The notes under the pieces: generated by a model
Database searches by the model: none
What the model was told of the DNA's origin: nothing
The model's input: the letters and a program-made list of their open reading frames with translations, nothing else
Part shown: in pieces, positions 1 to 64,000 of the stretch
Numbering within the stretch: position 1 is the first letter of the stretch
Layout: each line of letters opens with the position of its first letter
Assembly: GCA_017478805.1 (NCBI GenBank)
Contig: JAFVCY010000010.1
Location: forward strand, 484 to 64,483
Origin: Clostridia bacterium
GTDB taxonomy: Bacteria; Bacillota; Clostridia; TANB77; CAG-465
Reading direction: 5' to 3'
Length of the DNA: 64,000 nt
Program-made: the position numbers and the translations under genes

Positions 1-533
1 TTATTTAGCTTTATAATTCTTGCTGTTTTATTCTTAACTACCCTAACTGTACCAGTTGTTATATTCACATCAGAAACTTTTAGACTGATAAGCTCTGTAA
101 CACGCATACCAGTTGAGTATAACACATTAAGCATTGTCTCATCTCTTTTACCTTTTAAATCATTTGGTATTGGCTGATTAAGTAAAGCCTCAATCTCTGC
201 TTTTGTAAGTATAACCGGGTCTTTCTTCTCAACTTTATTCATCTCTACATCTACTACTATATTTTCTTCAGCTAAGTTTCTACTTACTAAATATTTAAAA
301 AATGCTTTTATTGATGCTGAAGTTCTAGATATAGTTGCAGTTGACTTGTTCTGTGATTTTAAATAATCTATGTATTCTTGCATATCTTCCTTTTTTAGTG
401 AATACACTTGTCTGTTTTTACTTTCAAAATAATCTTCAAATCTTACAATATCCCTTTCATAAGAAGCTATTGTATTTTTTGCTGCATGTTTACTCTCCAA
501 ATGACTAATAAATTCATCTATTATTACTCTCAT
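1..533 (-). CDS. XerC/XerD-family tyrosine recombinase, partial. The N-terminal 177 aa lie in the window; the C-terminus runs off the left edge.
   Basis: The reverse translation reads MRVIIDEFISHLESKHAAKNTIASYERDIVRFED...LLNQPIPNDLKGKRDETMLNVLYSTGMRVTELISLKVSDV, i.e. a phage-integrase SAM-like N-domain followed by the start of the catalytic domain. A GGAGGA RBS sits upstream of the ATG at 531-533. Confidence 0.7.
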   Translation of the reverse strand, partial: MRVIIDEFISHLESKHAAKNTIASYERDIVRFEDYFESKNRQVYSLKKEDMQEYIDYLKSQNKSTATISRTSASIKAFFKYLVSRNLAEENIVVDVEMNKVEKKDPVILTKAEIEALLNQPIPNDLKGKRDETMLNVLYSTGMRVTELISLKVSDVNITTGTVRVVKNKTARIIKLN

Positions 534-1090
534 GTTCTTGTCCTCCATTTGTCTACAAGCATTATATACCATTTTGTAATAAAATGCAAGCTTTTTTTTA
601 AAATTATGTAAATTAATTTTAATAATATCATTTTATAATAATTAATCAAGAAAAAAATTGTACACTAGAACATAAACTATCATTTGCTAGTATAGAAATT
701 ATTATCAACTTTCATTTGTAAAGTGTATAATAAAACTGAAAAAAAAAAAAAAACTACCTAAAAAAAGGTAGATTCTTAACATTTGTCCACCTACGCATTT
801 ATTTGTCGGAGGTAGGTCTCCGAATAACATTTGTTCACCTATGCATTTTTCATTATACACTTTATTATACAAAAAAGTCAAGACATTTTATCATTTCTTA
901 TAGCATTACGAATTTTTTCCGTTTACGGAACTTTTTCGTAATGTATTATATAAATCATTCTAAAATATATCGTTAATGATAGTGATTAAAATTGTAAGCC
1001 TTAATACTATGAAGAAAACCTTAGCATTAATCACTATTCTTATATATATATATTTATTTTTTAGCAGTAGTAATTTATATAACTATAGTA

Positions 1091-1127
1091 AAGGGAAAAA
1101 ATAAAGTGACATAAAACGTGTCACTTT
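1091..1127 (-). terminator. Rho-independent terminator downstream of spoIIID.
   Basis: An 8-bp stem (aaagtgac/gtcacttt) is followed on the minus strand by a T-run (attttttcc). Confidence 0.55.
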
Positions 1128-1143
1128 ACCTTATATATCTCTC

Positions 1144-1416
1144 TTAAACCGCCTCTTTTCTTGCTTCATACTTCATTTTAGTAGCCAAACCACCACGTAT
1201 ATGCCTCTCTTCCTTATTATGCTCAAGCACCTTTTTAGCCTCACCTGCAAGAACAGGATTAGACTTTTCTAATCTTTCCGAAATATCCTTGTGTACAGTA
1301 GATTTACTAACCTTAAAAACTTTAGCAGCCACCCTAACAGTGCTACCAGTTTCAATAATATACCTAGCGAGCATATCTGCTCTTTCCTCAATATCTGAAT
1401 ATACCAAAACTATCAC
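1144..1416 (-). CDS. spoIIID: Stage III sporulation protein D (SpoIIID), a small DNA-binding regulator.
   Basis: The 90-aa product contains ...ARYIIETGSTVRVAAKVFKVSKSTVHKDISERL...NKEERHIRGGLATK, an HTH pattern characteristic of SpoIIID. Confidence 0.9.
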   Translation of the reverse strand: MIVLVYSDIEERADMLARYIIETGSTVRVAAKVFKVSKSTVHKDISERLEKSNPVLAGEAKKVLEHNKEERHIRGGLATKMKYEARKEAV

Positions 1417-1456
1417 CCCTCATATTATTTATATACTTATTATTTTCCAAAATATG

Positions 1457-2101
1457 TTAAATATTTAAATATTTTGTTATATCAACTGCCTCATTTTTGT
1501 AATAGACAGAAATATATAAATAACTAGCATCAAGAAGTGAATAATCCAAAGTTTTACCAATAATAGTTCCTGCATCTACTTTATCACCAATTTTTACCAT
1601 AGCATCACTGTCTAGATTACTATATTTACAAGTAATATCATCACTATACTTTATAACAACACTATAACCATAGCTATAATCTAAAAAAACATTGTCAACA
1701 ACTCCGCTTGTCATACTATATACATTTTCATTTTTCTTGACTTTCATATTAATTATTCCGCTTGCGTAGTTATATGAAAGGATACTATTGCTATCCACAG
1801 GAAGTGAAAAATTACTATATATTTTTGAAATAGTATCTTTTACATCATTAGTTTCTTTACTAGTTTCCAAATTACTAAAAACAGGTGCTGCAGACTCATC
1901 TATTGCAGTAGTATTACTTTTCCTGCTTAAATTTGCCCCAAAGAAAAGCACCATAACTATTAAAAGCACATAATAACTTTTATTAATATTCCTTTTCTTA
2001 AATCTATTTCTTCTCCTTCCCTCCACTTTCTCTTTAGAAAATTGTTTTTTTACGTTATTTACAAAATCACTATTAAATTCTATCTTCATATTTACCTCCA
2101 T
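1457..2101 (-). CDS. spoIIQ: SpoIIQ-like membrane-anchored protein with a degenerate LytM/M23 domain.
   Basis: It has an N-terminal TM segment (YYVLLIVMVLFFGANL) and an M23-like core (GYSVVIKYSDDITCKYSNL...IGDKVDAGTIIGKT) in which the metal-binding His residues are missing. Its position between spoIID and spoIIID matches the conserved Firmicute synteny. Confidence 0.6.
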   Translation of the reverse strand: MEVNMKIEFNSDFVNNVKKQFSKEKVEGRRRNRFKKRNINKSYYVLLIVMVLFFGANLSRKSNTTAIDESAAPVFSNLETSKETNDVKDTISKIYSNFSLPVDSNSILSYNYASGIINMKVKKNENVYSMTSGVVDNVFLDYSYGYSVVIKYSDDITCKYSNLDSDAMVKIGDKVDAGTIIGKTLDYSLLDASYLYISVYYKNEAVDITKYLNI

Positions 2102-2114
2102 CTTTTGTTACTTT

Positions 2115-3140
2115 TTAAATTTTCTTAAGTTCAACTCCTGTATAATAATGTTTAATTATCTCCTCAAACGTTTTACCATTTTTTCCCAAGTAGTCTGCAC
2201 CAACCTGGCTCATACCAACCCCATGTCCATATCCTGTAACATGGAACACAAAACTATTATCATTTTGAGTAATAGTAAATAATGTTGATTTAAGGCCAAA
2301 AAGCTTCCTTAAATTTTCACTAGATATAATATAACCATTTATTATTGTATCACGCACTCTTGAGCTGTCAGTATACGAATTTACCGCCAAAACTCCATCT
2401 CCAAGTTCAAAGTTTTCATTTAACTCCTGCCTTACTTTATCTTTAAAATATTCTTTTTCCACTTCAAGCGTGCTATATCTATTTTTATAGTCCTCACTTT
2501 CCACAGATTCCACAGATACAAGGTAAGGAAAATGCTCTTTACCCCAGACTTCCTTAGCATCTTCAGTTCTTATAGGACTACTTGCATGAAAAAACGCCTT
2601 AATAATTTCATCATTATATGTAATAACTATACCATCAGTAGAAACAACGGCGCTATTAATTTTATTCCAATAATAATTTATCTCATCTTCATTCCACCCC
2701 TTTGAAAGTCTCCAAGACTTAAAAATTTCATCTTTTGACATATATGCTTGACAGTGATTTGCTGAAGAGCAAATATCACAGTTATAGTCATGACCTGCCA
2801 TTTTCTTTTCATAAAAATACGTTCTTGCAACTACTGCCTGAGCCTGAACAGCGCTATAGCTAAAATCAGCTGGCATTTCAGATGCCACAACACCTCTTAA
2901 GTAGTCATAAAAATCAATTTGAACTACTTCATCAATCTCAGGCCTGTACATAGATATACTTTGACCACTTTGAACCTCATCAAACATTTCAAACTCATCT
3001 TTTAAGTTTTCTGTACTCTCATCTAAATGTATAAGAGAGCTAGTACTTTCTACTATGCTTTCATTTGGTTTTGTTAAGAAATATGTTATAACGGATAAAA
3101 ATATGAAAAAAACACAAAAAAAGACAAGCCACTTTCTCAA
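2115..3140 (-). CDS. spoIID: Stage II sporulation protein D (SpoIID), a lytic transglycosylase. The start codon is TTG.
   Basis: SpoIID/LytB-domain motifs are present: ...HVTGYGHGVGMSQVGADYLGKNGKTFEEIIKHYYTGVEL and CDICSSANHCQAY. Confidence 0.9.
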   Translation of the reverse strand: MRKWLVFFCVFFIFLSVITYFLTKPNESIVESTSSLIHLDESTENLKDEFEMFDEVQSGQSISMYRPEIDEVVQIDFYDYLRGVVASEMPADFSYSAVQAQAVVARTYFYEKKMAGHDYNCDICSSANHCQAYMSKDEIFKSWRLSKGWNEDEINYYWNKINSAVVSTDGIVITYNDEIIKAFFHASSPIRTEDAKEVWGKEHFPYLVSVESVESEDYKNRYSTLEVEKEYFKDKVRQELNENFELGDGVLAVNSYTDSSRVRDTIINGYIISSENLRKLFGLKSTLFTITQNDNSFVFHVTGYGHGVGMSQVGADYLGKNGKTFEEIIKHYYTGVELKKI

Positions 3141-3207
3141 TATATATCACCCTATAATAATATATATTCATGACTTGTCTATTTTATTCATAAAAATTAT
3201 AATTTTT

Positions 3208-4554
3208 TTAATATTGAATGAATGATCCCATATAAATTTCAATAACCGGTACTAAAACAACTAGTACAAATACAATAAGCGCAACACCAACTACTGCATA
3301 AGTTACATCTGGAAGCCATCTAGTAAACTTACCAATAGACTCCTCTATTTGTATATCGATATAGCTGTTTACCTTATCCATCATTTCTGGAAGGTCAGTT
3401 TGCATACCTATTGTAAGCATCTCAGAAACCATTGGATTAAATATCTTTCTTTCCTGGAAAGGAACTATCCAAGAATCACCTGCCAAGCTTCTATTCTTTG
3501 CAACTTCGACAATTGACAAGAAATAATAGTTTGAAGTTACATTTTTAGAAACTGAAATAGCCTCATTAATCCTCATACCATTTTTTATATTAAGTAGCAT
3601 TGCTTGGAAGAAATTACTTACAGTCATATTTATAAGTAGCTGCCCTACAACTGGGAACTTAAACTTAAATTTATCCCAGTTATATCTACCTCTTGCAGTA
3701 TGTATATACACCTCAAATGCAGTAAATAACAGTACTAAAGCGGTTACTATATATCCCCAATGTGCAGCCAGCCAGTCTACCACATCTAATGCAACCTGAG
3801 TTGCAACCGGTATTGCCTTTTCTGAGTTGAACATCGCATATACATCTTTTAATAATGGAACACCCCAAATAAGTGCAACAAACATCAAAATGATAATCGC
3901 AAAAAACTGTACTAATTTAGGTATAATTGCTGCCCTAACCTTCTTCCTAAAATCATTACTCGATTCAATGTAATCACGAGCGTAAAGAAGCGCATTATCA
4001 AGTGTACCAGTTTCCTCACCTACACGTATGAAGTTAACGACCATAGGTGGAAAAACCTTTGGATAATTTAACATCATCGTATATAAACGTTCACCGTTTT
4101 CAACACCCTCAAGTATATGTTCAATTATATCTCTAAACGCTGGATTATCTGTTGTTTCATAAAGCGATTTAAGTGCTTGGATGTTATTGAACTTTGCCTT
4201 TTTCAAAATATACAAATTGTTAATAAATGCAACTATATCTTTATTCGAAATATTTGAAAAAAGATGAATTTCTATCTTCATCATTTCAGCAAAAGACATA
4301 CCACGTCTAACTTCTTTATCTATATCTTTAACCTTATCAATCTGCTCATCATATTTCTTTCTTGCTTTTAGTAATTTTTCTCTATCACGCTCGAATATTT
4401 TTTTTGTCCTTCTAGGCTCTATAACTTCAATCTTTATAGGCTGTATACTAGATTTTTTTAGTTTTTCAAAAACTTCAAGCTTAGTTTGAGATGGAATTAT
4501 TCCTTTAATTCTTGAACCATCCTTCAGCATACCCCTATACTTAAAATCTGGCAC
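3208..4554 (-). CDS. pilC: Type IV pilus assembly platform protein PilC (GspF family).
   Basis: The 448-aa product has two T2SSF-like repeats, three TM segments and a typical PilC N-terminus. Confidence 0.85.
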   Translation of the reverse strand: MPDFKYRGMLKDGSRIKGIIPSQTKLEVFEKLKKSSIQPIKIEVIEPRRTKKIFERDREKLLKARKKYDEQIDKVKDIDKEVRRGMSFAEMMKIEIHLFSNISNKDIVAFINNLYILKKAKFNNIQALKSLYETTDNPAFRDIIEHILEGVENGERLYTMMLNYPKVFPPMVVNFIRVGEETGTLDNALLYARDYIESSNDFRKKVRAAIIPKLVQFFAIIILMFVALIWGVPLLKDVYAMFNSEKAIPVATQVALDVVDWLAAHWGYIVTALVLLFTAFEVYIHTARGRYNWDKFKFKFPVVGQLLINMTVSNFFQAMLLNIKNGMRINEAISVSKNVTSNYYFLSIVEVAKNRSLAGDSWIVPFQERKIFNPMVSEMLTIGMQTDLPEMMDKVNSYIDIQIEESIGKFTRWLPDVTYAVVGVALIVFVLVVLVPVIEIYMGSFIQY

Positions 4555-4574
4555 TTACAAATCACCTCCTAATG

Positions 4575-6212
4575 TTAAATTGTTATTTTTCTCTTAAGTT
4601 CAGCTATTGTAGTTGTTCCATCTAATACTTTCTTTATAGCATCAACAACTAGTGGCTGATAATCTGTATTTTGTCTTGCATATTTCCTTATTGCACCAGT
4701 GCTTACTCCCTCAGAAATCATATCTTTAATATCGTCATCTAGGTTAAGCACTTCAAAAACACCAATTCTTTCATAGTACCCTGTACTATTACAATGCTCA
4801 CAACCAACAGGCTCATAAAGTTTAGCATGTTCTAAATCAAACTGATAACCTGTAACTTTACTTGCTCTGTCAATGTATGCTCTTTCTTCTTCAGTAAGTA
4901 CATGTTCTTTCTTACATTTTGTACATAGTCTTCTAACTAGTCTTTGAGAAAGAGTTGTAACAAGTGTAGATGATATATCATATGGAGATATACCAACTTT
5001 CTTAAGTCTTGTTATAGACTCAACTGCATCAATAGTATGCACTGTTGAAAGTACCAAGTGTCCAGTTTGACCTGCTTCAATTGCAGCAAATGCAGTTTCT
5101 TTATCTCTTATCTCACCTACAAGGATTATATCTGGGTCCTGTCTTAAAACGGTACGAAGTGCAGATGCAAATGTTATATTTGGTCCAATTTCTATTTGGT
5201 TTATACCAGGTATCCTCATTTCAACTGGGTTTTCAATTGACACTATATTTATATTTGGCTTATTCAAATAATCAAGTACGCTATATAGTGTTGTAGTTTT
5301 ACCTTCTCCAGTTGGTGCACAAACAAGTATAAGTGAATTTCTCTTATCGAACGCTTTTTCAACAAGCCCATCATCTTGTGGGAAACCAAGTTCTTCTGAA
5401 GATTTCATATCGCTATTTTTCTTTAAAAACCTTAAAACGAACTTTTCGCCCCATACATTTCTTTGTGAAGATACACGAATACTATAATTATCATAAGTAT
5501 TAATACTTCCATCTTGGTCATAAGATATCTCTTGGTGCATATTAGATATTGCTTTTAATCTTCCAACCATTATATCCTGCCTATCCTTTGCAATTTCAGT
5601 AGCAGATATAAGTTCACCATCAATTCTATATCTAATTCTAACCTTATCTTCCATTGGCTCAAAGTGAATATCACTTGCTCTTTTAGTAATTGCTGTCATT
5701 ATAATGTTATCAATAAGTCTTGTTGTATCCTTCTCATCTTTATCAACAAACTTATTCTCAACAGTTCTTACATCACCAATTTGCTTCATTATAGAAGTAT
5801 AAAGTGTTACATATCTCTTTGTTGTATAACCTGCATCTAAAAGCATAAGTTCAACTTCATGAACCCTATCTTCATCTTGGATATTAGCAAAAGCAACAGA
5901 TAGCATATTACCTTCCAACTTAAAAGGTAGCGCCCTATAATTAATTATAACATCACGTGGTAGGTAATCAGTTGGCTTTACAGGTAAATTTGTATCTAGC
6001 ATTATTCCTTCAACATTTAGTTTTGAAGAAAGAACTAATAAAATCTCATTTTTTGGACACATGTCTAGAATATCCACAATCTCTGCAAATTTTAGCTCTC
6101 TATGGTCCTTTTGATACTCTAAAACTCTAGTTACTTGAGTTTCAGTAAGTAGCCCCCTTTTAATAAATTCGAATCCTATAGGATTTTTCTTTGATTTAAC
6201 ACTTTCAAACAT
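4575..6212 (-). CDS. pilB: Type IV pilus assembly ATPase PilB (GspE family).
   Basis: It carries a Walker A motif (LVCAPTGEGKTTTLYS), Asp and His boxes, and a C-terminal tetracysteine (CTKCKK...CEHCNSTGY). Confidence 0.9.
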   Translation of the reverse strand: MFESVKSKKNPIGFEFIKRGLLTETQVTRVLEYQKDHRELKFAEIVDILDMCPKNEILLVLSSKLNVEGIMLDTNLPVKPTDYLPRDVIINYRALPFKLEGNMLSVAFANIQDEDRVHEVELMLLDAGYTTKRYVTLYTSIMKQIGDVRTVENKFVDKDEKDTTRLIDNIIMTAITKRASDIHFEPMEDKVRIRYRIDGELISATEIAKDRQDIMVGRLKAISNMHQEISYDQDGSINTYDNYSIRVSSQRNVWGEKFVLRFLKKNSDMKSSEELGFPQDDGLVEKAFDKRNSLILVCAPTGEGKTTTLYSVLDYLNKPNINIVSIENPVEMRIPGINQIEIGPNITFASALRTVLRQDPDIILVGEIRDKETAFAAIEAGQTGHLVLSTVHTIDAVESITRLKKVGISPYDISSTLVTTLSQRLVRRLCTKCKKEHVLTEEERAYIDRASKVTGYQFDLEHAKLYEPVGCEHCNSTGYYERIGVFEVLNLDDDIKDMISEGVSTGAIRKYARQNTDYQPLVVDAIKKVLDGTTTIAELKRKITI

Positions 6213-6432
6213 ATAAAACCTCCCATAATATGTTTATTTTTTTATTTAAACTATCATATTAAGTATGTAAATCTGATACAGTACTGTTATAATAACCTTG
6301 CAAAATCTTATCATACTTACCAGTTATAATGCTAAAATTATTACTAATTATTATACTAGCATTAATATACACTGCAATGGTTATAGTAGCAATTATTACA
6401 ATAAGAACAGCAGAGCCTTTCTTCTTTTTCAT

Positions 6433-6894
6433 TTAAACACCACCACCATCTAAAGAAACTACTATATCTCTTGAAATTTCAGTATCAAATCTTGAAAATG
6501 ATACATTTAAGCATAAGCTCTCACTCTTCTCAAGTATAGAGCTTGCAAGATCAACACCCTCTATTTCAAGTAATTCTTTAAAGTCAAAGTCATGCAAATA
6601 ATTTGCTAAAACTCCTCCATTTTTATACACTACATTATTTGCAGTATCAAATACGTACAAATCGCCGTTTGAAAATCTTAAATTATTATCTGAAATAGCA
6701 AAAGATGTAGATTTTTTTGCACTATCAAATAAATTCATATATGTTTTTGAATACTCACCTTGCAAATTATACGTAGCCGTCTCTGTCAAAACATTTCTGT
6801 TCATATTTGAACTTAAACTTACTGCAAAGGCAGTAAATACTGTAAATAGCACTAAATATATAATTATTGAGATAAGTGTCATACCTTTTTTCAT
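6433..6894 (-). CDS. Pseudopilin or minor-pilin-like protein.
   Basis: The N-terminus MKKG|MTLISIIIYLVLFTVF has a class III-like leader but lacks Glu at +5. Confidence 0.45.
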   Translation of the reverse strand: MKKGMTLISIIIYLVLFTVFTAFAVSLSSNMNRNVLTETATYNLQGEYSKTYMNLFDSAKKSTSFAISDNNLRFSNGDLYVFDTANNVVYKNGGVLANYLHDFDFKELLEIEGVDLASSILEKSESLCLNVSFSRFDTEISRDIVVSLDGGGV

Positions 6895-6895
6895 A

Positions 6896-7720
6896 TTAAC
6901 TCTTCCTTTTTTTAGATGTAGTTATTTCATAACTATACTTTTGATTATTAACAAGGCAAGTAGTTTTAGCATTTATAATCTTTATATTATCAGCCTTCTT
7001 ATTATACATATCACTTTGCTTTGTAACTGTAACAGTTGTTGAGTAAACTACTCCATCTAATACTGTACTAGAAACAAACGAATTTACATCATCATAATTA
7101 AGACCTAAGGCAATTTCTGCTATTTTAGTGCACTCAAGCATGCTATTACTTTTATACACATCCTCATACTTAGAGCTTGAGGAATTTCTAAATGTAAGAT
7201 AAGTAGCTGAAACTGAAATTGCAAATACAACAGCTGCAATTATTATCTCAGTTATAAAGACACCTGAATTTTTCTTTAGCTGCATATCCATATCTAATTT
7301 GTTTAATTCTTCTTTTATAAGTTTCTGCTTATTTATATAGCATCCAGTTGTCATTACTAGATATATGTATAAAGCAATAGCAATAAATGTATAAACTGAA
7401 ATACCAAATAAATAATAAAAACAAGCAAAAGCAAGCCCAGAGCACACTTCTAAAAGTAAATATCTAATACTTATTTTTTCCTTGCAATACTTACATTTTC
7501 CAAAATGAAATATATAACTTAAAACTGGTATTAAATCAAAAAATCCCAGTTTATGATTACATTTTGGACAAAAAGACCTAGTTGCAACAATATCCAATTT
7601 TCTAGGTAACCTGTAATTAGCAAGTGAAAAAAAACTACCAAACAAAGTACCTATTATAAAAAAGTTAATATATAAATAAATAGTTATAAAGTCCACTAGC
7701 TCACGCCCCTTTTTTAGCAT
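6896..7720 (-). CDS. PilD N-terminal zinc-finger membrane domain fused in frame to a canonical type IV prepilin. The A24 catalytic domain is absent.
   Basis: Residues 1-143 match the PilD N-domain (CPKCNHKLGFFDLIPVLSYIFHFGKCKYCKEKISIRYLLLEV) but no A24 Asp-Asp domain follows. Residues 144-274 read MDMQLKKNSG|VFITEIIIAAVVFAISV, with Gly-1 and Glu+5 as in a prepilin. Confidence 0.55.
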   Translation of the reverse strand: MLKKGRELVDFITIYLYINFFIIGTLFGSFFSLANYRLPRKLDIVATRSFCPKCNHKLGFFDLIPVLSYIFHFGKCKYCKEKISIRYLLLEVCSGLAFACFYYLFGISVYTFIAIALYIYLVMTTGCYINKQKLIKEELNKLDMDMQLKKNSGVFITEIIIAAVVFAISVSATYLTFRNSSSSKYEDVYKSNSMLECTKIAEIALGLNYDDVNSFVSSTVLDGVVYSTTVTVTKQSDMYNKKADNIKIINAKTTCLVNNQKYSYEITTSKKRKS

Positions 7721-7935
7721 AAATATTTTTTAGTATACATTTTACATCATATAAGTAAATATATAATCTAAAATATACATTATTATATATCAAAAAAGAA
7801 GAGAGAAACTGTAATCAGCATACAAGGAACTTAAAGTAATTATAATAAATATTATAATTATAATAAGTATCATAGTATACCTATTTAAACAATTCCTCCT
7901 CTTTTTTAATACTTAATTTAAACTATAAATTCAAA

Positions 7936-8418
7936 CTATGTTCCAGCTGGAGCATCAGTATAGAATTTAATGTTACCAAATTCATTCATAGCAATTTTGT
8001 ATGTCATTGTAGCTCCTGCTTTAGTTGGAGTCATACCAATAGCTGAAAGAATTGGAGCATATCCAGTTATAGCTGTACCAGTTACAACTGCACCAGTTGC
8101 ATCAACTGTTTTTGGAGTTACAGTAACATTTGCTAAATCCCAGTATGTTCCAGTTATAACATTACCATCAGTTCCAACTTTTCCAGTTAAAGCTGTTGTA
8201 CCAGTTATAGTTGGTTGGTTACCAGAACCGTCAGATATTAACTTAGCAAGCCATAAAACTGCTCCTGAGTTAAGATCTCCTTCTTCTTGTAGTAATGCTG
8301 CTTTATTAGCATTGTCAATTGGGTTGTTGTTACTTAGGTTTAAGATAACAGCACCTGCCAATATGATAATGATAATAATAGTAATAACTAGAACGATTAA
8401 AGAAATACCTTTTTTCAT
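7936..8418 (-). CDS. Pilin-like protein, a major-pilin candidate.
   Basis: The N-terminus MKKG|ISLIVLVITIIIIIILAGAV lacks Glu at +5, and the C-terminus is Gly/Thr-rich. Confidence 0.45.
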   Translation of the reverse strand: MKKGISLIVLVITIIIIIILAGAVILNLSNNNPIDNANKAALLQEEGDLNSGAVLWLAKLISDGSGNQPTITGTTALTGKVGTDGNVITGTYWDLANVTVTPKTVDATGAVVTGTAITGYAPILSAIGMTPTKAGATMTYKIAMNEFGNIKFYTDAPAGT

Positions 8419-8487
8419 ATTTACACCTCCCTATAGAAAAATAGTATATATAAAAACATATATATTATTTATATGTTTTTACCAAAA

Positions 8488-8967
8488 TTAGTTAATGTGG
8501 AAAACTTCAAATTCATCTATCCACCATTTTGGCTTATTTGAATATGAAAGTTTAAGCACACCCGCATCGCTTATATACCACGTTAAGTTACCTTCGTTTA
8601 CAAGCTGCGTAGATAAAACCTTAGTAAAATTCGATAAATTCACTTTATAATAAGTTACGTCACCTTTCTTTTTTACATTTTCAGTAGGATTAACAAGTGG
8701 TATTATTTCGCCACCTTTAGTATCACTAATTACTGAGTTTTCCATATCATCCAAATTAGATACACCAAGTAATAATTGCTCTACAGTATATGCATCAAAG
8801 GTATCAGCCCTAAGTTTTCCAATATATTCAGAAATCTTTACTTGACCTTCAATGACTGCCTTAAGCACACTTGTTGAATCTGCACTATATTGTGGATTCA
8901 AAAGATAAGATGATACTAAACCTATTATTATAATTAAAAGTATTACAATTATTATGTTCTTTTTCAA
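8488..8967 (-). CDS. Membrane-anchored pilus-associated protein.
   Basis: It has an N-terminal TM segment (IIIVILLIIIIGLV) and lies in the pilus operon. Confidence 0.4.
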   Translation of the reverse strand: MKKNIIIVILLIIIIGLVSSYLLNPQYSADSTSVLKAVIEGQVKISEYIGKLRADTFDAYTVEQLLLGVSNLDDMENSVISDTKGGEIIPLVNPTENVKKKGDVTYYKVNLSNFTKVLSTQLVNEGNLTWYISDAGVLKLSYSNKPKWWIDEFEVFHIN

Positions 8968-8983
8968 ATTTTACCTCCAGTCA

Positions 8984-9382
8984 TTATTTTGTAGTACCTG
9001 ATATAACAGCACCTGTTTTTGTAGAAGTTGTATTACTTGCAGTCGTATTTTGATTTGCTGTTTGATTTGTACTATTGTTAGTTGTCGTTGTTACAGTTTC
9101 AGTTGGAGTAAATGGGTCATAATTTCCAGGTACGTACTGCTTGTTATTTGTATATGTAGTAATATCTTCTCCACCAATTGAATAGTTTTGAGCTAGAATT
9201 TCAGTAACTAATTCTTTAGTTTCTACAAATTCATATTCATCACTTCTTACTCTAGCATAGCTTGGCACTACATCTGCTGATAAACTAGTTACCTGTGGTA
9301 ACATTATCAAGAACATGACTAGTACAATTGCTGATACTAATATTATTGATGCCACTATTGATAGCACGTAATGTTTGGTCAT
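8984..9382 (-). CDS. Membrane-anchored Ser/Thr-rich pilus-associated protein.
   Basis: It has an N-terminal TM segment, a T/N-rich C-terminus, and lies in the pilus operon. Confidence 0.4.
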   Translation of the reverse strand: MTKHYVLSIVASIILVSAIVLVMFLIMLPQVTSLSADVVPSYARVRSDEYEFVETKELVTEILAQNYSIGGEDITTYTNNKQYVPGNYDPFTPTETVTTTTNNSTNQTANQNTTASNTTSTKTGAVISGTTK

Positions 9383-9401
9383 TTTTTTACTCCTTTCCTA
9401 A

Positions 9402-10061
9402 CTATTTCTTAAGCTCTAATCCAGTTACTTCGAATATAGCAGAAATCTTATTATTTTCAGCATATTCCATACGTATATTATCTAGATTAAATCTTAATTC
9501 TTTGTCATTTTCAACGTTATATATAAATTCTGAAACATTTAAGTATGTACCCTTTACCATTATTTTTAATGTTTCAAGTGATACAGTATCTGATATTTGA
9601 GTTGATGTTGAACCTGTAGCTTTAGTAGTATTTGATGTATCATCATCAGTTGTAACTATAGTTGCTCCCGGCTCATAAAGTGAAATTGATAAGTTATTTG
9701 CAAGTGCATAGTTACCTAAGTTAACCCAAATATACTCTAAATTATATGTAGTACCCTTTGTTGCTTGGTTTATAATACTTATTGTTTCATCTGATATTGC
9801 ATCATATCTATTTTTTTCTTTTTCGTAATTGCTTTTTGCACTTTCTAAATTGTTAAGTGCATTTTTATGATTAGTTCTAGTCAAATCTAATGATTCAACT
9901 TTAGTATTTAATTCTTCTTTCTTCTCATCTAGAGCAGAAGTTGAATATACCTTGAACAATAATAAATCCATACCTTCTTCATTATTAATCATAAATATTA
10001 AAAGAGCAATACATAAAATAATAATACATATTTCTATTAATAATCCTTTTGCGTTTTTCAT
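9402..10061 (-). CDS. pilO: PilO-like inner-membrane pilus assembly protein.
   Basis: An N-terminal TM segment is followed by coiled-coil and a periplasmic domain. The gene overlaps pilMN by 4 nt. Confidence 0.55.
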   Translation of the reverse strand: MKNAKGLLIEICIIILCIALLIFMINNEEGMDLLLFKVYSTSALDEKKEELNTKVESLDLTRTNHKNALNNLESAKSNYEKEKNRYDAISDETISIINQATKGTTYNLEYIWVNLGNYALANNLSISLYEPGATIVTTDDDTSNTTKATGSTSTQISDTVSLETLKIMVKGTYLNVSEFIYNVENDKELRFNLDNIRMEYAENNKISAIFEVTGLELKK

Positions 10062-11686
10062 GGTAAATCACCTTCTATCTCTATTGTAATACTTGAAGAG
10101 TTTTCAACTTTAGTAATTTCAATGTTCTTTAATATATCAGGGCTTAACCTTAAGTTTGCAACTAAATATCCTAAATCTGGATAACGATTTGATTTAGCAC
10201 CTATTGTAATGTGCTTTTTGTCATCAGATTGGATGAATGTAAGAGTTACATTTTTAGGCATAATTTTTGCAAGTTTTTGCATAAACGATGCTAAATTATT
10301 AGTTGTAAATCTTCCAATTTCGTTATTATTTACTTGAGTTATAAGGTCATCTACCCTATCATTTACTGTTTTGTATTTTGTTGCACTTGAAGATATCACA
10401 GTTCTGTCTGCATCAATATTCTTTATTACATCATTATATTCAGATATCTTTGCATTATACTCTGATATATATCCATCCATTTTTGATATATATATATTAG
10501 TAAATACATTATATCCAATAACTACTGTAATTAATAGTGCAGCTGGATATACAAGTATAGACTGAATTTTTTCAATATCAAGTCCGGCACTATGTCTAAC
10601 TTTAACGTTTGCTTTAGTTTTCTTGTTTCCTCCAAATAATCCTCTAACTCTGCTTGAGAAAGGTACTTTCTTTGCAGAATACTGAGCCTTTAAGAAGTCA
10701 AGTTGTGACTTTGGATTATCTAAATAGAACTTTGCCAAACTTATTGCTGGAAGTACTTCTAATACTTCAGACATATTTCTTACATCACCAATTTCTGAAA
10801 TGAATCTTGGTTTGTATATCTCAGTTCTAATATTGAAATACTCTGTAAACAGTGTATCTATATTAGTAAATAGTGTTCCCATACCAGTTATATAAATCTT
10901 TGATATGTTTGATCTATTTCTATTTACCGTGTCTTGTAATCTTTGTAATACTTCTTGAAGTACTGGTTCAACAATTTGTTCAAACTGAACCTTATTAGTT
11001 GAATTGTCACTATCAGAAAATACATTTATTTCCTTACAAGCTTCATATGCTTTAGTATAACTTCCAAGTAAATCTTCAAACTGCAATAATATTTGATTCA
11101 TACCAATTTCATAGAAATTAGTTTCTGTCTTCTTATTATTTATAACAGTAGAGACGCTTAATGTTTCATCAAGGTTTACTAATATATAATTGTAGTCATC
11201 AACATTATTTGGTGCAATAAGTGAAAACTCATACGGAAACATTGCATTTATCTTTTTAGGTCCAATCTCTTCATATTGTTTAACCCCTGCTTTAGATGCT
11301 ATTGCAATTTCTCCAGAATAATGTTCTTCTTGTACAATTTCTGAAATAGTTTGAACGTACATATATTCATCTATTGCTTTAGCATTTTTATCGCACCATT
11401 CTTCAAACTCTAATCTTATAATATTATTTCTATCATTTCCTGAAATTTGTCTTAATATTTTAAATCCGCTATATTTAGCATCTGGAGCATTGATTACAAC
11501 CGGTATATCCATCGAATTAGCTTCAGATATTGCAGCATAAATTGCATCTTTTATATTTTGATCTTTTACAAATTTAACTGCGTGGTTTTTAATATTTAAA
11601 GTACCATCGCCAGCTTTTTCTAGCTTAGCATATTTGACAAAATTTTTATCAAAATAAATACCTAAGCAACTGTTAGAACCTGCCAT
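10058..11686 (-). CDS. pilMN: PilM-PilN fusion protein.
   Basis: The N-terminal part is an actin-like PilM fold (CLGIYFDKNFVKYAKLEK...). A TM segment (LVYPAALLITVVIGYNVF) and a PilN-like C-terminus follow. Confidence 0.7.
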   Translation of the reverse strand: MAGSNSCLGIYFDKNFVKYAKLEKAGDGTLNIKNHAVKFVKDQNIKDAIYAAISEANSMDIPVVINAPDAKYSGFKILRQISGNDRNNIIRLEFEEWCDKNAKAIDEYMYVQTISEIVQEEHYSGEIAIASKAGVKQYEEIGPKKINAMFPYEFSLIAPNNVDDYNYILVNLDETLSVSTVINNKKTETNFYEIGMNQILLQFEDLLGSYTKAYEACKEINVFSDSDNSTNKVQFEQIVEPVLQEVLQRLQDTVNRNRSNISKIYITGMGTLFTNIDTLFTEYFNIRTEIYKPRFISEIGDVRNMSEVLEVLPAISLAKFYLDNPKSQLDFLKAQYSAKKVPFSSRVRGLFGGNKKTKANVKVRHSAGLDIEKIQSILVYPAALLITVVIGYNVFTNIYISKMDGYISEYNAKISEYNDVIKNIDADRTVISSSATKYKTVNDRVDDLITQVNNNEIGRFTTNNLASFMQKLAKIMPKNVTLTFIQSDDKKHITIGAKSNRYPDLGYLVANLRLSPDILKNIEITKVENSSSITIEIEGDLP

Positions 11687-11751
11687 AATTCACTCCTTTT
11701 CTACAATCTACAACTTATTTTACCATATGTTAAAAAAATATAAAGTCTTTT

Positions 11752-11758
11752 TGTCGAA
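11752..11758 (+). promoter_or_regulatory. Spo0A 0A-box (TGTCGAA) about 66 nt upstream of pilMN.
   Basis: The sequence matches the consensus 0A box exactly. Confidence 0.3.
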
Positions 11759-11819
11759 TTTTTTCTAAATTTTTGTTTTTTTAATATTTTTAAAATTTTC
11801 TTGTAACAAAAGTGACATA

Positions 11820-12242
11820 TTATTTTTTAGTAATTTTGTATTTATAACCATAATCTAGTACTGCTTTTATTCTTACTGTTACGTTCATTCTGCTTTCTTT
11901 CATAGTATTAAAGTCTATGCAATATGGAATCGAATCATTAACAAAAATGTAACCTGTCTCCCATATAAACTCTGAATAGCTGTAATATTCTTTCATATAA
12001 TCTAAGCTTACATTAGCATAAGTTTTTGGATATTTTTGATTAGTTGTAACATTATATAGTTCATAAATATTTCCAACTTTTAGAAATAGGTATGTTGTAT
12101 CGTCTTTTGTTACAAATGGATAGAAATCAGTTGAGTAACTGTATATTCCATCTATTATAACTTCACCTTTTAAATTGTATATTTTATTTACAGTATTTCC
12201 TTTCTTCTGATATACAAAGTTATGTCCGGGTAACGAACTCAA
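11820..12242 (-). pseudogene. 3' fragment of a WG-repeat membrane protein, out of frame with 12220-13143.
   Basis: KWG-like repeats (KIYNLKGEVIIDGIY) continue the upstream ORF after a +1 shift, and the two ORFs overlap by 23 nt. Confidence 0.45.
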
Positions 12243-13143
12243 AGCCAGTATCTACCTCTTGAAGTTTTTCATCTTTAAAGAATAAATATGCTTTTTCATT
12301 TCTATAAACAAGTACACCATTTGTATCTCCTGTAAGTTCAGTTATGCTATCGCATGCAACATCTAAAACAATTCTTCCTGTTTCATCAACTATCCCATAT
12401 TTAGCACTTTTATTATTATCGCTGCCTTTTAACGAAACGATATATTGTGACCTATTTTGCTGCGTTGGATATTCTAAAGCTTGTTTTACGTCATACTTTT
12501 CTTTTATTTCATTTGAAGCATTAGTAGCTCTATATGCAGTTTTACTATCTAAAAAAGTAGTTACTTCATTCATAGAAGTAAAATCTTTGTTGTTATATCT
12601 TACACCTTGATCAGTGTATATTCTATATACTGATGAATTTCCAGTTCCATAAGTTAGTATAAAATATGGAAGTGGATATGAAGTATTTTTATCATATACC
12701 AAATTCACATCTGTTTCTTTACCACCTAAGCTTATGCTTTTGTTATTATCTAAAAAGAACACATAGCTTTCTACTCCGTCATTTAAATAAACTGAATTTC
12801 CATTTCTAAGTATTGTTTGGTATCTGCACTCAAGTACTTGAGTTCCGTCAGACTTATTTAGACCTAAAGCCTCACCGCTTTCAGTTACAAAATACAAATC
12901 ATTTTTTTCAAAAACTATATTTTCTCCTTGTGTAGAAAATACACCACTTTCATATAAATAATATACTATTCCTCCAATAAGTAATAACACTGCTAAAATT
13001 AAAATTAATGATGAACGACCATTTTTCATAAAATCAAAACTCCCCTTTTTTCTCATATTAGCACATATAAATTTTTTTTTCAATATTTTTTTACAAAAAA
13101 TTACATATAAAAAATCCATACTACTTTTAGTATGGACTTTCAT
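12220..13143 (-). CDS. WG-repeat (KWG-like) membrane-anchored protein, 5' part.
   Basis: It has a TM segment (LILILAVLLLIGGIVYY) and repeats such as AKYGIVDETGRIVL. Confidence 0.5.
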   Translation of the reverse strand: MKVHTKSSMDFLYVIFCKKILKKKFICANMRKKGSFDFMKNGRSSLILILAVLLLIGGIVYYLYESGVFSTQGENIVFEKNDLYFVTESGEALGLNKSDGTQVLECRYQTILRNGNSVYLNDGVESYVFFLDNNKSISLGGKETDVNLVYDKNTSYPLPYFILTYGTGNSSVYRIYTDQGVRYNNKDFTSMNEVTTFLDSKTAYRATNASNEIKEKYDVKQALEYPTQQNRSQYIVSLKGSDNNKSAKYGIVDETGRIVLDVACDSITELTGDTNGVLVYRNEKAYLFFKDEKLQEVDTGFEFVTRT

Positions 13144-13168
13144 ATATATTTTTATTCATGCTTTTTTT

Positions 13169-13945
13169 CTAAAATTGATACGTTTGAATGCATTCATTTC
13201 TTTTTACATATATATCTGAAAAAAGACTCTGTTGCTCAAGAGTTACTTGCTTTTCTTTACTAAGTTCAAGAGTTCCTAAAAAAGCAGTTACCACTTCAAT
13301 TTTATCATTTTTTGATACATTAAACATATTATTAAATATAAAGCTTTCATTATTTTTTAAGTAATTTACAATTTGGTTTGTTTTATCTTTTACAGTTATT
13401 CTTTCATACAAAGCAATCTTTTCTATCTCTTTTGCTTTTATGTTCATTTTATTCCTATTTCTAGTAATAGCTGATAAATATATGTCTTTAAGCTTTTCTA
13501 AGTCAAACATTTCTCCCGTATATTCATTTTGTTTTTCAAATTTAATTTTTTCTGGTTTTTTTTCAAAACTTCCAAAATTTTCTTTATATCTTTCTAGAAT
13601 ATACACACTTAATTCTTTATACTTTTTGTACTGAATAAGTCTTGCCATCAATTCTTCTTCTGATATAGTTTCTTCATCTTCCTTCTCTTCTTTCGGAAGA
13701 AGTTTTCTTGATTTTATTTCTATAAGAAGTGAAGCCATAACTACAAATTCAGTAGCAATCTCTATATTTAATTCACTCATTTCATTTAAATATGCTATGT
13801 ATTCATCTGTTAAATCATTTAAAGATATTTCAAATATATTCATTTTATTTTTACATATTAAATATAGCAAAACATCAAGTGGGCCTTCAAAGTTATTTAT
13901 GGTTATGTTATGCTCCATCTTTTTATTTATTATACTATCTTTCAT
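13169..13945 (-). CDS. scpA: Segregation and condensation protein A.
   Basis: The N-terminus reads MEHNITINNFEGPLDVLLYLICKNKMNIFEISLNDLTDEY. Confidence 0.85.
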   Translation of the reverse strand: MKDSIINKKMEHNITINNFEGPLDVLLYLICKNKMNIFEISLNDLTDEYIAYLNEMSELNIEIATEFVVMASLLIEIKSRKLLPKEEKEDEETISEEELMARLIQYKKYKELSVYILERYKENFGSFEKKPEKIKFEKQNEYTGEMFDLEKLKDIYLSAITRNRNKMNIKAKEIEKIALYERITVKDKTNQIVNYLKNNESFIFNNMFNVSKNDKIEVVTAFLGTLELSKEKQVTLEQQSLFSDIYVKRNECIQTYQF

Positions 13946-13948
13946 ATT

Positions 13949-14686
13949 TTACCTTTCTTTGTTCGTAGCTGTCTCAAGAGCTATAAGTATCATATCATTT
14001 AAAGATTTCTCTCTATCTTCACTAGATACTGAAGCCTTATCTGTATTAGAATCTACAACAGTAAGAAGGCATGCTGCCTCTTTTTTCAAATGCTCTGCTG
14101 TATTAAAAAGTGCGTACGCTTCCATTTCAACTACCTCATAGTCAAAGTCTTTTGGAATTCTAGATAGCATCTTTTCTTTATCTATATACCAATCAAAGCA
14201 TTCACATGTTATACCATTTCCACACTTTAAGTCAATATTTAGTTTCTTAGCTGACTGAATTATTTCTTCATTTAACTCTTTATTTGCTTCTATAATATGC
14301 TCTTTAGAATTTCTAAGTGTTAAAGCAAAATTTCCTTCCGAAAAAACTTTATTAACTAAGAAAGTGTCAAGTAACTTTAATCTCTTTCCAAAGCTTCCAC
14401 ATGAGCCAATACGTACTATTCTATCTACATTATAAAACTTATATAGTTCATACGCATATATCCCCATACTTGCACAGCCCATGCCACTTCCCATTACAGA
14501 TATTCTCTTTCCTTTATATGTGCCTGTATATCCAAGCATGCCCCTTACTTCATTAAAACAAACTGCATTTTTTAAAAAATTATCTGCTATATATTTTGCT
14601 CTTTTTGGATCACCTGGCATTATAACTGTGCTAGCTATATCACCTAAAGCTGCACTATTATGTGGTGTTGGTGCACTACTATTCAT
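13949..14686 (-). CDS. deoD: Purine nucleoside phosphorylase, DeoD type.
   Basis: The sequence PHNSAALGDIASTVIMPGDPKRAKYIA...GMLGYTGTYKGKRISVMGSGMG matches the DeoD family. Confidence 0.85.
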   Translation of the reverse strand: MNSSAPTPHNSAALGDIASTVIMPGDPKRAKYIADNFLKNAVCFNEVRGMLGYTGTYKGKRISVMGSGMGCASMGIYAYELYKFYNVDRIVRIGSCGSFGKRLKLLDTFLVNKVFSEGNFALTLRNSKEHIIEANKELNEEIIQSAKKLNIDLKCGNGITCECFDWYIDKEKMLSRIPKDFDYEVVEMEAYALFNTAEHLKKEAACLLTVVDSNTDKASVSSEDREKSLNDMILIALETATNKER

Positions 14687-15095
14687 AACTACCCCCTTTA
14701 AATCCCCTTCTATATAAGTAGGATTTTATTTTTATTTCTTCTTCTCCTAATTTTTCTTTCTTTAACCTTATTTTTCTTATTACTTCTTTCTCGTATTCCA
14801 TATCATTAAGCACGCTTGCTACATAATCTAACAGTTCTTCATTTATACCTTTTGCTTTAAGCTTATTTACAATTTCAAAAATAGAATATTTCTGCATTTT
14901 TGACTCTTGCCTTATATATGCCTCAACATATTCTCTATCGTTTATGTATGATATATCTTTTAAATGATTTATTACCTGCATTACTACATCTTCATCGCAT
15001 TTTAAACTTATCAGTTTATCTCTTACTTCTTTTTCAGTTTTTAAAGAAGCTGTTAGAAATCTAACAGCTTTTTCTGTTGCTACTACATAGTCCAT
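14679..15095 (-). CDS. recX: RecX-like regulatory protein.
   Basis: It lies immediately downstream of recA and has RecX-like helical repeats. Confidence 0.6.
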   Translation of the reverse strand: MDYVVATEKAVRFLTASLKTEKEVRDKLISLKCDEDVVMQVINHLKDISYINDREYVEAYIRQESKMQKYSIFEIVNKLKAKGINEELLDYVASVLNDMEYEKEVIRKIRLKKEKLGEEEIKIKSYLYRRGFKGGSYE

Positions 15096-15098
15096 ATA

Positions 15099-16160
15099 TT
15101 ATTCCTCATTTGATTCAAACTCTTCTTCTTCCACTTCTGGCTCTTCCATGCTATCTAAACTTTTTTCAAAAGCCTGGGCAAAGTTTGCTCTTACTTTTTC
15201 TTCTATTTCTTTCATAACTTGTGGGTTTGACTTAATATATTCTTTTGCATTTTCTCTACCTTGTCCTATCTTTTCACCGTTATATGAGAACCATGCACCA
15301 CTTTTATTTACTATATCTAAGTTTGCAGCTAGGTCTAATATACATCCCTCATTTGATATACCTTGACCATACATTATGTCAAATTCTGCTTCTCTAAATG
15401 GAGGAGCCACTTTATTTTTTACAACCTTAACCTTAGTTCTGCTTCCTACAACTTCACCATTTACCTTTATTGCTTCTTGTCTCCTTATATCAAGTCTTAC
15501 TGATGCATAGAATTTAAGTGCTCTACCACCTGGTGTGGTTTCAGGATTTCCAAACATTACTCCTACTTTTTCTCTTAACTGGTTAATAAATATTGCTACT
15601 GTATTTGATTTATTTAGTACTCCTGTTATCTTCCTTAGTGCTTGAGACATAAGTCTAGCTTGAAGTCCTATATGTGAGTCTCCCATTTCGCCATCTATTT
15701 CAGCTTTTGGAACAAGTGCTGCGACAGAGTCAATAGTTATTATATCTACTGCTCCACTTCTTATTAATTGCTCTGCAATTTCTAACGCCTGCTCACCTGT
15801 ATCTGGCTGTGATACAATTAGATTATCTACATCTACTCCTAATTTTTTAGCATATACTGGGTCTAAAGCATGCTCTGCATCAATAAATGCAGCTACTCCA
15901 CCTGCTTTTTGTGCTTCTGCTATTGCATGAAGAGCAACTGTTGTTTTACCTGATGATTCAGGTCCAAATATTTCAATTATTCTTCCTCTTGGAAATCCTC
16001 CTATTCCAAGTGCAATATCTAAGCTTAATGCTCCACTTGGGATATATTCAACATTACTATTTGAAAATTCTCCAAGTTTCATTATTGAACCTTTTCCAAA
16101 ATTCTTTTCAATTTGTGCCATTGCTATGTCTAGTGCTTTTTTTCTTTCTTCTGATATCAT
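15099..16160 (-). CDS. recA: Recombinase RecA.
   Basis: The sequence [35 protein letters not shown] and the full RecA core are present. Confidence 0.95.
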
Positions 16161-16184
16161 AATTTCCTCCTATATATTATTTTA

Positions 16185-16196
16185 AACGTTTGTTCT
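16185..16196. promoter_or_regulatory. LexA (Cheo) box-like AAACGTTTGTTC at the recA transcription start.
   Basis: The sequence has GAAC-N4-GTTC half-site spacing. Confidence 0.4.
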
Positions 16197-16202
16197 TAAT
16201 TA

Positions 16203-16231
16203 TTATACTATTTTATTTTTTACTTGTCAAG
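16203..16231 (-). promoter_or_regulatory. Consensus sigma-A promoter of recA, TTGACA-17-TATAAT.
   Basis: On the minus strand the sequence reads ttgacaagtaaaaaataaaatagtataat. Confidence 0.6.
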
Positions 16232-16309
16232 AAAAAAATAAAAAAATTTAAATTTTTATTTTACATGTTTATCTTTAAAGTTTAATTCCAGCTTATTCTT
16301 TAGTAATTG

Positions 16310-18010
16310 TTATATTTTATTCTTCAATTCCTCATTTCTCTTTATTTTTAAAGTAGTAGTTTTTACAAACTCACCCTTCTTTATTTCTAGTTTTTTTACA
16401 GATTTGTATGTAACAAGCTTATGGTTTATTTCTTTTATGTGCTCCCATATCATATCATATATTTCATCATCTGATGGTCTACTGTCTTTGTATTTTTCAG
16501 ATATGTATTCTTCATTTAATGTTACTCTTGCAGTAACAATTATGTTCTTCTTTTCATCTTCATAGCCATATACCATTGATTCAGAAACAAGTGGAATTTT
16601 ATCTATAAATGCCTCTATTTCCTCAGGATATATATTTTTTCCATTACTAGTTACTATTACATTTTTAGACCTTCCAGTAATCACTAAGTTACCTTTCTCA
16701 TCATACTTTCCTAAGTCTCCAGTATAAAGCCAGCCTTTTTTTAACACTTTTTTTGTTTCTTCTTCATCTTCATAGTATCCAAGCATTACATTGTCGCCTT
16801 TTACTATTATTTCTCCTGTGTTTTCTTCTTTATCTGTAATATCAATTCTTACTTCTACATTTGGAATTGCTTTTCCAACTGTTCCGTATGCTTTATTCTT
16901 TGCTGTTGTTCCGCTAACTAAAGGTGAGGCTTCTGTTAAGCCATATCCTTGAAGAAGTATAAAGCCTAGTCCTTCTAAATACTGAGCTGTTTCTTTTTCC
17001 ATTGCTGCAGCTCCACAAAGTATATACCTTAGGTTTCCTCCAAAATTTTCATGTATTTTGCTGAATATTTTTCTTCTTGTTTCAAGTTTAGCAGGTCCAA
17101 GAAGTGATGTTGCAAGTACTACATTTTTTATAGTACCCTCTTTTCCTTCTTTTTTTACTGTCTTTTGTATTTTTTTCTTTATGTTTTCAAGAAGAAGTGG
17201 TACGCAGCACATTCCTTCAGGCTTTATTATCTTGAAATCTTCCATAAGATGCCTTAGTCCTCTAGATATGCCAATACTACCTCCAGAGCCTAGCATTGCT
17301 AAGTATGTAATTGTGAACTCATAAGTGTGATGCATAGGTAAAAATGATAAGAATCTTCTTCCCATTACATCTTTATATATCATATATATTGAATTTAGAT
17401 CTGACATTATATTTTTATTTGATAGCATTACACCTTTAGATTTACTACTTGTTCCTGATGTGAATATGAGAGCTGAAAAGCTTTCAGGGTTTATTTTCTT
17501 TTGAATAAATTCATAGTTTCCTCTATTTATGATATCTTTTCCTTCTGCTATCATATCATCTAAAGATATATCCTTACTATCGTCTTTATCCATTTGCACG
17601 TACTGGATGTCTTTTGGCAAACTATCTTTTATTTCATTTATTAATTCTTTCTTTTTATTTGAGAAAACTATCATTTTTAAGTTTGCTCTTTTTACTAAGT
17701 TTATTATCTCATTTGCAGGTAACTGTTTATCAAGCGGTACAATTATTCCTACTCCACACATTACTGCCATATACGTAATTAGCCATTTTACTGAATTTTC
17801 ACCGATTACAGCTATCTTTTCATTTCTTATTTTTTCATTTTTATACATAGCGGTTCCTAATGCTAATATATCACTTCTTAAGCTTGAATATGTTATTTTC
17901 TTAAACTCGTTTGTACCATCTATCGACTCAAGCATTGCTATTTTTTGGTCATATATTCTAAAATTATCTACTACTAATTTTTTTATTAAATTTGAATTTT
18001 CCACATGCAA
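16310..18010 (-). CDS. Long-chain fatty-acid--CoA ligase (AMP-binding enzyme).
   Basis: It contains the AMP-binding motifs FTSGTSSKSKGVMLS and GYGLTE. Confidence 0.8.
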   Translation of the reverse strand: MHVENSNLIKKLVVDNFRIYDQKIAMLESIDGTNEFKKITYSSLRSDILALGTAMYKNEKIRNEKIAVIGENSVKWLITYMAVMCGVGIIVPLDKQLPANEIINLVKRANLKMIVFSNKKKELINEIKDSLPKDIQYVQMDKDDSKDISLDDMIAEGKDIINRGNYEFIQKKINPESFSALIFTSGTSSKSKGVMLSNKNIMSDLNSIYMIYKDVMGRRFLSFLPMHHTYEFTITYLAMLGSGGSIGISRGLRHLMEDFKIIKPEGMCCVPLLLENIKKKIQKTVKKEGKEGTIKNVVLATSLLGPAKLETRRKIFSKIHENFGGNLRYILCGAAAMEKETAQYLEGLGFILLQGYGLTEASPLVSGTTAKNKAYGTVGKAIPNVEVRIDITDKEENTGEIIVKGDNVMLGYYEDEEETKKVLKKGWLYTGDLGKYDEKGNLVITGRSKNVIVTSNGKNIYPEEIEAFIDKIPLVSESMVYGYEDEKKNIIVTARVTLNEEYISEKYKDSRPSDDEIYDMIWEHIKEINHKLVTYKSVKKLEIKKGEFVKTTTLKIKRNEELKNKI

Positions 18011-18020
18011 CCTCCATATA

Positions 18021-18884
18021 CTAATATATGTCTTTTATATCTGAAACATAATATTTATTTTCTTTATCATCTGTTTTTGTTAAATGATACTGAATTAAAG
18101 GTAAATCATCTTCGTATTTGTCTACAATTTCCTGTGGATTAAGCATAGATGATGAAAGCTTATATTCTTTATATGTATCCTTAAGCGATTTATCATTTCT
18201 TGAAACTAATGAATAATATTTCTTCATTGTATCTTTTGTCATTATATATAGCGTACTTGTATCATTTGATTCCATATCCATATATACACATACTGAATAT
18301 ACTGTTATTATGTATGATGATGCACTTTCTTCTACACTTTTTATTACCATCATATTATCTGTTTTATCAATTCCAACTGGATAAATTCCAAAAGTGTCTT
18401 TTGCCTCATAATATTCTACTGGTGATGTATAGCTTTCTTTTTTTACTGCTTTAGCATTTGGACCATATACTTTCTTTATCATCTTATCTACATCACTATA
18501 CTTATATGCCTCTACTGAATCTATATTTTCTTTATTTACATTTTCTTCTTTTGATAGTCTACTAATTGCTTCGTATAACATGTAGTCTTCGTTTAGCTTC
18601 CATGGATATGTTTGATAGCTTTTTGGAATAAATTCATATAGTTCTAATGCTATACTACTATTTTTATTTATTTCTGTTATTTTTTCTTCTTTTGTTTCTG
18701 TTTTATTTTCTTCCTTTTCTTTATCATTTGCTTTGCTACTAGTATATATAGCTACATCTTCTTTCTTTTCACTTGTATTTTTTGTTTCTTGTTTCTTTCC
18801 TTTATTTACCATTTTATATGATACTGCTAACGCTAAAAAGAATATAACTATAACACTTGCAATGATAATTAATGTTTTTTTCAT
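18021..18884 (-). CDS. Hypothetical membrane-anchored or secreted protein.
   Basis: It has an N-terminal TM or signal segment and a K/E-rich linker. Confidence 0.45.
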   Translation of the reverse strand: MKKTLIIIASVIVIFFLALAVSYKMVNKGKKQETKNTSEKKEDVAIYTSSKANDKEKEENKTETKEEKITEINKNSSIALELYEFIPKSYQTYPWKLNEDYMLYEAISRLSKEENVNKENIDSVEAYKYSDVDKMIKKVYGPNAKAVKKESYTSPVEYYEAKDTFGIYPVGIDKTDNMMVIKSVEESASSYIITVYSVCVYMDMESNDTSTLYIMTKDTMKKYYSLVSRNDKSLKDTYKEYKLSSSMLNPQEIVDKYEDDLPLIQYHLTKTDDKENKYYVSDIKDIY

Positions 18885-18929
18885 ATTCCCCTCCTAAATT
18901 ACACATTTATTATATATCATTAAACGTAA

Positions 18930-18965
18930 AAAAACAATGCTTTTATTTTTTTTAGCATTGTTTTT
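18930..18965. terminator. Hairpin terminator with an 11-bp stem and a 14-nt T-rich loop.
   Basis: The sequence is aaaaacaatgc-N14-gcattgttttt. Confidence 0.45.
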
Positions 18966-19062
18966 ATTAATCATTATTTTTTGTTATGTATCAAAAATGT
19001 GTAAATATTTCATATGTACATTGATAAATCAGCATTTTTTCTATACACTTATTTTTTAGTGA

Positions 19063-20415
19063 TTATAGAAGTGGTGTCATATATAAAGGTAAAAAGAGTA
19101 TTCCGTTTTCTTCTTTCAAATCACTTATATGCAAAATATAGCTTGTATATAAATAATCATTATATTTCACTCTAAATTTATTTAATGACGAATATGTATA
19201 ATTTTTTCCCGATTTTACTTCAATAGGTGAAATGTTATGTTTAGATGTTATTTTATTTTTTAATATTAAAAAGTCTATTTCCATATTATTTTTACTATTT
19301 TCTTTATCGTAGTTAAAGTAAAAATAGAGCTTTTTACCAGAAGCTACAATCATTTGTGAAACAATGTTTTCCATTATCATACCTTCATTAAATGATAATT
19401 TATCAAATAATATTTTTTTATAAATATCTTCACTCATTAAACCAGTTTCATCAAAAGCATGTGAAAGTAGTAGTCCTGTATCTCCCATATAACATTTTAA
19501 CGCACTAGATTCTCTATTTAATCTTAAGCCAATATTCGTTTCAGTTGTATTATATGCGATATTTACTATCATCGATTCTTGTAGCCAAAAAAATGCTCCA
19601 CTATACTCTCTATATCTTGCATTTTTTCCTATTACATTAAATTTAAATCTTTTTTCATGCTGTTGAAGCTGCATAGGTAATTCTTCAAATATATTTTGGA
19701 TTTTACTTGTATCTTCACCACCATATTTCACAATATCTTCTTTATATAATTCAATTATGTCTCTTTTTATAGCATCAACTTGTTTAAAATCTTTAGTATT
19801 TATATATTTCTCTACTGCTTGAGGCATTCCACCTACTATCAAATATTGTTTAAAATAGTCCATTGCTAGGCGATGCATTAATTGGCCCATAGGCTTTTTT
19901 TCTTCAAAACACTTTTTTATTAGTTCCATTAAATTATTATTGCCAAGTGCCCATAATAATTCTTCAAAATCTATTGGATACATATATATATGTCTTTCTT
20001 CAGAAGGAATTAGTATATTTTCTACGTTCTTTTTAATAGAAATTAATGAACCTGTTTCAATATAATCATATCTTTTATCTGCAACTAGATATTTGATAGC
20101 ACTTCTTGCTTTAGGACATAATTGTACTTCATCAAAAATTATCAAACTCTCTCTTTCATATAAGTCCACTTTATAATAATTAGATAAATACATAAATAAT
20201 GTATCTAAATCGTTTAAATAATTGCTAAATAAGTTCTTAATATCATCATTTGCTTTATTAAAATCTATTAAAATATATGATTTATAGTTTTCTTTTGCAA
20301 ATTCTTCTACAATATAACTTTTCCCTGTACGTCTTGCACCATCAATTAATAAAGCTACTTCTCACTTTGACTCTTTCTTCCATTTTAATAATTTATCGTA
20401 AATTTTTCTTTTCAT
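19063..20415 (-). pseudogene. DUF4143/AAA-family ATPase gene interrupted by an in-frame TGA at 20362-20364, inside the P-loop region.
   Basis: Upstream of the stop the frame reads MKRKIYDKLLKWKKESK. After the stop it continues EVALLIDGARRTGKSYIVEEFAK...IIFDEVQ in the same frame. A GGAGGA RBS precedes the ATG at 20415. Confidence 0.65.
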
Positions 20416-20445
20416 ACATATTCCTCCTAGAACTTAATATATATT

Positions 20446-20531
20446 TTATCACATATCCTTAAATTATTTTAGTATCAAAAATCACATATCCTTAAATTTT
20501 AAACATGTAATTTTACACATATCCGTATTTT
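20446..20531. repeat. Three direct repeats of ATCACATATCCTTAAATT (the third degenerate) spaced 33-34 bp apart, upstream of the ATPase gene.
   Basis: Copies start at 20446, 20479 and 20513. Confidence 0.5.
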
Positions 20532-20635
20532 TTTTATTATACATCATCAATTAAGTCTACTTTTAGAAAATAATAAAGGAGAAAAAAGGTAAAAACCTCA
20601 TTTCTCCTATTTTTATGTATTACTTTATAGCCACA

Positions 20636-22486
20636 TCATTTTTTCATTTTATCTTTTTTTAGCTCTGCAAATCTTTTTATCTTCATAGTTGTAGTCTTTT
20701 CAAATGCATCATTTTTAATCTCTAATCTTTTTATAGCTTTATATGAAACTAATTTCTTATTTACTTTTTCCTTTATTTCCTTCCAAATTAAATCATATGC
20801 TGTACTTTCATCAGCATCCTTATTTACCTTCTTTATTTCATCATAATTTGGAATAACTTTTACTGCAACTTTCCAATCGTCTTTTTCCTCATCCTCATAG
20901 CCATATACCATACACTCTTTTATATATGGTATCTTACCTAGCATAAGCTCTAGCTCTTCAGGATATACATTTTTACCATTTCTCGTTACTATAACATTTT
21001 TCTGTCTTCCTGTAATATATATATATCCTTCATCATCTATATAGCCTATATCTCCAGAGTGAAAATAGCCATCTATAATAGTATTTTTTGTTTCTTCTTC
21101 CATTTTATAGTAACCGAGCATTAAAGTTGTGCTTTTTATTAAAAGCTCACCTTCACTTTTTTCATCTTCTGCATCTGTTTTTATTTCTGCACATACTACA
21201 GCTTTTCCAACCGAACCAACTTTAGGTTTAGCTTCTGGCGTAAATGCAGCTATTGGTGCTGTTTCGGTTAAGCCATATCCTTGCAAAAATTCTATTCCAA
21301 TATCTTCTATCCATTTACCAATTTTACTATCAATAGGTGCAGCAGCGCTAACTAATATTCTTAATCTTCCACCTAAACTTTCATGAATCTCTGCAAAAAC
21401 CTTTTTTTTAATATCAATATTAACAGTTTTTAGTGCATTAGTAACATGTATCATGGAATTTACTAGTGCTTCCTTCTTGCTCTTCTTTATATTCGCATTT
21501 ATCTTTTTATACAGATTTTCAACAAGAAGTGGTACTGTAAGCATTATAGTGGGCTTTGTTTCTTGTATATTTGGAACTATGTACTTTAAACCCTCACATA
21601 CTGCAACAGATGCTCCTCTTGAAAATGGCATCAAGAAGCCAATTGTTGACTCATACGTATGATGTAGTGGAAGTATTGAAAGAAGTCTGTCGTTATAATC
21701 CATATATGCATACGAAAGTGCTCCATAAATATTGTCAACTAGATTTCTATTACATATCATAACACCTTTTGAACTAGATGTAGTTCCAGATGTAAATATC
21801 AAAACTTTAAACTCATCTTCATTAATATTATTTTGTAAAAATGTTTTTTTTGAAGGAACATTATCAATTTTTCTATAACCTTCATTTAATAAATAGTTAA
21901 AACCTACATCTTTTTCTTTTATTCCATCTTCTGAGTACATCTCAATATAGTAATCTACAGATTTAAGTTTATCTTTTATTTTCTCTATAGCATCTTTCTT
22001 TTTTGAAGAATATATTATAGCTCTTGCTTCGCATCTACTTACTACATTATATATTTCATCTTCTGGAAGTTCTTTATCAACAGGAACAGCTATTATACCT
22101 GTAACTAGCATAGTAATATATGAAACATACCAATCATATGTATTTTCAGAAATTATTACTACTTTATCTTCCCTTGATATTTTTAATTCGTTTAAAAGCA
22201 TAGTTCCAAGTGAAAGTACATCTCTTCTAAAATCTCTATACGTTATTTCTTTAAACTCACCTTTATGATCAAATTTTTGAAGAATAGCTACCTTATCACT
22301 ATATGTCATAGTCACATGTTCAAACATTTCCTTTATAGTTTTAAAATGTATTAACTCAACTTTTTCTTTTTCAGTATCCTTTTTTAGTGGTATTTCTTCA
22401 ATATTTTCATCAATTTTTTCTACTGATTTAAATTTAAACTTTGGAAATTTTAGTTTAAATTTGAACCTTTTTTTATCATTTAACAT
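20636..22486 (-). CDS. Long-chain fatty-acid--CoA ligase (AMP-binding enzyme), a paralog of 16310-18010.
   Basis: It contains FTSGTTSSSKGVMICN and GYGLTE. Confidence 0.8.
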   Translation of the reverse strand: MLNDKKRFKFKLKFPKFKFKSVEKIDENIEEIPLKKDTEKEKVELIHFKTIKEMFEHVTMTYSDKVAILQKFDHKGEFKEITYRDFRRDVLSLGTMLLNELKISREDKVVIISENTYDWYVSYITMLVTGIIAVPVDKELPEDEIYNVVSRCEARAIIYSSKKKDAIEKIKDKLKSVDYYIEMYSEDGIKEKDVGFNYLLNEGYRKIDNVPSKKTFLQNNINEDEFKVLIFTSGTTSSSKGVMICNRNLVDNIYGALSYAYMDYNDRLLSILPLHHTYESTIGFLMPFSRGASVAVCEGLKYIVPNIQETKPTIMLTVPLLVENLYKKINANIKKSKKEALVNSMIHVTNALKTVNIDIKKKVFAEIHESLGGRLRILVSAAAPIDSKIGKWIEDIGIEFLQGYGLTETAPIAAFTPEAKPKVGSVGKAVVCAEIKTDAEDEKSEGELLIKSTTLMLGYYKMEEETKNTIIDGYFHSGDIGYIDDEGYIYITGRQKNVIVTRNGKNVYPEELELMLGKIPYIKECMVYGYEDEEKDDWKVAVKVIPNYDEIKKVNKDADESTAYDLIWKEIKEKVNKKLVSYKAIKRLEIKNDAFEKTTTMKIKRFAELKKDKMKK

Positions 22487-22649
22487 ATATAATCACCTTA
22501 CATTTTCAAATTCTAGCACATTTTATATATTTTTTCAACACTAACTTTTGCTATCTATTAGAATTTTGATTATTTAAGATATATATTTGCTTAAATATTG
22601 ACTTTTTAACAATTTTATGTTAACATAATATATGGAGGATGAATAATAA

Positions 22650-23513
22650 ATGAGAAAATTTTATGAGTTATCACCACTTACATATAAAATATCTAGAATA
22701 AAAGAAATTGGAAAGAGAAAGGTTATTGACTTTGCATCGCATAAAAAGTTTGCTAGCACTTTTAGTGAAGAAGTATTGCCAGTAGTGATATATAAACACA
22801 ATTCTTTAATTAGAAGAAAACTTAATAATGTTGACATGACACTTCAAGAAAATAAAGCGACAAATCTAAAAATTGCTACTCCTAAAGTAAACAAGATAAT
22901 AATACAGCCTGGTGAAACATTTTCTTTTTGGAATTTAGTTGGCAGTATCACTAAAAAGAAAGGATATAAACAAGGTCTTACCGTTAAAAATGGATATGTA
23001 GATAGAGATATTGGTGGAGGTATGTGTCAGTTTACTAACCTTATCCACTTTATGGTACTACATAGCAGTTTAGAAGTAACAGAACTTCATCATCATAATG
23101 GTATAGATATGTTTCCAGATTTTGGTAGAAAAGTACCGTTTGGAACAGGTACTTCTGTAATGTACAATAGTTTAGATTATGAGTTTAAAAATACTTCTTC
23201 TGATATAACATATCAGTTAATTACATATACTGATGATGAATATTTATATGGAGAGCTTAGAGCAAATAAGCTTGAAGACTATAAATACCACATAAAAGAA
23301 GATTATTCATACTTTGAAAAAGATGAACATGATACTTGGTATAGGTTTAATCAAGTCTCTAAAATATGCATAGATAAAAGGACAGGAAACGAAAAATATA
23401 GAAAAGTCATAGTAACAAACAAAGCTAGAGTACTTTATGATGAGAAGTTTATTAATCCTGAATACGTAAGAAATTTTGTAATTAGTAATTCAGATAGACG
23501 CTATGCTAATTAA
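22650..23513 (+). CDS. VanW-like domain protein.
   Basis: The motif GGGMCQFTNLIHFMVLHS resembles VanW. Confidence 0.6.
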   Translation: MRKFYELSPLTYKISRIKEIGKRKVIDFASHKKFASTFSEEVLPVVIYKHNSLIRRKLNNVDMTLQENKATNLKIATPKVNKIIIQPGETFSFWNLVGSITKKKGYKQGLTVKNGYVDRDIGGGMCQFTNLIHFMVLHSSLEVTELHHHNGIDMFPDFGRKVPFGTGTSVMYNSLDYEFKNTSSDITYQLITYTDDEYLYGELRANKLEDYKYHIKEDYSYFEKDEHDTWYRFNQVSKICIDKRTGNEKYRKVIVTNKARVLYDEKFINPEYVRNFVISNSDRRYAN

Positions 23514-23643
23514 TGATGATGATACATATAAGCAGAAAATACTTGAGTTATATTAAGTATTCTTCTGCTTTTTCTTTGAAAAGTAACAATTATTATTAGT
23601 AATTAATAATATATTATATATACTTTTTATGTGGAGGGTATTT

Positions 23644-23784
23644 ATGTTTAATTTTAATTCAAATAATAATTGTAATCTTACATATATAATAATAATAATC
23701 GCTATTATCATTGTCCTTGCACTTTGCTTAAAAGGTAATAATAGCAATAATTTAAGCTGCGATAATTGTTGCTCAAGTATGTAG
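23644..23784 (+). CDS. Small hydrophobic Cys-rich peptide of 46 aa.
   Basis: A GGAGGG RBS lies 6 nt upstream. The product is MFNFNSNNNCNLTYIIIIIAIIIVLALCLKGNNSNNLSCDNCCSSM, and a terminator follows. Confidence 0.3.
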   Translation: MFNFNSNNNCNLTYIIIIIAIIIVLALCLKGNNSNNLSCDNCCSSM

Positions 23785-23790
23785 GAAAAA

Positions 23791-23816
23791 ATCCCCAGAA
23801 TTTTTATTCTAGGGAT
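23791..23816. terminator. Bidirectional hairpin terminator between convergent genes.
   Basis: The stem is atccccagaat/attctagggat, with T-runs on both sides. Confidence 0.5.
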
Positions 23817-23827
23817 TCTATTATTTA

Positions 23828-24337
23828 TTATACTGCATGCGGTGTAGCTATATTCATATACTTTGAAAGCTGACCAAACTCGTCCTTTTTTATTTGAACC
23901 AATGCAAAATGTACATCAGGTACAGCGATTAAAGTCTCAACACACTTCTTTCCAACGTAGTTCGCTACATAAAAGAGCCGTGCTATTCTTTTAATCCTAT
24001 AGCAATCATACTTTTTTACTCTTTTTCCACTTTTAACTCTTACTATTTTAGGTTTAGAATCAAAGTGATTAGTAGATAAAATGCTTTCAAGAAGGTAAAG
24101 TTCAGAATTTGTTACTTTAAATCTAACATATTCTTTAGCTTTTTTACCGTTTTTATTTTTCAAATTTACCAAATATGTTATCTCATCCATTATCATTTCA
24201 TATTTTGATACAATCTCATCTATGAAATCAAGAAGTTCTTCCTTTTCAGCTTTTGAAAGCCGGCATACTCTTCTTCGCTTTTCTTCTTCCTCCATTTCTT
24301 TAATTATTAAATTGGTTTCATAGCTAAAAGTAGCCAT
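23828..24337 (-). CDS. Hypothetical protein.
   Basis: It is a 169-aa ORF whose family I could not recognise. Confidence 0.45.
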   Translation of the reverse strand: MATFSYETNLIIKEMEEEEKRRRVCRLSKAEKEELLDFIDEIVSKYEMIMDEITYLVNLKNKNGKKAKEYVRFKVTNSELYLLESILSTNHFDSKPKIVRVKSGKRVKKYDCYRIKRIARLFYVANYVGKKCVETLIAVPDVHFALVQIKKDEFGQLSKYMNIATPHAV

Positions 24338-24463
24338 AAAGCATTCCTCCTAATAATTATTGAAGCCATGATATGAAATTTCATACATAAGTCAAAAGCC
24401 CCTTATTAGTAGTATAAAATAAAGCATACATAATGTCAATAATTTTTTACATTTTTATATAAA

Positions 24464-25117
24464 TTATTTTTCCTCTGCTGCATTTAATCTAGTTAGCTCT
24501 TCCTTTTTCTCTATTTTATTTATAACAAATATTGATACTCTTACTATTATAGCGCCGATATATGCCCCTATAATTACATCAGTAAAATTATGAACCCCTA
24601 AATATACTCTAGATATAGGAGTAAGCACCATTACAAGCCATACAAGTATACTAACAGGTATACTTACTTTTTTGTTATAGATATATTTTCTAGTGCAGTA
24701 TAGCATAGTGCCATAAAAAGCAACTCCTATCATTGAATGTGCACTTGGAAAACTATACCCCGATTCATCTATTAAAAAGAAATCAATTGGTCTTTCTCTT
24801 TGAAAGATATGTTTTAGTGCAAAATTAAGTAAAAAAGCAATAGCTGTATTTATAAATATATGTATAGATACCGACTTATCTTTTGCAAGCAAAGATATAA
24901 TAATGAATATTATTGCCATTGGAATTGGTGATAATATAAGTGATATTATATACATTATGTCCTTTAATATATTGTAGTCAAAATTTGTTCTTACAAATGT
25001 AAGTATTTTCACATCAATAGCATCAACTTTATCTATATAAATTACTCCTAACGTTACACTAATTACTAATACTAATATCAGTATTATAAGTTCTATCTTT
25101 GAAACATTTCTTGTCAT
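24464..25117 (-). CDS. PAP2-family phosphatase (BcrC/PgpB-like).
   Basis: It contains the motifs SFPSAHS and SRVYLGVHNFTDV. Confidence 0.8.
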   Translation of the reverse strand: MTRNVSKIELIILILVLVISVTLGVIYIDKVDAIDVKILTFVRTNFDYNILKDIMYIISLILSPIPMAIIFIIISLLAKDKSVSIHIFINTAIAFLLNFALKHIFQRERPIDFFLIDESGYSFPSAHSMIGVAFYGTMLYCTRKYIYNKKVSIPVSILVWLVMVLTPISRVYLGVHNFTDVIIGAYIGAIIVRVSIFVINKIEKKEELTRLNAAEEK

Positions 25118-25330
25118 ATTTCTTCCCCTCTAAACCTAATAATTATTTCCTCAATTATACAATTTTTTTTATATTATTTCAATAATAATATTAACTTTTA
25201 TTGTTTTATGTATATATCTAATCAATTACTAAACTGCTCTTATGCAATTTATTTTTTTCTATATTCACTTAAATACCATTATCTAAAAATGCTATATATT
25301 TTTTAACAGATAATTTCAAGTGCTAATTTT

Positions 25331-25359
25331 CTTTATTAATTTGAATAGTTAGCACATTT
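25331..25359 (+). promoter_or_regulatory. Sigma-A promoter TTGAAT-17-TATAAT driving the structured RNA.
   Basis: The sequence reads ttgaatagttagcacatttatgatataat. Confidence 0.5.
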
Positions 25360-25365
25360 ATGATA

Positions 25366-25695
25366 TAATATTTATTAGTGGTGCATTATTCTAGTTGTTA
25401 TTTAATATTATGAGGGTGGGGCTAAAAATCCACTAAAAGGCACATCGATGAAGTTCTGTATAATTGCGCATTACGCCCAGTTTTGCGCAGCTGTATGGAG
25501 TAAGGCTTTCGGGCTGGATATAACGGCATATATACCTTTGTCCCTAGAGTCGCGGAGACTTATAATTTATTAAATTTTAAGTATAACCTATACTTAAAGT
25601 GCCAAGACACTTTGTGTAGCGTAGCCTGTCTTGAGTGAAAGTAGCGGGATTTATCGTGTAAAATTAAATATTTAAGTGGCCACTTAATATTTAAT
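25366..25695 (+). ncRNA. Unassigned structured RNA of about 330 nt with a GC-rich core (25411-25660), ending in a long hairpin.
   Basis: It is a roughly 45% GC island in 27% GC DNA. No ORF of 60 aa or more is present. Internal stems include gcgca/tgcgc and caagaca/tgtcttg. A long imperfect palindrome around the central aagtggccactt lies at the 3' end. Confidence 0.4.
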
Positions 25696-25973
25696 TTTGG
25701 TAATGAAATTACTTTTGCAACAAAGACTAGTAATATTTAAAATACATTAAGGAAAACTTCTAGAATGTATGCTATATTTAGCATGAGTTATTAAGGATTA
25801 AGGTACGGAATTAAGTGGCGATCTAGTTTCTATGCTGGTGACACATAGATTTTTTTCTTAAATGGAAACGGCCAAATAGTAATATTGGGTGAAAAAAAGA
25901 GAAATTCTACTAGACCTAAACCGTAAAATTTACTTAATAACTTACCATTTTTTTATTATATAGGAGATTTTTA

Positions 25974-26555
25974 ATGAAACAAAGAAAAGAAAGAAAACAA
26001 AATAATAAAAAGAAAATTAAACCCTCGATACTTAGATGGTTTATAACAATAACTATTGCCACTTTCGTGCTTTCGCTATTTTTTAGCTATATATCAACTG
26101 TAGCAATAAATGATATACCTCTTGTATTTGCAATTATTTTGCTTCTGCTTGTTATTTTTATAGGTATATTTTTTGATATAATTGCAGTTGCTGTAACTGT
26201 TGCAGATGAAGCAAATTTTCATGCAAAAGCCACAAAGAAAGTTGAAGGTTCAAAAAAATCTATTCATCTTATAAAGAACGCACCAAAAGTATCTAACGTG
26301 TGCGCTGATGTAATAGGAGACATGTGTGGTGTTCTTTCTGGTAGTATAAGTGCAATAATTGCTATTAAAATAACCTCTTCTTTGAACTTAGATTTTAATA
26401 TTCAAATATTTATTAGTGCTTTTGTTGCATCACTTACAGTAGGTGGAAAAGCAATAGGGAAAGAAATTGCAAATGCAAACTCTGTAAAAATTGTACATGT
26501 TGTTGGTAAATTTTTACATTTTTTTGAAAGGAAAAAAAATACCCATCATAACTAA
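25974..26555 (+). CDS. Hypothetical membrane protein.
   Basis: A GGAG RBS lies upstream and the product has multiple TM segments. Confidence 0.55.
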   Translation: MKQRKERKQNNKKKIKPSILRWFITITIATFVLSLFFSYISTVAINDIPLVFAIILLLLVIFIGIFFDIIAVAVTVADEANFHAKATKKVEGSKKSIHLIKNAPKVSNVCADVIGDMCGVLSGSISAIIAIKITSSLNLDFNIQIFISAFVASLTVGGKAIGKEIANANSVKIVHVVGKFLHFFERKKNTHHN

Positions 26556-26578
26556 TTAGTAGTTATAATGGGTAATTT

Positions 26579-27430
26579 TTATCTAACAAGAAAAAAGTAT
26601 ATAAGTACTATTATTCCAAGTACAATTCTGTACCATCCAAACACTTTAAAATCGTGTTTTTTAATATAGCTCATTAAAAATTTTATTACAATAATTGAAA
26701 CTGCAAATGCAACAAACATACCTACTAGTAATATAGCAAGTTCACTTGATGTAAATGCAAAACCAAACTTAACTATTTTTAGAAGTGATGCTCCAAGCAT
26801 AACGGGCACTGCTAAAAAGAAAGTAAACTCTGCTGCTACATCTCTTGAAACTCCGATAAGAAGTGCTCCAAGTATCGTTGCACCTGACCTAGATGTTCCT
26901 GGGAACATTGCAGCGAGTAGTTGAAATAACCCTATTGCAAAAGCTGTTTTATAACTAATCTCTGAAATGCTTGTAACTTTAGGATTTCTACCACTATTAA
27001 TTTTTTCTACTATTAAGAATCCTATACCAAACACAATTAACGCTATTGCAACAGATGGTGCGTTATAGAACCAGCTATCGAACTTTTCATCAAGTCCTAG
27101 TACTACCATTATAATAGCTGGCAGACATGCAACAATTATCTTTAGCCACATTATCCAAGAATCTTTTTTGAACCATGACAAAACTCCACTTTCCTTTATT
27201 GGAATTTTATTATTTTTCTTTCCAAATGGCCAAAGCTTATTCCAAAATAGTAATATTACTGCAAGAATTGCTCCAAGCTGAATTACAACTAAAAACATAT
27301 CCCAAAATTCTTCTGTTACATTTAGTTTCATAAAGTTTTCAAGAAGTATCATATGTCCTGTACTACTTATTGGAAGCCACTCCGTTATTCCTTCCACTAT
27401 ACCAAATAATGCTGATTTTAATAATTCCAT
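26579..27430 (-). CDS. uppP: Undecaprenyl-diphosphatase.
   Basis: The sequence EGITEWLPISSTGHMIL matches the BacA family. Confidence 0.9.
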   Translation of the reverse strand: MELLKSALFGIVEGITEWLPISSTGHMILLENFMKLNVTEEFWDMFLVVIQLGAILAVILLFWNKLWPFGKKNNKIPIKESGVLSWFKKDSWIMWLKIIVACLPAIIMVVLGLDEKFDSWFYNAPSVAIALIVFGIGFLIVEKINSGRNPKVTSISEISYKTAFAIGLFQLLAAMFPGTSRSGATILGALLIGVSRDVAAEFTFFLAVPVMLGASLLKIVKFGFAFTSSELAILLVGMFVAFAVSIIVIKFLMSYIKKHDFKVFGWYRIVLGIIVLIYFFLVR

Positions 27431-27539
27431 TTTCTCCCCCCTAACAGACTACATTGTACCACATAATTATACAAAAGTTAATAGAAAAAACAAAAATAGT
27501 AATAATATATTTAATTATATTACTACTACTAGATAATTA

Positions 27540-28340
27540 TTATACATTTATAACTTTACTTTCTATTCTTAGTCTATCTGCTATCATTGCTATAAATTCT
27601 GAATTTGTAGGTTTACCTTTATTTGAATTTACAGTATATCCAAATATCTTGTCATGAATTTCTATTTGTCCTCTATTCCATGCTACTTCTATTGCATGTC
27701 TAATTGCCCTTTCAATTCTAGATGGCGTTGTATCAAACTGCAAAGCAAGTTTTGGATAAAGTACTTTTGTTACTGAATTAATTACATCTTCACTTTCTAC
27801 TGCCATGATTATGGCTTGTCTTACATATTGATATCCTTTTATGTGTGCTGGAACACCTATATCATGTATTGCAGCAGTTACTCTTGATTCGAGTGTAGTT
27901 TTATCTATCTCTCTTTTTCCTACAACAGCTGACTGAACAATTTTTAAGTCACCTATTTTTCTTTCAGCTGTAAGTTCAATTACTCTATCTACCAGCTTCT
28001 TTATATCAAAAGGCTTTACTACATAATACATAGCTCCCATTTCAATTGCTGTCTGTGTTATTCTCTCCTGTCCAATTGAAGACATTACCACTATAAGTGG
28101 CATTTTATAATTCTTTCTTTTACCTAGATCTTCAAGAACGTTTAAGCCATCTTTTTCGGGCATAACTATATCTAGAAGTATAATATCCGGCATGTACTCA
28201 TCTATTAATTTTTCTGCATTTCTTCCATCATAATCGTAACATACTACTTCAAGTTCATCTTTTGTGTTAACATAGTCTTTTAAAATTTCTAAAAAATCTC
28301 TATTGTCATCTAAAATCATGACTTTTTTCTTTTCTAACAT
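27540..28340 (-). CDS. spo0A: Sporulation master regulator Spo0A. The ATG is at 28340; the ORF track extends to the GTG at 28355.
   Basis: It has a receiver domain and the Spo0A C-domain ([20 protein letters not shown]...[21 protein letters not shown]...[15 protein letters not shown]). A GGAGG RBS precedes the start. Confidence 0.95.
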
Positions 28341-28379
28341 TTTAATTACCTCCACATGCTTTTTTTAAGCAACAATGAT

Positions 28380-28408
28380 ATTATACTCATCTGCTTTACA
28401 AATTTCAA
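28380..28408 (-). promoter_or_regulatory. Sigma-A-type promoter TTGAAA-17-TATAAT for spo0A.
   Basis: On the minus strand the sequence reads ttgaaatttgtaaagcagatgagtataat. Confidence 0.5.
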
Positions 28409-28439
28409 GATGTATTGTGGTATTTTTTTGGTCTAGTTT

Positions 28440-28456
28440 TGTCGAAAAATGTCGTA
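28440..28456 (+). promoter_or_regulatory. Tandem 0A boxes TGTCGAA and TGTCGTA, 10 bp apart, upstream of spo0A.
   Basis: The sequence reads tgtcgaaaaatgtcgta. Confidence 0.55.
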
Positions 28457-28568
28457 CAATGTTTTACATAATTCAAATTATGCCAAGAAAATACAGAAAT
28501 TTTTAACAAAATTTATGATTTACTGAAGTTTTTTAACAGAAAATGTTACATAATGCCAGGATAAAATA

Positions 28569-29435
28569 TTATATTCCTGGCATTCCTTCTCTATATTGTC
28601 CTCTAGTTTGCACTCCTCCAATACCATTTATTCCTTCTCTAGTATTTGATATAATACTTGCAAGTGGTATAAAGCGGTCAACTGGAGTATACGCTATTGA
28701 TTCTGCCACTATTATTGGGTCGAGCATATCTATTAAAACTCTCTTTGGTGCAGATGCAAAATTTGCTCCTGCAGAAATTAATGCTTCATAATAACTCTGA
28801 CAAGCTCCTGCAAATATTACTAAGTTATCTAAGTTATGTTCATATTTTCTTGCTTCTATTACTGCTCTTACAAAATACTTTGAATTTCTGTAATTATTTA
28901 TATCATACATGTCATTTTTTCTTCTAAAAAATGCGTCATGCCCTGTTAGTATAAGTATATTAGGCCTTATTTGCTGAAGTAGATTATATACATATTTATA
29001 CTGTTCTTGCTCTGCAATATTGTATACATACGCAGTAAGACCCATCCTTCTATAATTTTCTTTACACTTTTCTGTATATTCAGCATCACCATCAATATGT
29101 AAAATGATTCCTGGTTTTTTTAGTATTTTTTCTTTTGTATAGATAAGTGGACTAGTATAATTTTCATTTCTCAAGTTAAATGTTCTATGTACATGGCTAA
29201 AGCATCTATCTAACCTTACATTTCTTGAGTTTTCAAAATTTTTCATACTAGTATTAAGCTCGCTTTCTGATATATGCACTAAATCATTAATATTACTATC
29301 CGCAGAAATTCTGACAGTTACCCCTTGAAGGTCAGCAATTGTACCGTTTATATTTACTATTTTAAAGATTACATCCATATTATATGATTTTCTAGCTACT
29401 ATATCTCCTACCATAAAACTATCCATAATAAGCAC
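28569..29435 (-). CDS. yabG: Sporulation-specific protease YabG (peptidase U57).
   Basis: The N-terminus GDIVARKSYNMDVIFKIVNI and the segments ...PGIILHIDGD...ILTGHDAF...VIFAGACQSYYEALI...GANFASAP match the YabG family. Confidence 0.7.
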   Translation of the reverse strand: MLIMDSFMVGDIVARKSYNMDVIFKIVNINGTIADLQGVTVRISADSNINDLVHISESELNTSMKNFENSRNVRLDRCFSHVHRTFNLRNENYTSPLIYTKEKILKKPGIILHIDGDAEYTEKCKENYRRMGLTAYVYNIAEQEQYKYVYNLLQQIRPNILILTGHDAFFRRKNDMYDINNYRNSKYFVRAVIEARKYEHNLDNLVIFAGACQSYYEALISAGANFASAPKRVLIDMLDPIIVAESIAYTPVDRFIPLASIISNTREGINGIGGVQTRGQYREGMPGI

Positions 29436-29747
29436 CTCATGGTATTATATGAATGTAGGTTATATATTGTGAGAAAAATAAGAATATAAAAAAAGAGTAA
29501 AAAACAATATTATAAAAAATAATAGTTAAGAAAGACCTATAAATTACGCTAACTATACAAAATATAGTTTTTCTATAATATTATTTATTCTATCTAGTAT
29601 ACTCTCTAATTGTAATATTTTACTTGCTTTTTTCCTTACGTTAATGATTAAATATAATTAAAATTATCAGTTAAATCGTCAATATTTTTTCTATATTATA
29701 GAAATTTTAATAGTTTTAAGATTTTTTTCTTCATTACTCATTTGATT

Positions 29748-29787
29748 ACTTTTGTTCGTATATGTTATATCATATACGAACAAAAGT
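29748..29787. repeat. Perfect 17-bp inverted repeat with a 6-nt loop.
   Basis: The sequence is acttttgttcgtatatg ttatat catatacgaacaaaagt. Confidence 0.6.
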
Positions 29788-29912
29788 AACCATATTTTCG
29801 CTATATTATACAAAATAATTATAGTAATTTTTCCATATTTATGATATATTCTTTCTATCTTTTTTTATTTTTACTATTTCTTCTATGAAGTAACTTATTA
29901 TTTTTTATACCT

Positions 29913-31145
29913 TCACCTTACTTGCTGATTTAAGGGATTAGAATTTGTTTCTATATTATTATTAAACCCCAAGCTTTCTATAGAAGGCACCTCATATCTT
30001 ACTACATCATTTTCATCATTCCAAAAAAGTCCAACATTCTTACATCTTTCACTATCTACTAAAATATTAAGCAGTGCTTTTGAGACCTCTTTATCAAACT
30101 GTTGCATGCCATTTTCATCTTTTGAAGAACATCTATGAATTTCATGTATTATCTCTTTCAGTGTTTTAGGACTTTCATAAGTTCTTCCAAGCATAGCATG
30201 CATTGCATCTGCAACAGAAATAATTTTAGAGACTTGACCAATTTGAGTGTCTTTTAGTCCTAAAGGATAGCCTGTACCATCTGGTCTTTCGTGATGTTCT
30301 ACACATGCTTCAATGGCACTATCTAATAATGAGTTTTCACGATTTAAACCTAGTTCTAATGCACCAAGCACAGCATGGTTCTTCATTATCCTATATTCTT
30401 CTTTTGTAAGTCTTGCAGGTTTATTTATAATTTGACTAGGTATATATAACTTACCATAATCATGAAGTAAAGCAGCCAGTTTTATTATTTCTATTTCATC
30501 TTTAGACTTTCCCATTTCAACTCCTATTTCTTCTGCTATTTTAGTTACACTGCTTACATGCTCTAAAGTATATTCATTTCCTGTGCTCCTAAAACTATTA
30601 ATCATCTCATTAACAATATCAAGAGTTGTTTTTTCAGTAGTAGCTATAACCTGCTTTGCTTGACTTTTAGAGTTTGCGCTACCTATAAAATTACCAGTAA
30701 TATTTCTATAATTCCAAGAAAACAAACTTGTTTCAGGGTAACTATCATATAATATTTCCATTGCAAGTTTTGTTTCATTAGAACTATCCTCATCATGAAC
30801 TAAATTAACAAAATCGATTCCAAGCTTCCTATTATGATTATGCTTTATTTGCCTACTATTCAAATTTAAAGCTTTAATTAGCATTTCTCTATACTTTTTA
30901 TTTCTTAACGTTTCAGGAGTAAAAACGAAGGTATCTATATATTTTAACGTAGATAACTGTAAATCAGTTCCTGAGCCATACCTTTCTGCCCCTTCTAAAT
31001 CATCATAATCAATTAGTATAACACAAATAACATTTTTTACTTTTTCATCATTAGTATAAAATGTATTCCTAATCATTTCTGTAAGTATTCTCTTATTTAT
31101 CTTACTATCATCTGGCATACACATTGCCACAACGTATTGCTTCAT
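29913..31145 (-). CDS. HD-GYP domain protein, a putative c-di-GMP phosphodiesterase.
   Basis: It contains HDYGK and HHERPDGTGYP. Confidence 0.8.
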   Translation of the reverse strand: MKQYVVAMCMPDDSKINKRILTEMIRNTFYTNDEKVKNVICVILIDYDDLEGAERYGSGTDLQLSTLKYIDTFVFTPETLRNKKYREMLIKALNLNSRQIKHNHNRKLGIDFVNLVHDEDSSNETKLAMEILYDSYPETSLFSWNYRNITGNFIGSANSKSQAKQVIATTEKTTLDIVNEMINSFRSTGNEYTLEHVSSVTKIAEEIGVEMGKSKDEIEIIKLAALLHDYGKLYIPSQIINKPARLTKEEYRIMKNHAVLGALELGLNRENSLLDSAIEACVEHHERPDGTGYPLGLKDTQIGQVSKIISVADAMHAMLGRTYESPKTLKEIIHEIHRCSSKDENGMQQFDKEVSKALLNILVDSERCKNVGLFWNDENDVVRYEVPSIESLGFNNNIETNSNPLNQQVR

Positions 31146-31184
31146 ATATCACACATCCTTCCAAAAAATTAAAATTCATTATTT

Positions 31185-31895
31185 TTATACATTATTACAA
31201 AAATTTATCTCAATATCAGTCAAATAATCCTTCTTGTTATTCACAAATTCAGTCATATTATTTATTATATCTATATCTTTTTGTTGCTTTGATGTAAGCA
31301 AAGATTTACTCGCTCTCATATTGATATCAGAATTAATTGTATTGAGTCTAGGGATATCTAAATTATGATACGCCTTATACCATTCAGAGCACAAATCATT
31401 TATATACTCTCTTTTTTCTTCAAATACATTTAATTTACTTGAAATCTCATTTGAAAATGTTCTACCATTAATACTATTTTTTATACTATCAACTAAGCTT
31501 GTTAATTCATCACTTAAAATATTATTATTTATATATTTACTATATACAGTCTCTATCCCTGCAGATAGATTCTCTCTAAGACCACCTTTAAATAACGTAT
31601 TTTTCATTTCTGTTAAATCTTCCATTTTCTCTTTGGATATACCAAGTAGCTCCATACCTTCTCTCAAACTACTATTAATTGCTGTTTTTATGACATGTCC
31701 AATATCTTTTGTTTTTATAGCCTCTTTAACATCAGACAAAATGTCTTTTACACTCTCCGGCACAGGTAAGGCTTTAATCGCAAAATTTGCTGTTTTATCA
31801 ATTGCATCACCTATTATTTTTCCAAATACCCCTTTTTCCTTCTCTATATTTTTATCTAGTTGTTTTACTAAATCATTACCAATATTTATTTCCAT
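31185..31895 (-). CDS. Hypothetical soluble protein in the secretion-ATPase operon.
   Basis: It is a 236-aa ORF lying 2 nt downstream of the upstream gene. Confidence 0.45.
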   Translation of the reverse strand: MEINIGNDLVKQLDKNIEKEKGVFGKIIGDAIDKTANFAIKALPVPESVKDILSDVKEAIKTKDIGHVIKTAINSSLREGMELLGISKEKMEDLTEMKNTLFKGGLRENLSAGIETVYSKYINNNILSDELTSLVDSIKNSINGRTFSNEISSKLNVFEEKREYINDLCSEWYKAYHNLDIPRLNTINSDINMRASKSLLTSKQQKDIDIINNMTEFVNNKKDYLTDIEINFCNNV

Positions 31896-31897
31896 AT

Positions 31898-32539
31898 TTA
31901 TTCCTCCATTTTACATATTTTCAAATAAATAACATACATAAAAAAGTATGTAAGAATATTAAAACTAAGAATAGCTTGTCCACCTATAGTATTTAGTATT
32001 ATGTCACTATAATCTTTATTTCTAAGAGCAAAGCCAAATAAAAGTAGAAGGCTTAAACCGATTAAAACAATGAGTATAATTTTGCTACTTAGCAAATTCT
32101 CATTTATTCTTTCCCTTTCTATATTTGTCTTTGACTGTGAATAAGAATACTTTTGTATAACATAGCTAAAACTTCCACCATTTAAGTAGCAATTCTCAAG
32201 TAAAGTTAAAAGTGAAGATACCTCCTCTATATTTATATCCTTTTTCAAATTTTCAAACGCACTATATACATCAAGACCTTTTTCAACACTTAAGTTAAAT
32301 CTCTCAATACTAGCTTTTATTAACGGATGAGGTGTAGATTCTTTAAGCGCATACACAATGTTATTATCTACATCTGTATAATTTTTAAGGCTAAGTACAT
32401 ATGTTGGGAAAAATTTTAATATACTATTTTTTCTTCTTTTTAGTAAATATATAGCAGCATTATACGGAATCATAGCTATGAGTATAGCCATTAAAAATGA
32501 TGGAATAATACTTTTTAGTATTCCGCATGAAAAAAACAT
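31898..32539 (-). CDS. TadB/TadC-like (T2SSF-domain) membrane platform protein.
   Basis: It has an N-terminal TM segment, a cytoplasmic helical domain and two C-terminal TM segments. Confidence 0.5.
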   Translation of the reverse strand: MFFSCGILKSIIPSFLMAILIAMIPYNAAIYLLKRRKNSILKFFPTYVLSLKNYTDVDNNIVYALKESTPHPLIKASIERFNLSVEKGLDVYSAFENLKKDINIEEVSSLLTLLENCYLNGGSFSYVIQKYSYSQSKTNIERERINENLLSSKIILIVLIGLSLLLLFGFALRNKDYSDIILNTIGGQAILSFNILTYFFMYVIYLKICKMEE

Positions 32540-32669
32540 ATGAAAATATAAATACTAAAGAAGAAAAAACTAAGAAAGTAGTCATAGAAAGAAATTTAAA
32601 GTTATAATTTATTGCTACTTCTAAAATTGTATCCTTGAGTGATAAATATCTTTTATTTTCTTTTATCAA
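32460..32669 (-). CDS. Small membrane protein, which may instead be a frameshifted 5' part of the TadB-like gene.
   Basis: It has a single TM segment and overlaps the downstream ORF by 80 nt. Confidence 0.3.
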   Translation of the reverse strand: MIKENKRYLSLKDTILEVAINYNFKFLSMTTFLVFSSLVFIFSYVFFMRNTKKYYSIIFNGYTHSYDSV

Positions 32670-32772
32670 ATTTAGTTTTTCACTTATACTATTTACAGTA
32701 AGCGTTGAATTAATAATTCTAACGCTTGACAGACATATAATAAATTTTAAAATTTCAATTATATATACTATA

Positions 32773-33936
32773 CTAAGTCACCTCCTCTTTATATAAAGTA
32801 TTAAACTTTACTTTAGTTTTCAAAAAATTTACTTCAACTATTTCATTTACCTTAAAATTTTTCATAAAAATAATATAATCTATGCTCTTACATAGCAGTT
32901 TTTGAATAAATTCCTCTTTATACTGCTGAGACAGTGGATCTCTTTTAACTAAAGTTATAAGTCTATCTATTGTATTTTCAGCACAATCCGAGTGAACTGT
33001 TGCATATCCTAAATGCCCTGTTGAAATAGAGTCAAAAAATACAGAAGCCTCTTTTCCCTTTAGCTCACCAATTATAATTGCATCATTAGAAGATACCAAA
33101 GAATGTCTAGTTAAAGTATCAAGACCAATATCTTCTGCCATACCTCTTGACAGCATAACTTCTCTTTGAATCACATTTTTATCAGGAATATTAAGTTCAG
33201 CAGTCTCTTCATTAGTAGATATAGCTAGTGTATTTGGAAGCTTCTGTATTAAAGCTTTAAGAAGGGTAGTTTTTCCACTTCCACCTTTGCCAGAAATAAC
33301 TATGTTTTTTTCCGAATTTACAGCATCTAGAAGTAATTTATACACATCATCATTTAACATACTATACTCATCTTTAAGTACCTCTAATGTTTTAATTATT
33401 TCATTCCTATGCACTCTAATTACTAGGCTTGGACTTGAGACATTTACTGGTGCAATTCCTGCTTCAATCCTTAGATTATTTTTTCTATCACTAAAAACAA
33501 GTAGAGGTCTATCATAATTTATAATTTTCCCATTTTTTAAAGCGACATATCTTATATACTCAGTAAACTCCTCATCATTTTTAAATGAAATATCCTCTTT
33601 AACCCACTTTCCTTTTATTTTTACATACACACTATTATATGCAACAACTCGTATATCACTTACATCTTCATTTTCTATATACCTTTGTAGCAAACCATAA
33701 CCAAAAATCCTATTTAATACTTCTGTACTTATTTTTTCAATTTCCTCATCACTTGTTAAACTATAACTATCATAAAGATAACTCCTAATTTTATTTTTTA
33801 GTGCCACAATATCTTCACTTACAAGCAGATTCATAAAATTATCAACTAAATATTTTTGAAGACTTGCAACATCAACAGTATTTTCACTATTTTTTGAATG
33901 TACATTTTCTTGATAATTAAATGGGTCTATAATCAT
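32773..33936 (-). CDS. CpaF/TadA-family secretion ATPase (VirB11 superfamily).
   Basis: It contains the Walker A motif ISGKGGSGKTTLLKAL, plus GELKG and TVHS boxes. Confidence 0.8.
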   Translation of the reverse strand: MIIDPFNYQENVHSKNSENTVDVASLQKYLVDNFMNLLVSEDIVALKNKIRSYLYDSYSLTSDEEIEKISTEVLNRIFGYGLLQRYIENEDVSDIRVVAYNSVYVKIKGKWVKEDISFKNDEEFTEYIRYVALKNGKIINYDRPLLVFSDRKNNLRIEAGIAPVNVSSPSLVIRVHRNEIIKTLEVLKDEYSMLNDDVYKLLLDAVNSEKNIVISGKGGSGKTTLLKALIQKLPNTLAISTNEETAELNIPDKNVIQREVMLSRGMAEDIGLDTLTRHSLVSSNDAIIIGELKGKEASVFFDSISTGHLGYATVHSDCAENTIDRLITLVKRDPLSQQYKEEFIQKLLCKSIDYIIFMKNFKVNEIVEVNFLKTKVKFNTLYKEEVT

Positions 33937-35117
33937 AACTGCCTTCTTTCAAGAAGCATAGATACAAAATTCTTACTTTTATTTTTTATCTCCACTACTC
34001 CTAAATCTTGATATACTAAATTCTTATCTAGTCCATAATCCATATGGAAATTAACACCGTTTACAAAGCCTTCAACATTGCTATTATAGCTTACATAGTC
34101 TATAATCTTATAATCTGAGAAAAACGATTCAATCTGATATTTATCCAGCGAATTTTTTTGCATTTTATTAATAACTATAACAATATTTGATTTTGAAATA
34201 CCCCAAAGTTTAGTCATTAAATCCAAATATTTTCCAGCTTGTCTTATACTAATATAATTTGGGTTAACTACAAAATATATTTTACTTGCAACTGATAAAG
34301 AATACTGTACAGCATCAATAAAAGGACTTGCTGGCAAATCTACAATCAAGCTATCGTACCTATTGCTAAGTGCAGCATATATCTTTTCATAGTAAAAAGA
34401 ATTTAATTTATTCTGGCACTCGTATATAGATGAGTTATTTGTTATATACGATACTTCATTTTCACAAACGCCTCCTACTCTTGAATCTAAAATATCATTT
34501 ATATCTATTCCTTTATCAATATCTTCAACTATGTTACTTAAAACGTTTCCTATACCATTTAAGTTATTATATATGTCAATAGCTGGATTTTGAAGGTCCA
34601 TGTCCACCATAGCAACCTTCATTCCAATATCTTTAGAAAGAATTCTTGCAAGATTTGACGCTATATACGATTTTCCACTACCACTTGTTCCATAGACCGC
34701 AATAAAATGCTTTGGAAGAACCCTACTTATATTTGACATTTCACTTTTTTGAAAAACTACCTTATTTTCTTCTTCTATACACTCAGTAATCCTCTTTATA
34801 TCAATTCTATCTCCTTCTATAATATTAAAAATATTATTTGCATATAGGAACTTCCTATATGGCTCATCTAATTTTTCTGTCAGTAAAATCACTTTACACT
34901 TTTCATTTGCTAGTCTTATTTGTTTTATATATATTTCTTTTGACATATCTCCATCTAAGGTATCTTTTGTTATTACAATATCTTCATCTTCAGAATTATT
35001 ACTTATATACTCTATCGCCTTCTCCATACTTGTTATATCATTTTCATACACATCATCTAAATATTTATCTTTAAGTAACCCTAAAACTCTTTTATTATTT
35101 ATTGCAAGTATTATCAT
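33933..35117 (-). CDS. TadZ/CpaE-like protein with a pseudo-receiver N-domain and a MinD/ParA-type ATPase.
   Basis: It contains AVYGTSGSGKSYIASNLA...VAMVDMDLQNP. Confidence 0.65.
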   Translation of the reverse strand: MIILAINNKRVLGLLKDKYLDDVYENDITSMEKAIEYISNNSEDEDIVITKDTLDGDMSKEIYIKQIRLANEKCKVILLTEKLDEPYRKFLYANNIFNIIEGDRIDIKRITECIEEENKVVFQKSEMSNISRVLPKHFIAVYGTSGSGKSYIASNLARILSKDIGMKVAMVDMDLQNPAIDIYNNLNGIGNVLSNIVEDIDKGIDINDILDSRVGGVCENEVSYITNNSSIYECQNKLNSFYYEKIYAALSNRYDSLIVDLPASPFIDAVQYSLSVASKIYFVVNPNYISIRQAGKYLDLMTKLWGISKSNIVIVINKMQKNSLDKYQIESFFSDYKIIDYVSYNSNVEGFVNGVNFHMDYGLDKNLVYQDLGVVEIKNKSKNFVSMLLERRQL

Positions 35118-36666
35118 CTTCTTTTCCTCCTTCTATATATTTTTTTTCATATTCATTTGCTTCAATCTTAAGACCTAAACATGAATTATTTAAATACATA
35201 TTCATTTCTCCTTTATTTAATGTACTCATTTGTCTATAATCCTCTTCATTGATAATCCCAATATTTCTTAATATTTCTGTTTCTTGATACTCAACTTTGA
35301 AAAAAAGTTTAATATATGAGTTATTGAATATACTTTTTCCAAATCCTGCACCATCTTTTGAAAAGAAATCAGAAATGTCTTGAGTAATGGTAACTATTCC
35401 TGCATTTCTTTTTCTCACTGTTTTGTACAAATCAAATATCTTTTCTGAAAGTGCTTCACTTGTATATATAAGTTTCCACACTTCATCTATGTATATAAGG
35501 CTCTTATCATTTATACTAAGGTTATTTTTTATATACTCAAGTATAATCTCACATACTCCAGACTTCTCATTTGCATTTACCTGTGAAATATTAAAAACCA
35601 CAATATCTGAGTCTAACCCTAAATTTGTTATACCATTTAAGAAGCTAAAGCTGGCTTCAAACTTATTTTTTAGTTTCTTTACTATAGCATCTCTTTCCTT
35701 CTTTTTAAGACTCGTATTTGCAGATATGTTATTTATAACATCAGATATAGTAGGGAACTTAGATTTATCTTTAATTTTTTTACTTAAAAAAGTGTCATCT
35801 ATTTCATAAATACTTGTTATATCATCAGTTATTCTTAAAATCATATATTCTTCTTTAATCGCCTCTTTTATCACATTAATTTCTTCTTTCAAATCGCATA
35901 AATTAACTATTAATTCTGAAACTTTATTAATTTTTTCCTTCAGATAATTATTTTTTAGTTCATACTTAAATATTTGCAAAATGTTAATTTTATCTTTTGT
36001 TACATCAAAAATAGTTCCAGGCATAGACAAATATTCTGCTTCTTGGTCAATTACATATTGCTTAATACTTTTTAAATAGTTTCTAAGTATCATTAGTTTA
36101 GTAAAATATGATTTTCCACTACCACTTGAACCAAATATACACATATTAGAATTTAAATGAAGATTACTAAACATATCTAATATGCATATCTCACTACTAT
36201 TCTTTATTTTTCCAAAAAGTATTCCTCCACTTTCAAGTATAGCCTTGGTATAAAACGGAAAGAGCATCTTTATATTTTCTGTTGTCATATTTACGTAGTA
36301 ATTTGGCATAAGCTTTGAAGATGAATCATTAAATGGAATTATTGATTTATAGCCTAGTAAATGCCTAAAATTTAGTGTATTAATATTTAGCATTTTTGTG
36401 ATTATTTCAGCTTTAAACCTTTCTGATATACTAAATAATTTTTCCTTATCTTTTGAGAAAATACTCACATATGTATATACCTTATATACTTCCTGATTAT
36501 TTATTTGCATATCATATCTAAGTTGTTTAGCATCTTCTTTTGCCTTGTTTATTACATCAAGCTGAATACTTCCCTTCACGCTATCTTTGTAATCTACTTC
36601 ATTTTTAGAAATACTTACACTTAATTTTTTTAGTATATCCATAGAATTTTGCTTACTAAAATGCAT
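35095..36666 (-). CDS. VirB4/TrbE-like ATPase domain protein of the FtsK-HerA superfamily.
   Basis: It has the Walker A motif IFGSSGSGKSYFTKLM and a DE(A/V)W Walker B (LIYIDEVWKL). Confidence 0.6.
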   Translation of the reverse strand: MHFSKQNSMDILKKLSVSISKNEVDYKDSVKGSIQLDVINKAKEDAKQLRYDMQINNQEVYKVYTYVSIFSKDKEKLFSISERFKAEIITKMLNINTLNFRHLLGYKSIIPFNDSSSKLMPNYYVNMTTENIKMLFPFYTKAILESGGILFGKIKNSSEICILDMFSNLHLNSNMCIFGSSGSGKSYFTKLMILRNYLKSIKQYVIDQEAEYLSMPGTIFDVTKDKINILQIFKYELKNNYLKEKINKVSELIVNLCDLKEEINVIKEAIKEEYMILRITDDITSIYEIDDTFLSKKIKDKSKFPTISDVINNISANTSLKKKERDAIVKKLKNKFEASFSFLNGITNLGLDSDIVVFNISQVNANEKSGVCEIILEYIKNNLSINDKSLIYIDEVWKLIYTSEALSEKIFDLYKTVRKRNAGIVTITQDISDFFSKDGAGFGKSIFNNSYIKLFFKVEYQETEILRNIGIINEEDYRQMSTLNKGEMNMYLNNSCLGLKIEANEYEKKYIEGGKEDDNTCNK

Positions 36667-36827
36667 ACTTACACTGTATTCAATATCTTTTGGAAAAAAC
36701 TCCCTAAAACTAAAACTTTCAACTTCCTTTGGATAGCCATATATTATATATGTAATTAAATATGTATCGTTTATTTTTAAATACTTAAAATTACTACTAT
36801 CAATTATATCTGGACAAATATTATTAA

Positions 36828-37337
36828 CTATATAAATTCAACTCCCTTCATTAAATAATTAGAAATATTTTCTATGCCGACAATTTTTTCACATTTCATA
36901 TTAATTTCATCTAAAATTTTTAAATAGTTTTCCACATTTTTCACATAAGTAGTTGTTGAAATTACAAGTAGATATTCTATAGCATATATTTTTGAATAAT
37001 TAAAAAGATTCTTTAAGTTTTTCATATACTCATCTATCATTTCCTTTTTTACTTCATCTTTACCTTCTTTTGATATTTCAAAATAATCCTCTACATTAAT
37101 CTCTTTATTTTTCATAATAATTTGGAAGTCTAAATTCATAAGTCTTAAAAATTGTTCATATTTACTGATTATCTCATAAATCCTTTTATCATTTTTATCA
37201 ATAATAAGCACAGGATTAATTCTAAAAAAATATACATACTTTTTTATTCCTGATATATTTACTATAGCAGCATCTTCTAATATCTCACTTACATCATATA
37301 TTTCTGATATATCTAAATACTTTTTTATTTTCATCAC
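36828..37337 (-). CDS. Hypothetical protein. It may be the detached N-domain of the VirB4-like ATPase.
   Basis: It is the first gene of the operon and has an ...FRINPVLIIDKNDKRIYEIISKYEQFLRLMNLDFQIIMK pattern reminiscent of Gram-positive VirB4 N-termini. Confidence 0.3.
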   Translation of the reverse strand: MMKIKKYLDISEIYDVSEILEDAAIVNISGIKKYVYFFRINPVLIIDKNDKRIYEIISKYEQFLRLMNLDFQIIMKNKEINVEDYFEISKEGKDEVKKEMIDEYMKNLKNLFNYSKIYAIEYLLVISTTTYVKNVENYLKILDEINMKCEKIVGIENISNYLMKGVEFI

Positions 37338-37404
37338 TTCCTTTCTGTAACATATATAAACTAATCGTCATATAATTTAGTATAATAATTTTAGGAGGTA
37401 AGTT

Positions 37405-37569
37405 ATGGGAAACAATATCATGGGGTCAAAACTTTTAGAACTTTTATCTGGTATAGATAAAAATAAATTAGAAGAAGCTAGTAGAGTGCTAAATAGTATG
37501 TCTAAAGATGATTTAAATAGTATCGTTTCAATGCTTAAAAATGGCTCTAATAATCAAAATGGAAAGTGA
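37405..37569 (+). CDS. Small hydrophilic protein of 54 aa.
   Basis: A strong AGGAGG RBS precedes the ATG. Confidence 0.4.
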   Translation: MGNNIMGSKLLELLSGIDKNKLEEASRVLNSMSKDDLNSIVSMLKNGSNNQNGK

Positions 37570-37967
37570 TTTATATGGAAAATGAAACTAATGCGCTTTA
37601 TGACATAATTCAAAGTTTATCTCAAAATTTATCTACAAACACTGATAATTTAAAAACTGAATATGTAGAACAAACGAATAAAAATACATCTCAAGATTTA
37701 AATATATTAGATATTTTAAATAATTTAGGGATAACAAATAGCAGTAGTGAAAATACACCAAAAGATACGTCAAATACATTTGACATTTCTACTATTGTTA
37801 AAATGCAAAAATTGCTATCTGCTTTTAACTCTGAAGATCCAAGGAAAAATCTACTTATGGGTATAAAACCATTTCTAAGGTCGTCAAGACAAAATAAAAT
37901 TAATGAATACATAGCATATTTTTCTGTAATTTCAGCACTGGGAATATTTGGTAATAATAAGGGGTGA
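37566..37967 (+). CDS. Hypothetical protein.
   Basis: It is translationally coupled to the upstream gene through a GTGA overlap. Confidence 0.4.
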   Translation: MIYMENETNALYDIIQSLSQNLSTNTDNLKTEYVEQTNKNTSQDLNILDILNNLGITNSSSENTPKDTSNTFDISTIVKMQKLLSAFNSEDPRKNLLMGIKPFLRSSRQNKINEYIAYFSVISALGIFGNNKG

Positions 37968-37972
37968 GGTAA

Positions 37973-38302
37973 ATGGATGAAGAAACTAAAATTAATGATT
38001 CCCAAAATTCTAGTTCTTTACCTCCAAATCAAAATAGAACATATGATGAAGAAAATAACAGTTCCAAACTACTACATCCAGAATTTTCTATTGATACTTT
38101 AAATAGTAAAAGTATAAACATTTTGGGATTTGATTTATACTTTGATGACATTATAATACTTGCTCTTATACTTTTCCTACTACAAGAAGAAAAAAAGGAT
38201 TATCTATTAATCGGTGTTCTTGGGCTCATGTTCTTTGACTTTTCTATAGACAAATTATCAAGTTTTGAACCCTTAAAAAAATTACTTGGTAATATCACCT
38301 AA
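37973..38302 (+). CDS. Hypothetical membrane protein.
   Basis: It has a GAGGT RBS and a C-terminal TM region. Confidence 0.4.
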   Translation: MDEETKINDSQNSSSLPPNQNRTYDEENNSSKLLHPEFSIDTLNSKSINILGFDLYFDDIIILALILFLLQEEKKDYLLIGVLGLMFFDFSIDKLSSFEPLKKLLGNIT

Positions 38303-38437
38303 TTCATAAATAGAATAATATTCCATTATTTTCTTATCAATTCTTACACTCATATCATATACTTCTTCTTTACTTGCACCTTTTTCTATTAAAAGGTCAA
38401 GTTTTCTTTTTAATTCTTCTATCTCTTTTTCTATCAC
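38282..38437 (-). CDS. Spo0E-family aspartyl-phosphate phosphatase-like protein of 51 aa with a GTG start.
   Basis: The product is VIEKEIEELKRKLDLLIEKGASKEEVYDMSVRIDKKIMEYYSIYELGDITK, a Spo0E-like helical hairpin. An AGGAGG motif lies upstream. Confidence 0.5.
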   Translation of the reverse strand: MIEKEIEELKRKLDLLIEKGASKEEVYDMSVRIDKKIMEYYSIYELGDITK

Positions 38438-38495
38438 CCGTCATATACCTCCTCACAAATATGATAACAGTTTCAAACCCATATGTCAATATTTC

Positions 38496-38525
38496 TTGTC
38501 AAACTTTCGGTCGCAAGTTTCGACA
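38496..38525. promoter_or_regulatory. 0A-box-like cluster (tgtcaaa ... ttcgaca) upstream of the Spo0E-like gene.
   Basis: The sequence reads tgtcaaactttcggtcgcaagtttcgaca. Confidence 0.3.
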
Positions 38526-38644
38526 AATTTTGACTTTTTTTAAGCTAGTGTATGGTTTTCGTTACTTCTATTATAGCTAAATATATGAATTTTATGCAAA
38601 ATATAGCATTCAAACAAAAAAATAAGATGAAAATAACTTTCACC

Positions 38645-39097
38645 CTATTTTACAAATAATTTATTAAGTTCATCTTTAAACTCATTTATATCCTTGAACT
38701 GTCTATAAACAGATGCAAACCTTACATATGCAATTTCGTCTAAATCTTTTAGTTTTTCCATAACCATCTCACCTAATTTATTAGATTCAATCTCTCTAAT
38801 CAAGTTATTATGAAGTTCAAGTTCTATTTCATCTACAATATTTTCTGCTTGTTCTAAAGATATTGGTCTTTTCTCGCATGACCTAAGGATACCGTTTAAT
38901 ATCTTATCTCTATCAAACTGTTCATGCATTCCGTTTCTTTTTATAACCATAATAGGTGTAAATTCAATTTTTTCATAAGTTGTAAATCTAAAACCGCATT
39001 TCAAACACTCTCTACGCCTTCTAATTGAATTTCCTTCCTCAATACTTCTTGAATCAGTAACCTTACTTTCTTCATGTCCACAATTAATACAATGCAT
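38645..39097 (-). CDS. nrdR: Transcriptional repressor NrdR.
   Basis: It has the zinc ribbon [17 protein letters not shown]...[17 protein letters not shown] and an ATP-cone. Confidence 0.9.
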
Positions 39098-39106
39098 AAC
39101 TACCTC

Positions 39107-39613
39107 CTAAAAATTATGAAGTATAATCTTACCTTCTTTTAAGCTATTTTTACACTCTATTGCTCTCTGATTTGAACTTCCTCTAAAATCTAAAAATGGA
39201 TCTTTAAGCCTTTCTTCAAATCTTCCATCTATAAGTACATCTATTTTAGATAAAAGCTCCATATATCCATTTTCCTCATTTGAATTGTTTACTAAATACT
39301 CATACGTATATCCAGTATATGCCATTACAGTAAGCTTTTTATCTAACTTTGAAACCAGCTCTGATAAAACTTTAGTTTGCTCAAAAGGCTCTCCTCCACT
39401 TAAAGTTATTCCTTTAAGTATAGGATCTCTTTTTATTTCATTTAAGAAAAAATCTATATCGATAAGTTTTCCACCGTTATAATCATGCGTTTGTGGATTA
39501 TGACAACCTTTGCAATGATGTGGGCAACCTTGCGTAAATATAACGTATCTAAATCCAGGGCCGTCAACAATCGATTCTTTGACGACCCCAGCAATCCTAA
39601 GCATTGTAGCCAT
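39107..39613 (-). CDS. nrdG: Anaerobic ribonucleotide reductase activating protein (radical SAM).
   Basis: It contains GCPHHCKGCHNPQTH. Confidence 0.85.
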   Translation of the reverse strand: MATMLRIAGVVKESIVDGPGFRYVIFTQGCPHHCKGCHNPQTHDYNGGKLIDIDFFLNEIKRDPILKGITLSGGEPFEQTKVLSELVSKLDKKLTVMAYTGYTYEYLVNNSNEENGYMELLSKIDVLIDGRFEERLKDPFLDFRGSSNQRAIECKNSLKEGKIILHNF

Positions 39614-39633
39614 ATAATTTGATTCTCCTTTTA

Positions 39634-39921
39634 TTATAATGATTCAGCACTTGTGCAAAGTGAGTGTTTTACTCTATCTTCTACTTCTGCTCTTTTTGCA
39701 TTATTAAATCTATCTACAGTTCCTACTAAATAACCAGTAATTCTTCTTATTCTTTCAAAAGGAACATCCTCACCAAATGAATATGACATATCAACATAAT
39801 CATTATCAACTGTAAGTGTTAAGTTCTCAATTTGTTTATCTGGAAATTTACTTTCCAAATACTCAACATATCCTTTTATCTCTTCTTCACCAAGTGTTCC
39901 ATTTAAAACCTCTATTCTCAT
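39634..39921 (-). CDS. Hypothetical small protein between nrdD and nrdG.
   Basis: It is a 95-aa ORF. Confidence 0.45.
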   Translation of the reverse strand: MRIEVLNGTLGEEEIKGYVEYLESKFPDKQIENLTLTVDNDYVDMSYSFGEDVPFERIRRITGYLVGTVDRFNNAKRAEVEDRVKHSLCTSAESL

Positions 39922-39947
39922 AATAATAACCTCCTTAAAATAATTTA

Positions 39948-42236
39948 TTAATTAAAACAACACTCATAAGTTGTTTTTATACCAAATCCAGCACTAACTG
40001 GTCTTTTTATTCTTTCACTTCCACCTTCTACATGTGTATGTTCATGTCTTCCACATTTAGGACATACATCTGCAATTATTCCAGTATAACCACATATTGG
40101 GTCTCTATCTACTGGATGGTTAACACTTCCGTAACCAATATTATTTTCTTTCATACATCTTATAACCTGCTCAAACGCCTCTAAATTTTTTGTTGGATCT
40201 CCATCAAGTTCAACATAACTTATATGTCCACCATTTGTAAGTGCATGATATGGAGCCTCTATTTTTATCTTATCAAAAGCATTTATTTTATAATATACTG
40301 GAACGTGGAAAGAGTTTGTGTAATACTCTCTATCTGTAACTCCAGGTATTCTGCCAAATAACTTTTGGTCCATTTTAACAAATCTTCCAGATAACCCTTC
40401 AGCTGGTGTAGCAATAAGCGAATAATTAAATTTAGTTTCTCTTGCCTCTTTATCTACTCTTTCTCTCATATGAGATACTATTTTTAAACCTAACTCTCTT
40501 GCTTCTTCAGACTCTCCATGATGTTTTCCAATTAAAGCAACTAAAGTTTCTGCAAGACCTATAAATCCAACTGTTAAAGTTCCATGTTTTAAAACTTCTC
40601 CAACCTCATCTTCATAAGATAATTTTTCTGAATCCATCCATACATGCTGACCCATTAAAAATGGATAATTCTTAACTTTTTTCTTTGCTTGAATTCTATA
40701 TCTAAACATTAATTGTTCTATAACAAGATCTAGTTTTTCATCTAACATTTCAAAGAATTTATTTATATCCCCATGAGCCATTATTCCAAGTCTTGGAAGA
40801 TTTATAGATGTAAAACTTAAATTTCCTCTTCCTGTTACAATTTCACGTGTTGGGTCATATACATTTGCTACAACTCTTGTTCTACATCCCATATATGCAA
40901 CTTCAGTTCTATAATCTCCAGGCTTGTAATACTGAAGATTAAATGGCGAATCTATAAATGAGAAGTTAGGAAATAATCTTTTAGCTGAAACTTTACATGC
41001 AAGCTTGAATATATCATAATTAGGCTCTCCCGGATTATAATTTATCCCTTCTTTGATTTTTAGTATTTGTATTGGGAATATTGGTGTTTCACCATTTCCA
41101 AGTCCAGCATCAGTTGTTTTTAAAAGTTCAAGCATAACCATTCTTCCCTCTGGAGTAGTATCTAATCCATAGTTTATTGAAGAAAATGGTACTTGTGCTC
41201 CAGCTCTTGAGTGCATTGTATTTAGATTATGTACAAATCCTTCCATTGCTTGATATGTTGCTTTTCTTACTTCTTTTTCTGTATATTTAACTGTAAATTC
41301 TTGTATTTTTTTAACTAATTTTTCACTAAATTTTTCACCTAAAACTTTTGCTTCTTCTTCTAAATAGCCATTTGTATTTTCTAGAGTTGGTAGTAAATTA
41401 CATGTATCTTTAATTGTCTGTCTTAATTCTTCTACACATTGAGAAGCATCTGACATATCAACTAAAAGTTCTAAAGCTTTAGTTAAATTTTCATAGTATG
41501 ACCTAACATATGATTTTTTTACTCCTAAAGCCATAGCATATTCAAAATTAGGAATACTTTGACCTCCATGTTGATCGTTTTGATTTGACTGAATTGCAAT
41601 AGCAGCTAAAGCCGCATATGAACCTATACTTTGTGGTTCTCTTAAATGTCCCTCTCCTGTTGAAAATCCTCCATCAAATAGCTTTATTAAATCAATTTGT
41701 GTACATGTAGTTGTAAGTGTTAAGAAGTCTAAATCGTGTATGTGTATATCTCCATTTTTATGAGCTTCTGCATGTCTTTTATCTAGTACAAACATCTGGT
41801 AGAATTTTTTAGCTCCTTCACTACCGTATTTAAGCATTGTTCCCATTGCAGTATCTGCATTAACATTTGCATTTTCTCTTTTAACATCACTTTCTTTAGC
41901 ATCTGAAAAAGTAAGTTGCTCATAAGTTTTCATTATGTCTGAATTCATTTCTCTTTTTTGATTTCTTTCAGCTCTATATAATATATAGGCTTTTGCTGTA
42001 CTTGCATGGCCATTTTCAATTAAAATCTTTTCAACGGCATCTTGTACTTGTTCAACTGTAGGTACTTTTGATGAGCATGTTGCATCTAAATACTCACACA
42101 CTTTAAAAGCAAGCTGTTCAGCTGTTTCAAAGTCATGCCCTCCTACAGATTTGGCAGATTTATATATTGCATTTGATATTTTATCTATGTTAAATGCTAC
42201 TTCTCTACCATCTCTCTTGATTATCTTTGTAATCAT
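39948..42236 (-). CDS. nrdD: Anaerobic ribonucleoside-triphosphate reductase, class III. The start is at the ATG at 42236.
   Basis: It has an ATP-cone (MITKIIKRDGREVAFNIDKISNAIY) and a C-terminal Zn/Gly-radical region (CPKCGRHEH...). A GGAGTGG RBS precedes the start. Confidence 0.9.
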   Translation of the reverse strand: MITKIIKRDGREVAFNIDKISNAIYKSAKSVGGHDFETAEQLAFKVCEYLDATCSSKVPTVEQVQDAVEKILIENGHASTAKAYILYRAERNQKREMNSDIMKTYEQLTFSDAKESDVKRENANVNADTAMGTMLKYGSEGAKKFYQMFVLDKRHAEAHKNGDIHIHDLDFLTLTTTCTQIDLIKLFDGGFSTGEGHLREPQSIGSYAALAAIAIQSNQNDQHGGQSIPNFEYAMALGVKKSYVRSYYENLTKALELLVDMSDASQCVEELRQTIKDTCNLLPTLENTNGYLEEEAKVLGEKFSEKLVKKIQEFTVKYTEKEVRKATYQAMEGFVHNLNTMHSRAGAQVPFSSINYGLDTTPEGRMVMLELLKTTDAGLGNGETPIFPIQILKIKEGINYNPGEPNYDIFKLACKVSAKRLFPNFSFIDSPFNLQYYKPGDYRTEVAYMGCRTRVVANVYDPTREIVTGRGNLSFTSINLPRLGIMAHGDINKFFEMLDEKLDLVIEQLMFRYRIQAKKKVKNYPFLMGQHVWMDSEKLSYEDEVGEVLKHGTLTVGFIGLAETLVALIGKHHGESEEARELGLKIVSHMRERVDKEARETKFNYSLIATPAEGLSGRFVKMDQKLFGRIPGVTDREYYTNSFHVPVYYKINAFDKIKIEAPYHALTNGGHISYVELDGDPTKNLEAFEQVIRCMKENNIGYGSVNHPVDRDPICGYTGIIADVCPKCGRHEHTHVEGGSERIKRPVSAGFGIKTTYECCFN

Positions 42237-42270
42237 AAAACTACCACTCCTTGTATTTGACTGCCAAGTT

Positions 42271-42290
42271 AAATACAATATATTGTATTT
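42271..42290. promoter_or_regulatory. NrdR box, a perfect 20-bp palindrome.
   Basis: The sequence is aaatacaatatattgtattt, which fits the consensus acaCwAtATaTwGtgt. Confidence 0.5.
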
Positions 42291-42732
42291 AACTTGCATA
42301 AAAATTATAACATAGCAGTGCAAAGTAGTCAATGAATATGATATTCATTTTTTAAAATGTAATATAACTGTAACTTTAATCTTTTTACTTATGTTAAATA
42401 TATCTAAAGAATATCTATATTTTAGTAAAAATCGACATTTTATTTGTTTACTTTACACTACATAAAAAATGCAATTTTATGAAAACTAGCAAATTTTAAT
42501 ACTACTATATCTTGTATATGGTTACATAATTAATATACAAGATAGCAATTAAGAAGTAAAAAAGCATAATAAAGGTATATCATTTTACATAACTTAACAA
42601 ATAAAATAATTTATGGTATAATAATAGTGTATTTATTAAGTTATCACAATCGCAAGTGCGTAGAGTGAGTCTATCTAAAAGCACATTTGCTATTGTGAAA
42701 AAATTTTTAGTTCTTTGAAGGAGGACAAAATT

Positions 42733-43149
42733 ATGACTAAGGTTAAGACATTTTTTAGCAAAGTAGTGGATAAGATTAATGAATTTGAGGGTTTTGTTTA
42801 TAAAAATCTAGAAAAAAAAGACATCCGGCTAAGTGCTACCAAGTCTTGGGTAAGTGTGATTTTGGTACAACCTGTTATGGTGATTATTACTGACAATTTT
42901 GATATATGGGTAAGATTTGCTATAGCCTGTACTATATCCCTTGTAACTTTTTTTGTATTATTTTACCTAAATTTATACAAGGCTGCAAAAGCAAACGATG
43001 AAAAAGAAAAATTACAAGAGTTAAATGGTAAAATTTATCGAATAACCAAAGACTTAGATTGTGCGAAGCATTTCATAACCAAATATGAATATGAAATTTC
43101 TGATCTTACTGCTCGGATAGATAAGCTAGAAAAGCAGTTAAAGAGCTAA
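42733..43149 (+). CDS. Hypothetical membrane protein with a coiled-coil C-terminus.
   Basis: An AAGGAGG RBS lies 8 nt before the ATG at 42733, and a TM segment is present in the middle of the protein. Confidence 0.5.
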   Translation: MTKVKTFFSKVVDKINEFEGFVYKNLEKKDIRLSATKSWVSVILVQPVMVIITDNFDIWVRFAIACTISLVTFFVLFYLNLYKAAKANDEKEKLQELNGKIYRITKDLDCAKHFITKYEYEISDLTARIDKLEKQLKS

Positions 43150-43165
43150 AAAAGAAAATGTTTTA

Positions 43166-43200
43166 ACCACCCTATAACTTTTAGGGTGGTATTTTTATTT
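43166..43200 (+). terminator. Rho-independent terminator.
   Basis: A 9-bp stem (accacccta/tagggtggt) is followed by atttttattt. Confidence 0.7.
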
Positions 43201-43212
43201 GTATTATGTTTA

Positions 43213-43324
43213 TGTGAAACAAAATTAAGAAATTTTTACAAATTTGTTTCACATTTTTATTTTTTATGATATAATATATGTGAAACATTTCTTTGAGTTT
43301 TTTATGCAGGAAGTTTCACATATG
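43213..43324. promoter_or_regulatory. Two inverted-repeat operators (TGTGAAAC...GTTTCACA) bracketing an extended -10 (TGaTATAAT, 43267-43275).
   Basis: IR1 is tgtgaaacaaa (43213-43223) paired with tttgtttcaca (43243-43253). IR2 is atatgtgaaac (43276-43286) paired with gtttcacatat (43314-43324). Confidence 0.5.
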
Positions 43325-43332
43325 GAGGTATT

Positions 43333-44265
43333 ATGAACAATAAACTAGAAATAATTGAATTATTAAAAAATAAACAAATACTCGAAAAAGAACTAAAAAT
43401 GTTGGTATATGGTGCTGCCGAAGTTAGAGAAAGCAACAAGAAAAAATATCTATATGTACACTACAGAGAAGGCGGCATTTCCCTAACGAAATATGTAGGA
43501 GAATTTTCGGAAGAATTATTTAATCTTGTGTTAAACAATAACATTAAGGTAAAAGAAATAAAGAAACAAATAAAAGAAATTGACAAAAAATTAAAATTAC
43601 TAAATTATACTAGCTATGATTTAGACGAAAAAATTAAAAGAAATATAGATTTTGCTAAAAGACATCTAGTTGATACTATCTATAAACAGGCTATATTAGA
43701 AGGAATTGCTACAACATTTGCAGATACTGAAAGTATAGTTGAAGGCGGAAAAGTTAACAATATGAGTTCTGACGATATATTAAAGGTAATAAATTTAAAG
43801 CATGCTTGGGAATTCATTTTAAATGAAAATGTAATCTTAAGTGATACTAACTTTTCTTTGCTCTGTCAAATTAATAAAATGGTAGAAGAGGGATTTTATT
43901 ATTCAGCTGGTAAAATAAGAAATGTTCCAGTATCAATTGGTGGAACAAAATGGATGCCTTCTATGCCTATTGAAACTATAATAATAGAAGATTTGAATGC
44001 AATTATTAATAAAAATTTGTCTTACGAAGATAAAGCAATAGAATTACTATTATATGTCATGAAAAAACAAATATTTATAGATGGTAATAAAAGAACAGCA
44101 ATTATATTTATAAATCATTACTTAATATCTAAAGGTAAAGGAATAATTGTTATACCTGATAATGAAACAGAAACATTTAAAGAGTTACTAATTTTGTTTT
44201 ACGAAGGAAAAGACACTAAAAATATAAAAAAATTTATTAAGGAAAAATGCTTTATGAAGTTGTAA
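43333..44265 (+). CDS. Fic/Doc-family protein whose catalytic motif has Gln in place of the conserved His.
   Basis: The C-terminal region contains QIFIDGNKRTAIIF, against the HxFx(D/N)GNKR motif of Fic/Doc enzymes. Confidence 0.6.
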   Translation: MNNKLEIIELLKNKQILEKELKMLVYGAAEVRESNKKKYLYVHYREGGISLTKYVGEFSEELFNLVLNNNIKVKEIKKQIKEIDKKLKLLNYTSYDLDEKIKRNIDFAKRHLVDTIYKQAILEGIATTFADTESIVEGGKVNNMSSDDILKVINLKHAWEFILNENVILSDTNFSLLCQINKMVEEGFYYSAGKIRNVPVSIGGTKWMPSMPIETIIIEDLNAIINKNLSYEDKAIELLLYVMKKQIFIDGNKRTAIIFINHYLISKGKGIIVIPDNETETFKELLILFYEGKDTKNIKKFIKEKCFMKL

Positions 44266-44504
44266 ATACAAGCAAAACTAGCTAGCTCGGGCTTTGTTAC
44301 CTTATAATAGATATAGTAACGTTATCTTCAATTATATTGCTAAAATCTTACATTTTAAAACCATATATTATCTTTATATTACATGACACTTTGTTAATTT
44401 GAAGTAATCACAATGTAACTTTCCTCAATTAATTGAAATAATACAAATAACCGAGCTGTATAATAACGGCTCGATTATATTTTTGTATATATTCTACTCT
44501 AGCA

Positions 44505-45489
44505 CTATAAGTTATTTTTATCATTTAAGTTAGTAACATATCTTTGATTTGTATTTTTCGGCTGATTTGGTATTGTCATTTTTATTTTATTTTCTTTGAG
44601 TAATGGTTTTAGATATTCATAGAACAATGTTGGTCTATGTTTCAATCCAATATAATCCATAATTTCTTTTACACTTTTTGGCTCAATACAAAACTGTAAA
44701 ATAAGTTTTATTTTCTTTCTTGTTCGGTATTTCTTGTTCGGTTTTCTTGTTCGGTATTTTTGGTTCGATGTCATATTCAAATGGGTTTTCTTTAAATTTA
44801 AAAGAAACTCTTAAATAGTTTTCCATAAATATAAAGCAATCTTTATTATAGGATTTTAAAATTCTTAAAATACCAGAGCCAACATTTTCAATTAAATCAA
44901 CATCACTAAATATCTTAATTAATTCTTTATTTCTTCTATATACAAGACCTTTTAAGAAATCTTCCTTTTTGAGTTCTAGTGGCAAGCCACCTGTAGATGT
45001 AATTTCTAGTCTATCTGAATAAATTTCAACTATTGGTGTTCCGTTGTAAGAATAATCATTGTGGCATATAGCATTAATAAGAGCCTCTTTTACAGCACTT
45101 TCGTCAAACATTTTAACTTCTTCTCTACCACGAGAATTTAATTTTGTAAAAGTTCTATTTTCGACAGATAGTTTATTAATAATATTGTAAGCTACTGTTA
45201 TTAAACATTTATTTCCATATTCCTCATTTTCAACAATTTCATTTTTAGTAGTATCAGCATATTTTACAACATGAATTGGAATTCTGTTTTCATCCGCTAA
45301 TAAATATGCAGTAAAATTGTATTTTCCTTTTTCCGTAAGCAAATTTTCATTTCTAAAGAAGTTTTCATTAAAGTCTAGTCCACTTTCTTCATAATATATT
45401 TTTAATTGCTTAAATGTTAAATCTTGTCTTGGAGCCTCAATATTTGCAAGTGAATTTCTAACTCTTTTAGAAAAATAATCGTTTATCAT
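44505..45489 (-). pseudogene. GHKL-ATPase/AlbA-like transcriptional regulator, frameshifted within a tandem repeat.
   Basis: ORF 44683-45489 encodes the ATPase part (IENVGSGILRI). ORF 44505-44780 encodes the C-terminal wHTH in another frame, and the overlap coincides with the 14-bp repeats. Confidence 0.55.
44717..44766. repeat. Three to four tandem copies of the 14-bp unit TCTTGTTCGGTATT inside the coding sequence.
   Basis: The sequence reads ttcttgttcggtatttcttgttcggttttcttgttcggtatttttggttcg. Confidence 0.6.
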
Positions 45490-45643
45490 ATCTTACCTCA
45501 CTCATTATAATTTATTATAGCATAACATAGAATTTAGTATTTTTCTATTATTATTATTATGTGTTAACTTATTCATTTTTAAATATAACTTTCCTTTTAT
45601 GCAAAACTATCCAGCTAGCATTTTTGTGACTAGCTGGACTTCA

Positions 45644-46924
45644 TTATTTTACAATAGACACAGTACAGTTTTCTTCATTTAGTTTGTTTAAAAACTCTTT
45701 AACATCAAGCACTGTAACATTTTTTAATAATTCAATGCTATAATACAAATCATTTTCATTTAAAATTGTATCTATTATTCTTCTATATGAGTTATGAGGG
45801 TCTTCAGACTTCATGATAAACTCACCTAAAAGCTGTTTTTTAGTTATTTCTAGAAGTTCTTCATCTATTTTTTCATTTTTTAAATTAATTACATACTTTT
45901 TAATTTCTTCTGCAGCTTTTTTAGGGCATTTACTTTCAGTAGTAAGAATTAAGTGTGAGTACTCCTTTGCTCCTTCATAAAACATATACATATAATCAGA
46001 AACCATTTCTTTATTATACATTTTCTCATAAAAATCAGAGTTTTTAGCAAGATACATTTCAGATACTATTTGAGATAAAATATCCATTTTAACTACATCA
46101 TTTTTTAGAGCTATTTCCTCTTTAAACCCAATGTTTATAAGTGGCATAGATAACTTCATATCCTTTTCAGAAAAATCCTTCACAATGCTATCTGGCTCAT
46201 TTAAGGTGTATTTAATTATCTCGTTTGTTCTATTTTCTCTAGTATATTTCTTCACGTGCTCCTCTATTTTATTTATTGTATCTTCTACATCTACATCACC
46301 AATTATAACTATAAACATATTATTTAGGTTATAGAAAGTGTTATAACAAGTATACAAAATATCCTTTGTAATATGTGAAATACTCTCTATTGTTCCTGCA
46401 ATATCAATATTTACAGGATTTACGTGATACATATTTTTTAGTGCTTCAAAATACACAGAAAAAGATGGGTCATCATCATACATTGAAATTTCTTGCCCTA
46501 TAATTCCTCTTTCTTTTTCAACATTTTCTTTAGTAAAATATGGTGTCCTTACAAGCTTAATTAACATCTCTAAACCTAAATCAAACTTATCAGCAGTCTC
46601 AAAATAATATACTGTATGGTCAAAAGATGTATATGCATTAGAAGATATTCCTTCTTTAGAAAACAAATCCAAAGCATTTGCACCTTCTTGCTCAAATAAT
46701 TTATGCTCTAAATAGTGAGCAACTCCATCTGGAACTTTTACTCTTTCATTTGTAGTTATATCTATAAAATCATTGTGAACAGAACCATATTTTGTTCCAA
46801 ACATACCAATTTTCTTTGACTGCTTTTCTTTTTTACAAATATATACAGTAAGACCATTTGAAAGGTGCGTACTATATGTTCTTTCATTTAACTCCTTTGA
46901 AAACTCTTCTTTAATAGTGTTCAA
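45644..46924 (-). CDS. M16-family zinc peptidase, active subunit.
   Basis: It contains the HxxEH motif VAHYLEHKLF. Confidence 0.8.
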   Translation of the reverse strand: MNTIKEEFSKELNERTYSTHLSNGLTVYICKKEKQSKKIGMFGTKYGSVHNDFIDITTNERVKVPDGVAHYLEHKLFEQEGANALDLFSKEGISSNAYTSFDHTVYYFETADKFDLGLEMLIKLVRTPYFTKENVEKERGIIGQEISMYDDDPSFSVYFEALKNMYHVNPVNIDIAGTIESISHITKDILYTCYNTFYNLNNMFIVIIGDVDVEDTINKIEEHVKKYTRENRTNEIIKYTLNEPDSIVKDFSEKDMKLSMPLINIGFKEEIALKNDVVKMDILSQIVSEMYLAKNSDFYEKMYNKEMVSDYMYMFYEGAKEYSHLILTTESKCPKKAAEEIKKYVINLKNEKIDEELLEITKKQLLGEFIMKSEDPHNSYRRIIDTILNENDLYYSIELLKNVTVLDVKEFLNKLNEENCTVSIVK

Positions 46925-48178
46925 TTAAGCTTCACCTCCTAAAAAGTAAATAAGCTTTACTTCTACATTTTTAGCATAGGTTATAACATCTTCCTTTGTA
47001 ACATTTTCAAAATTTAAAATCATATCTTCTAAAGATATACTCATTTTTGTTATATAATTCATGTATAAAAATTTAGCCATAGCAAATTTTGAATCTTTGT
47101 ATTCTTTTAGGTCAGATAAAATTGAAGCTTTAGCAGTATTAAACTCTTCATCAGATATGTTTCCACTGCTCATATCACTTATCTGCTCTAAAATAATATC
47201 TTTTGCTTTTTCATAGTTCATCTTTTCAATTCCGGCATATATAACATATGTTTTCTTGAATCTATAATATCTACTTCTAGCAGTATAAGCAAGAGACGCC
47301 TTTTCTCTTACATTTTGGAATAGTTTTGATGAAGGTGTTGTACCTAAAATTGCATTATACATGTTAGCAATATAATAATCCTCTTCAGTCTCTTTAAAGT
47401 TTTTCATACCAACACAAATAGCTGCTTGAACTGTATCCATCTCTTCTTTAACTTCAGTTATTTTGTTTTCAAATACATTTTCTAAATTAATACTTTCAAA
47501 TATTTCATCTTCATTTGCTATATCACCAAAATTATCTCCAAATACTTCACGTATTTTATCCTCAATATTATCATAACCAGTTAAATTTCCAGATATAACT
47601 ACCGTCTTTAGCGAGTTATTTATAATATTCATATATGAACGTACGCAATCTTCATTACTTGTATTTTTTGCTTCTTCTAAATCACCATACACAAAAGCTC
47701 CTGCAGTTGTACCTTTGTTAATCAGCTCTTCTGCTCTTGAAACAGCGTATTTTATTTTTTCATCTTTTCTTTTTTCAATGTAATCTATAACTGTCTTCTT
47801 CTCTCTTTCAAAGATTTCATTATCAAATTTGCCATCATTAATGTTTGGAAAATATATAATTTCATTTAAAAAATCTATACACTTAGAAAGCACATCTTCT
47901 TCATTTGGCAAGTAATTCTTATTTACACAAATAATCCTAAATTCAAAATTGAACAAATCTCCAATCTTTTCTACATTTACTTCAAAATTTGAACCATAAA
48001 GACTTGCTAAATACTTTTCAATTTCTTTACTCGTTCTATACTTTTTACTCCCTTTCGATAAAGCAAAACAAGAGATTACGCTTTTTGCAATCTCTTCTTC
48101 TGCTATCTTAAGGGTAAAATTATATGATAAATATACTGACTTAAATCTATTATCATCATACTTTAATATTTTACCCAT
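46925..48178 (-). CDS. M16-family peptidase-like protein, the non-catalytic partner.
   Basis: It is adjacent to and co-oriented with the M16 peptidase and lacks an HxxEH motif. Confidence 0.65.
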   Translation of the reverse strand: MGKILKYDDNRFKSVYLSYNFTLKIAEEEIAKSVISCFALSKGSKKYRTSKEIEKYLASLYGSNFEVNVEKIGDLFNFEFRIICVNKNYLPNEEDVLSKCIDFLNEIIYFPNINDGKFDNEIFEREKKTVIDYIEKRKDEKIKYAVSRAEELINKGTTAGAFVYGDLEEAKNTSNEDCVRSYMNIINNSLKTVVISGNLTGYDNIEDKIREVFGDNFGDIANEDEIFESINLENVFENKITEVKEEMDTVQAAICVGMKNFKETEEDYYIANMYNAILGTTPSSKLFQNVREKASLAYTARSRYYRFKKTYVIYAGIEKMNYEKAKDIILEQISDMSSGNISDEEFNTAKASILSDLKEYKDSKFAMAKFLYMNYITKMSISLEDMILNFENVTKEDVITYAKNVEVKLIYFLGGEA

Positions 48179-48191
48179 ATATTTTCACTCC

Positions 48192-48629
48192 TTATACTAA
48201 TAATTTTCTTACTAAATCACTAACTAGCTTTCCGTCTGCTTTACCTTGAGTCTTTGGCCTTACTTCTTGCATAACTTTTCCCATATCTTTAATAGAAGTT
48301 ACACCTAAAGCATTTATTGCTTCTTTTACTATCTTTTCAACTTCTTCTTCAGATAATTGCTCTGGTAAATATTTAGATAAAATCTCAATTTCTTTTTCTA
48401 AGTCTTCAGCTAAATCGTTTCTTTCAGCCTTTCTAAATTCTTCAATAGATTCTTTTCTTTTCTTTACTTCTTTAGATACAACAACTTGAATTTCTTCATC
48501 ATTTAATGTTTTCTGTTCATCCTTTTCGATTTGAAGTATTGCTGCTCTTAACATTGTAATTGTATTTTTTCTTAATTCATCCTTTTCCTTCATAGCAAGT
48601 TTTAATTCTTCTAATAATTTTTCTTTCAT
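48192..48629 (-). CDS. yqeY: GatB/YqeY domain protein.
   Basis: It contains ...LRAAILQIEKDEQK...DGKLVSDLVRKLL. Confidence 0.8.
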   Translation of the reverse strand: MKEKLLEELKLAMKEKDELRKNTITMLRAAILQIEKDEQKTLNDEEIQVVVSKEVKKRKESIEEFRKAERNDLAEDLEKEIEILSKYLPEQLSEEEVEKIVKEAINALGVTSIKDMGKVMQEVRPKTQGKADGKLVSDLVRKLLV

Positions 48630-48667
48630 TTAAACCCTCTCCTTTATTATTACCAATATATTTATAA

Positions 48668-49762
48668 TTATTCTAAATGATTATTACTTGTATTTTCTAT
48701 TTTCTTAATTTTCCTAATTTTTATTGTATTAGTTATCTCTAAAGTTATAAATAAAGCTGCTGCAAAAAGCAGTATTATTATTTTATATACTCTTTGAGAT
48801 ACTAAAAGTACTGATATAATACATAAAATACTTGAAATAGTGTATAATATATATACTGCTTGCCTTTGATTTAATCCTCTTTTTAATAGTCTATGGTGAA
48901 CATGACCACCATCTGGCTGAAGTAGAGGTTTTCCTTTTGCTGCCCTTCTTACCATTGCAAATACAGTATCAAATACAGGTACACCAAGTGCAAGAATTGG
49001 TATTACAACTGCAATTACTGTATATCCTTTTGCAAACCCTAGTATAGATACAACTGCAATTGTGAAACCTATAAAATTTGAACCTACATCACCCATAAAT
49101 GTTTTAGCTGGGTGGAAGTTGTATGGCAAAAATCCAAGAAGTGCTCCAAGAAGTACAGATGTTATAACTATAGGTTCAATACTTGCCGATGTTGTAGCAA
49201 ATATTGTAAGAAGTGCAAATGATGCTATTGAAGATATTCCAGCTGCTAGGCCATCTAAACCATCAATTAAATTAACAGCACATGATATAGCTATTACCCA
49301 AAGCCCAGTTATTGGAAATGAAAGTATATCTAAAGGTACTTTACTTAAAAATGGTACATCTAATATTTCAATTCTTATTCCACACATATACACAGCTATT
49401 ACTGACAAAACTTGGAATATAAATTTATACCTTGCTCTTAACGTAAATATATCGTCTATTATTCCCATAAGAGCTATAAAAAACGCACCTAGTATGTACC
49501 CTAAAAACTGAGTACTACCTTTTAAAGAAAGCTGTGAAATAGGTGTTGCATTAAGTGTCATAAAGTAGTAAACAGCAAGACCTATTACCATAGATATAAT
49601 AATAGCCAGCCCTCCAACTCTTGGCATAGGTTTTGAGTGTACTCTTCTAGAGTCTTTTGGTATATCAACTAGGCCAAATCTTACCGCCATTTTTATAACT
49701 AGTGGCGTTGAAATAGCGGATATTACAATAGTTATAAAAATCATAAAAAGTACTGTTGTCAT
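48668..49762 (-). CDS. Glycosyltransferase family 4 polyprenyl-phosphate sugar-1-phosphate transferase (TagO/WecA/MraY-like).
   Basis: It contains DDIFTLRARYKF and NLIDGLDGLAAG, with 10-11 TM segments. Confidence 0.8.
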   Translation of the reverse strand: MTTVLFMIFITIVISAISTPLVIKMAVRFGLVDIPKDSRRVHSKPMPRVGGLAIIISMVIGLAVYYFMTLNATPISQLSLKGSTQFLGYILGAFFIALMGIIDDIFTLRARYKFIFQVLSVIAVYMCGIRIEILDVPFLSKVPLDILSFPITGLWVIAISCAVNLIDGLDGLAAGISSIASFALLTIFATTSASIEPIVITSVLLGALLGFLPYNFHPAKTFMGDVGSNFIGFTIAVVSILGFAKGYTVIAVVIPILALGVPVFDTVFAMVRRAAKGKPLLQPDGGHVHHRLLKRGLNQRQAVYILYTISSILCIISVLLVSQRVYKIIILLFAAALFITLEITNTIKIRKIKKIENTSNNHLE

Positions 49763-50217
49763 ACGTCTTCACCAAATTTTTCTTCTAAATCAGTAATCTT
49801 ACATAGTCTTCTTGCATGTCTTTCACCCTTAAAGCTCGACTTCATAAATATATCTATTCTTTCCATGACTTCATTTATATCATTTTCTTGTCTTCCACCA
49901 AAACAAATAACATTGCAGTCATTATCTTCTTTCATTTTCTTAGCTACTTCTTTGTTATAGCACGCTCCGGCTCTTATCCCTTTTATCTTGTTACATGCAA
50001 TAGATATTCCGATTCCAGTTCCACAAATTGCTATAGCAAAACTTCCAGTTTTAGATAACACTTCTTTTGTTAAATTTTTAACTATATCTACATAATCATC
50101 TTCATCATTTTGTGCATAATCAGTTACATCTATATATTCTATGCCTTTTTCTTTTAACTTAGCTATAATTTCGTGCTTTAACTTAAAACCTGCATGGTCT
50201 GCACCAATTATTATCAA
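49759..50217 (-). CDS. rpiB: Ribose-5-phosphate isomerase B.
   Basis: It contains MIIIGADHAGFKLKHEI...AIAICGTGIGISIACNKIKGIRAGAC. Confidence 0.85.
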   Translation of the reverse strand: MIIIGADHAGFKLKHEIIAKLKEKGIEYIDVTDYAQNDEDDYVDIVKNLTKEVLSKTGSFAIAICGTGIGISIACNKIKGIRAGACYNKEVAKKMKEDNDCNVICFGGRQENDINEVMERIDIFMKSSFKGERHARRLCKITDLEEKFGEDV

Positions 50218-50337
50218 AAAATCACTTCCCTACATATTTCAAATTTATGTAATTACTAAACATCTATATTATATCAATTTAAAGCACAATTATCAATAGA
50301 AAAGTAAATAAATATATTTTTTTACATATTTTTTGTC

Positions 50338-50366
50338 TTGAATTGTAACAAAGTTTTGAGTATAAT
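50338..50366 (+). promoter_or_regulatory. Sigma-A promoter TTGAAT-17-TATAAT upstream of tdk.
   Basis: The sequence reads ttgaattgtaacaaagttttgagtataat. Confidence 0.5.
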
Positions 50367-50382
50367 GTAGTGGGTGACAAAT

Positions 50383-50962
50383 ATGGCAAAATTATATTTT
50401 AGATATGGAGCAATGGGCTCACGGTAAAACTATAGATTTATTAAAAGTTGCATATAACTATGAAGAAAGAGGACAGAGCGTGCTTCTATACTCTTCTTCA
50501 CTTGATGATAGATATGAAAAAAGTACAATTACAACACGTATTGGAATATCAAGACCTTGCCTTACATTTTCAAAAGATACAAATATCTTTTTAGATGTAG
50601 TAAATCATAACTATAAACCTGATTGCATACTTATAGACGAAGCTCAATTTTTAAGCAAAAAACAGGTTAAAGAGCTTACAGACATTGTTGACTTTTTAAA
50701 CATACCTGTAATTTGCTATGGTCTAAAAACTGACTTTAGACAAGAGTTTTTTGAAGGCTCTGAAATGCTTATGAAAATGGCAGATAAAATTGAAGAAATA
50801 AAAACTATATGTGACTGTGGAGAAAAAGCAACTATCAATATGAGATTAATAAACGGTGAGCCGGTAATAGATGGTGAGCAAATAGTTATTGGCGGAAATG
50901 ATAGCTACAAGTCTGTATGTAGAAAATGTTTTAGGAAATATATAGGAAGACAAAATAAATAA
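50383..50962 (+). pseudogene. tdk: Thymidine kinase with a 1-nt insertion in the P-loop, at about 50422.
   Basis: The first frame reads MAKLYFRYGAMGSR and stops at 50425-50427. The +1 frame continues GKTIDLLKVAYNYEERG...LIDEAQFL...CYGLKTDFR...VIGGNDSYKSVCRKCF. The expected P-loop GAMGSGKT is split across the two frames. Confidence 0.75.
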
Positions 50963-51003
50963 CTTTAAGCAGCCAAGAATAAAAATTCAAGGCTGCTTTT
51001 TTG

Positions 51004-51261
51004 TTAATCTTCCAACGTTTCATTAAACCCACTGCGCGGAAAATCAAGTCCGTGCTGGCGGTACATCAAGATATCACTATAAGGAATTCTAAGTATAAGA
51101 TTATTAAATTCCTCTACAGTTATATCTTCTTTTCTTGTACGACAAATCATATAGATTTGTCGAAGCACAGAGAGTGAACCTGCCCAAACAGGATTCTCCT
51201 CCACAAGTTTTATAATTTTGGGCAAATACTTTTTCATCTCTCTTTCATTAATCTTTTTCAT
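51004..51261 (-). CDS. Hypothetical small protein.
   Basis: It is an 85-aa ORF. Confidence 0.4.
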   Translation of the reverse strand: MKKINEREMKKYLPKIIKLVEENPVWAGSLSVLRQIYMICRTRKEDITVEEFNNLILRIPYSDILMYRQHGLDFPRSGFNETLED

Positions 51262-51362
51262 AGTTATAACCTCCTTCTGGCTACGTAGCCATTAGTTTCC
51301 TTAAATTCTTGCACAAATATTATATCATAAAAAATATCGAATTGCAATATTTATGTAAACTT

Positions 51363-53567
51363 TTATTCAAAAATATTTTGTTCTATCTCTGATTTATCTT
51401 TTTGAGCCTCAATACTATCACTATTTTCCATATCATAACCCATAATTTCTTCTTTAGATTTTACCTCATATTTTTGACCAAGTGGCTTTTTACTATATAT
51501 CGCTTGAGATATACCATATACTAAAGAACCTCCTACTTCAAGTTTTAAATAACCTTGATTTACCTGCTCCTCAATTTCTAAACTATTTATTTCTTCCTGC
51601 TCTTTCTCAGGCAGCAGTTCTAAACACGCTTCATATACCAATTTATCTCTTGCTGAGAAAAAATCTGTAGGCTCCTTACTAATTCTTCCTCTTAGCTCTC
51701 TTGCAATTCTTTCAGTAGTCATAAATGAACCTTTTTCTTTATACATTGCATCAAACAATATATCTGAGCTTGATATCTTACTTCCTGGATTAAATTTATC
51801 ATCATGCTCCCACGATTTTTGTATTTGTATTTGAGCTTCAACACTTTCTTTAACTCTTCCCTTTATTTTTGTAGAAACTATTTCAAAAAATTTCTTCTTT
51901 AAAAGTAGCTCTTTTTCATCTTTTTCTAAACTTTCAAATTCAGGACAGTTCTTTATAACTTTTGCTTTTAGTTCATCATCCATTTTCTCTAATAGAATTT
52001 TTTGCATTACTTTAGTTTTGGCTTTAGCCTTATCTTCATCATCAAGTGATTCATAATCTTCAACTGCTGCTTTAACTCTTGGAATTAATATTTCATCTAT
52101 ATTTGTTCCTTTTTCAGCTCTTTGAAGATACATTCCTATATATGTACCTAGCTCTCCTATACCTCTTGTATCACTTCTTGTATATCTTCCAATTTTTTTA
52201 GCTGGTTTTCCCTCATCATCAACTCCTATAAATTCAATTTCTTTTTTAGCCTCTTCTACTGGCTGGGAAGTTAAATATGAAATAAATGCTGCTACTGCAT
52301 CTTTGTCATAATTTCCATGATTTGCTCCACCAGCTAAATCGCAAGCAAGAGCAGATAATGTTTTTGGGAAGTTATATCCTCTATCTGATGTAGCTGCATC
52401 AGTCGAATCTGCCACTTGAATTATATCTACAAAAAGATTCCTTTTTTTTATTTCTTCTTCAGTCTCTACACCACTTTGCACATTTTCCCTTTTTGATTCT
52501 TTTGTATGATGCTGAGATACTCCACAATACACATCATTAATTAATTTTTTTACACTATCATCTACTAAATTATTATCTGAAAGTATATTTAAAAGTTCAT
52601 CTATACTTTTAACTTCATTCATTCTGAAGCCATATTTTTGCATGCACTCTCTATCAAATTCTTGCATCTTTCTATCATTTTTGCCTGTTTTAAAATCTCT
52701 GTAGTAATTAGCTAGCATTGATATAAAAAGCTTTCCTCCTAAATCGTCATGTGCTGACATAGCATCTTTCATATCTCCACGTAGCTCACCTTGATACTTT
52801 AAAACTTCAGTTGGCGTTATTATTTTACCTATGTCATGCATTAGTGCCATAGCCTCTAATACTTGTGCATCTTCATCTGAAAGCTCCAACTTTTGTCCTA
52901 AAGCACTAGAAAGAGCAGTAACTCTTGAAATATGCCCTGAAGTATATGCATCTTTATACATAGTACTTCTATTTACTTCTCTTCTTACTTCATTTAAAAA
53001 TGTAGAAAATACATCTAACGCTGGACTTTTACCAGGTTTCATTTGTTTTATATCATAGCTAAGCTTACTTCTAAGCTCTCTATCTTGACTTACGTTATAT
53101 GCATTATCTAACTGTTTTACAAGATAAGCGAGTGAGTTTTCTATATTTTCTTTCATAAAATCTTTCCCAGGCTCATTTTTGCCATATACATTGTCTGTCG
53201 ATGCATTAATAAAAGCAGGATGAACAAGTACTGAGCTTTCTGCTACAAGACTAGCTAAATGATCCATCCCTTCCATATATGGAGAAATAGTATTTTGACC
53301 ATCTTTCCTTTTATCACAATAATCTAAACAAGTAGCAACAAACTCTGGATTATCTGACTTCATTTTTTGAAGCGTTGTAACCATAGATTTTGAATCTTTC
53401 GGGTATTCAAAAATAAAGTTATCTACTTTTTTTAGTTTTTCAAACTCTTTACTTCCAAAACTTACAATCTTAAATTTACCTTTTTGAGTATAATACTCCT
53501 CTATAAATTTTAATAACTCTTGCTCTTTTATATCACATACTACTACATATTCATCTTTACTTCCCAT
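51363..53567 (-). CDS. Large HD-domain phosphohydrolase-like protein.
   Basis: It contains the HD motif HISRVTALSSALGQKL...MALMHDIGK, and no GYP motif was seen. Confidence 0.65.
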   Translation of the reverse strand: MGSKDEYVVVCDIKEQELLKFIEEYYTQKGKFKIVSFGSKEFEKLKKVDNFIFEYPKDSKSMVTTLQKMKSDNPEFVATCLDYCDKRKDGQNTISPYMEGMDHLASLVAESSVLVHPAFINASTDNVYGKNEPGKDFMKENIENSLAYLVKQLDNAYNVSQDRELRSKLSYDIKQMKPGKSPALDVFSTFLNEVRREVNRSTMYKDAYTSGHISRVTALSSALGQKLELSDEDAQVLEAMALMHDIGKIITPTEVLKYQGELRGDMKDAMSAHDDLGGKLFISMLANYYRDFKTGKNDRKMQEFDRECMQKYGFRMNEVKSIDELLNILSDNNLVDDSVKKLINDVYCGVSQHHTKESKRENVQSGVETEEEIKKRNLFVDIIQVADSTDAATSDRGYNFPKTLSALACDLAGGANHGNYDKDAVAAFISYLTSQPVEEAKKEIEFIGVDDEGKPAKKIGRYTRSDTRGIGELGTYIGMYLQRAEKGTNIDEILIPRVKAAVEDYESLDDEDKAKAKTKVMQKILLEKMDDELKAKVIKNCPEFESLEKDEKELLLKKKFFEIVSTKIKGRVKESVEAQIQIQKSWEHDDKFNPGSKISSSDILFDAMYKEKGSFMTTERIARELRGRISKEPTDFFSARDKLVYEACLELLPEKEQEEINSLEIEEQVNQGYLKLEVGGSLVYGISQAIYSKKPLGQKYEVKSKEEIMGYDMENSDSIEAQKDKSEIEQNIFE

Positions 53568-53690
53568 ATATCTTCCTCCAACTTTTTTGCTATATACATT
53601 TTAGCATATAATAACTTTCATTTCAACGGTGTAATGTACAAATTACAGAAAAGAAAAAATCCAGATACTATATATACCTGGACCATTTCT

Positions 53691-54287
53691 TTATTCTTCA
53701 TCATTTAATATTTCAAGCTGTGCTTCAAGCATAGACTTTACTTTTATCTTGTATATTTGCATTTCTTTCTTAATCTTTTCAAGTTCAAGCTCTTTAGCAC
53801 GTATCTCAAGCTTAATTTCTTCTGCTCCCATATTTATTTTTTTACTTGATTTTTCTTTTATCTCATCTACTTCTTTTTCAGTTTCTTCTTTCATCTTGCT
53901 TGCTTCTTCTTTAATTTTTTCTGCCTCTTCTTTTGCATCAGTAATTAATCTATCTTTTTCCATTTTAGCATCATCAATTATTCTCTTTGCTTCAAGTTCA
54001 GCTTCAGATTTTATTTGCTCAGACTCAAGCATAGCTTTATCTTTTATATCATCAGCAGCCTTTTGAGAATTTTCAATTGTTTTAGATACGCCTCTTTCTA
54101 ATGTTGAATAATAATTTTCAGTTTCTTCAGATTTTTCAAGCTTGTCCTTTAATTCAAAATTTTCTTTGTATAAAGCTTCATAATCAACAATTAATTCTTC
54201 TAAGAAGTCTTCAACTTCGTTTATGTCGTACCCACCAATTTTAACTTTTTTAAACATTTTATTTTCAATATCTACTGGAGTTAGCAT
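53691..54287 (-). CDS. divIVA: DivIVA-domain cell-division protein. The start is at the ATG at 54287.
   Basis: The N-terminus MLTPVDIENKMFKKVKIGGYDINEVEDFLE is followed by coiled-coil. A GAGGTG RBS precedes the start. Confidence 0.8.
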   Translation of the reverse strand: MLTPVDIENKMFKKVKIGGYDINEVEDFLEELIVDYEALYKENFELKDKLEKSEETENYYSTLERGVSKTIENSQKAADDIKDKAMLESEQIKSEAELEAKRIIDDAKMEKDRLITDAKEEAEKIKEEASKMKEETEKEVDEIKEKSSKKINMGAEEIKLEIRAKELELEKIKKEMQIYKIKVKSMLEAQLEILNDEE

Positions 54288-54404
54288 AAAAAAACACCTC
54301 AACTTTTCTACATTATATAACATTTAATAATTTATTTCAACTAATTTTGTAAAATTTACATAAAAAATTTCAGCACAAATCTAAAAACCTGTGCTGAAAA
54401 ATAA

Positions 54405-54854
54405 TTACTTCATCCATGAAAAGTTCATTTTTTGCTTGCTATAATCCTTCTTTTCCACATCATTTTGTATCTCAACACATCTTGGCGTTGTTAGATATAT
54501 AAGATTTGAAACCTTTTGAATTGTACCTTCAACCATAAAAGTTGCACCGCTCATAAAATCAAGTATTCTTTGTCCATCTTCTTTTGATACATTTTCTAAA
54601 TTTATTATAACTGCCTTTTTACATCTTAAATACTCACCAATTTCTTGAACATCTTCATAGCATGATGGCTGAGTTATAACCATCTTTGAAGATGAAATAG
54701 CTGTATTCATAGGAACAACTTTAGATTTTGAATATTCATCTGCATATCCTGCTTCATATTCTCCATCTTCTAACTCCATATTTTCATCATCATATATTTC
54801 ATCATCATTTTGATTTCCTTTAAACATACTTAATAAATTATTTATTGCTTTCAT
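54405..54854 (-). CDS. sepF: Cell division protein SepF.
   Basis: The C-terminal region contains ...MVITQPSCYEDVQEIGEYLRCKKAVIINLENVSKEDGQRILDFMSGA. Confidence 0.8.
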   Translation of the reverse strand: MKAINNLLSMFKGNQNDDEIYDDENMELEDGEYEAGYADEYSKSKVVPMNTAISSSKMVITQPSCYEDVQEIGEYLRCKKAVIINLENVSKEDGQRILDFMSGATFMVEGTIQKVSNLIYLTTPRCVEIQNDVEKKDYSKQKMNFSWMK

Positions 54855-54993
54855 AATTTTCCCCCTTGGAATATTTCTATACTTTAATTATGCTATAAAC
54901 TTAAAATGTTGTCAACACATTTTTAATTTTTAACTTTTTTTTGCCAAAAAAAGTTTATACACATATTAAATTTTGAAATATTTGTGACATATT

Positions 54994-56169
54994 TTATAAA
55001 AATGTAAAATTAACTGACTCGAAAAATTTTAGTACACTTGTTAGATTATTGTCTTCATATACTTCAACATGAAGGTGTGCTCCAGTTGAGTTTCCAGTAC
55101 TTCCGACATATGCAATTACTTGTCCTCTTGCAACAGTTTCACCTTGACTTACAGCTAAGCTCCTTGCATGTGCATATAACGTTTTGTATGTTTTTCCATT
55201 TTCCAAGCTTTTTCCATGGTCAATTATTACACAATTTCCATAAGCACCATACCATCTAGCAAGTGTGACCTTTCCACTTTCCATAGCACGTATTTCAGTA
55301 CCTGCAATACCACTTCCGGCAATATCTGTACCAGTGTGATATGTATGGCTACCAGTTCCCCATGGGTCATAATACCCCATAGTTGCAGTTATTGTATAAA
55401 ATCCTTGTGCTGGCCAGTAAAACTGTCCATTAAAAGTTCCACTATTTTGCATCCTTAAAATTTCTGCACGTATATTATTAGATGTTTCTTCTTCTTGCTT
55501 TGCAAGCTCAACAGCAGTTGCTTCAAGAAGAGATTTTGATGACCTCATTTCCTCTATTTTATTTTCTTTTGCCTCTAAAGTATTTTCTAAAGTTTCTTTT
55601 GATTTTTCAGTATCATATGTGAGCTGCTCAAGCTGATTTTTTTGAAACTCAACATTTTGTTTAACATATTCAACATAATCCTTTTGTGTCTTCAAATTAG
55701 AAACTAATGACTTGTCATATTCTATAATTGTTTTAAGTACTGATGCTTTTGAAAAGAAGTCGTTTAAACTACTTGATGTAAGTAAAATATCCAGCATTGA
55801 AGGCATCCCATGTTCATATATTACTCTAAGTCTTGTCATATACACATCTTCTAAAGAATTATATGCTTGAGCTGAATTTTGAAGAAGGCTCTCCTGCTCT
55901 TCTAAACTTTTTGAAATCTCATCTACTTTTTCTTGTAATTCTTGTAGTCTCATACTCACTATTGTTATATCGCTATCAAGCACTGTTATATCATATATAT
56001 AATCTGCTATTTCTCTGTCTATTCCCTCTAAAGCACTAGCAGTTTGTTTTTGTTGCTCTTGAACCTCTAAAAGTTGCTGCTTGTAATCTGACAAAGTATC
56101 TGCATAAATAACCTTTAGACTTGCTATTATCGTTATAGTAAGTGTTATTATTAAAAATTTATGTTTCAT
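54994..56169 (-). CDS. Coiled-coil M23 (LytM) peptidoglycan DD-endopeptidase, a PcsB/EnvC-like protein coupled to FtsEX.
   Basis: It has a signal peptide, a long coiled-coil and a C-terminal M23 domain (HTGTDIAG...YAHARS...GNSTGAHLHVEV). Confidence 0.8.
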   Translation of the reverse strand: MKHKFLIITLTITIIASLKVIYADTLSDYKQQLLEVQEQQKQTASALEGIDREIADYIYDITVLDSDITIVSMRLQELQEKVDEISKSLEEQESLLQNSAQAYNSLEDVYMTRLRVIYEHGMPSMLDILLTSSSLNDFFSKASVLKTIIEYDKSLVSNLKTQKDYVEYVKQNVEFQKNQLEQLTYDTEKSKETLENTLEAKENKIEEMRSSKSLLEATAVELAKQEEETSNNIRAEILRMQNSGTFNGQFYWPAQGFYTITATMGYYDPWGTGSHTYHTGTDIAGSGIAGTEIRAMESGKVTLARWYGAYGNCVIIDHGKSLENGKTYKTLYAHARSLAVSQGETVARGQVIAYVGSTGNSTGAHLHVEVYEDNNLTSVLKFFESVNFTFL

Positions 56170-56180
56170 ATATTAATCAC

Positions 56181-57098
56181 CTAAACTTTCAAATATTTTC
56201 TAAGTGATAACGCACTTCCAATCATACCTATTAATAACCCGATTATTAAAAGTATAATTAGTACTTGATACCATAGCTGTGAATATGGAATAAATCCAAA
56301 TATTCCAAGACTTGTTCCTACTTTAGGAAGTCTTGCATATAGCACAACATATGCAATTGATATTGTCATAAAAGAAGTTAAGCTACTTACTACTCCCATT
56401 ATTATCCCTTCATAGATAAATGGTTTACGTATAAACGAATTTGTTGCTCCAATATATCTCATTATATATATTTCTCTTTTATTTGAATATACTGCAAGTT
56501 TTATTGTGTTAGATATAATAAACATTGAAACTATAAGCATCACAGAGCCTACTGATATTAAGAAAATATTTGCTATTCTTGAGATAATAATTACAGCATT
56601 AATTGTTCCCTCATTAAATTGTACATTATATATATTATCTATTTTCTCTATTTTTTCCTTTATAGCATTTGCCTCTTCAATGTTATAAAACCTAACAATA
56701 AATGATGCTGGAAAAGGGTTTACTTTTTCTAGGCCTTCTAAGAAGTATGACTGGTCTCCAAATACATTTAAAGCATCTTGATATGAAGCCTCTTTACTAA
56801 TATAGTCGACACTTTTCACACCTTCTATTTGAAGAATTTCTGACCTTGCATATTCTATATCACTTTCTTTTATCCCATCTTTTATAAATGCTTGCAAGCC
56901 TTGCTGCTCTCTTACTTCTTTTATATTATGATTTACATTTTGGAAAATTACTATAAATATTCCAACAATTAATAAAGTTAAAAATATAATAAGCATCGTT
57001 GAAAAAGTTTTTGAGGCATTTTTCTTTAAATTATCATAGCCTTCTTTAAGAAGGTAGCTTCTAGTAGTCATATCCTGCATACCCCCCTTTTTCATCAC
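56181..57098 (-). CDS. ftsX: Cell division permease FtsX.
   Basis: It has four TM segments and overlaps ftsE. Confidence 0.85.
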   Translation of the reverse strand: MMKKGGMQDMTTRSYLLKEGYDNLKKNASKTFSTMLIIFLTLLIVGIFIVIFQNVNHNIKEVREQQGLQAFIKDGIKESDIEYARSEILQIEGVKSVDYISKEASYQDALNVFGDQSYFLEGLEKVNPFPASFIVRFYNIEEANAIKEKIEKIDNIYNVQFNEGTINAVIIISRIANIFLISVGSVMLIVSMFIISNTIKLAVYSNKREIYIMRYIGATNSFIRKPFIYEGIIMGVVSSLTSFMTISIAYVVLYARLPKVGTSLGIFGFIPYSQLWYQVLIILLIIGLLIGMIGSALSLRKYLKV

Positions 57099-57828
57099 TT
57101 ATAACTCTGCCTGCGCTTAGTGCAATAACACGTTTATTTAGCTTGTCCACCGTATCTTTAGCATGGGTTACAACTAGAATTGTTGTTCCTCTATTATTTA
57201 TCTCAACAAGCATTTTAAATATTTCATCAGCAGTTTTAGGGTCAAGATTTCCAGTTGGCTCGTCTGCTATAAGTACACTAGGTTTTGTAGCAAGAGCTCT
57301 AGCTAGTGCCACTCTTTGTTGTTCCCCACCAGATAACTGATTTGGGTAATAGTTTTCTTTTCCAGTTAGTCCAACAAGCTCTAAAACATTTGCAAGCTGC
57401 ATCTTTATCTCTCTTTCAGTTGCTCCAACTACCATCAAAGCAAAAATAATATTTTCAGCTACTGTCCTATCATAAAGAAGCCTAAAATCTTGGAACACAA
57501 AACCTATTTTTCTTCTAAAAAAAGGTACATCCTTTTCTTTTAAATTTGCTACATCTTGTCCATTTACAATAACATTTCCCTCAGTTGCCAGCTCCTCCCT
57601 AACTAAAAGCTTTAGTATTGTAGATTTTCCGCTTCCAGAAGGACCAACTAGAAATATAAACTCACCTTTTTTTATCTTAAAACTAACTTTATTTAAAGCT
57701 ACAACTTCATGATTATAGTCTTTTGTAACATTTTTAAATTCTATTATGCTATCGTTTTTAAAAATAGACACATCATTTGCAGAAGTTGTAGTATTTCTTC
57801 TTATACTTACTTTTTCTTCTTTTTTCAT
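57061..57828 (-). CDS. ftsE: Cell division ATP-binding protein FtsE.
   Basis: It contains GPSGSGKSTILKLL, LSGGEQQRVALARAL and VLIADEPTGNLD. Confidence 0.9.
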   Translation of the reverse strand: MKKEEKVSIRRNTTTSANDVSIFKNDSIIEFKNVTKDYNHEVVALNKVSFKIKKGEFIFLVGPSGSGKSTILKLLVREELATEGNVIVNGQDVANLKEKDVPFFRRKIGFVFQDFRLLYDRTVAENIIFALMVVGATEREIKMQLANVLELVGLTGKENYYPNQLSGGEQQRVALARALATKPSVLIADEPTGNLDPKTADEIFKMLVEINNRGTTILVVTHAKDTVDKLNKRVIALSAGRVISDEKGGYAGYDY

Positions 57829-57903
57829 AACTCTCCTCTTTATACACTACAAATTACATAATACCATGAATTTATTTTTTTGTCTATAAATATTTCAGAA
57901 ATA

Positions 57904-58491
57904 TTACTTATTTGTGCCTAAATATTTTAAAAATGCCTTTATAATATCTTGAGTAGTCTTTGATTCAACCTCTATTTCATCAATACATGAGTTTATATCT
58001 TTATCGGTATATCCAAGAACTTTAAGTGCAACTATAGCCTCGTCAAGATTTTTATTCTTAACAATTTTATTTTTCTTAACTATCATTTCATCATTTTCTA
58101 TCTTATCTTTAAGTTCTATTATTATTTTAGCTGCAAGCTTTGGACCAACTCCAGGTGCACTTTTAATTACATTTACATCATCAGTTGCAATTGCTGTAGC
58201 AAGCGACTCAACCTCTAAAGCATTCATTATAGCCATGCCCATCTTTGCACCTACTCCATTTACAGAAATCAATTTTTTAAAAAATTCTAATCTTTTCTTA
58301 TTTTCAAAGCCGAATAATCTCATATATTCTTCTTTATGATCAAAATACGTGAAAATTTTAACTTCTTCTTTATCGTCTAATCTATTAATCTCATTTTCAC
58401 TCATAAAAATATTATATCCAATATTTGAAACTTCTAAAACAATTCCCTGCTCAAACCTATCTGTTATTTTTCCTATCATGTATGCGTACAT
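57904..58491 (-). CDS. ruvA: Holliday junction branch-migration protein RuvA.
   Basis: It contains MIGKITDRFEQGIVLEV...ISVNGVGAKMGMAIM...APGVGPKLAAKII. Confidence 0.9.
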   Translation of the reverse strand: MYAYMIGKITDRFEQGIVLEVSNIGYNIFMSENEINRLDDKEEVKIFTYFDHKEEYMRLFGFENKKRLEFFKKLISVNGVGAKMGMAIMNALEVESLATAIATDDVNVIKSAPGVGPKLAAKIIIELKDKIENDEMIVKKNKIVKNKNLDEAIVALKVLGYTDKDINSCIDEIEVESKTTQDIIKAFLKYLGTNK

Positions 58492-58535
58492 GTAAAACCA
58501 CCTCTTTTTTTACATAGGTAATTTTACATTATTTA

Positions 58536-58799
58536 CTACTTTTTGTCAAATCTTTCATGTATGTTTACAATATCTACCACTTCTTCAAATTTCTTTGATT
58601 TTTCTAGTTCTGATATAATATCATTTACATCGTTATCATCTAAATTATATGTATAAATATCTAAGATTTTTGCTTTTTTTGTATCATTTTTTACTGCCAA
58701 ATAATACTCTTCATCTGTAAGTATAAAAAAGAGTAAAAATATACCAAGGATTGATACTATGTATATAAAACTTTGAATAAAAATAACCATATCTTTCAC
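58536..58799 (-). CDS. Small membrane protein.
   Basis: It has an N-terminal TM segment. Confidence 0.35.
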   Translation of the reverse strand: MKDMVIFIQSFIYIVSILGIFLLFFILTDEEYYLAVKNDTKKAKILDIYTYNLDDNDVNDIISELEKSKKFEEVVDIVNIHERFDKK

Positions 58800-58885
58800 C
58801 TAGTTTATTATATTAAAAAATTTAATAGCTTGTTACAACTTGAAAACTAATAAATATGTATGTATAATATTAAAGGAAAAAAAAG

Positions 58886-59371
58886 ATGAGGTTTAATATG
58901 CAAATTAGAAATGTATATGTATTTATAGATAAAGATAAAGTAGATTATTGTTTAAAGTATGGTATTAAAATTTCAATGTTTTATAATGCAGAGGAGAAAA
59001 TAATGGGACTTAAGAAAAAAGGAATTAAAGCATACCTTTCTCCTAAAGACTGTGATAAATATAATGATGAGGGCTATGAAATACTTAGAGTAAAATTAAA
59101 TAGTGAAAAAGCATATGTAGTAAATGAACAAAATAGTGACTTTTGCAAAATAGATAAATATAATTTTGGTGATTTTATTTTGCCAGAAGTAATTATAACT
59201 ACATCTGTTGCACCGGAAGATGTTTTTGTATACAACAAAATATTAGATGTACCACTAATTGTACAAAACTCAAAGGAGTTTTACTTATCAAGGATTGAAG
59301 AAGAAAAAAATGAGATTGAAAGTAGCAAATACACATTTAATGATTTGTTAAAAAATAAAAAGCTAGATTAA
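58886..59371 (+). CDS. Hypothetical protein.
   Basis: It is a 161-aa ORF. Confidence 0.4.
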   Translation: MRFNMQIRNVYVFIDKDKVDYCLKYGIKISMFYNAEEKIMGLKKKGIKAYLSPKDCDKYNDEGYEILRVKLNSEKAYVVNEQNSDFCKIDKYNFGDFILPEVIITTSVAPEDVFVYNKILDVPLIVQNSKEFYLSRIEEEKNEIESSKYTFNDLLKNKKLD

Positions 59372-59498
59372 TTATATATTATTTCTAGCTATTTTTATTT
59401 TCTATTTAATTTTTATGTAAATTATGTTGTAATATTTAATGTAAGATTCAGCAGTTATGTATCTATGCTAACAATGCATAGAAGAAAAGGAGAAAAAA

Positions 59499-59909
59499 AT
59501 GTCATTTAGTTTTTTCAAAAAGCAAGAATCAAAAACGCCAAACTTCAAGTACACAAAAACCGGTCTTAGTCGTGCTAAATTCTCCCCAAATTTCCGGAAT
59601 AGTAGTGAGTGTTACGTGCTCCCTTCATCTGCATACACAATTTCGGATGAGAACCCAAATTGCACTAAAGCACCTGAAAAAGATGTTACTTCAACTTTAA
59701 ATTTTGAACTTATGGGAGTATCCAGTTTTGCTGCAAAATGCATAATTGTGCTAACCAAAATTTTCGTATCTGCAATCATCTACTTCTGTTTAGCACATTT
59801 TGTGCCGGAACTTCGTGAGAAGCTCCCTGACCTGTACAGGGTAGTCGATGGCCTTTTATCAGTTTTAAACGCACTTTTTTCCACAATTTTGAGCATTTTT
59901 GGACTGTAA
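59499..59909 (+). CDS. Hypothetical membrane protein with GC-enriched coding sequence.
   Basis: A GGAG RBS precedes it. It has a C-terminal TM segment and is roughly 40% GC locally. Confidence 0.4.
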   Translation: MSFSFFKKQESKTPNFKYTKTGLSRAKFSPNFRNSSECYVLPSSAYTISDENPNCTKAPEKDVTSTLNFELMGVSSFAAKCIIVLTKIFVSAIIYFCLAHFVPELREKLPDLYRVVDGLLSVLNALFSTILSIFGL

Positions 59910-59949
59910 CAAAACTACCACACTCTAATATTTAGAGTGTGGTAATATT

Positions 59950-60948
59950 TTATGATATATAAAATAATTTACTCTTAGGGAAATATTTATTCATCATTTC
60001 TTTAAAAAATATTGTCCCTTCTTCTCTTATTTCCTTCTTATACGTGTACTTTCCTTTTCCTCTTGATGTAAACTTTTCTTTTTCGTATATTTTTATGTGA
60101 TTTGGAAATGCTTCTTCATTAATCGCATTATGCACAAAACTATATGTCATAAATATAAGTTCAAAAAAAATTTCATCTAAATATTTTTCAGGTATTTCTT
60201 CCTTTATTTTCATAAATAACTGCTCATAAATTTCTTTATAGTCCTCAAGTAAAATTATTGGTGCAATAAGAATTCCAACTCTATACCCAGCCTCTTTAAG
60301 CTTTATAACCCCTCTAATTCTATCATCTAATTTTGAAGTTCCAATTTCTACATTATTTATTATTATATCTGGATTTAGACTCATTCTAATTATAATCCTC
60401 TCTTTTCCTTTTAAATCCAAAATATCATCTATCATGTGAAATTTAGTAGGAAAAGTTAAAAATCCTTTTTTAGTTTTTGAAAACTCTTCTATAGTCCAAA
60501 CTAAATTGTTCGTTATAGTATTTTCAAGAACTAAGTCGCTATTTGAGCCTATTTCAAATACCAATTCATCATCTGATTTTTCTTGAAATTTTATTATTCT
60601 ACTTAGCATTTCTTCTCTATTTACAAAAAGCCTCAAATATGCACATTTGTTGAAGTGACAAACTAAATAACAATACATACACATTGCTGTGCAACCAGAT
60701 GAAGTATATGGTACTAAATAATTTGACACCTTGTAATTTGGAACAAATTTCCCGAGTTTTTCTTACGCCTATAATTAAATTTTGTTTAAGTCTTGGGAAA
60801 TCCTTATTTTTACTTTTTCTCATTTCTTATATATTGTTATGGCTTTCAATAACAAATTTTGGAATATCCTTAAATTTCTCAAGAAGCTCCTTTCCAAGCG
60901 TATAATTAACTATATTTTCTTCATAATATATAGCTTTAGGTATAAACA
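59950..60948 (-). pseudogene. splB: Spore photoproduct lyase (radical SAM) carrying an in-frame TAA at 60827-60829 and a +1 frameshift near 60710.
   Basis: Fragment 1 reads (V)FIPKAIYYEENIVNYTLGKELLEKFKDIPKFVIESHNNI*. Fragment 2 contains ...LIIGVRKT.... Fragment 3 reads YLVPYTSSGCTAMCMYCYL (CxxxCxxC) and extends through the C-terminus. Confidence 0.65.
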
Positions 60949-60995
60949 CATTAATCACCTAAAATATTATGTGATTATTTTACATATATTATTTT

Positions 60996-62279
60996 CTAAA
61001 TTTCTTTATCTTCAGATTTTTCAAAATCTTCCTTTGCATTATTTTCATATGAAATGCTGTATTTTTCTCCTGAAACTTCTATTTCATCTTCTACTAAATT
61101 AGATAATTTTTCAGTCATATTTTTTTCTTTATCTTTTCTTACCTTTTTTAATGACCTATTTTGTGCATCTATTCCAAACATTTCATTTATTTTTTCATAT
61201 TCATTTTCATCAATATTTGAAAAATAACTACCAATATATGCAGACATATTTTTTAGATAGTCTTCTCCACCTTCAATAAGTAGTTTTAAATATTGTGATT
61301 TTACGCCAAGAATTGTTTTATCTGAATTTAGTGTTCTTATCTCACCATTTGTATATACGCTTATAGAAGGGTTAGTAGGGTCAAGAAACATTGTAACTGC
61401 TTTTCCATCAATTGTTACATCTACTGCAACTATTGCATGATCTGGAGCTATTTTTTTCAACCCCAAATTGTCATTTACTTGTATCTCATTACTGCTTTCA
61501 CCACTATTTACAATTGTTTCATTAGTTTCTGCAAGTTTTATATCTATATCTGCAAGCTGAACTTTTGCACCTTCTAAGTCAGTTTTCACTGAAAAACTTC
61601 TTGCGTTATACTTCTCATTTATATTATTTAACTTTGTCGCAATATCATCTGCAAAATTTCTACAAACTCCACCCTTTTCATACTTTAAAGATGCACCTAA
61701 AGCTCCATTTATCTCATTTTCTGCTCTTTTATATCCATCTATTCCTTCCCACATGTCATCCATTAATTTCATAAATATATCTAAATCAGAATAATTTTCT
61801 TTTTTGGCTATTTTCTTAATATTCTCTGAGTACTCTTTTACATCATCTAAATATTCCTCAACTTTTTCTGAATTTTGCTCGATAGAAATTCTATTCATAT
61901 TATCTATCATAACACCTGTAGCTGTAGGTAATACTGTTGAAGTCAGTGCCACAAAAGAAGCAACTAAGCTTTTAAAAAAATGCTTTACTTTTGAAACTGA
62001 TACTAGCATCATAGATGTTTCTTCAAAACTTTTTTCATATTTTTTATCCATACGTTTTACTATACTTAAATACTTGTTATATTCTTTTTCACCGTATTTA
62101 TTATATATATCTAAAAATCTTCTTTCTTCTAGTAGTTTCTTTATATCAGCTTTCCTATACCCATCTTTAACATATCTCAAAAACACATCTCTTCCATATT
62201 TAAAATATATTTTATCAAAATCTTTTTCTTTCCTTAGTCTCTTTATTTCTTCTCTTTCTTCTTTAGATAATTCCTTCAT
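60996..62279 (-). CDS. Protein with a transglutaminase-like Cys-His-Asp core.
   Basis: It contains GGVCRNFADD, HAIVAVDV and FLDPTNP. Confidence 0.5.
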   Translation of the reverse strand: MKELSKEEREEIKRLRKEKDFDKIYFKYGRDVFLRYVKDGYRKADIKKLLEERRFLDIYNKYGEKEYNKYLSIVKRMDKKYEKSFEETSMMLVSVSKVKHFFKSLVASFVALTSTVLPTATGVMIDNMNRISIEQNSEKVEEYLDDVKEYSENIKKIAKKENYSDLDIFMKLMDDMWEGIDGYKRAENEINGALGASLKYEKGGVCRNFADDIATKLNNINEKYNARSFSVKTDLEGAKVQLADIDIKLAETNETIVNSGESSNEIQVNDNLGLKKIAPDHAIVAVDVTIDGKAVTMFLDPTNPSISVYTNGEIRTLNSDKTILGVKSQYLKLLIEGGEDYLKNMSAYIGSYFSNIDENEYEKINEMFGIDAQNRSLKKVRKDKEKNMTEKLSNLVEDEIEVSGEKYSISYENNAKEDFEKSEDKEI

Positions 62280-62376
62280 ATAACAACCTCTTCTTTTTTA
62301 TATTATATACTAAATAATATTTTTTTCAAGAAAATTAACGCACTATATATATAAATACATAATGCGTTAATTTAAG

Positions 62377-62847
62377 TTAATTCATAGTATAGATAGTATA
62401 GTTAAGAATACCTGCAAATACAAGCCAAATAATATATGGAATTTGTAAATATCCTGCAACTGGACTTATCTTAAAGAATTTTATAAACATAACAAGCACT
62501 ATTCCTAAAAGTAGTAATAACCAGAAAAATGCAAAGCCAAGCATATTAAACCTAAAGAAAAATAACGGCCATAAAGCATTTATAGCAAGCTGAAGTGTAT
62601 AAATAGCTATTGCTCTTTTTCTAAATTTTTCATCAGTGTTATTTGTGCATATTAAGTAAGCTGAAATTCCCATTAATATGTACAGTATAGTCCACACTAT
62701 TGGAAATACAATTGCAGGAGGTACAAAACTTGGTTTATTTAGGTTATCAAACGTATCCATCTTCCCACCAAATATTGCGCCTACAACTCCAAATATTAGT
62801 GCAATAATAATGAATTTAAAAAGTAGTTTAAAATCAATTTTTTTCAT
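62377..62847 (-). CDS. tspO: TspO/MBR-family tryptophan-rich sensory protein.
   Basis: It contains LNKPSFVPPAIVFPIVWTILYILMGIS...LQLAINALWPLFFF. Confidence 0.8.
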   Translation of the reverse strand: MKKIDFKLLFKFIIIALIFGVVGAIFGGKMDTFDNLNKPSFVPPAIVFPIVWTILYILMGISAYLICTNNTDEKFRKRAIAIYTLQLAINALWPLFFFRFNMLGFAFFWLLLLLGIVLVMFIKFFKISPVAGYLQIPYIIWLVFAGILNYTIYTMN

Positions 62848-63065
62848 ATCATCACATCCTATTTAATATTATGTGCAAGATTAAAAAAAATACTAAATTT
62901 TTTTATTAATACATTTTTATAACTAATAGTATATATATTTGTTCTAAAAGTATTGATTTTTAAAAAAATATATGTTAAAATATACTTAAATTATATATAT
63001 ATTTGTTAATGTAGCTACAAAAAAATAAAAAACAGCAAATATAACTTGCTGCAATTTTGAATATT

Positions 63066-63308
63066 CTAATCTGATTCAACATCATTAAAAACTTCATCAT
63101 CGAAAAACTCTGTTAGTGTAATATCAAAAGCTTCACATACATGAAGTACCGTATCGATTTTAGGTAATTTAGTTTTACCATTCAAAAAAGTAGTTAAAGT
63201 TGAACATGGTAAACCAGTATTTTGGCATATATACCATACATTAACATCTTTTTCTACTATAATATTTTTTATTCTTTTTCTAATAGCATCAGATAACTGC
63301 ATAATCAC
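63066..63308 (-). CDS. XRE-family HTH transcriptional regulator.
   Basis: It has a Cro/C1-type HTH (LSDAIRKRIKNIIVEKDVNVWYICQNTGLPCSTLTTFLNGK). Confidence 0.65.
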   Translation of the reverse strand: MIMQLSDAIRKRIKNIIVEKDVNVWYICQNTGLPCSTLTTFLNGKTKLPKIDTVLHVCEAFDITLTEFFDDEVFNDVESD

Positions 63309-63458
63309 ACTTCCTTACACTTCAAGTATATCAAATAATAATTTTTTATAACTTTGGCAGATTGAAGTAATTTGATATTTTTTTATTATATACAATTACT
63401 ATGTATAATAAAAGCATAAAAAAATTATATAAATAATGATTTCACGTAAGTATATTAT

Positions 63459-63794
63459 CTATTCTAAATAATCTAAAAAATCTTTTATTGCACCATTTAA
63501 TAATCTAGTAATAGATATTCTTGTTTGTTTCTTAGTTATTTTAAGCCACTTGAAATTACTTTCTCTTAGCATAATACTTCTATAAGTTACCGTCTCACTT
63601 TCAGGCTTTCCATAATAAGCAGGACTATTCTTTTCTGAATATTCTTCAATTGCAATATTTATTAATTCACTAACATTTGCATCAAATTTATTTTGAGTTA
63701 AAATTATTAACTCCTTATATAGTGAATCATCAATATTTATAGACCTTTTTCTTGCTCTATTATTAATATCATATAACCTATTTATAGCACTCAT
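63459..63794 (-). CDS. Small putative DNA-binding protein, ribbon-helix-helix-like.
   Basis: It is a 111-aa ORF whose basic N-terminus (RARKRSINIDDSLYKEL) resembles an RHH strand-helix. Confidence 0.35.
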   Translation of the reverse strand: MSAINRLYDINNRARKRSINIDDSLYKELIILTQNKFDANVSELINIAIEEYSEKNSPAYYGKPESETVTYRSIMLRESNFKWLKITKKQTRISITRLLNGAIKDFLDYLE

Positions 63795-63952
63795 CTTAAT
63801 AACCTCCGCACACTCATATTATATGTAAATTATATAAATAAAAAAGAATTTTTTATACTGTTCAAATATACTCTATTTATGAGTATAAATAGGTTGATAT
63901 TTTATATCAAACATGCTATAATACTTAAAATATTTGTTAAAGGAGGATTCAA

Positions 63953-64000
63953 ATGAAAGAAGATTTATTTAATAACTATATGAAAAAATTGTATAATGAG
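63953..64000 (+). CDS. 5' end of a gene that runs off the right edge.
   Basis: An AAAGGAGG RBS lies 6 nt before the ATG, and the product begins MKEDLFNNYMKKLYNE. Confidence 0.4.
   Translation, partial: MKEDLFNNYMKKLYNE

Follow-up and report, generated by a model that had tools for sequence, protein, structure and literature searches.

PilD (XcpA) of Pseudomonas aeruginosa (MEROPS A24A) is a bifunctional peptidase and N-methyltransferase encoded in a type IV pilus operon beside pilin genes, and its N-terminal part consists of a first transmembrane helix (TM1), a CxxC-X21-CxxC finger with a Gly and a basic residue, and TM2. Methylation has been assigned to the IPR010627 domain (PMC10191384, PMC4471445), and in PilD the Cys residues, the Gly, the basic residue by the third Cys and zinc are required for methylation and not for cleavage (PMC3584216); Glu5 matters in the methylation of other type IV pilins and not in their cleavage (PMC4471445). 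Even for PilD, formal proof that A24_N itself catalyses the methyl transfer is still lacking (PMC4471445), and after more than 40 years it is still open what N-methylation is for and what exactly the N-terminal domain of PilD does (PMC10191384, PMC4471445). That PilD modules are separable in nature is already apparent from the peptidase-only A24 enzymes (TadV/CpaA and the archaeal FlaK/PibD), in which the protease exists without the methylase module. To our knowledge, the N-domain is always joined to the protease in the systems studied, which makes its role hard to isolate, and we know of no recognised SAM-binding fold in A24_N. Pilins may also share a polypeptide with another domain, as in the modular type IV pilins of Streptococcus sanguinis (PilB, PilC), where the extra domain is C-terminal, exported and carried on the pilus.

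Here, we analyzed a gene in which the PilD N-domain and a prepilin are encoded by one open reading frame (ORF), located in a 64,000-nucleotide stretch (hereafter the window) of a contig from an uncultured gut Clostridia bacterium (JAFVCY010000010.1, assembly GCA_017478805.1). Compared with PilD/XcpA, the fusion keeps only the first TM helix of the protease and has a prepilin attached instead, which makes it the mirror image of TadV/CpaA and FlaK/PibD, i.e., a methylase module without a protease. Unlike in the modular pilins, its extra module is N-terminal, membrane-embedded and placed before the cleavage site, and would therefore stay behind in the membrane. No description of an A24_N-pilin fusion or of a peptidase-less PilD was found in the literature.

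Architecture of the fusion gene and its operon

The whole fusion ORF (6896..7720, minus strand) encodes 274 aa from an ATG at 7720 to a stop codon at 6896-6898. The probable true start is the GTG at 7696 (codon 9), which has an AAGGGG ribosome-binding site 9 nt 5′ of it and gives a 266-aa product, the length also assigned by gene call P0001. PF06750 (A24_N_bact) matched residues 22-104 (7409..7657, minus strand; E = 2.1e-28, 98.6 bits vs. a gathering cut-off of 23, profile positions 1-83 of 84; Pfam), and this A24_N ('methylase') domain comprises TM1, a cytoplasmic zinc ribbon and TM2. A previous reading of the same DNA (the sequence-only reading) had correctly recognised the prepilin-peptidase N-domain and its CxxC finger, and had extended the domain to 143 aa; this extent was slightly too wide, as the HMM match ends at residue 104 and is followed by TM3 (residues 109-133; 7322..7396, minus strand; AF2 helix and alignment A2) and by a charged cytoplasmic linker (residues 134-152; 7265..7321, minus strand; AF2 pLDDT 60-69). 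The zinc finger reads C51-x2-C54-x21-C76-x2-C79, with G74-K75 adjoining the third Cys (7484..7570, minus strand), so that the residues used by PilD in methylation (four Cys, the X21 spacing, and G74-K75) are all intact. In alignment A1 the four Cys and K75 are invariant, G74 is nearly so, and 32 of the 40 invariant columns fall within residues 21-98; in alignment A2 G74 is invariant and two of six rows have Arg at position 75. By analogy with PilD, the N-module may act as a Zn- and SAM-dependent N-methylation unit.

Directly behind the linker lies the core of an internal class III signal, G153↓V154-F-I-T-E158 (7247..7264, minus strand; GGT GTC TTT ATA ACT GAG; arrows mark the cleavage position). 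With KKNS immediately before G153 the signal reads KKNSG↓VFITE (full stretch KKNSG↓VFITEIIIAAVVFAISVSATYL), and it follows the class III pattern of a Gly-1 succeeded by ~21 hydrophobic residues that are broken by Glu5; the canonical Gly-1 and Glu+5 had been noted in the sequence-only reading. The position of the signal is atypical, as the cleavage Gly is residue 153 and the zinc finger and three TM helices all precede it. Across the fusion family the linker varies in both length and sequence, and the cleavage Gly is found at position 133-173. The production of a short-leader prepilin from internal starts at M143 or M145 was considered and rejected as a general mechanism, because these Met residues are not conserved in the family.

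The predicted mature minor pilin (residues 154-274; 6899..7261, minus strand) would begin at V154 with the N-terminal peptide VFITEIIIAAVVFAISVSATYLTFR (N-methyl-Val form). In the AF2 model, the N-module has helices at residues 11-37 and 85-105 with the ribbon in between, and a third helix at 109-133, while the pilin half forms an alpha1 helix (153-206) and a four-stranded sheet (215-221, 224-234, 246-257, and 260-271; sheet pLDDT 86-91), with a pLDDT of 81 for the pilin fold. Neither PF07963 (N_methyl) nor TIGR02532 matched the pilin half at E ≤ 1 (Pfam, NCBIfam); its orthologue from the canonical lineage matches N_methyl weakly (E = 2.7e-4). The best pilin-like targets in a Foldseek search against the PDB were XcpV and EpsI, both non-significant (E 0.1-0.7, target-normalised TM-score 0.4-0.6), and in hhalign comparisons with the G, H, I, J, and K pilins GspI came out on top with a probability of only 30%. 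We tentatively place the pilin half among the 'I' (GspI/XcpV) type minor pilins on the basis of these non-significant matches; the features shared with GspI/XcpV/EpsI are small size, an alpha1 helix plus a short sheet, and Glu5, in a similarity short of statistical significance. No J or K partners of an I-type pilin were identified at the locus.

All genes of the operon lie on the minus strand. Its upstream part (8488..11686), which is supported by synteny in 80 loci, contains a PilM-PilN fusion (10058-11686; PilN PF05137), a PilO-like protein (9402-10061), and two bitopic membrane proteins without a Gly-1 motif (8984-9382 and 8488-8967), which had been read earlier as one pilin-like gene spanning 8488-9382. 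These are followed by the gene of a putative major pilin (7936..8418; MKKG↓ISLIV, no Glu5), to which no Pfam or NCBIfam model matched, and by a spacer (7721..7935) that separates it from the fusion gene. The spacer RNA folds into a long stable hairpin (MFE -61.6 kcal/mol, z = -7.7) with a U-run behind it, an arrangement resembling a terminator. Downstream of the fusion gene are a minor pilin-like protein (6433..6894; MKKG↓MTLIS, no Glu5) with weak N_methyl and ComGF matches and a position conserved in all loci, a 57-aa pilin-like protein (6259..6432; KKKKG↓SAVLI, no acidic +5), the PilB extension ATPase (4575..6212; PF00437, E = 7.6e-98), and the PilC platform protein (3208..4554; PF00482, E = 9e-34). 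An exact look-up of this PilB gave no record. A sigma-70 promoter scan was uninformative in this DNA of 28% GC, where it gave fewer sites than shuffles. Within the window's operon Glu5 occurs in the pilin half of the fusion only, in line with the lack of Glu+5 already reported for 6433-6894 and 7936-8418. The other pilins of the operon all retain K-K-G↓ leaders, hence a Gly-1 peptidase should still be needed.

Origin of the fusion among its relatives

Relatives were found in 274 species genomes, and in the best 80 loci the gene order is identical and all operon genes are intact; the fusion is present in 49 of these 80. Other relatives carry separate genes in the same place and together with the fusion form a graded series. 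At loci L075 and L090/L091 the slot is occupied by a PilD with both PF06750 and PF01478, followed by a separate 125-aa Glu5 prepilin. Twenty-eight species have in this slot a PilD-like protein not matched by PF01478, whose C-domain is still A24-homologous by the clade HMM (E 1e-14 to 5e-5) and retains IAGIDKE, GxGDxK being gone; at such degenerate loci a separate prepilin (KSNKG↓FTMQD) lies downstream. In sister gut Clostridia such as Clostridium sp. CAG:567 (L068), the PilD-like proteins ('family B') share the slot and an A24_N that is 60-69% identical, and differ from the fusion in keeping a polytopic A24-homologous C-domain (without a PF01478 match or GxGD) and in having the prepilin as a separate gene with a short leader. 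Both in the sampled family B loci and in the window's operon, the adjoining Glu/Asp5 prepilin is the sole pilin with an acidic +5.

The two parts of the fusion can be traced to these separate genes. Its pilin half is the orthologue of the prepilin encoded separately behind PilD in sister loci (E 6e-20 to 3e-4), and in alignment A2 TM3 lines up with the first TM helix of the A24 peptidase domain as far as G126, the Gly of 'AGID'. The catalytic Asp position after G126 is occupied by Tyr in the window's ORF and by Asn or Met in relatives, while IG(V/S/T)D is still present in the basal subclade L042-L052. Judged by this alignment, TM3 is what remains of that helix after the peptidase domain was lost. 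The homology, along with a position in the same slot as canonical PilD, shows at the level of gene comparison that the fusion descends from the operon's pilD, and the same comparison shows an origin by deletion of the peptidase domain and in-frame joining to the downstream prepilin. An internal deletion fusing pilD to a downstream pilin was one of the outcomes that the sequence-only reading had put forward, and the sister loci, with their PilD-like gene and separate orthologous prepilin, bear it out.

On our reading, the ancestral operon had a bifunctional PilD, in which a C-terminal A24 aspartyl protease was joined to a zinc-finger 'methylase' module, and behind it a separate minor prepilin with Glu5. 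Among uncultured low-GC gut Clostridia, one branch saw the protease domain degenerate first, and a later deletion reached from just past the first TM helix of the protease up to the start of the next gene, leaving in sequence TM1, Zn ribbon, TM2, TM3, charged cytoplasmic linker, KKxG↓VFxxE, and pilin.

One lineage nested in the fusion clade (L064) encodes the two halves as two ORFs overlapping by ATGA, namely a 183-aa A24_N ORF and a 136-aa prepilin (MNNNKKLSKNSG↓VFISE), with a junction that is identical in five independent assemblies. This split is a real derived state, i.e., a re-split of the fusion, and no sign of an error in the window. As this lineage encodes the halves separately, its gene structure indicates that they can function as separate polypeptides.

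Missing peptidase domain and fate of the fusion protein

The absence of the A24 catalytic domain, noted from the sequence before, was confirmed by every search of the fusion ORF. No PF01478 match was obtained even at E ≤ 1 (Pfam), a profile search of residues 100-274 for an A24 domain gave none, the clade-specific PilD C-domain HMM did not match, and GxGD after residue 95 is absent in 169 of 169 members of the fusion family. The fusion protein cannot be a peptidase, because the entire A24 protease domain is gone, and with it PF01478, both catalytic Asp and GxGD. Relatives of the fusion protein are named 'prepilin peptidase' or 'PppA' in databases, a systematic mis-annotation since these names are carried by peptidase-less proteins.

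Nor was a peptidase gene found elsewhere in the window, as the sequence-only reading had also stated. Pfam detected no A24 peptidase among all polytopic ORFs of the 64 kb, no polytopic protein encoded there contains GxGD, E. coli GspO used as a phmmer query had no match, and the clade PilD C-domain HMM returned nothing from the six-frame translation (best E = 0.024, on an antisense ORF). The second ATPase cluster (31.9-36.7 kb) was checked for a TadV-like peptidase and contains none. Within 10 kb of the fusion loci, too, no prepilin peptidase turned up, and when the peptidase domain of a canonical relative served as query, the 40 proteins obtained all belonged to the canonical lineage, which left no candidate for a peptidase acting in trans; these searches covered 64 kb of the host genome and 20 kb per relative.

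The best explanation, which we consider probable and which is partly inferred, is that cleavage in trans at G↓V separates an I-type minor pilin from a stand-alone methylase module. The enzyme assumed for this is a prepilin peptidase with its gene at another place in the genome, which would cleave after G153; the predicted topology places the linker and Gly-1 at the cytoplasmic face, where A24 peptidases cut. One product would be a ~150-aa module with three TM helices that may methylate pilins on its own or act as a prepilin-handling factor; the other would be a ~120-aa mature minor pilin starting at V154, probably of the I type, with a part in priming pilus assembly. The fusion would in effect be a polyprotein of an enzyme and its likeliest substrate. 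The dependence on a peptidase encoded elsewhere, which the sequence-only reading had listed among its outcomes, is likeliest in our inference too, with a leader of ~153 aa (not 143) that contains three TM helices. We know of no precedent for a leader of ~150 aa with three TM helices.

A fusion that stays uncleaved, its pilin tethered by three TM helices as a fixed part of the machine (for example a base anchor, primer dock or stopper) and not a filament subunit, appears rather unlikely to us. It would account for the failure to find a peptidase in the window or within 10 kb of the fusion loci and for a leader length far beyond the reported range of 6-26 aa (PMC4471445); the AF2 model is one continuous membrane protein, and the positive-inside rule alone predicts Lys/Arg ahead of the pilin helix. 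Among the 157 distinct sequences, however, Gly-1 and an acidic +5 (Glu/Asp) are both present in 100%, and Val at +1 in 91%. The pattern K-x-G↓(V/A)xxx(E/D) is shared with the unfused orthologue (KG↓FTMQD), and an unchanged cleavage requirement is the simpler fit. The variability of the linker is tether-like rather than structural, and the L064 lineage makes separate halves, including a prepilin with a normal short leader.

Distinctly unlikely, in our view, is a clade without any A24 peptidase, in which the pilins and the fusion would be used unprocessed or would be processed by an undescribed mechanism, with the retained A24_N serving the new processing route. This would be the strongest form of the notion that A24_N is an autonomous unit independent of the protease and delivered as an enzyme-substrate polyprotein, and it would have the pilins, including a prepilin with a 150-aa three-TM 'leader', mature by that undescribed route. 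The stepwise degeneration of the domain (canonical, then GxGD-less, then deleted) with the operon left intact is compatible with such a scenario, as are the multiplication of pilin genes (L022 and L056 have six or seven of them in tandem) and major pilins that all lack Glu5 and are unmatched by pilin HMMs. Yet the sister lineage with canonical PilD has the same Glu5-less pilins, which are therefore ordinary A24 substrates, and every pilin has kept its Gly-1. Moreover, prepilin peptidases are often promiscuous and encoded apart from the pilus genes (PMC4471445), and the view taken here extends to 64 kb of the host genome and 20 kb per relative.

Conservation of the N-module and its significance

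The fusion is a single intact ORF in 157 of 157 distinct homologues from ~50 species, at identities from 63% down to 34%. The best 120 clusters at 90% identity are all 254-294 aa long, with PF01478 in none of them and PF06750 alone in 119. Between the window and other loci A24_N is 60-69% identical, even where PilD is not fused, and the same comparisons give 48-52% for PilB, 36-38% for PilC and ~25% for PilMN; by this measure A24_N exceeds every other protein segment of the operon in conservation across all three grades. These alignments show that both halves and the junction motif have been under strong purifying selection. Being kept in ~50 species, the fusion is a working variant and not a product of decay. 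The idea of a pseudogene decaying within a dying pilus locus, a fate that the sequence-only reading had envisaged after a deletion, is thereby refuted and retains a very small probability: the fusion did arise through loss of the catalytic domain, but none of the 157 ORFs is interrupted, A24_N is conserved above PilB, and the genes of the operon are intact and syntenic. Also refuted, with hardly any probability left, is an artefact of assembly or sequencing (two genes joined through a frameshift or a missing stop), to which the abundant A-runs in the linker DNA and the two ORFs of the L064 lineage might point: an independent assembly (Logan contig SRR12529324, L088) has the identical fusion gene and matches the window at 99.95% identity over 14.6 kb, the single ORF recurs in dozens of assemblies by different groups, and non-fused relatives have a whole domain of ~150 aa and not a stop between the two parts, no stop lacking from the window's assembly being found in close relatives.

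A single syntenic operon family thus spans canonical PilD, PilD with a degenerate protease, the fusion of N-module and prepilin, and the N-module alone (L064), and this graded series offers natural constructs for testing N-module function. That the N-module is the most conserved element throughout the series argues for an essential function of this module that is independent of proteolysis. The definition of the class III signal is stretched as well, by a possible membrane-spanning leader of ~150 aa. Beyond the single gene, the locus suggests that Clostridia of the human and animal gut have a widespread, so far unstudied type IV pilus with major pilins that lack Glu5.

The pilus operon and its fusion gene

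The window has a G+C content of 28% and carries a type IV pilus operon on the minus strand (11686 to 3208), with sporulation genes (spoIID, SpoIIID, Spo0A, YabG) around it. All on this strand, the operon encodes a PilM-PilN fusion (10058-11686), a PilO-like protein (9402-10061), two bitopic proteins (8984-9382 and 8488-8967), a putative major pilin (7936-8418, MKKG|ISLIV, the bar marking the cleavage site), the fusion ORF (6896-7720), two pilin-like genes (6433-6894, MKKG|MTLIS; 6259-6432, KKKKG|SAVLI), PilB (4575-6212) and PilC (3208-4554). The stretch 8488-9382, which the sequence-only reading had taken for pilin-like, is in fact the two bitopic ORFs, both without a Gly-1 motif. The 215 nt spacer between the major pilin and fusion genes (7721-7935, minus strand) folds into a long hairpin of very high stability with a U-run behind it (AAAAAAGAGGAGGAAUUGU...ACAGUUUCUCUCUUCUUUUUU; MFE -61.6 kcal/mol, z = -7.7). 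It resembles a terminator or attenuator, through which output of the major pilin would exceed that of the genes further downstream. The operon has no gene for a pilT retraction ATPase, which most relatives carry between pilB and pilC (4554-4575 in the window); pilT is missing from four related loci too (L023, L031, L037, L046). A second secretion-ATPase cluster (31898-36666, minus strand) encodes a protein with a single weak T2SSF domain (31898-32539), a CpaF/TadA-like T2SSE ATPase (32773-33936), a ParA/TadZ-like protein (33933-35117) and a TraG/VirB4-like P-loop ATPase (35095-36666), with neither a pilin nor a prepilin peptidase recognisable in it.

Counted from its first ATG, the fusion ORF is 274 aa long. 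This annotated ATG (7720) is without a ribosome-binding site, while a GTG at 7696 (codon 9) has AAGGGG 9 nt upstream, coincides with the start of homologues and is where an independently called gene begins (P0001, 266 aa). The proposed PilD N-domain was recovered by Pfam as A24_N_bact (PF06750, E = 2.1e-28) with a four-cysteine zinc finger (C51xxC54-X21-C76xxC79), although the profile covers residues 22-104 and does not extend to residue 143 as had been suggested. The protease domain (Peptidase_A24, PF01478) is absent even at E ≤ 1, as had been claimed, and NCBIfam returned nothing relevant. The internal canonical class III signal was read directly at 7247-7264 on the minus strand (GGT GTC TTT ATA ACT GAG, G153|VFITE158, with KKNS directly before it).

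An AlphaFold2 model built on a 33-sequence alignment (mean pLDDT 81) has TM1 at residues 11-37, a zinc ribbon (38-84), TM2 (85-105), TM3 (109-133), a low-confidence charged helix (136-148), a 54-residue helix (153-206) and a four-stranded antiparallel sheet (215-271), the last two forming, in the model, the classic pilin shape. The predicted topology would place the linker and Gly-1 on the cytoplasmic side and the pilin head outward, the orientation required of an A24 peptidase substrate. Foldseek gave no significant match in the PDB; the top pilin-like hits were the I-type minor pseudopilins XcpV and EpsI (E 0.1-0.7, not significant), and the best hhalign match of the pilin-half profile among GspG/H/I/J/K was E. 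coli GspI (probability 30%, 81 columns), so that the pilin half is only tentatively I-type.

The protein resembles PilD in its methylase half but fails both defining features of the A24 protease; it resembles minor prepilins in its pilin half but carries its class III signal internally, behind three TM helices, while reported prepilin leaders span 6-26 aa (PMC4471445). It is thus a full member of neither family. The known 'half-PilDs' TadV and FlaK retain the opposite half, and known modular pilins, unlike the fusion, carry their extra domain C-terminally and export it. Full-text literature searches yielded no account of A24_N joined to a pilin, nor of a PilD without its protease.

Conservation and origin

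Searched against 5.8 billion proteins, the fusion protein gave 1383 matches. The best 120 clusters all measure 254-294 aa and cover the whole query at 37-100% identity, with PF06750 alone in 119 and PF01478 in none. The family comprises approximately 20 representatives at 50% clustering, out of 15,865 proteins matching at E ≤ 0.001, nearly all via the N-domain alone. In the 33-sequence alignment, 32 of the 40 invariant columns fall within residues 21-98, and G153, V154 and E158 are invariant as well. Among 157 distinct fusion sequences (database proteins pooled with ORFs from related genomes), Gly-1 and an acidic +5 residue are present in every one, with Val at +1 in 91%; the cleavage Gly lies anywhere from residue 133 to 173 because linker length varies. 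These patterns indicate a small, clade-restricted family under purifying selection, which excludes decay of the gene and refutes the suggestion of a decaying system. An assembly error is excluded as well, and a Logan assembly of a separate run (SRR12529324; 99.95% identity to window 913-15513) carries an identical gene. Database names given to members of the family (P0019, P0022, P0058, P0102), namely 'prepilin peptidase', 'PppA' and 'PulO-like enzyme', are wrong for this family, a systematic mis-annotation given that no peptidase domain is present.

When one genome per species was scanned, 274 genomes held a relative. All of the best 80 loci come from MAGs of uncultured gut Clostridia, with Clostridium sp. 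CAG:465, CAG:921 and CAG:567 among them. Their common gene order is pilMN, pilO, small bitopic gene(s), major pilin(s), a variable slot X, pilin-like gene(s), pilB, usually pilT, and pilC. The contents of X fall into three grades. In grade i, represented by L075 and by another lineage (L090/L091), X encodes a PilD of 256 aa that has both PF06750 and PF01478 and the motifs IAGIDKE and GYGDIK, followed by a separate 125 aa prepilin (MNSKKG|YSLIE). In grade ii (28 species, L053-L083, e.g., L068:7146-7961), X is approximately 270 aa long and has PF06750 without PF01478 at E ≤ 0.01, but a clade-specific HMM still recognises its C-domain as derived from A24 (E 1e-14 to 5e-5); IAGIDKE is kept and GxGDxK is lost, and lineages differ in whether a nearby position is Asp, Glu, Gln, Gly or Ser. 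A separate prepilin follows (mostly 125-180 aa, two of approximately 300 aa; typically KSNKG|FTMQD...RLKIKEI). This C-domain is itself well conserved, with its own motifs (IYRYVIYL and, within a TM helix, the almost invariant Glu206), and it may have been repurposed as a pseudo-peptidase instead of dying out. In grade iii, 49 loci among the best 80, X is the window-type fusion. A 551 aa ORF in which a PilD-like protein is continuous with an ABC-F type ATPase (L069:9986-11641) is probably a chimeric join in the MAG and not a real fusion.

At all grade i and ii loci, the pilin-half HMM matches the separate prepilin downstream (E 6e-20 to 3e-4), and in the alignment TM3 of the fusion corresponds to the protease domain's first TM helix as far as the invariant Gly of 'AGID'. 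Most fusions have Tyr, Asn or Met where the catalytic Asp would be, and the most divergent subclade (L042-L052) still reads IG(V/S/T)D. The event was thus an in-frame deletion that removed everything between a point just past the first catalytic motif and the leader of the following gene. Locus comparison thus bears out the origin proposed by the sequence-only reading, a deletion joining pilD to a pilin, but not the decay attached to it; its observation was correct in all essentials and its interpretation is partly supported.

The N-module and its putative pilin partner

When window proteins were compared with loci of all three grades, identities to the non-fused loci were 60-69% for the A24_N module, 48-52% for PilB, 36-38% for PilC and approximately 25% for PilMN, which makes the N-module, by this measure, the most conserved protein segment of the operon, with or without an attached protease. 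It keeps all features reported necessary for PilD methyltransferase activity, i.e., four cysteines at X21 spacing and a Gly plus a basic residue just before the third, and by implication would bind zinc. In PilD, zinc is needed for methylation and not for cleavage (PMC3584216), and Glu5 of type IV pilins is important for methylation and dispensable for cleavage (PMC4471445). Reviews ascribe methylation to the A24_N domain, which they note is not formally proven, and call the role of methylation a mystery (PMC10191384, PMC4471445).

The sole pilin with an acidic +5 residue, both in the window (as had been noted for its other pilin-like genes, all without Glu5) and in canonical L075, is the one adjoining or fused to the PilD-derived gene; none was found in the sampled major-pilin and p153-type N-termini of all three grades. 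This arrangement suggests that the N-module and that pilin may form an enzyme-substrate pair.

The putative major pilins throughout the clade (window 7936-8418; L004-L083) carry KKG|ISLIV or KG|ITLIA and lack Glu5, even in L075, and no Pfam or NCBIfam pilin model recognises them. They occur in tandem arrays of six (L022), seven (L056) and four copies (L025). Very large pilin-like ORFs of 370-730 aa with KKG|ISLI-type N-termini (L039:16369-20562, L049:16450-18636, L050:354-2492, and p153 homologues of approximately 380 aa in L041 and L043) are candidate modular pilins with grafted domains.

Proposed maturation of the fusion and its meaning

The most economical reading is that the fusion is cleaved into an N-module and a minor pilin. 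The polypeptide would insert into the membrane with its linker in the cytoplasm, and a prepilin peptidase would cut after G153; the N-terminal module of approximately 150 aa would stay membrane-bound and act, without a protease, as a methylase or a factor that handles prepilins, and the C-terminal minor pilin of approximately 120 aa would enter the pilus priming complex. A lineage nested in the fusion clade carries the same products as G|V cleavage would give: a 4 nt ATGA stop/start overlap within the linker (L064:9827-10785) splits the ORF, giving an A24_N ORF of 183 aa and a short-leader prepilin of 136 aa (MNNNKKLSKNSG|VFISE), both intact and therefore able to work as separate polypeptides. 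Five independent assemblies (L064, L084-L087) share exactly this junction.

All pilins of the operon keep K-K-G| leaders, which argues that a Gly-1 peptidase is still required. As had been claimed, no A24 prepilin peptidase was found in the 64 kb window, and there was none within 10 kb of any fusion or grade ii locus, the only GxGD polytopic protein in approximately 1.5 Mb of flanks being the PilD of L075 itself. This keeps two other readings in play. The fusion could stay uncleaved as a tethered pilin-like part of the machine, which the missing peptidase would fit and which we consider unlikely. Still less probable is that the clade has no A24 enzyme at all and that its pilins mature by an unknown route; the same searches would agree with it, but the same pilins without Glu5 occur in the canonical sister lineage, which marks them as ordinary A24 substrates.

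The architecture is one that would surprise a pilus specialist, and the graded natural series offers a direct handle on an old question, the purpose of the PilD N-domain and of pilin methylation.

Follow-up and report, generated by a model that had tools for sequence, protein, structure and literature searches.

Positions 25362 to 25964 on the forward strand of the window (the whole stretch of 64,000 nucleotides that was analysed) carry, as we hold with near certainty, a full-length OLE RNA gene with its obligate partner gene oapA (25974-26555) directly downstream. OLE (ornate, large, extremophilic) RNA is a structured bacterial RNA of approximately 600 nt. The window was scanned with the covariance models of all 4,227 Rfam families, and RF01071 (OLE) was the sole gathering-level match across the 64 kb (25362-25964 (+), 371.5 bits, E = 1.4e-105, gathering score 50). 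The alignment covers model positions 1-616 of 616 and is not truncated, and we take its extent as that of the gene. No evidence was counted against the identification. The OLE RNA family is already known, and the copy found here is an intact and ordinary form of it.

A preliminary description of this DNA had singled out the interval 25331-25695, which comprises the promoter and roughly the 5' 55% of the OLE RNA. Its view of the island as a gene for a structured non-coding RNA, preceded by its own promoter, was borne out by the Rfam match (E = 1.4e-105) and by the covariation controls reported below. It had also regarded the RNA as so far unassignable and possibly novel, after a comparison by eye with a list of families from which OLE was missing. 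The Rfam scan that it proposed as a check, naming a significant match to a known family as the outcome that would speak against novelty, returned RF01071 at full length. As it had stated, the island holds no open reading frame of 60 aa or more: none of even 50 aa was found in 25118-25973 on either strand.

Genomic loci that encode relatives of the protein made downstream of the RNA were retrieved, 29 in all. In the four with the closest oapA homologues (L001, L002, L003, and L013), full-length OLE RNAs scoring 342-447 bits lie immediately before the gene on its upstream side. The proteins of these four loci share 40-76% identity with the window OapA, and their RNAs share 54-83% with the window RNA. 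A consensus structure was predicted from an alignment of the window RNA with these four, a small sample of five sequences from about three lineages, and it contained 177 pairs in 26 helices. Standard pairs occupied 92.2% of the cells vs. 37-44% when the partners were slid by 1-3 columns, and changes on both sides were seen in 79 of the 177 pairs vs. 10-21 in the slid versions. The observed pairing and compensation values were reached in none of 500 shuffles. The covariation check on homologues that the preliminary description had called for was positive.

The long-range helices were recovered with covariation, all on the forward strand: the closing helix P1 (25376-25382 with 25944-25950), P2 (25383-25394 with 25760-25768), and P3/P3.1 (25396-25410 with 25733-25746), in which 5 of 12 pairs showed compensatory changes. 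Because P1, P2, and P3 connect the 5' leader to positions far beyond the island first described, the RNA must extend past 25698. Instead of the approximately 330 nt first proposed, it measures about 575-600 nt and continues to about 25950-25964; the mature, P1-closed OLE RNA likely spans ~25376-25950, as judged from the sequence. The distance of ~280 nt to the next start codon had been given almost exactly (276 nt), but these nucleotides are not a spacer; they form the 3' domain of the same RNA. With a GC content of 32% the RNA is very AT-rich. A value of ~45% GC had been ascribed to the island and was not reproduced: 25331-25695 measured 34.2%, the richest 261-nt core (25400-25660) 39.8%, and the window 28.3%. 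Since 7% of all 365-nt segments of the window match or exceed 34.2% GC, the composition is unremarkable, and GC content was not used as support for the RNA.

An independent metagenome scaffold (L030, ENA ERZ28654966) matched the window at 99.85% identity across 6.6 kb. Within OLE it differs from the window at 25641 (G to A, in P9.1), 25671 (T to A, in P9.3), and 25887 (G to T, in the P14.1-like hairpin). Each of these differences would break a pair and none of the three is compensated, so no structural information is gained from them; they are strain variation or assembly error.

Domain 1 (P3 to P9, 25396-25746 (+)) is closed by P3/P3.1 and follows the published domain definition, in which P3 is proposed to cross the membrane (PMC12265935). 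This domain is the part that had been perceived as a GC-richer island. Its P4 hairpin, GGUGG-GGCUAAAAAU-CCACU (25415-25434 (+), model positions 54-73), was 100% paired in the five-species alignment, with 2 compensatory pairs, and it presents the conserved A-rich loop that has been described as dimer contact B1 (PMC12286853, PMC12265935). The J4a/5 block GCACAUCGAUGAAGUU (25440-25455 (+)) agrees with the Rfam consensus at every position and hardly varies among the five species. In Halalkalibacterium halodurans, J4a/5 forms most of the OapC-bound k-turn (PMC9723947, PMC12286853); in the window the block is by its sequence a candidate k-turn strand, and the partner strand is disputed, being either J5/6 or J6/7 (PMC12286853, PMC9723947).

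The P9 arm (P9, P9.1, P9.2, and P9.3; 25629-25726 (+)) was delimited by the Rfam alignment and displayed compensatory changes. Its P9.3 stem (25660-25698 (+)) is an inverted repeat with 13 perfect outer pairs and 4 inner pairs around a central GGCC. This L9.3 GGCC (25678-25681) is invariant in the five species, and the arms differ completely between lineages. Cryo-EM of the Clostridium acetobutylicum OLE RNA has identified L9.3 as a symmetric intermolecular kissing loop, bridge B3 of the RNA homodimer, and the loop covaries among the palindromes GGCC, GAUC, and AGCU (PMC12286853). By analogy, the GGCC of the window is the predicted kissing-loop contact of the dimer. P9.3 is the palindrome that had been placed at the end of the RNA: the palindrome is real, but it is internal, and the alignment runs on to 25964.

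In the 3' part, a second and weaker hairpin had also been described correctly, and we identify it as P13, UCUAUG[C]UG-GUGA-CACAUAGA (25829-25849 (+)). All 7 of its pairs showed compensatory changes. It is capped by a GNRA tetraloop (GUGA, 25838-25841) and has a single bulge, C25835, two pairs below the loop; this register (bulge C25835, U, G, GUGA) equals that of H. halodurans U498, U499-G500, and G501-A504. The primary OapB site is a GNRA-capped P13 with a precisely placed single-nucleotide bulge (PMC7936274), and the sequence gives the P13 of the window the geometry predicted for OapB binding. The P14.1-like hairpin (25871-25890 (+)) carries a second GNRA tetraloop (GUAA, 25879-25882); a secondary, weak OapB site has been described (PMC7936274).

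A promoter scan placed the ole-oapA promoter, which is of the sigma-70 type, at 25341-25369 (+), with the -35 element TTGAAT (25341-25346), a 17-nt spacer, and a TG-extended -10 element TATAAT (25364-25369), together matching 10 of 12 consensus positions. This is the TTGAAT-17-TATAAT promoter that had been noted earlier. The same arrangement, TTGAAT-17-TGtTATAAT, precedes the OLE RNA of L001, with a different spacer sequence. We infer a sigma-A-type promoter with transcription starting at ~25376-25378, ~7 nt past the -10 element and just before the conserved GUGGUGCA. A terminator scan of 25100-26100 detected no terminator-like site, hence none between OLE and oapA, and a ribosome-binding site (AGGAGA, 25962-25967 (+)) lies 6 nt before the oapA ATG. 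Because no terminator separates the two, OLE and oapA are probably co-transcribed, and the RNA is then not free-standing, contrary to what had been proposed.

Two further sites were observed in this transcript. A run of seven T (25948-25954) directly follows the P1 closing strand on its 3' side; the Rfam consensus likewise ends in a U-tract, and the run is not a classical hairpin terminator. At 26540-26574, a 15-bp hairpin with a T-run was scored on the reverse strand as the terminator of uppP. It overlaps the final codons of the convergent oapA (the stop codon ends at 26555) and may act as a two-way terminator that also serves the ole-oapA transcript.

Lying on the same strand as oapA and directly upstream of it, with no terminator between, the RNA is physically the 5' leader of the oapA message, and it could on that ground be read as a cis-regulatory leader (a riboswitch or attenuator) of oapA and not as a functional RNA itself. 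We consider this very improbable. No expression platform was recognised and no terminator/antiterminator pair was found in 25100-26100; the ribosome-binding site at 25962-25967 lies outside all supported helices; and the Rfam scan gave no match to any riboswitch family, in agreement with the preliminary description, which had also argued against a riboswitch. RNAs of the OLE family are documented as stable and plentiful in the cell; OLE is bound by OapA, OapB, and OapC, and the phenotypes depend on the RNA itself (PMC12265935, PMC9723947). The canonical position of OLE, in mid-operon behind ispA, is at odds with a leader. The other alternative, a novel free-standing sRNA of ~330 nt (25376-25698) that begins at the promoter found here and ends at the long palindrome, which resembles a terminator stem and is followed by TTTT (25695-25698), can practically be dismissed, as the OLE model aligns continuously through the palindrome to 25964, P1, P2, and P3 pair the leader with 25733-25768 and 25944-25950 with covariation, and the palindrome is AT-rich, negative in the terminator scan, and centred on the GGCC of the conserved dimerisation loop. 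The palindrome was also rejected as an intrinsic terminator within the full-length OLE RNA, since the terminator scan was negative and the Rfam alignment extends beyond the stem on either side.

The gene directly downstream, oapA (25974-26555 (+)), encodes OLE-associated protein A (193 aa) and was assigned by homology, motif, and hydropathy. A simple Kyte-Doolittle scan revealed four hydrophobic segments (residues ~19-41, 48-66, 113-131, and 143-161). The DxxxD motif is DVIGD at residues 112-116, and the surrounding CADVIGDM[C/S]G was kept in 28 of 28 aligned OapA homologues. The N-terminus is basic, with 9 Lys/Arg in residues 1-20. Against the Pfam CNNM family (PF01595) the protein scored 19 bits (E = 0.0012), below the threshold of 28.4, and its homologues scored 23-30 bits. 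Published hallmarks of OapA are a DxxxD motif not found in CNNM domains, four transmembrane helices, a basic cluster, and weak CNNM similarity (PMC11332333, PMC12265935), and the CNNM score of the window protein fits the published score distribution (PMC11332333). OapA thus resembles the CNNM transporters MpfA, CorB, and CorC in that its transmembrane region weakly matches PF01595, as published for OapA, and differs from them in having the DxxxD motif, four and not three transmembrane helices, and no CBS/CorC domains. No PDB sequence match to OapA was obtained.

To place this gene pair among other loci, metagenomes were scanned with a conserved OLE core pattern, yielding 80 loci, 65 of which had enough downstream sequence. 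The start of an oapA homologue lay within 300 nt of OLE in 51 of these 65 loci and within ~500 nt in ~62. Three loci (L052, L055, and L092) had the OLE core pattern with no oapA homologue directly downstream; in L052 a homologue was found 2.2 kb away, and in L055 and L092 there was none within 1.1-1.3 kb.

The reverse situation was observed among the 29 loci retrieved with the protein. In 25 of them (L004-L012 and L014-L029, e.g. L004:3097-4591 and L020:3083-4570), which derive from uncultured Clostridia and Christensenella-like genomes and have the DxxxD motif intact, Rfam detected no gathering-level OLE within ~4 kb on each side of the oapA homologue. A permissive Rfam search of eight of the 25 at E up to 0.1 found no hidden or variant OLE. 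In ~24 of the 29 loci only 18-70 nt separate the gene from a polyprenyl-synthetase (ispA-type) gene ahead of it, a gap too small to accommodate OLE. An ORF-gap analysis of the RNA-less loci was uninformative at higher GC, and searching by exact match to two conserved OLE blocks proved overly strict, as this also missed the confirmed OLE RNAs of L001-L003 and L013. Gaps at the 3' end of RNA-less loci were considered as OLE candidates and rejected; they are the start of recN. Some of the RNA-less loci encode proteins that closely resemble their L002 and L003 counterparts, the genes of which have OLE upstream. Either OLE is located elsewhere in these genomes, or OapA occurs there without OLE; the latter, if true, would contradict the reported near-perfect co-occurrence of the two.

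OapB is a KOW (small beta-barrel) protein and OapC is YbxF, of the L7Ae family. Pfam revealed no OapB- or OapC-like gene among 10 small ORFs scanned in the 64-kb window; such genes are normally unlinked to ole. Among OLE-bearing species, oapB is present in about 60% and oapC in about 45% (PMC11332333). Given the intact P13 site and J4a/5 block, we would expect the genome to encode both proteins.

A working model of the locus can be drawn largely by analogy with characterized systems. The promoter at 25341-25369 would start one transcript carrying OLE and oapA, from which OLE may later be trimmed, as in H. halodurans, where OLE is processed from a polycistronic transcript. The two-domain RNA would dimerise via contacts of P4, P5.1/P6.1, and P9.3. 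OapA is reported to bind OLE RNA cooperatively as a dimer, and OapA dimers would here bind the RNA and tether it to the cell membrane; P3 may pass through the bilayer, with one RNA domain on either side. OapB would bind P13 and OapC the k-turn, and bS21 would also bind OLE. When H. halodurans loses the particle, it becomes sensitive to cold, to poor carbon sources, to short-chain alcohols, and to Mg2+ above 2 mM; by the same analogy the ribonucleoprotein would help the host of the window to withstand these stresses, Mg2+ excess included. As OapA is distantly related to the CNNM/MpfA Mg2+ transporters, the leading idea is that the OLE particle may control divalent-cation flux.

The window RNA shares the full P1 to P15 architecture and all highly conserved blocks with the OLE RNAs of H. 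halodurans, C. acetobutylicum, and C. botulinum. In common with typical OLE loci it has the A-rich L4, the J4a/5 strand, the GGCC L9.3, P13 with its GNRA loop and bulge, the second GNRA loop, oapA directly downstream, and a low-GC endospore-forming Bacillota host. The window encodes Spo0A, YabG, and SpoIIID, which identifies the host as an endospore-forming member of the Bacillota, and the closest relative (L001) is an uncultured Clostridiaceae genome. To our knowledge OLE is confined to the phylum Bacillota, and its hosts are typically anaerobes or extremophiles. Unlike typical OLE, the window copy has its own promoter, sits between PAP2 and uppP near spo0A, is only 32% GC, and has a P7-region stem shortened by ~22 nt relative to the Rfam consensus, with the deletions falling at model positions 209-232.

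Variant OLE RNAs have been described, variant 1 in TANB77 and variant 2 in RF39 (Fernando and Breaker 2024, PMC11332333), and the single shortened P7-region stem of the window RNA is a feature in common with them. In contrast to variant 1, in which P8, a long P9, and the complete P13 OapB site are often missing, the window RNA retains all three, and in contrast to variant 2 it retains the P7 and P8 regions that are wholly missing there. Having kept P8, its long P9, and the OapB site, the RNA is in our view a full-length OLE and none of the published reduced variants. GOLLD, ROOL, and the raiA motif are also large structured non-coding RNAs, with sequence and structure unrelated to OLE, and the Rfam scan gave no match to any of them in the 64-kb window; GOLLD and ROOL also form homo-oligomers (PMC12286853).

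The flanks of the RNA gene were as first described, a divergent PAP2 gene (24464-25117 (-), Pfam PAP2 E = 1e-17) on one side and a membrane-protein gene, oapA, from 25974 on the other. In both the window and L001 the gene order is PAP2 (-), promoter-OLE-oapA (+), uppP/bacA (-), spo0A (-), and yabG (-), and gene-order comparison delimits a conserved PAP2-to-yabG block at 24464-29435 in the window and 2499-7776 in L001. The UppP assignment is firm (NCBIfam equivalog, 375.6 bits), and the PAP2 protein was placed to family level only. The typical OLE cluster is ispA-ole-oapA-dxs...recN, a frequent association and not a criterion of membership. The canonical ispA-ole-oapA order was found in L013 and in at least 25 of 53 metagenomic loci, and a UppP or PAP2 homologue in none of the 80 metagenomic OLE loci; the PAP2/uppP context is common only to the window and L001. 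No ispA or recN homologue is present in the 64-kb window, thus no canonical operon lies elsewhere in it. Because the ispA...recN operon is not in the window, a relocation can be inferred only from the other loci; by that comparison, ole-oapA appears to have left the ispA-dxs cluster of isoprenoid synthesis in the Clostridiaceae lineage of the window and L001.

Other open reading frames of the window deserve brief mention. Adjoining the PAP2 gene, a 169-aa ORF (23828-24337 (-)) matched neither Pfam nor NCBIfam; L030 carries it too, and tblastn gave no match in L001. Farther away, a 95-aa ORF (39634-39921 (-)) matched only the last ~30 positions of the Pfam anaerobic ribonucleotide reductase family (the glycyl-radical C-terminus). 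A 794-aa ORF (39948-42332 (-)) is situated just upstream of it, and the two may be parts of one nrdD that has been split or frameshifted.

Undecaprenyl-diphosphate phosphatases occur among the PAP2-family enzymes as well as among the UppP enzymes. It is conceivable, though we think it unlikely, that the placement of a separate ole-oapA unit between two unrelated genes of this type signals a functional connection with C55 lipid-carrier recycling. The placement may be a rearrangement accident in one small clade. In the literature that was searched, no paper mentions OLE RNA together with undecaprenyl. Should the placement be functional, the OLE particle would be tied to C55 lipid-carrier recycling for cell-wall synthesis, and this would give concrete support to the proposal that a membrane-spanning OLE RNA senses the state of the envelope.

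The locus also serves as a calibration case: a reader with the sequence alone rightly sensed a large structured RNA, perceived only the GC-richer 5' domain of it, and put no name to it; one Rfam search names the family. For the family itself, the locus adds one more OLE-oapA pair, from an uncultured and very AT-rich member of the Clostridiaceae. That every published functional element is intact at 32% GC mildly reinforces the view that these elements are under selection. Taken with the classical ispA/dxs linkage, the PAP2/uppP context puts OLE once again beside polyprenyl-lipid metabolism, and the atypical neighbourhood is a minor lead on the biochemical function of the OLE particle.
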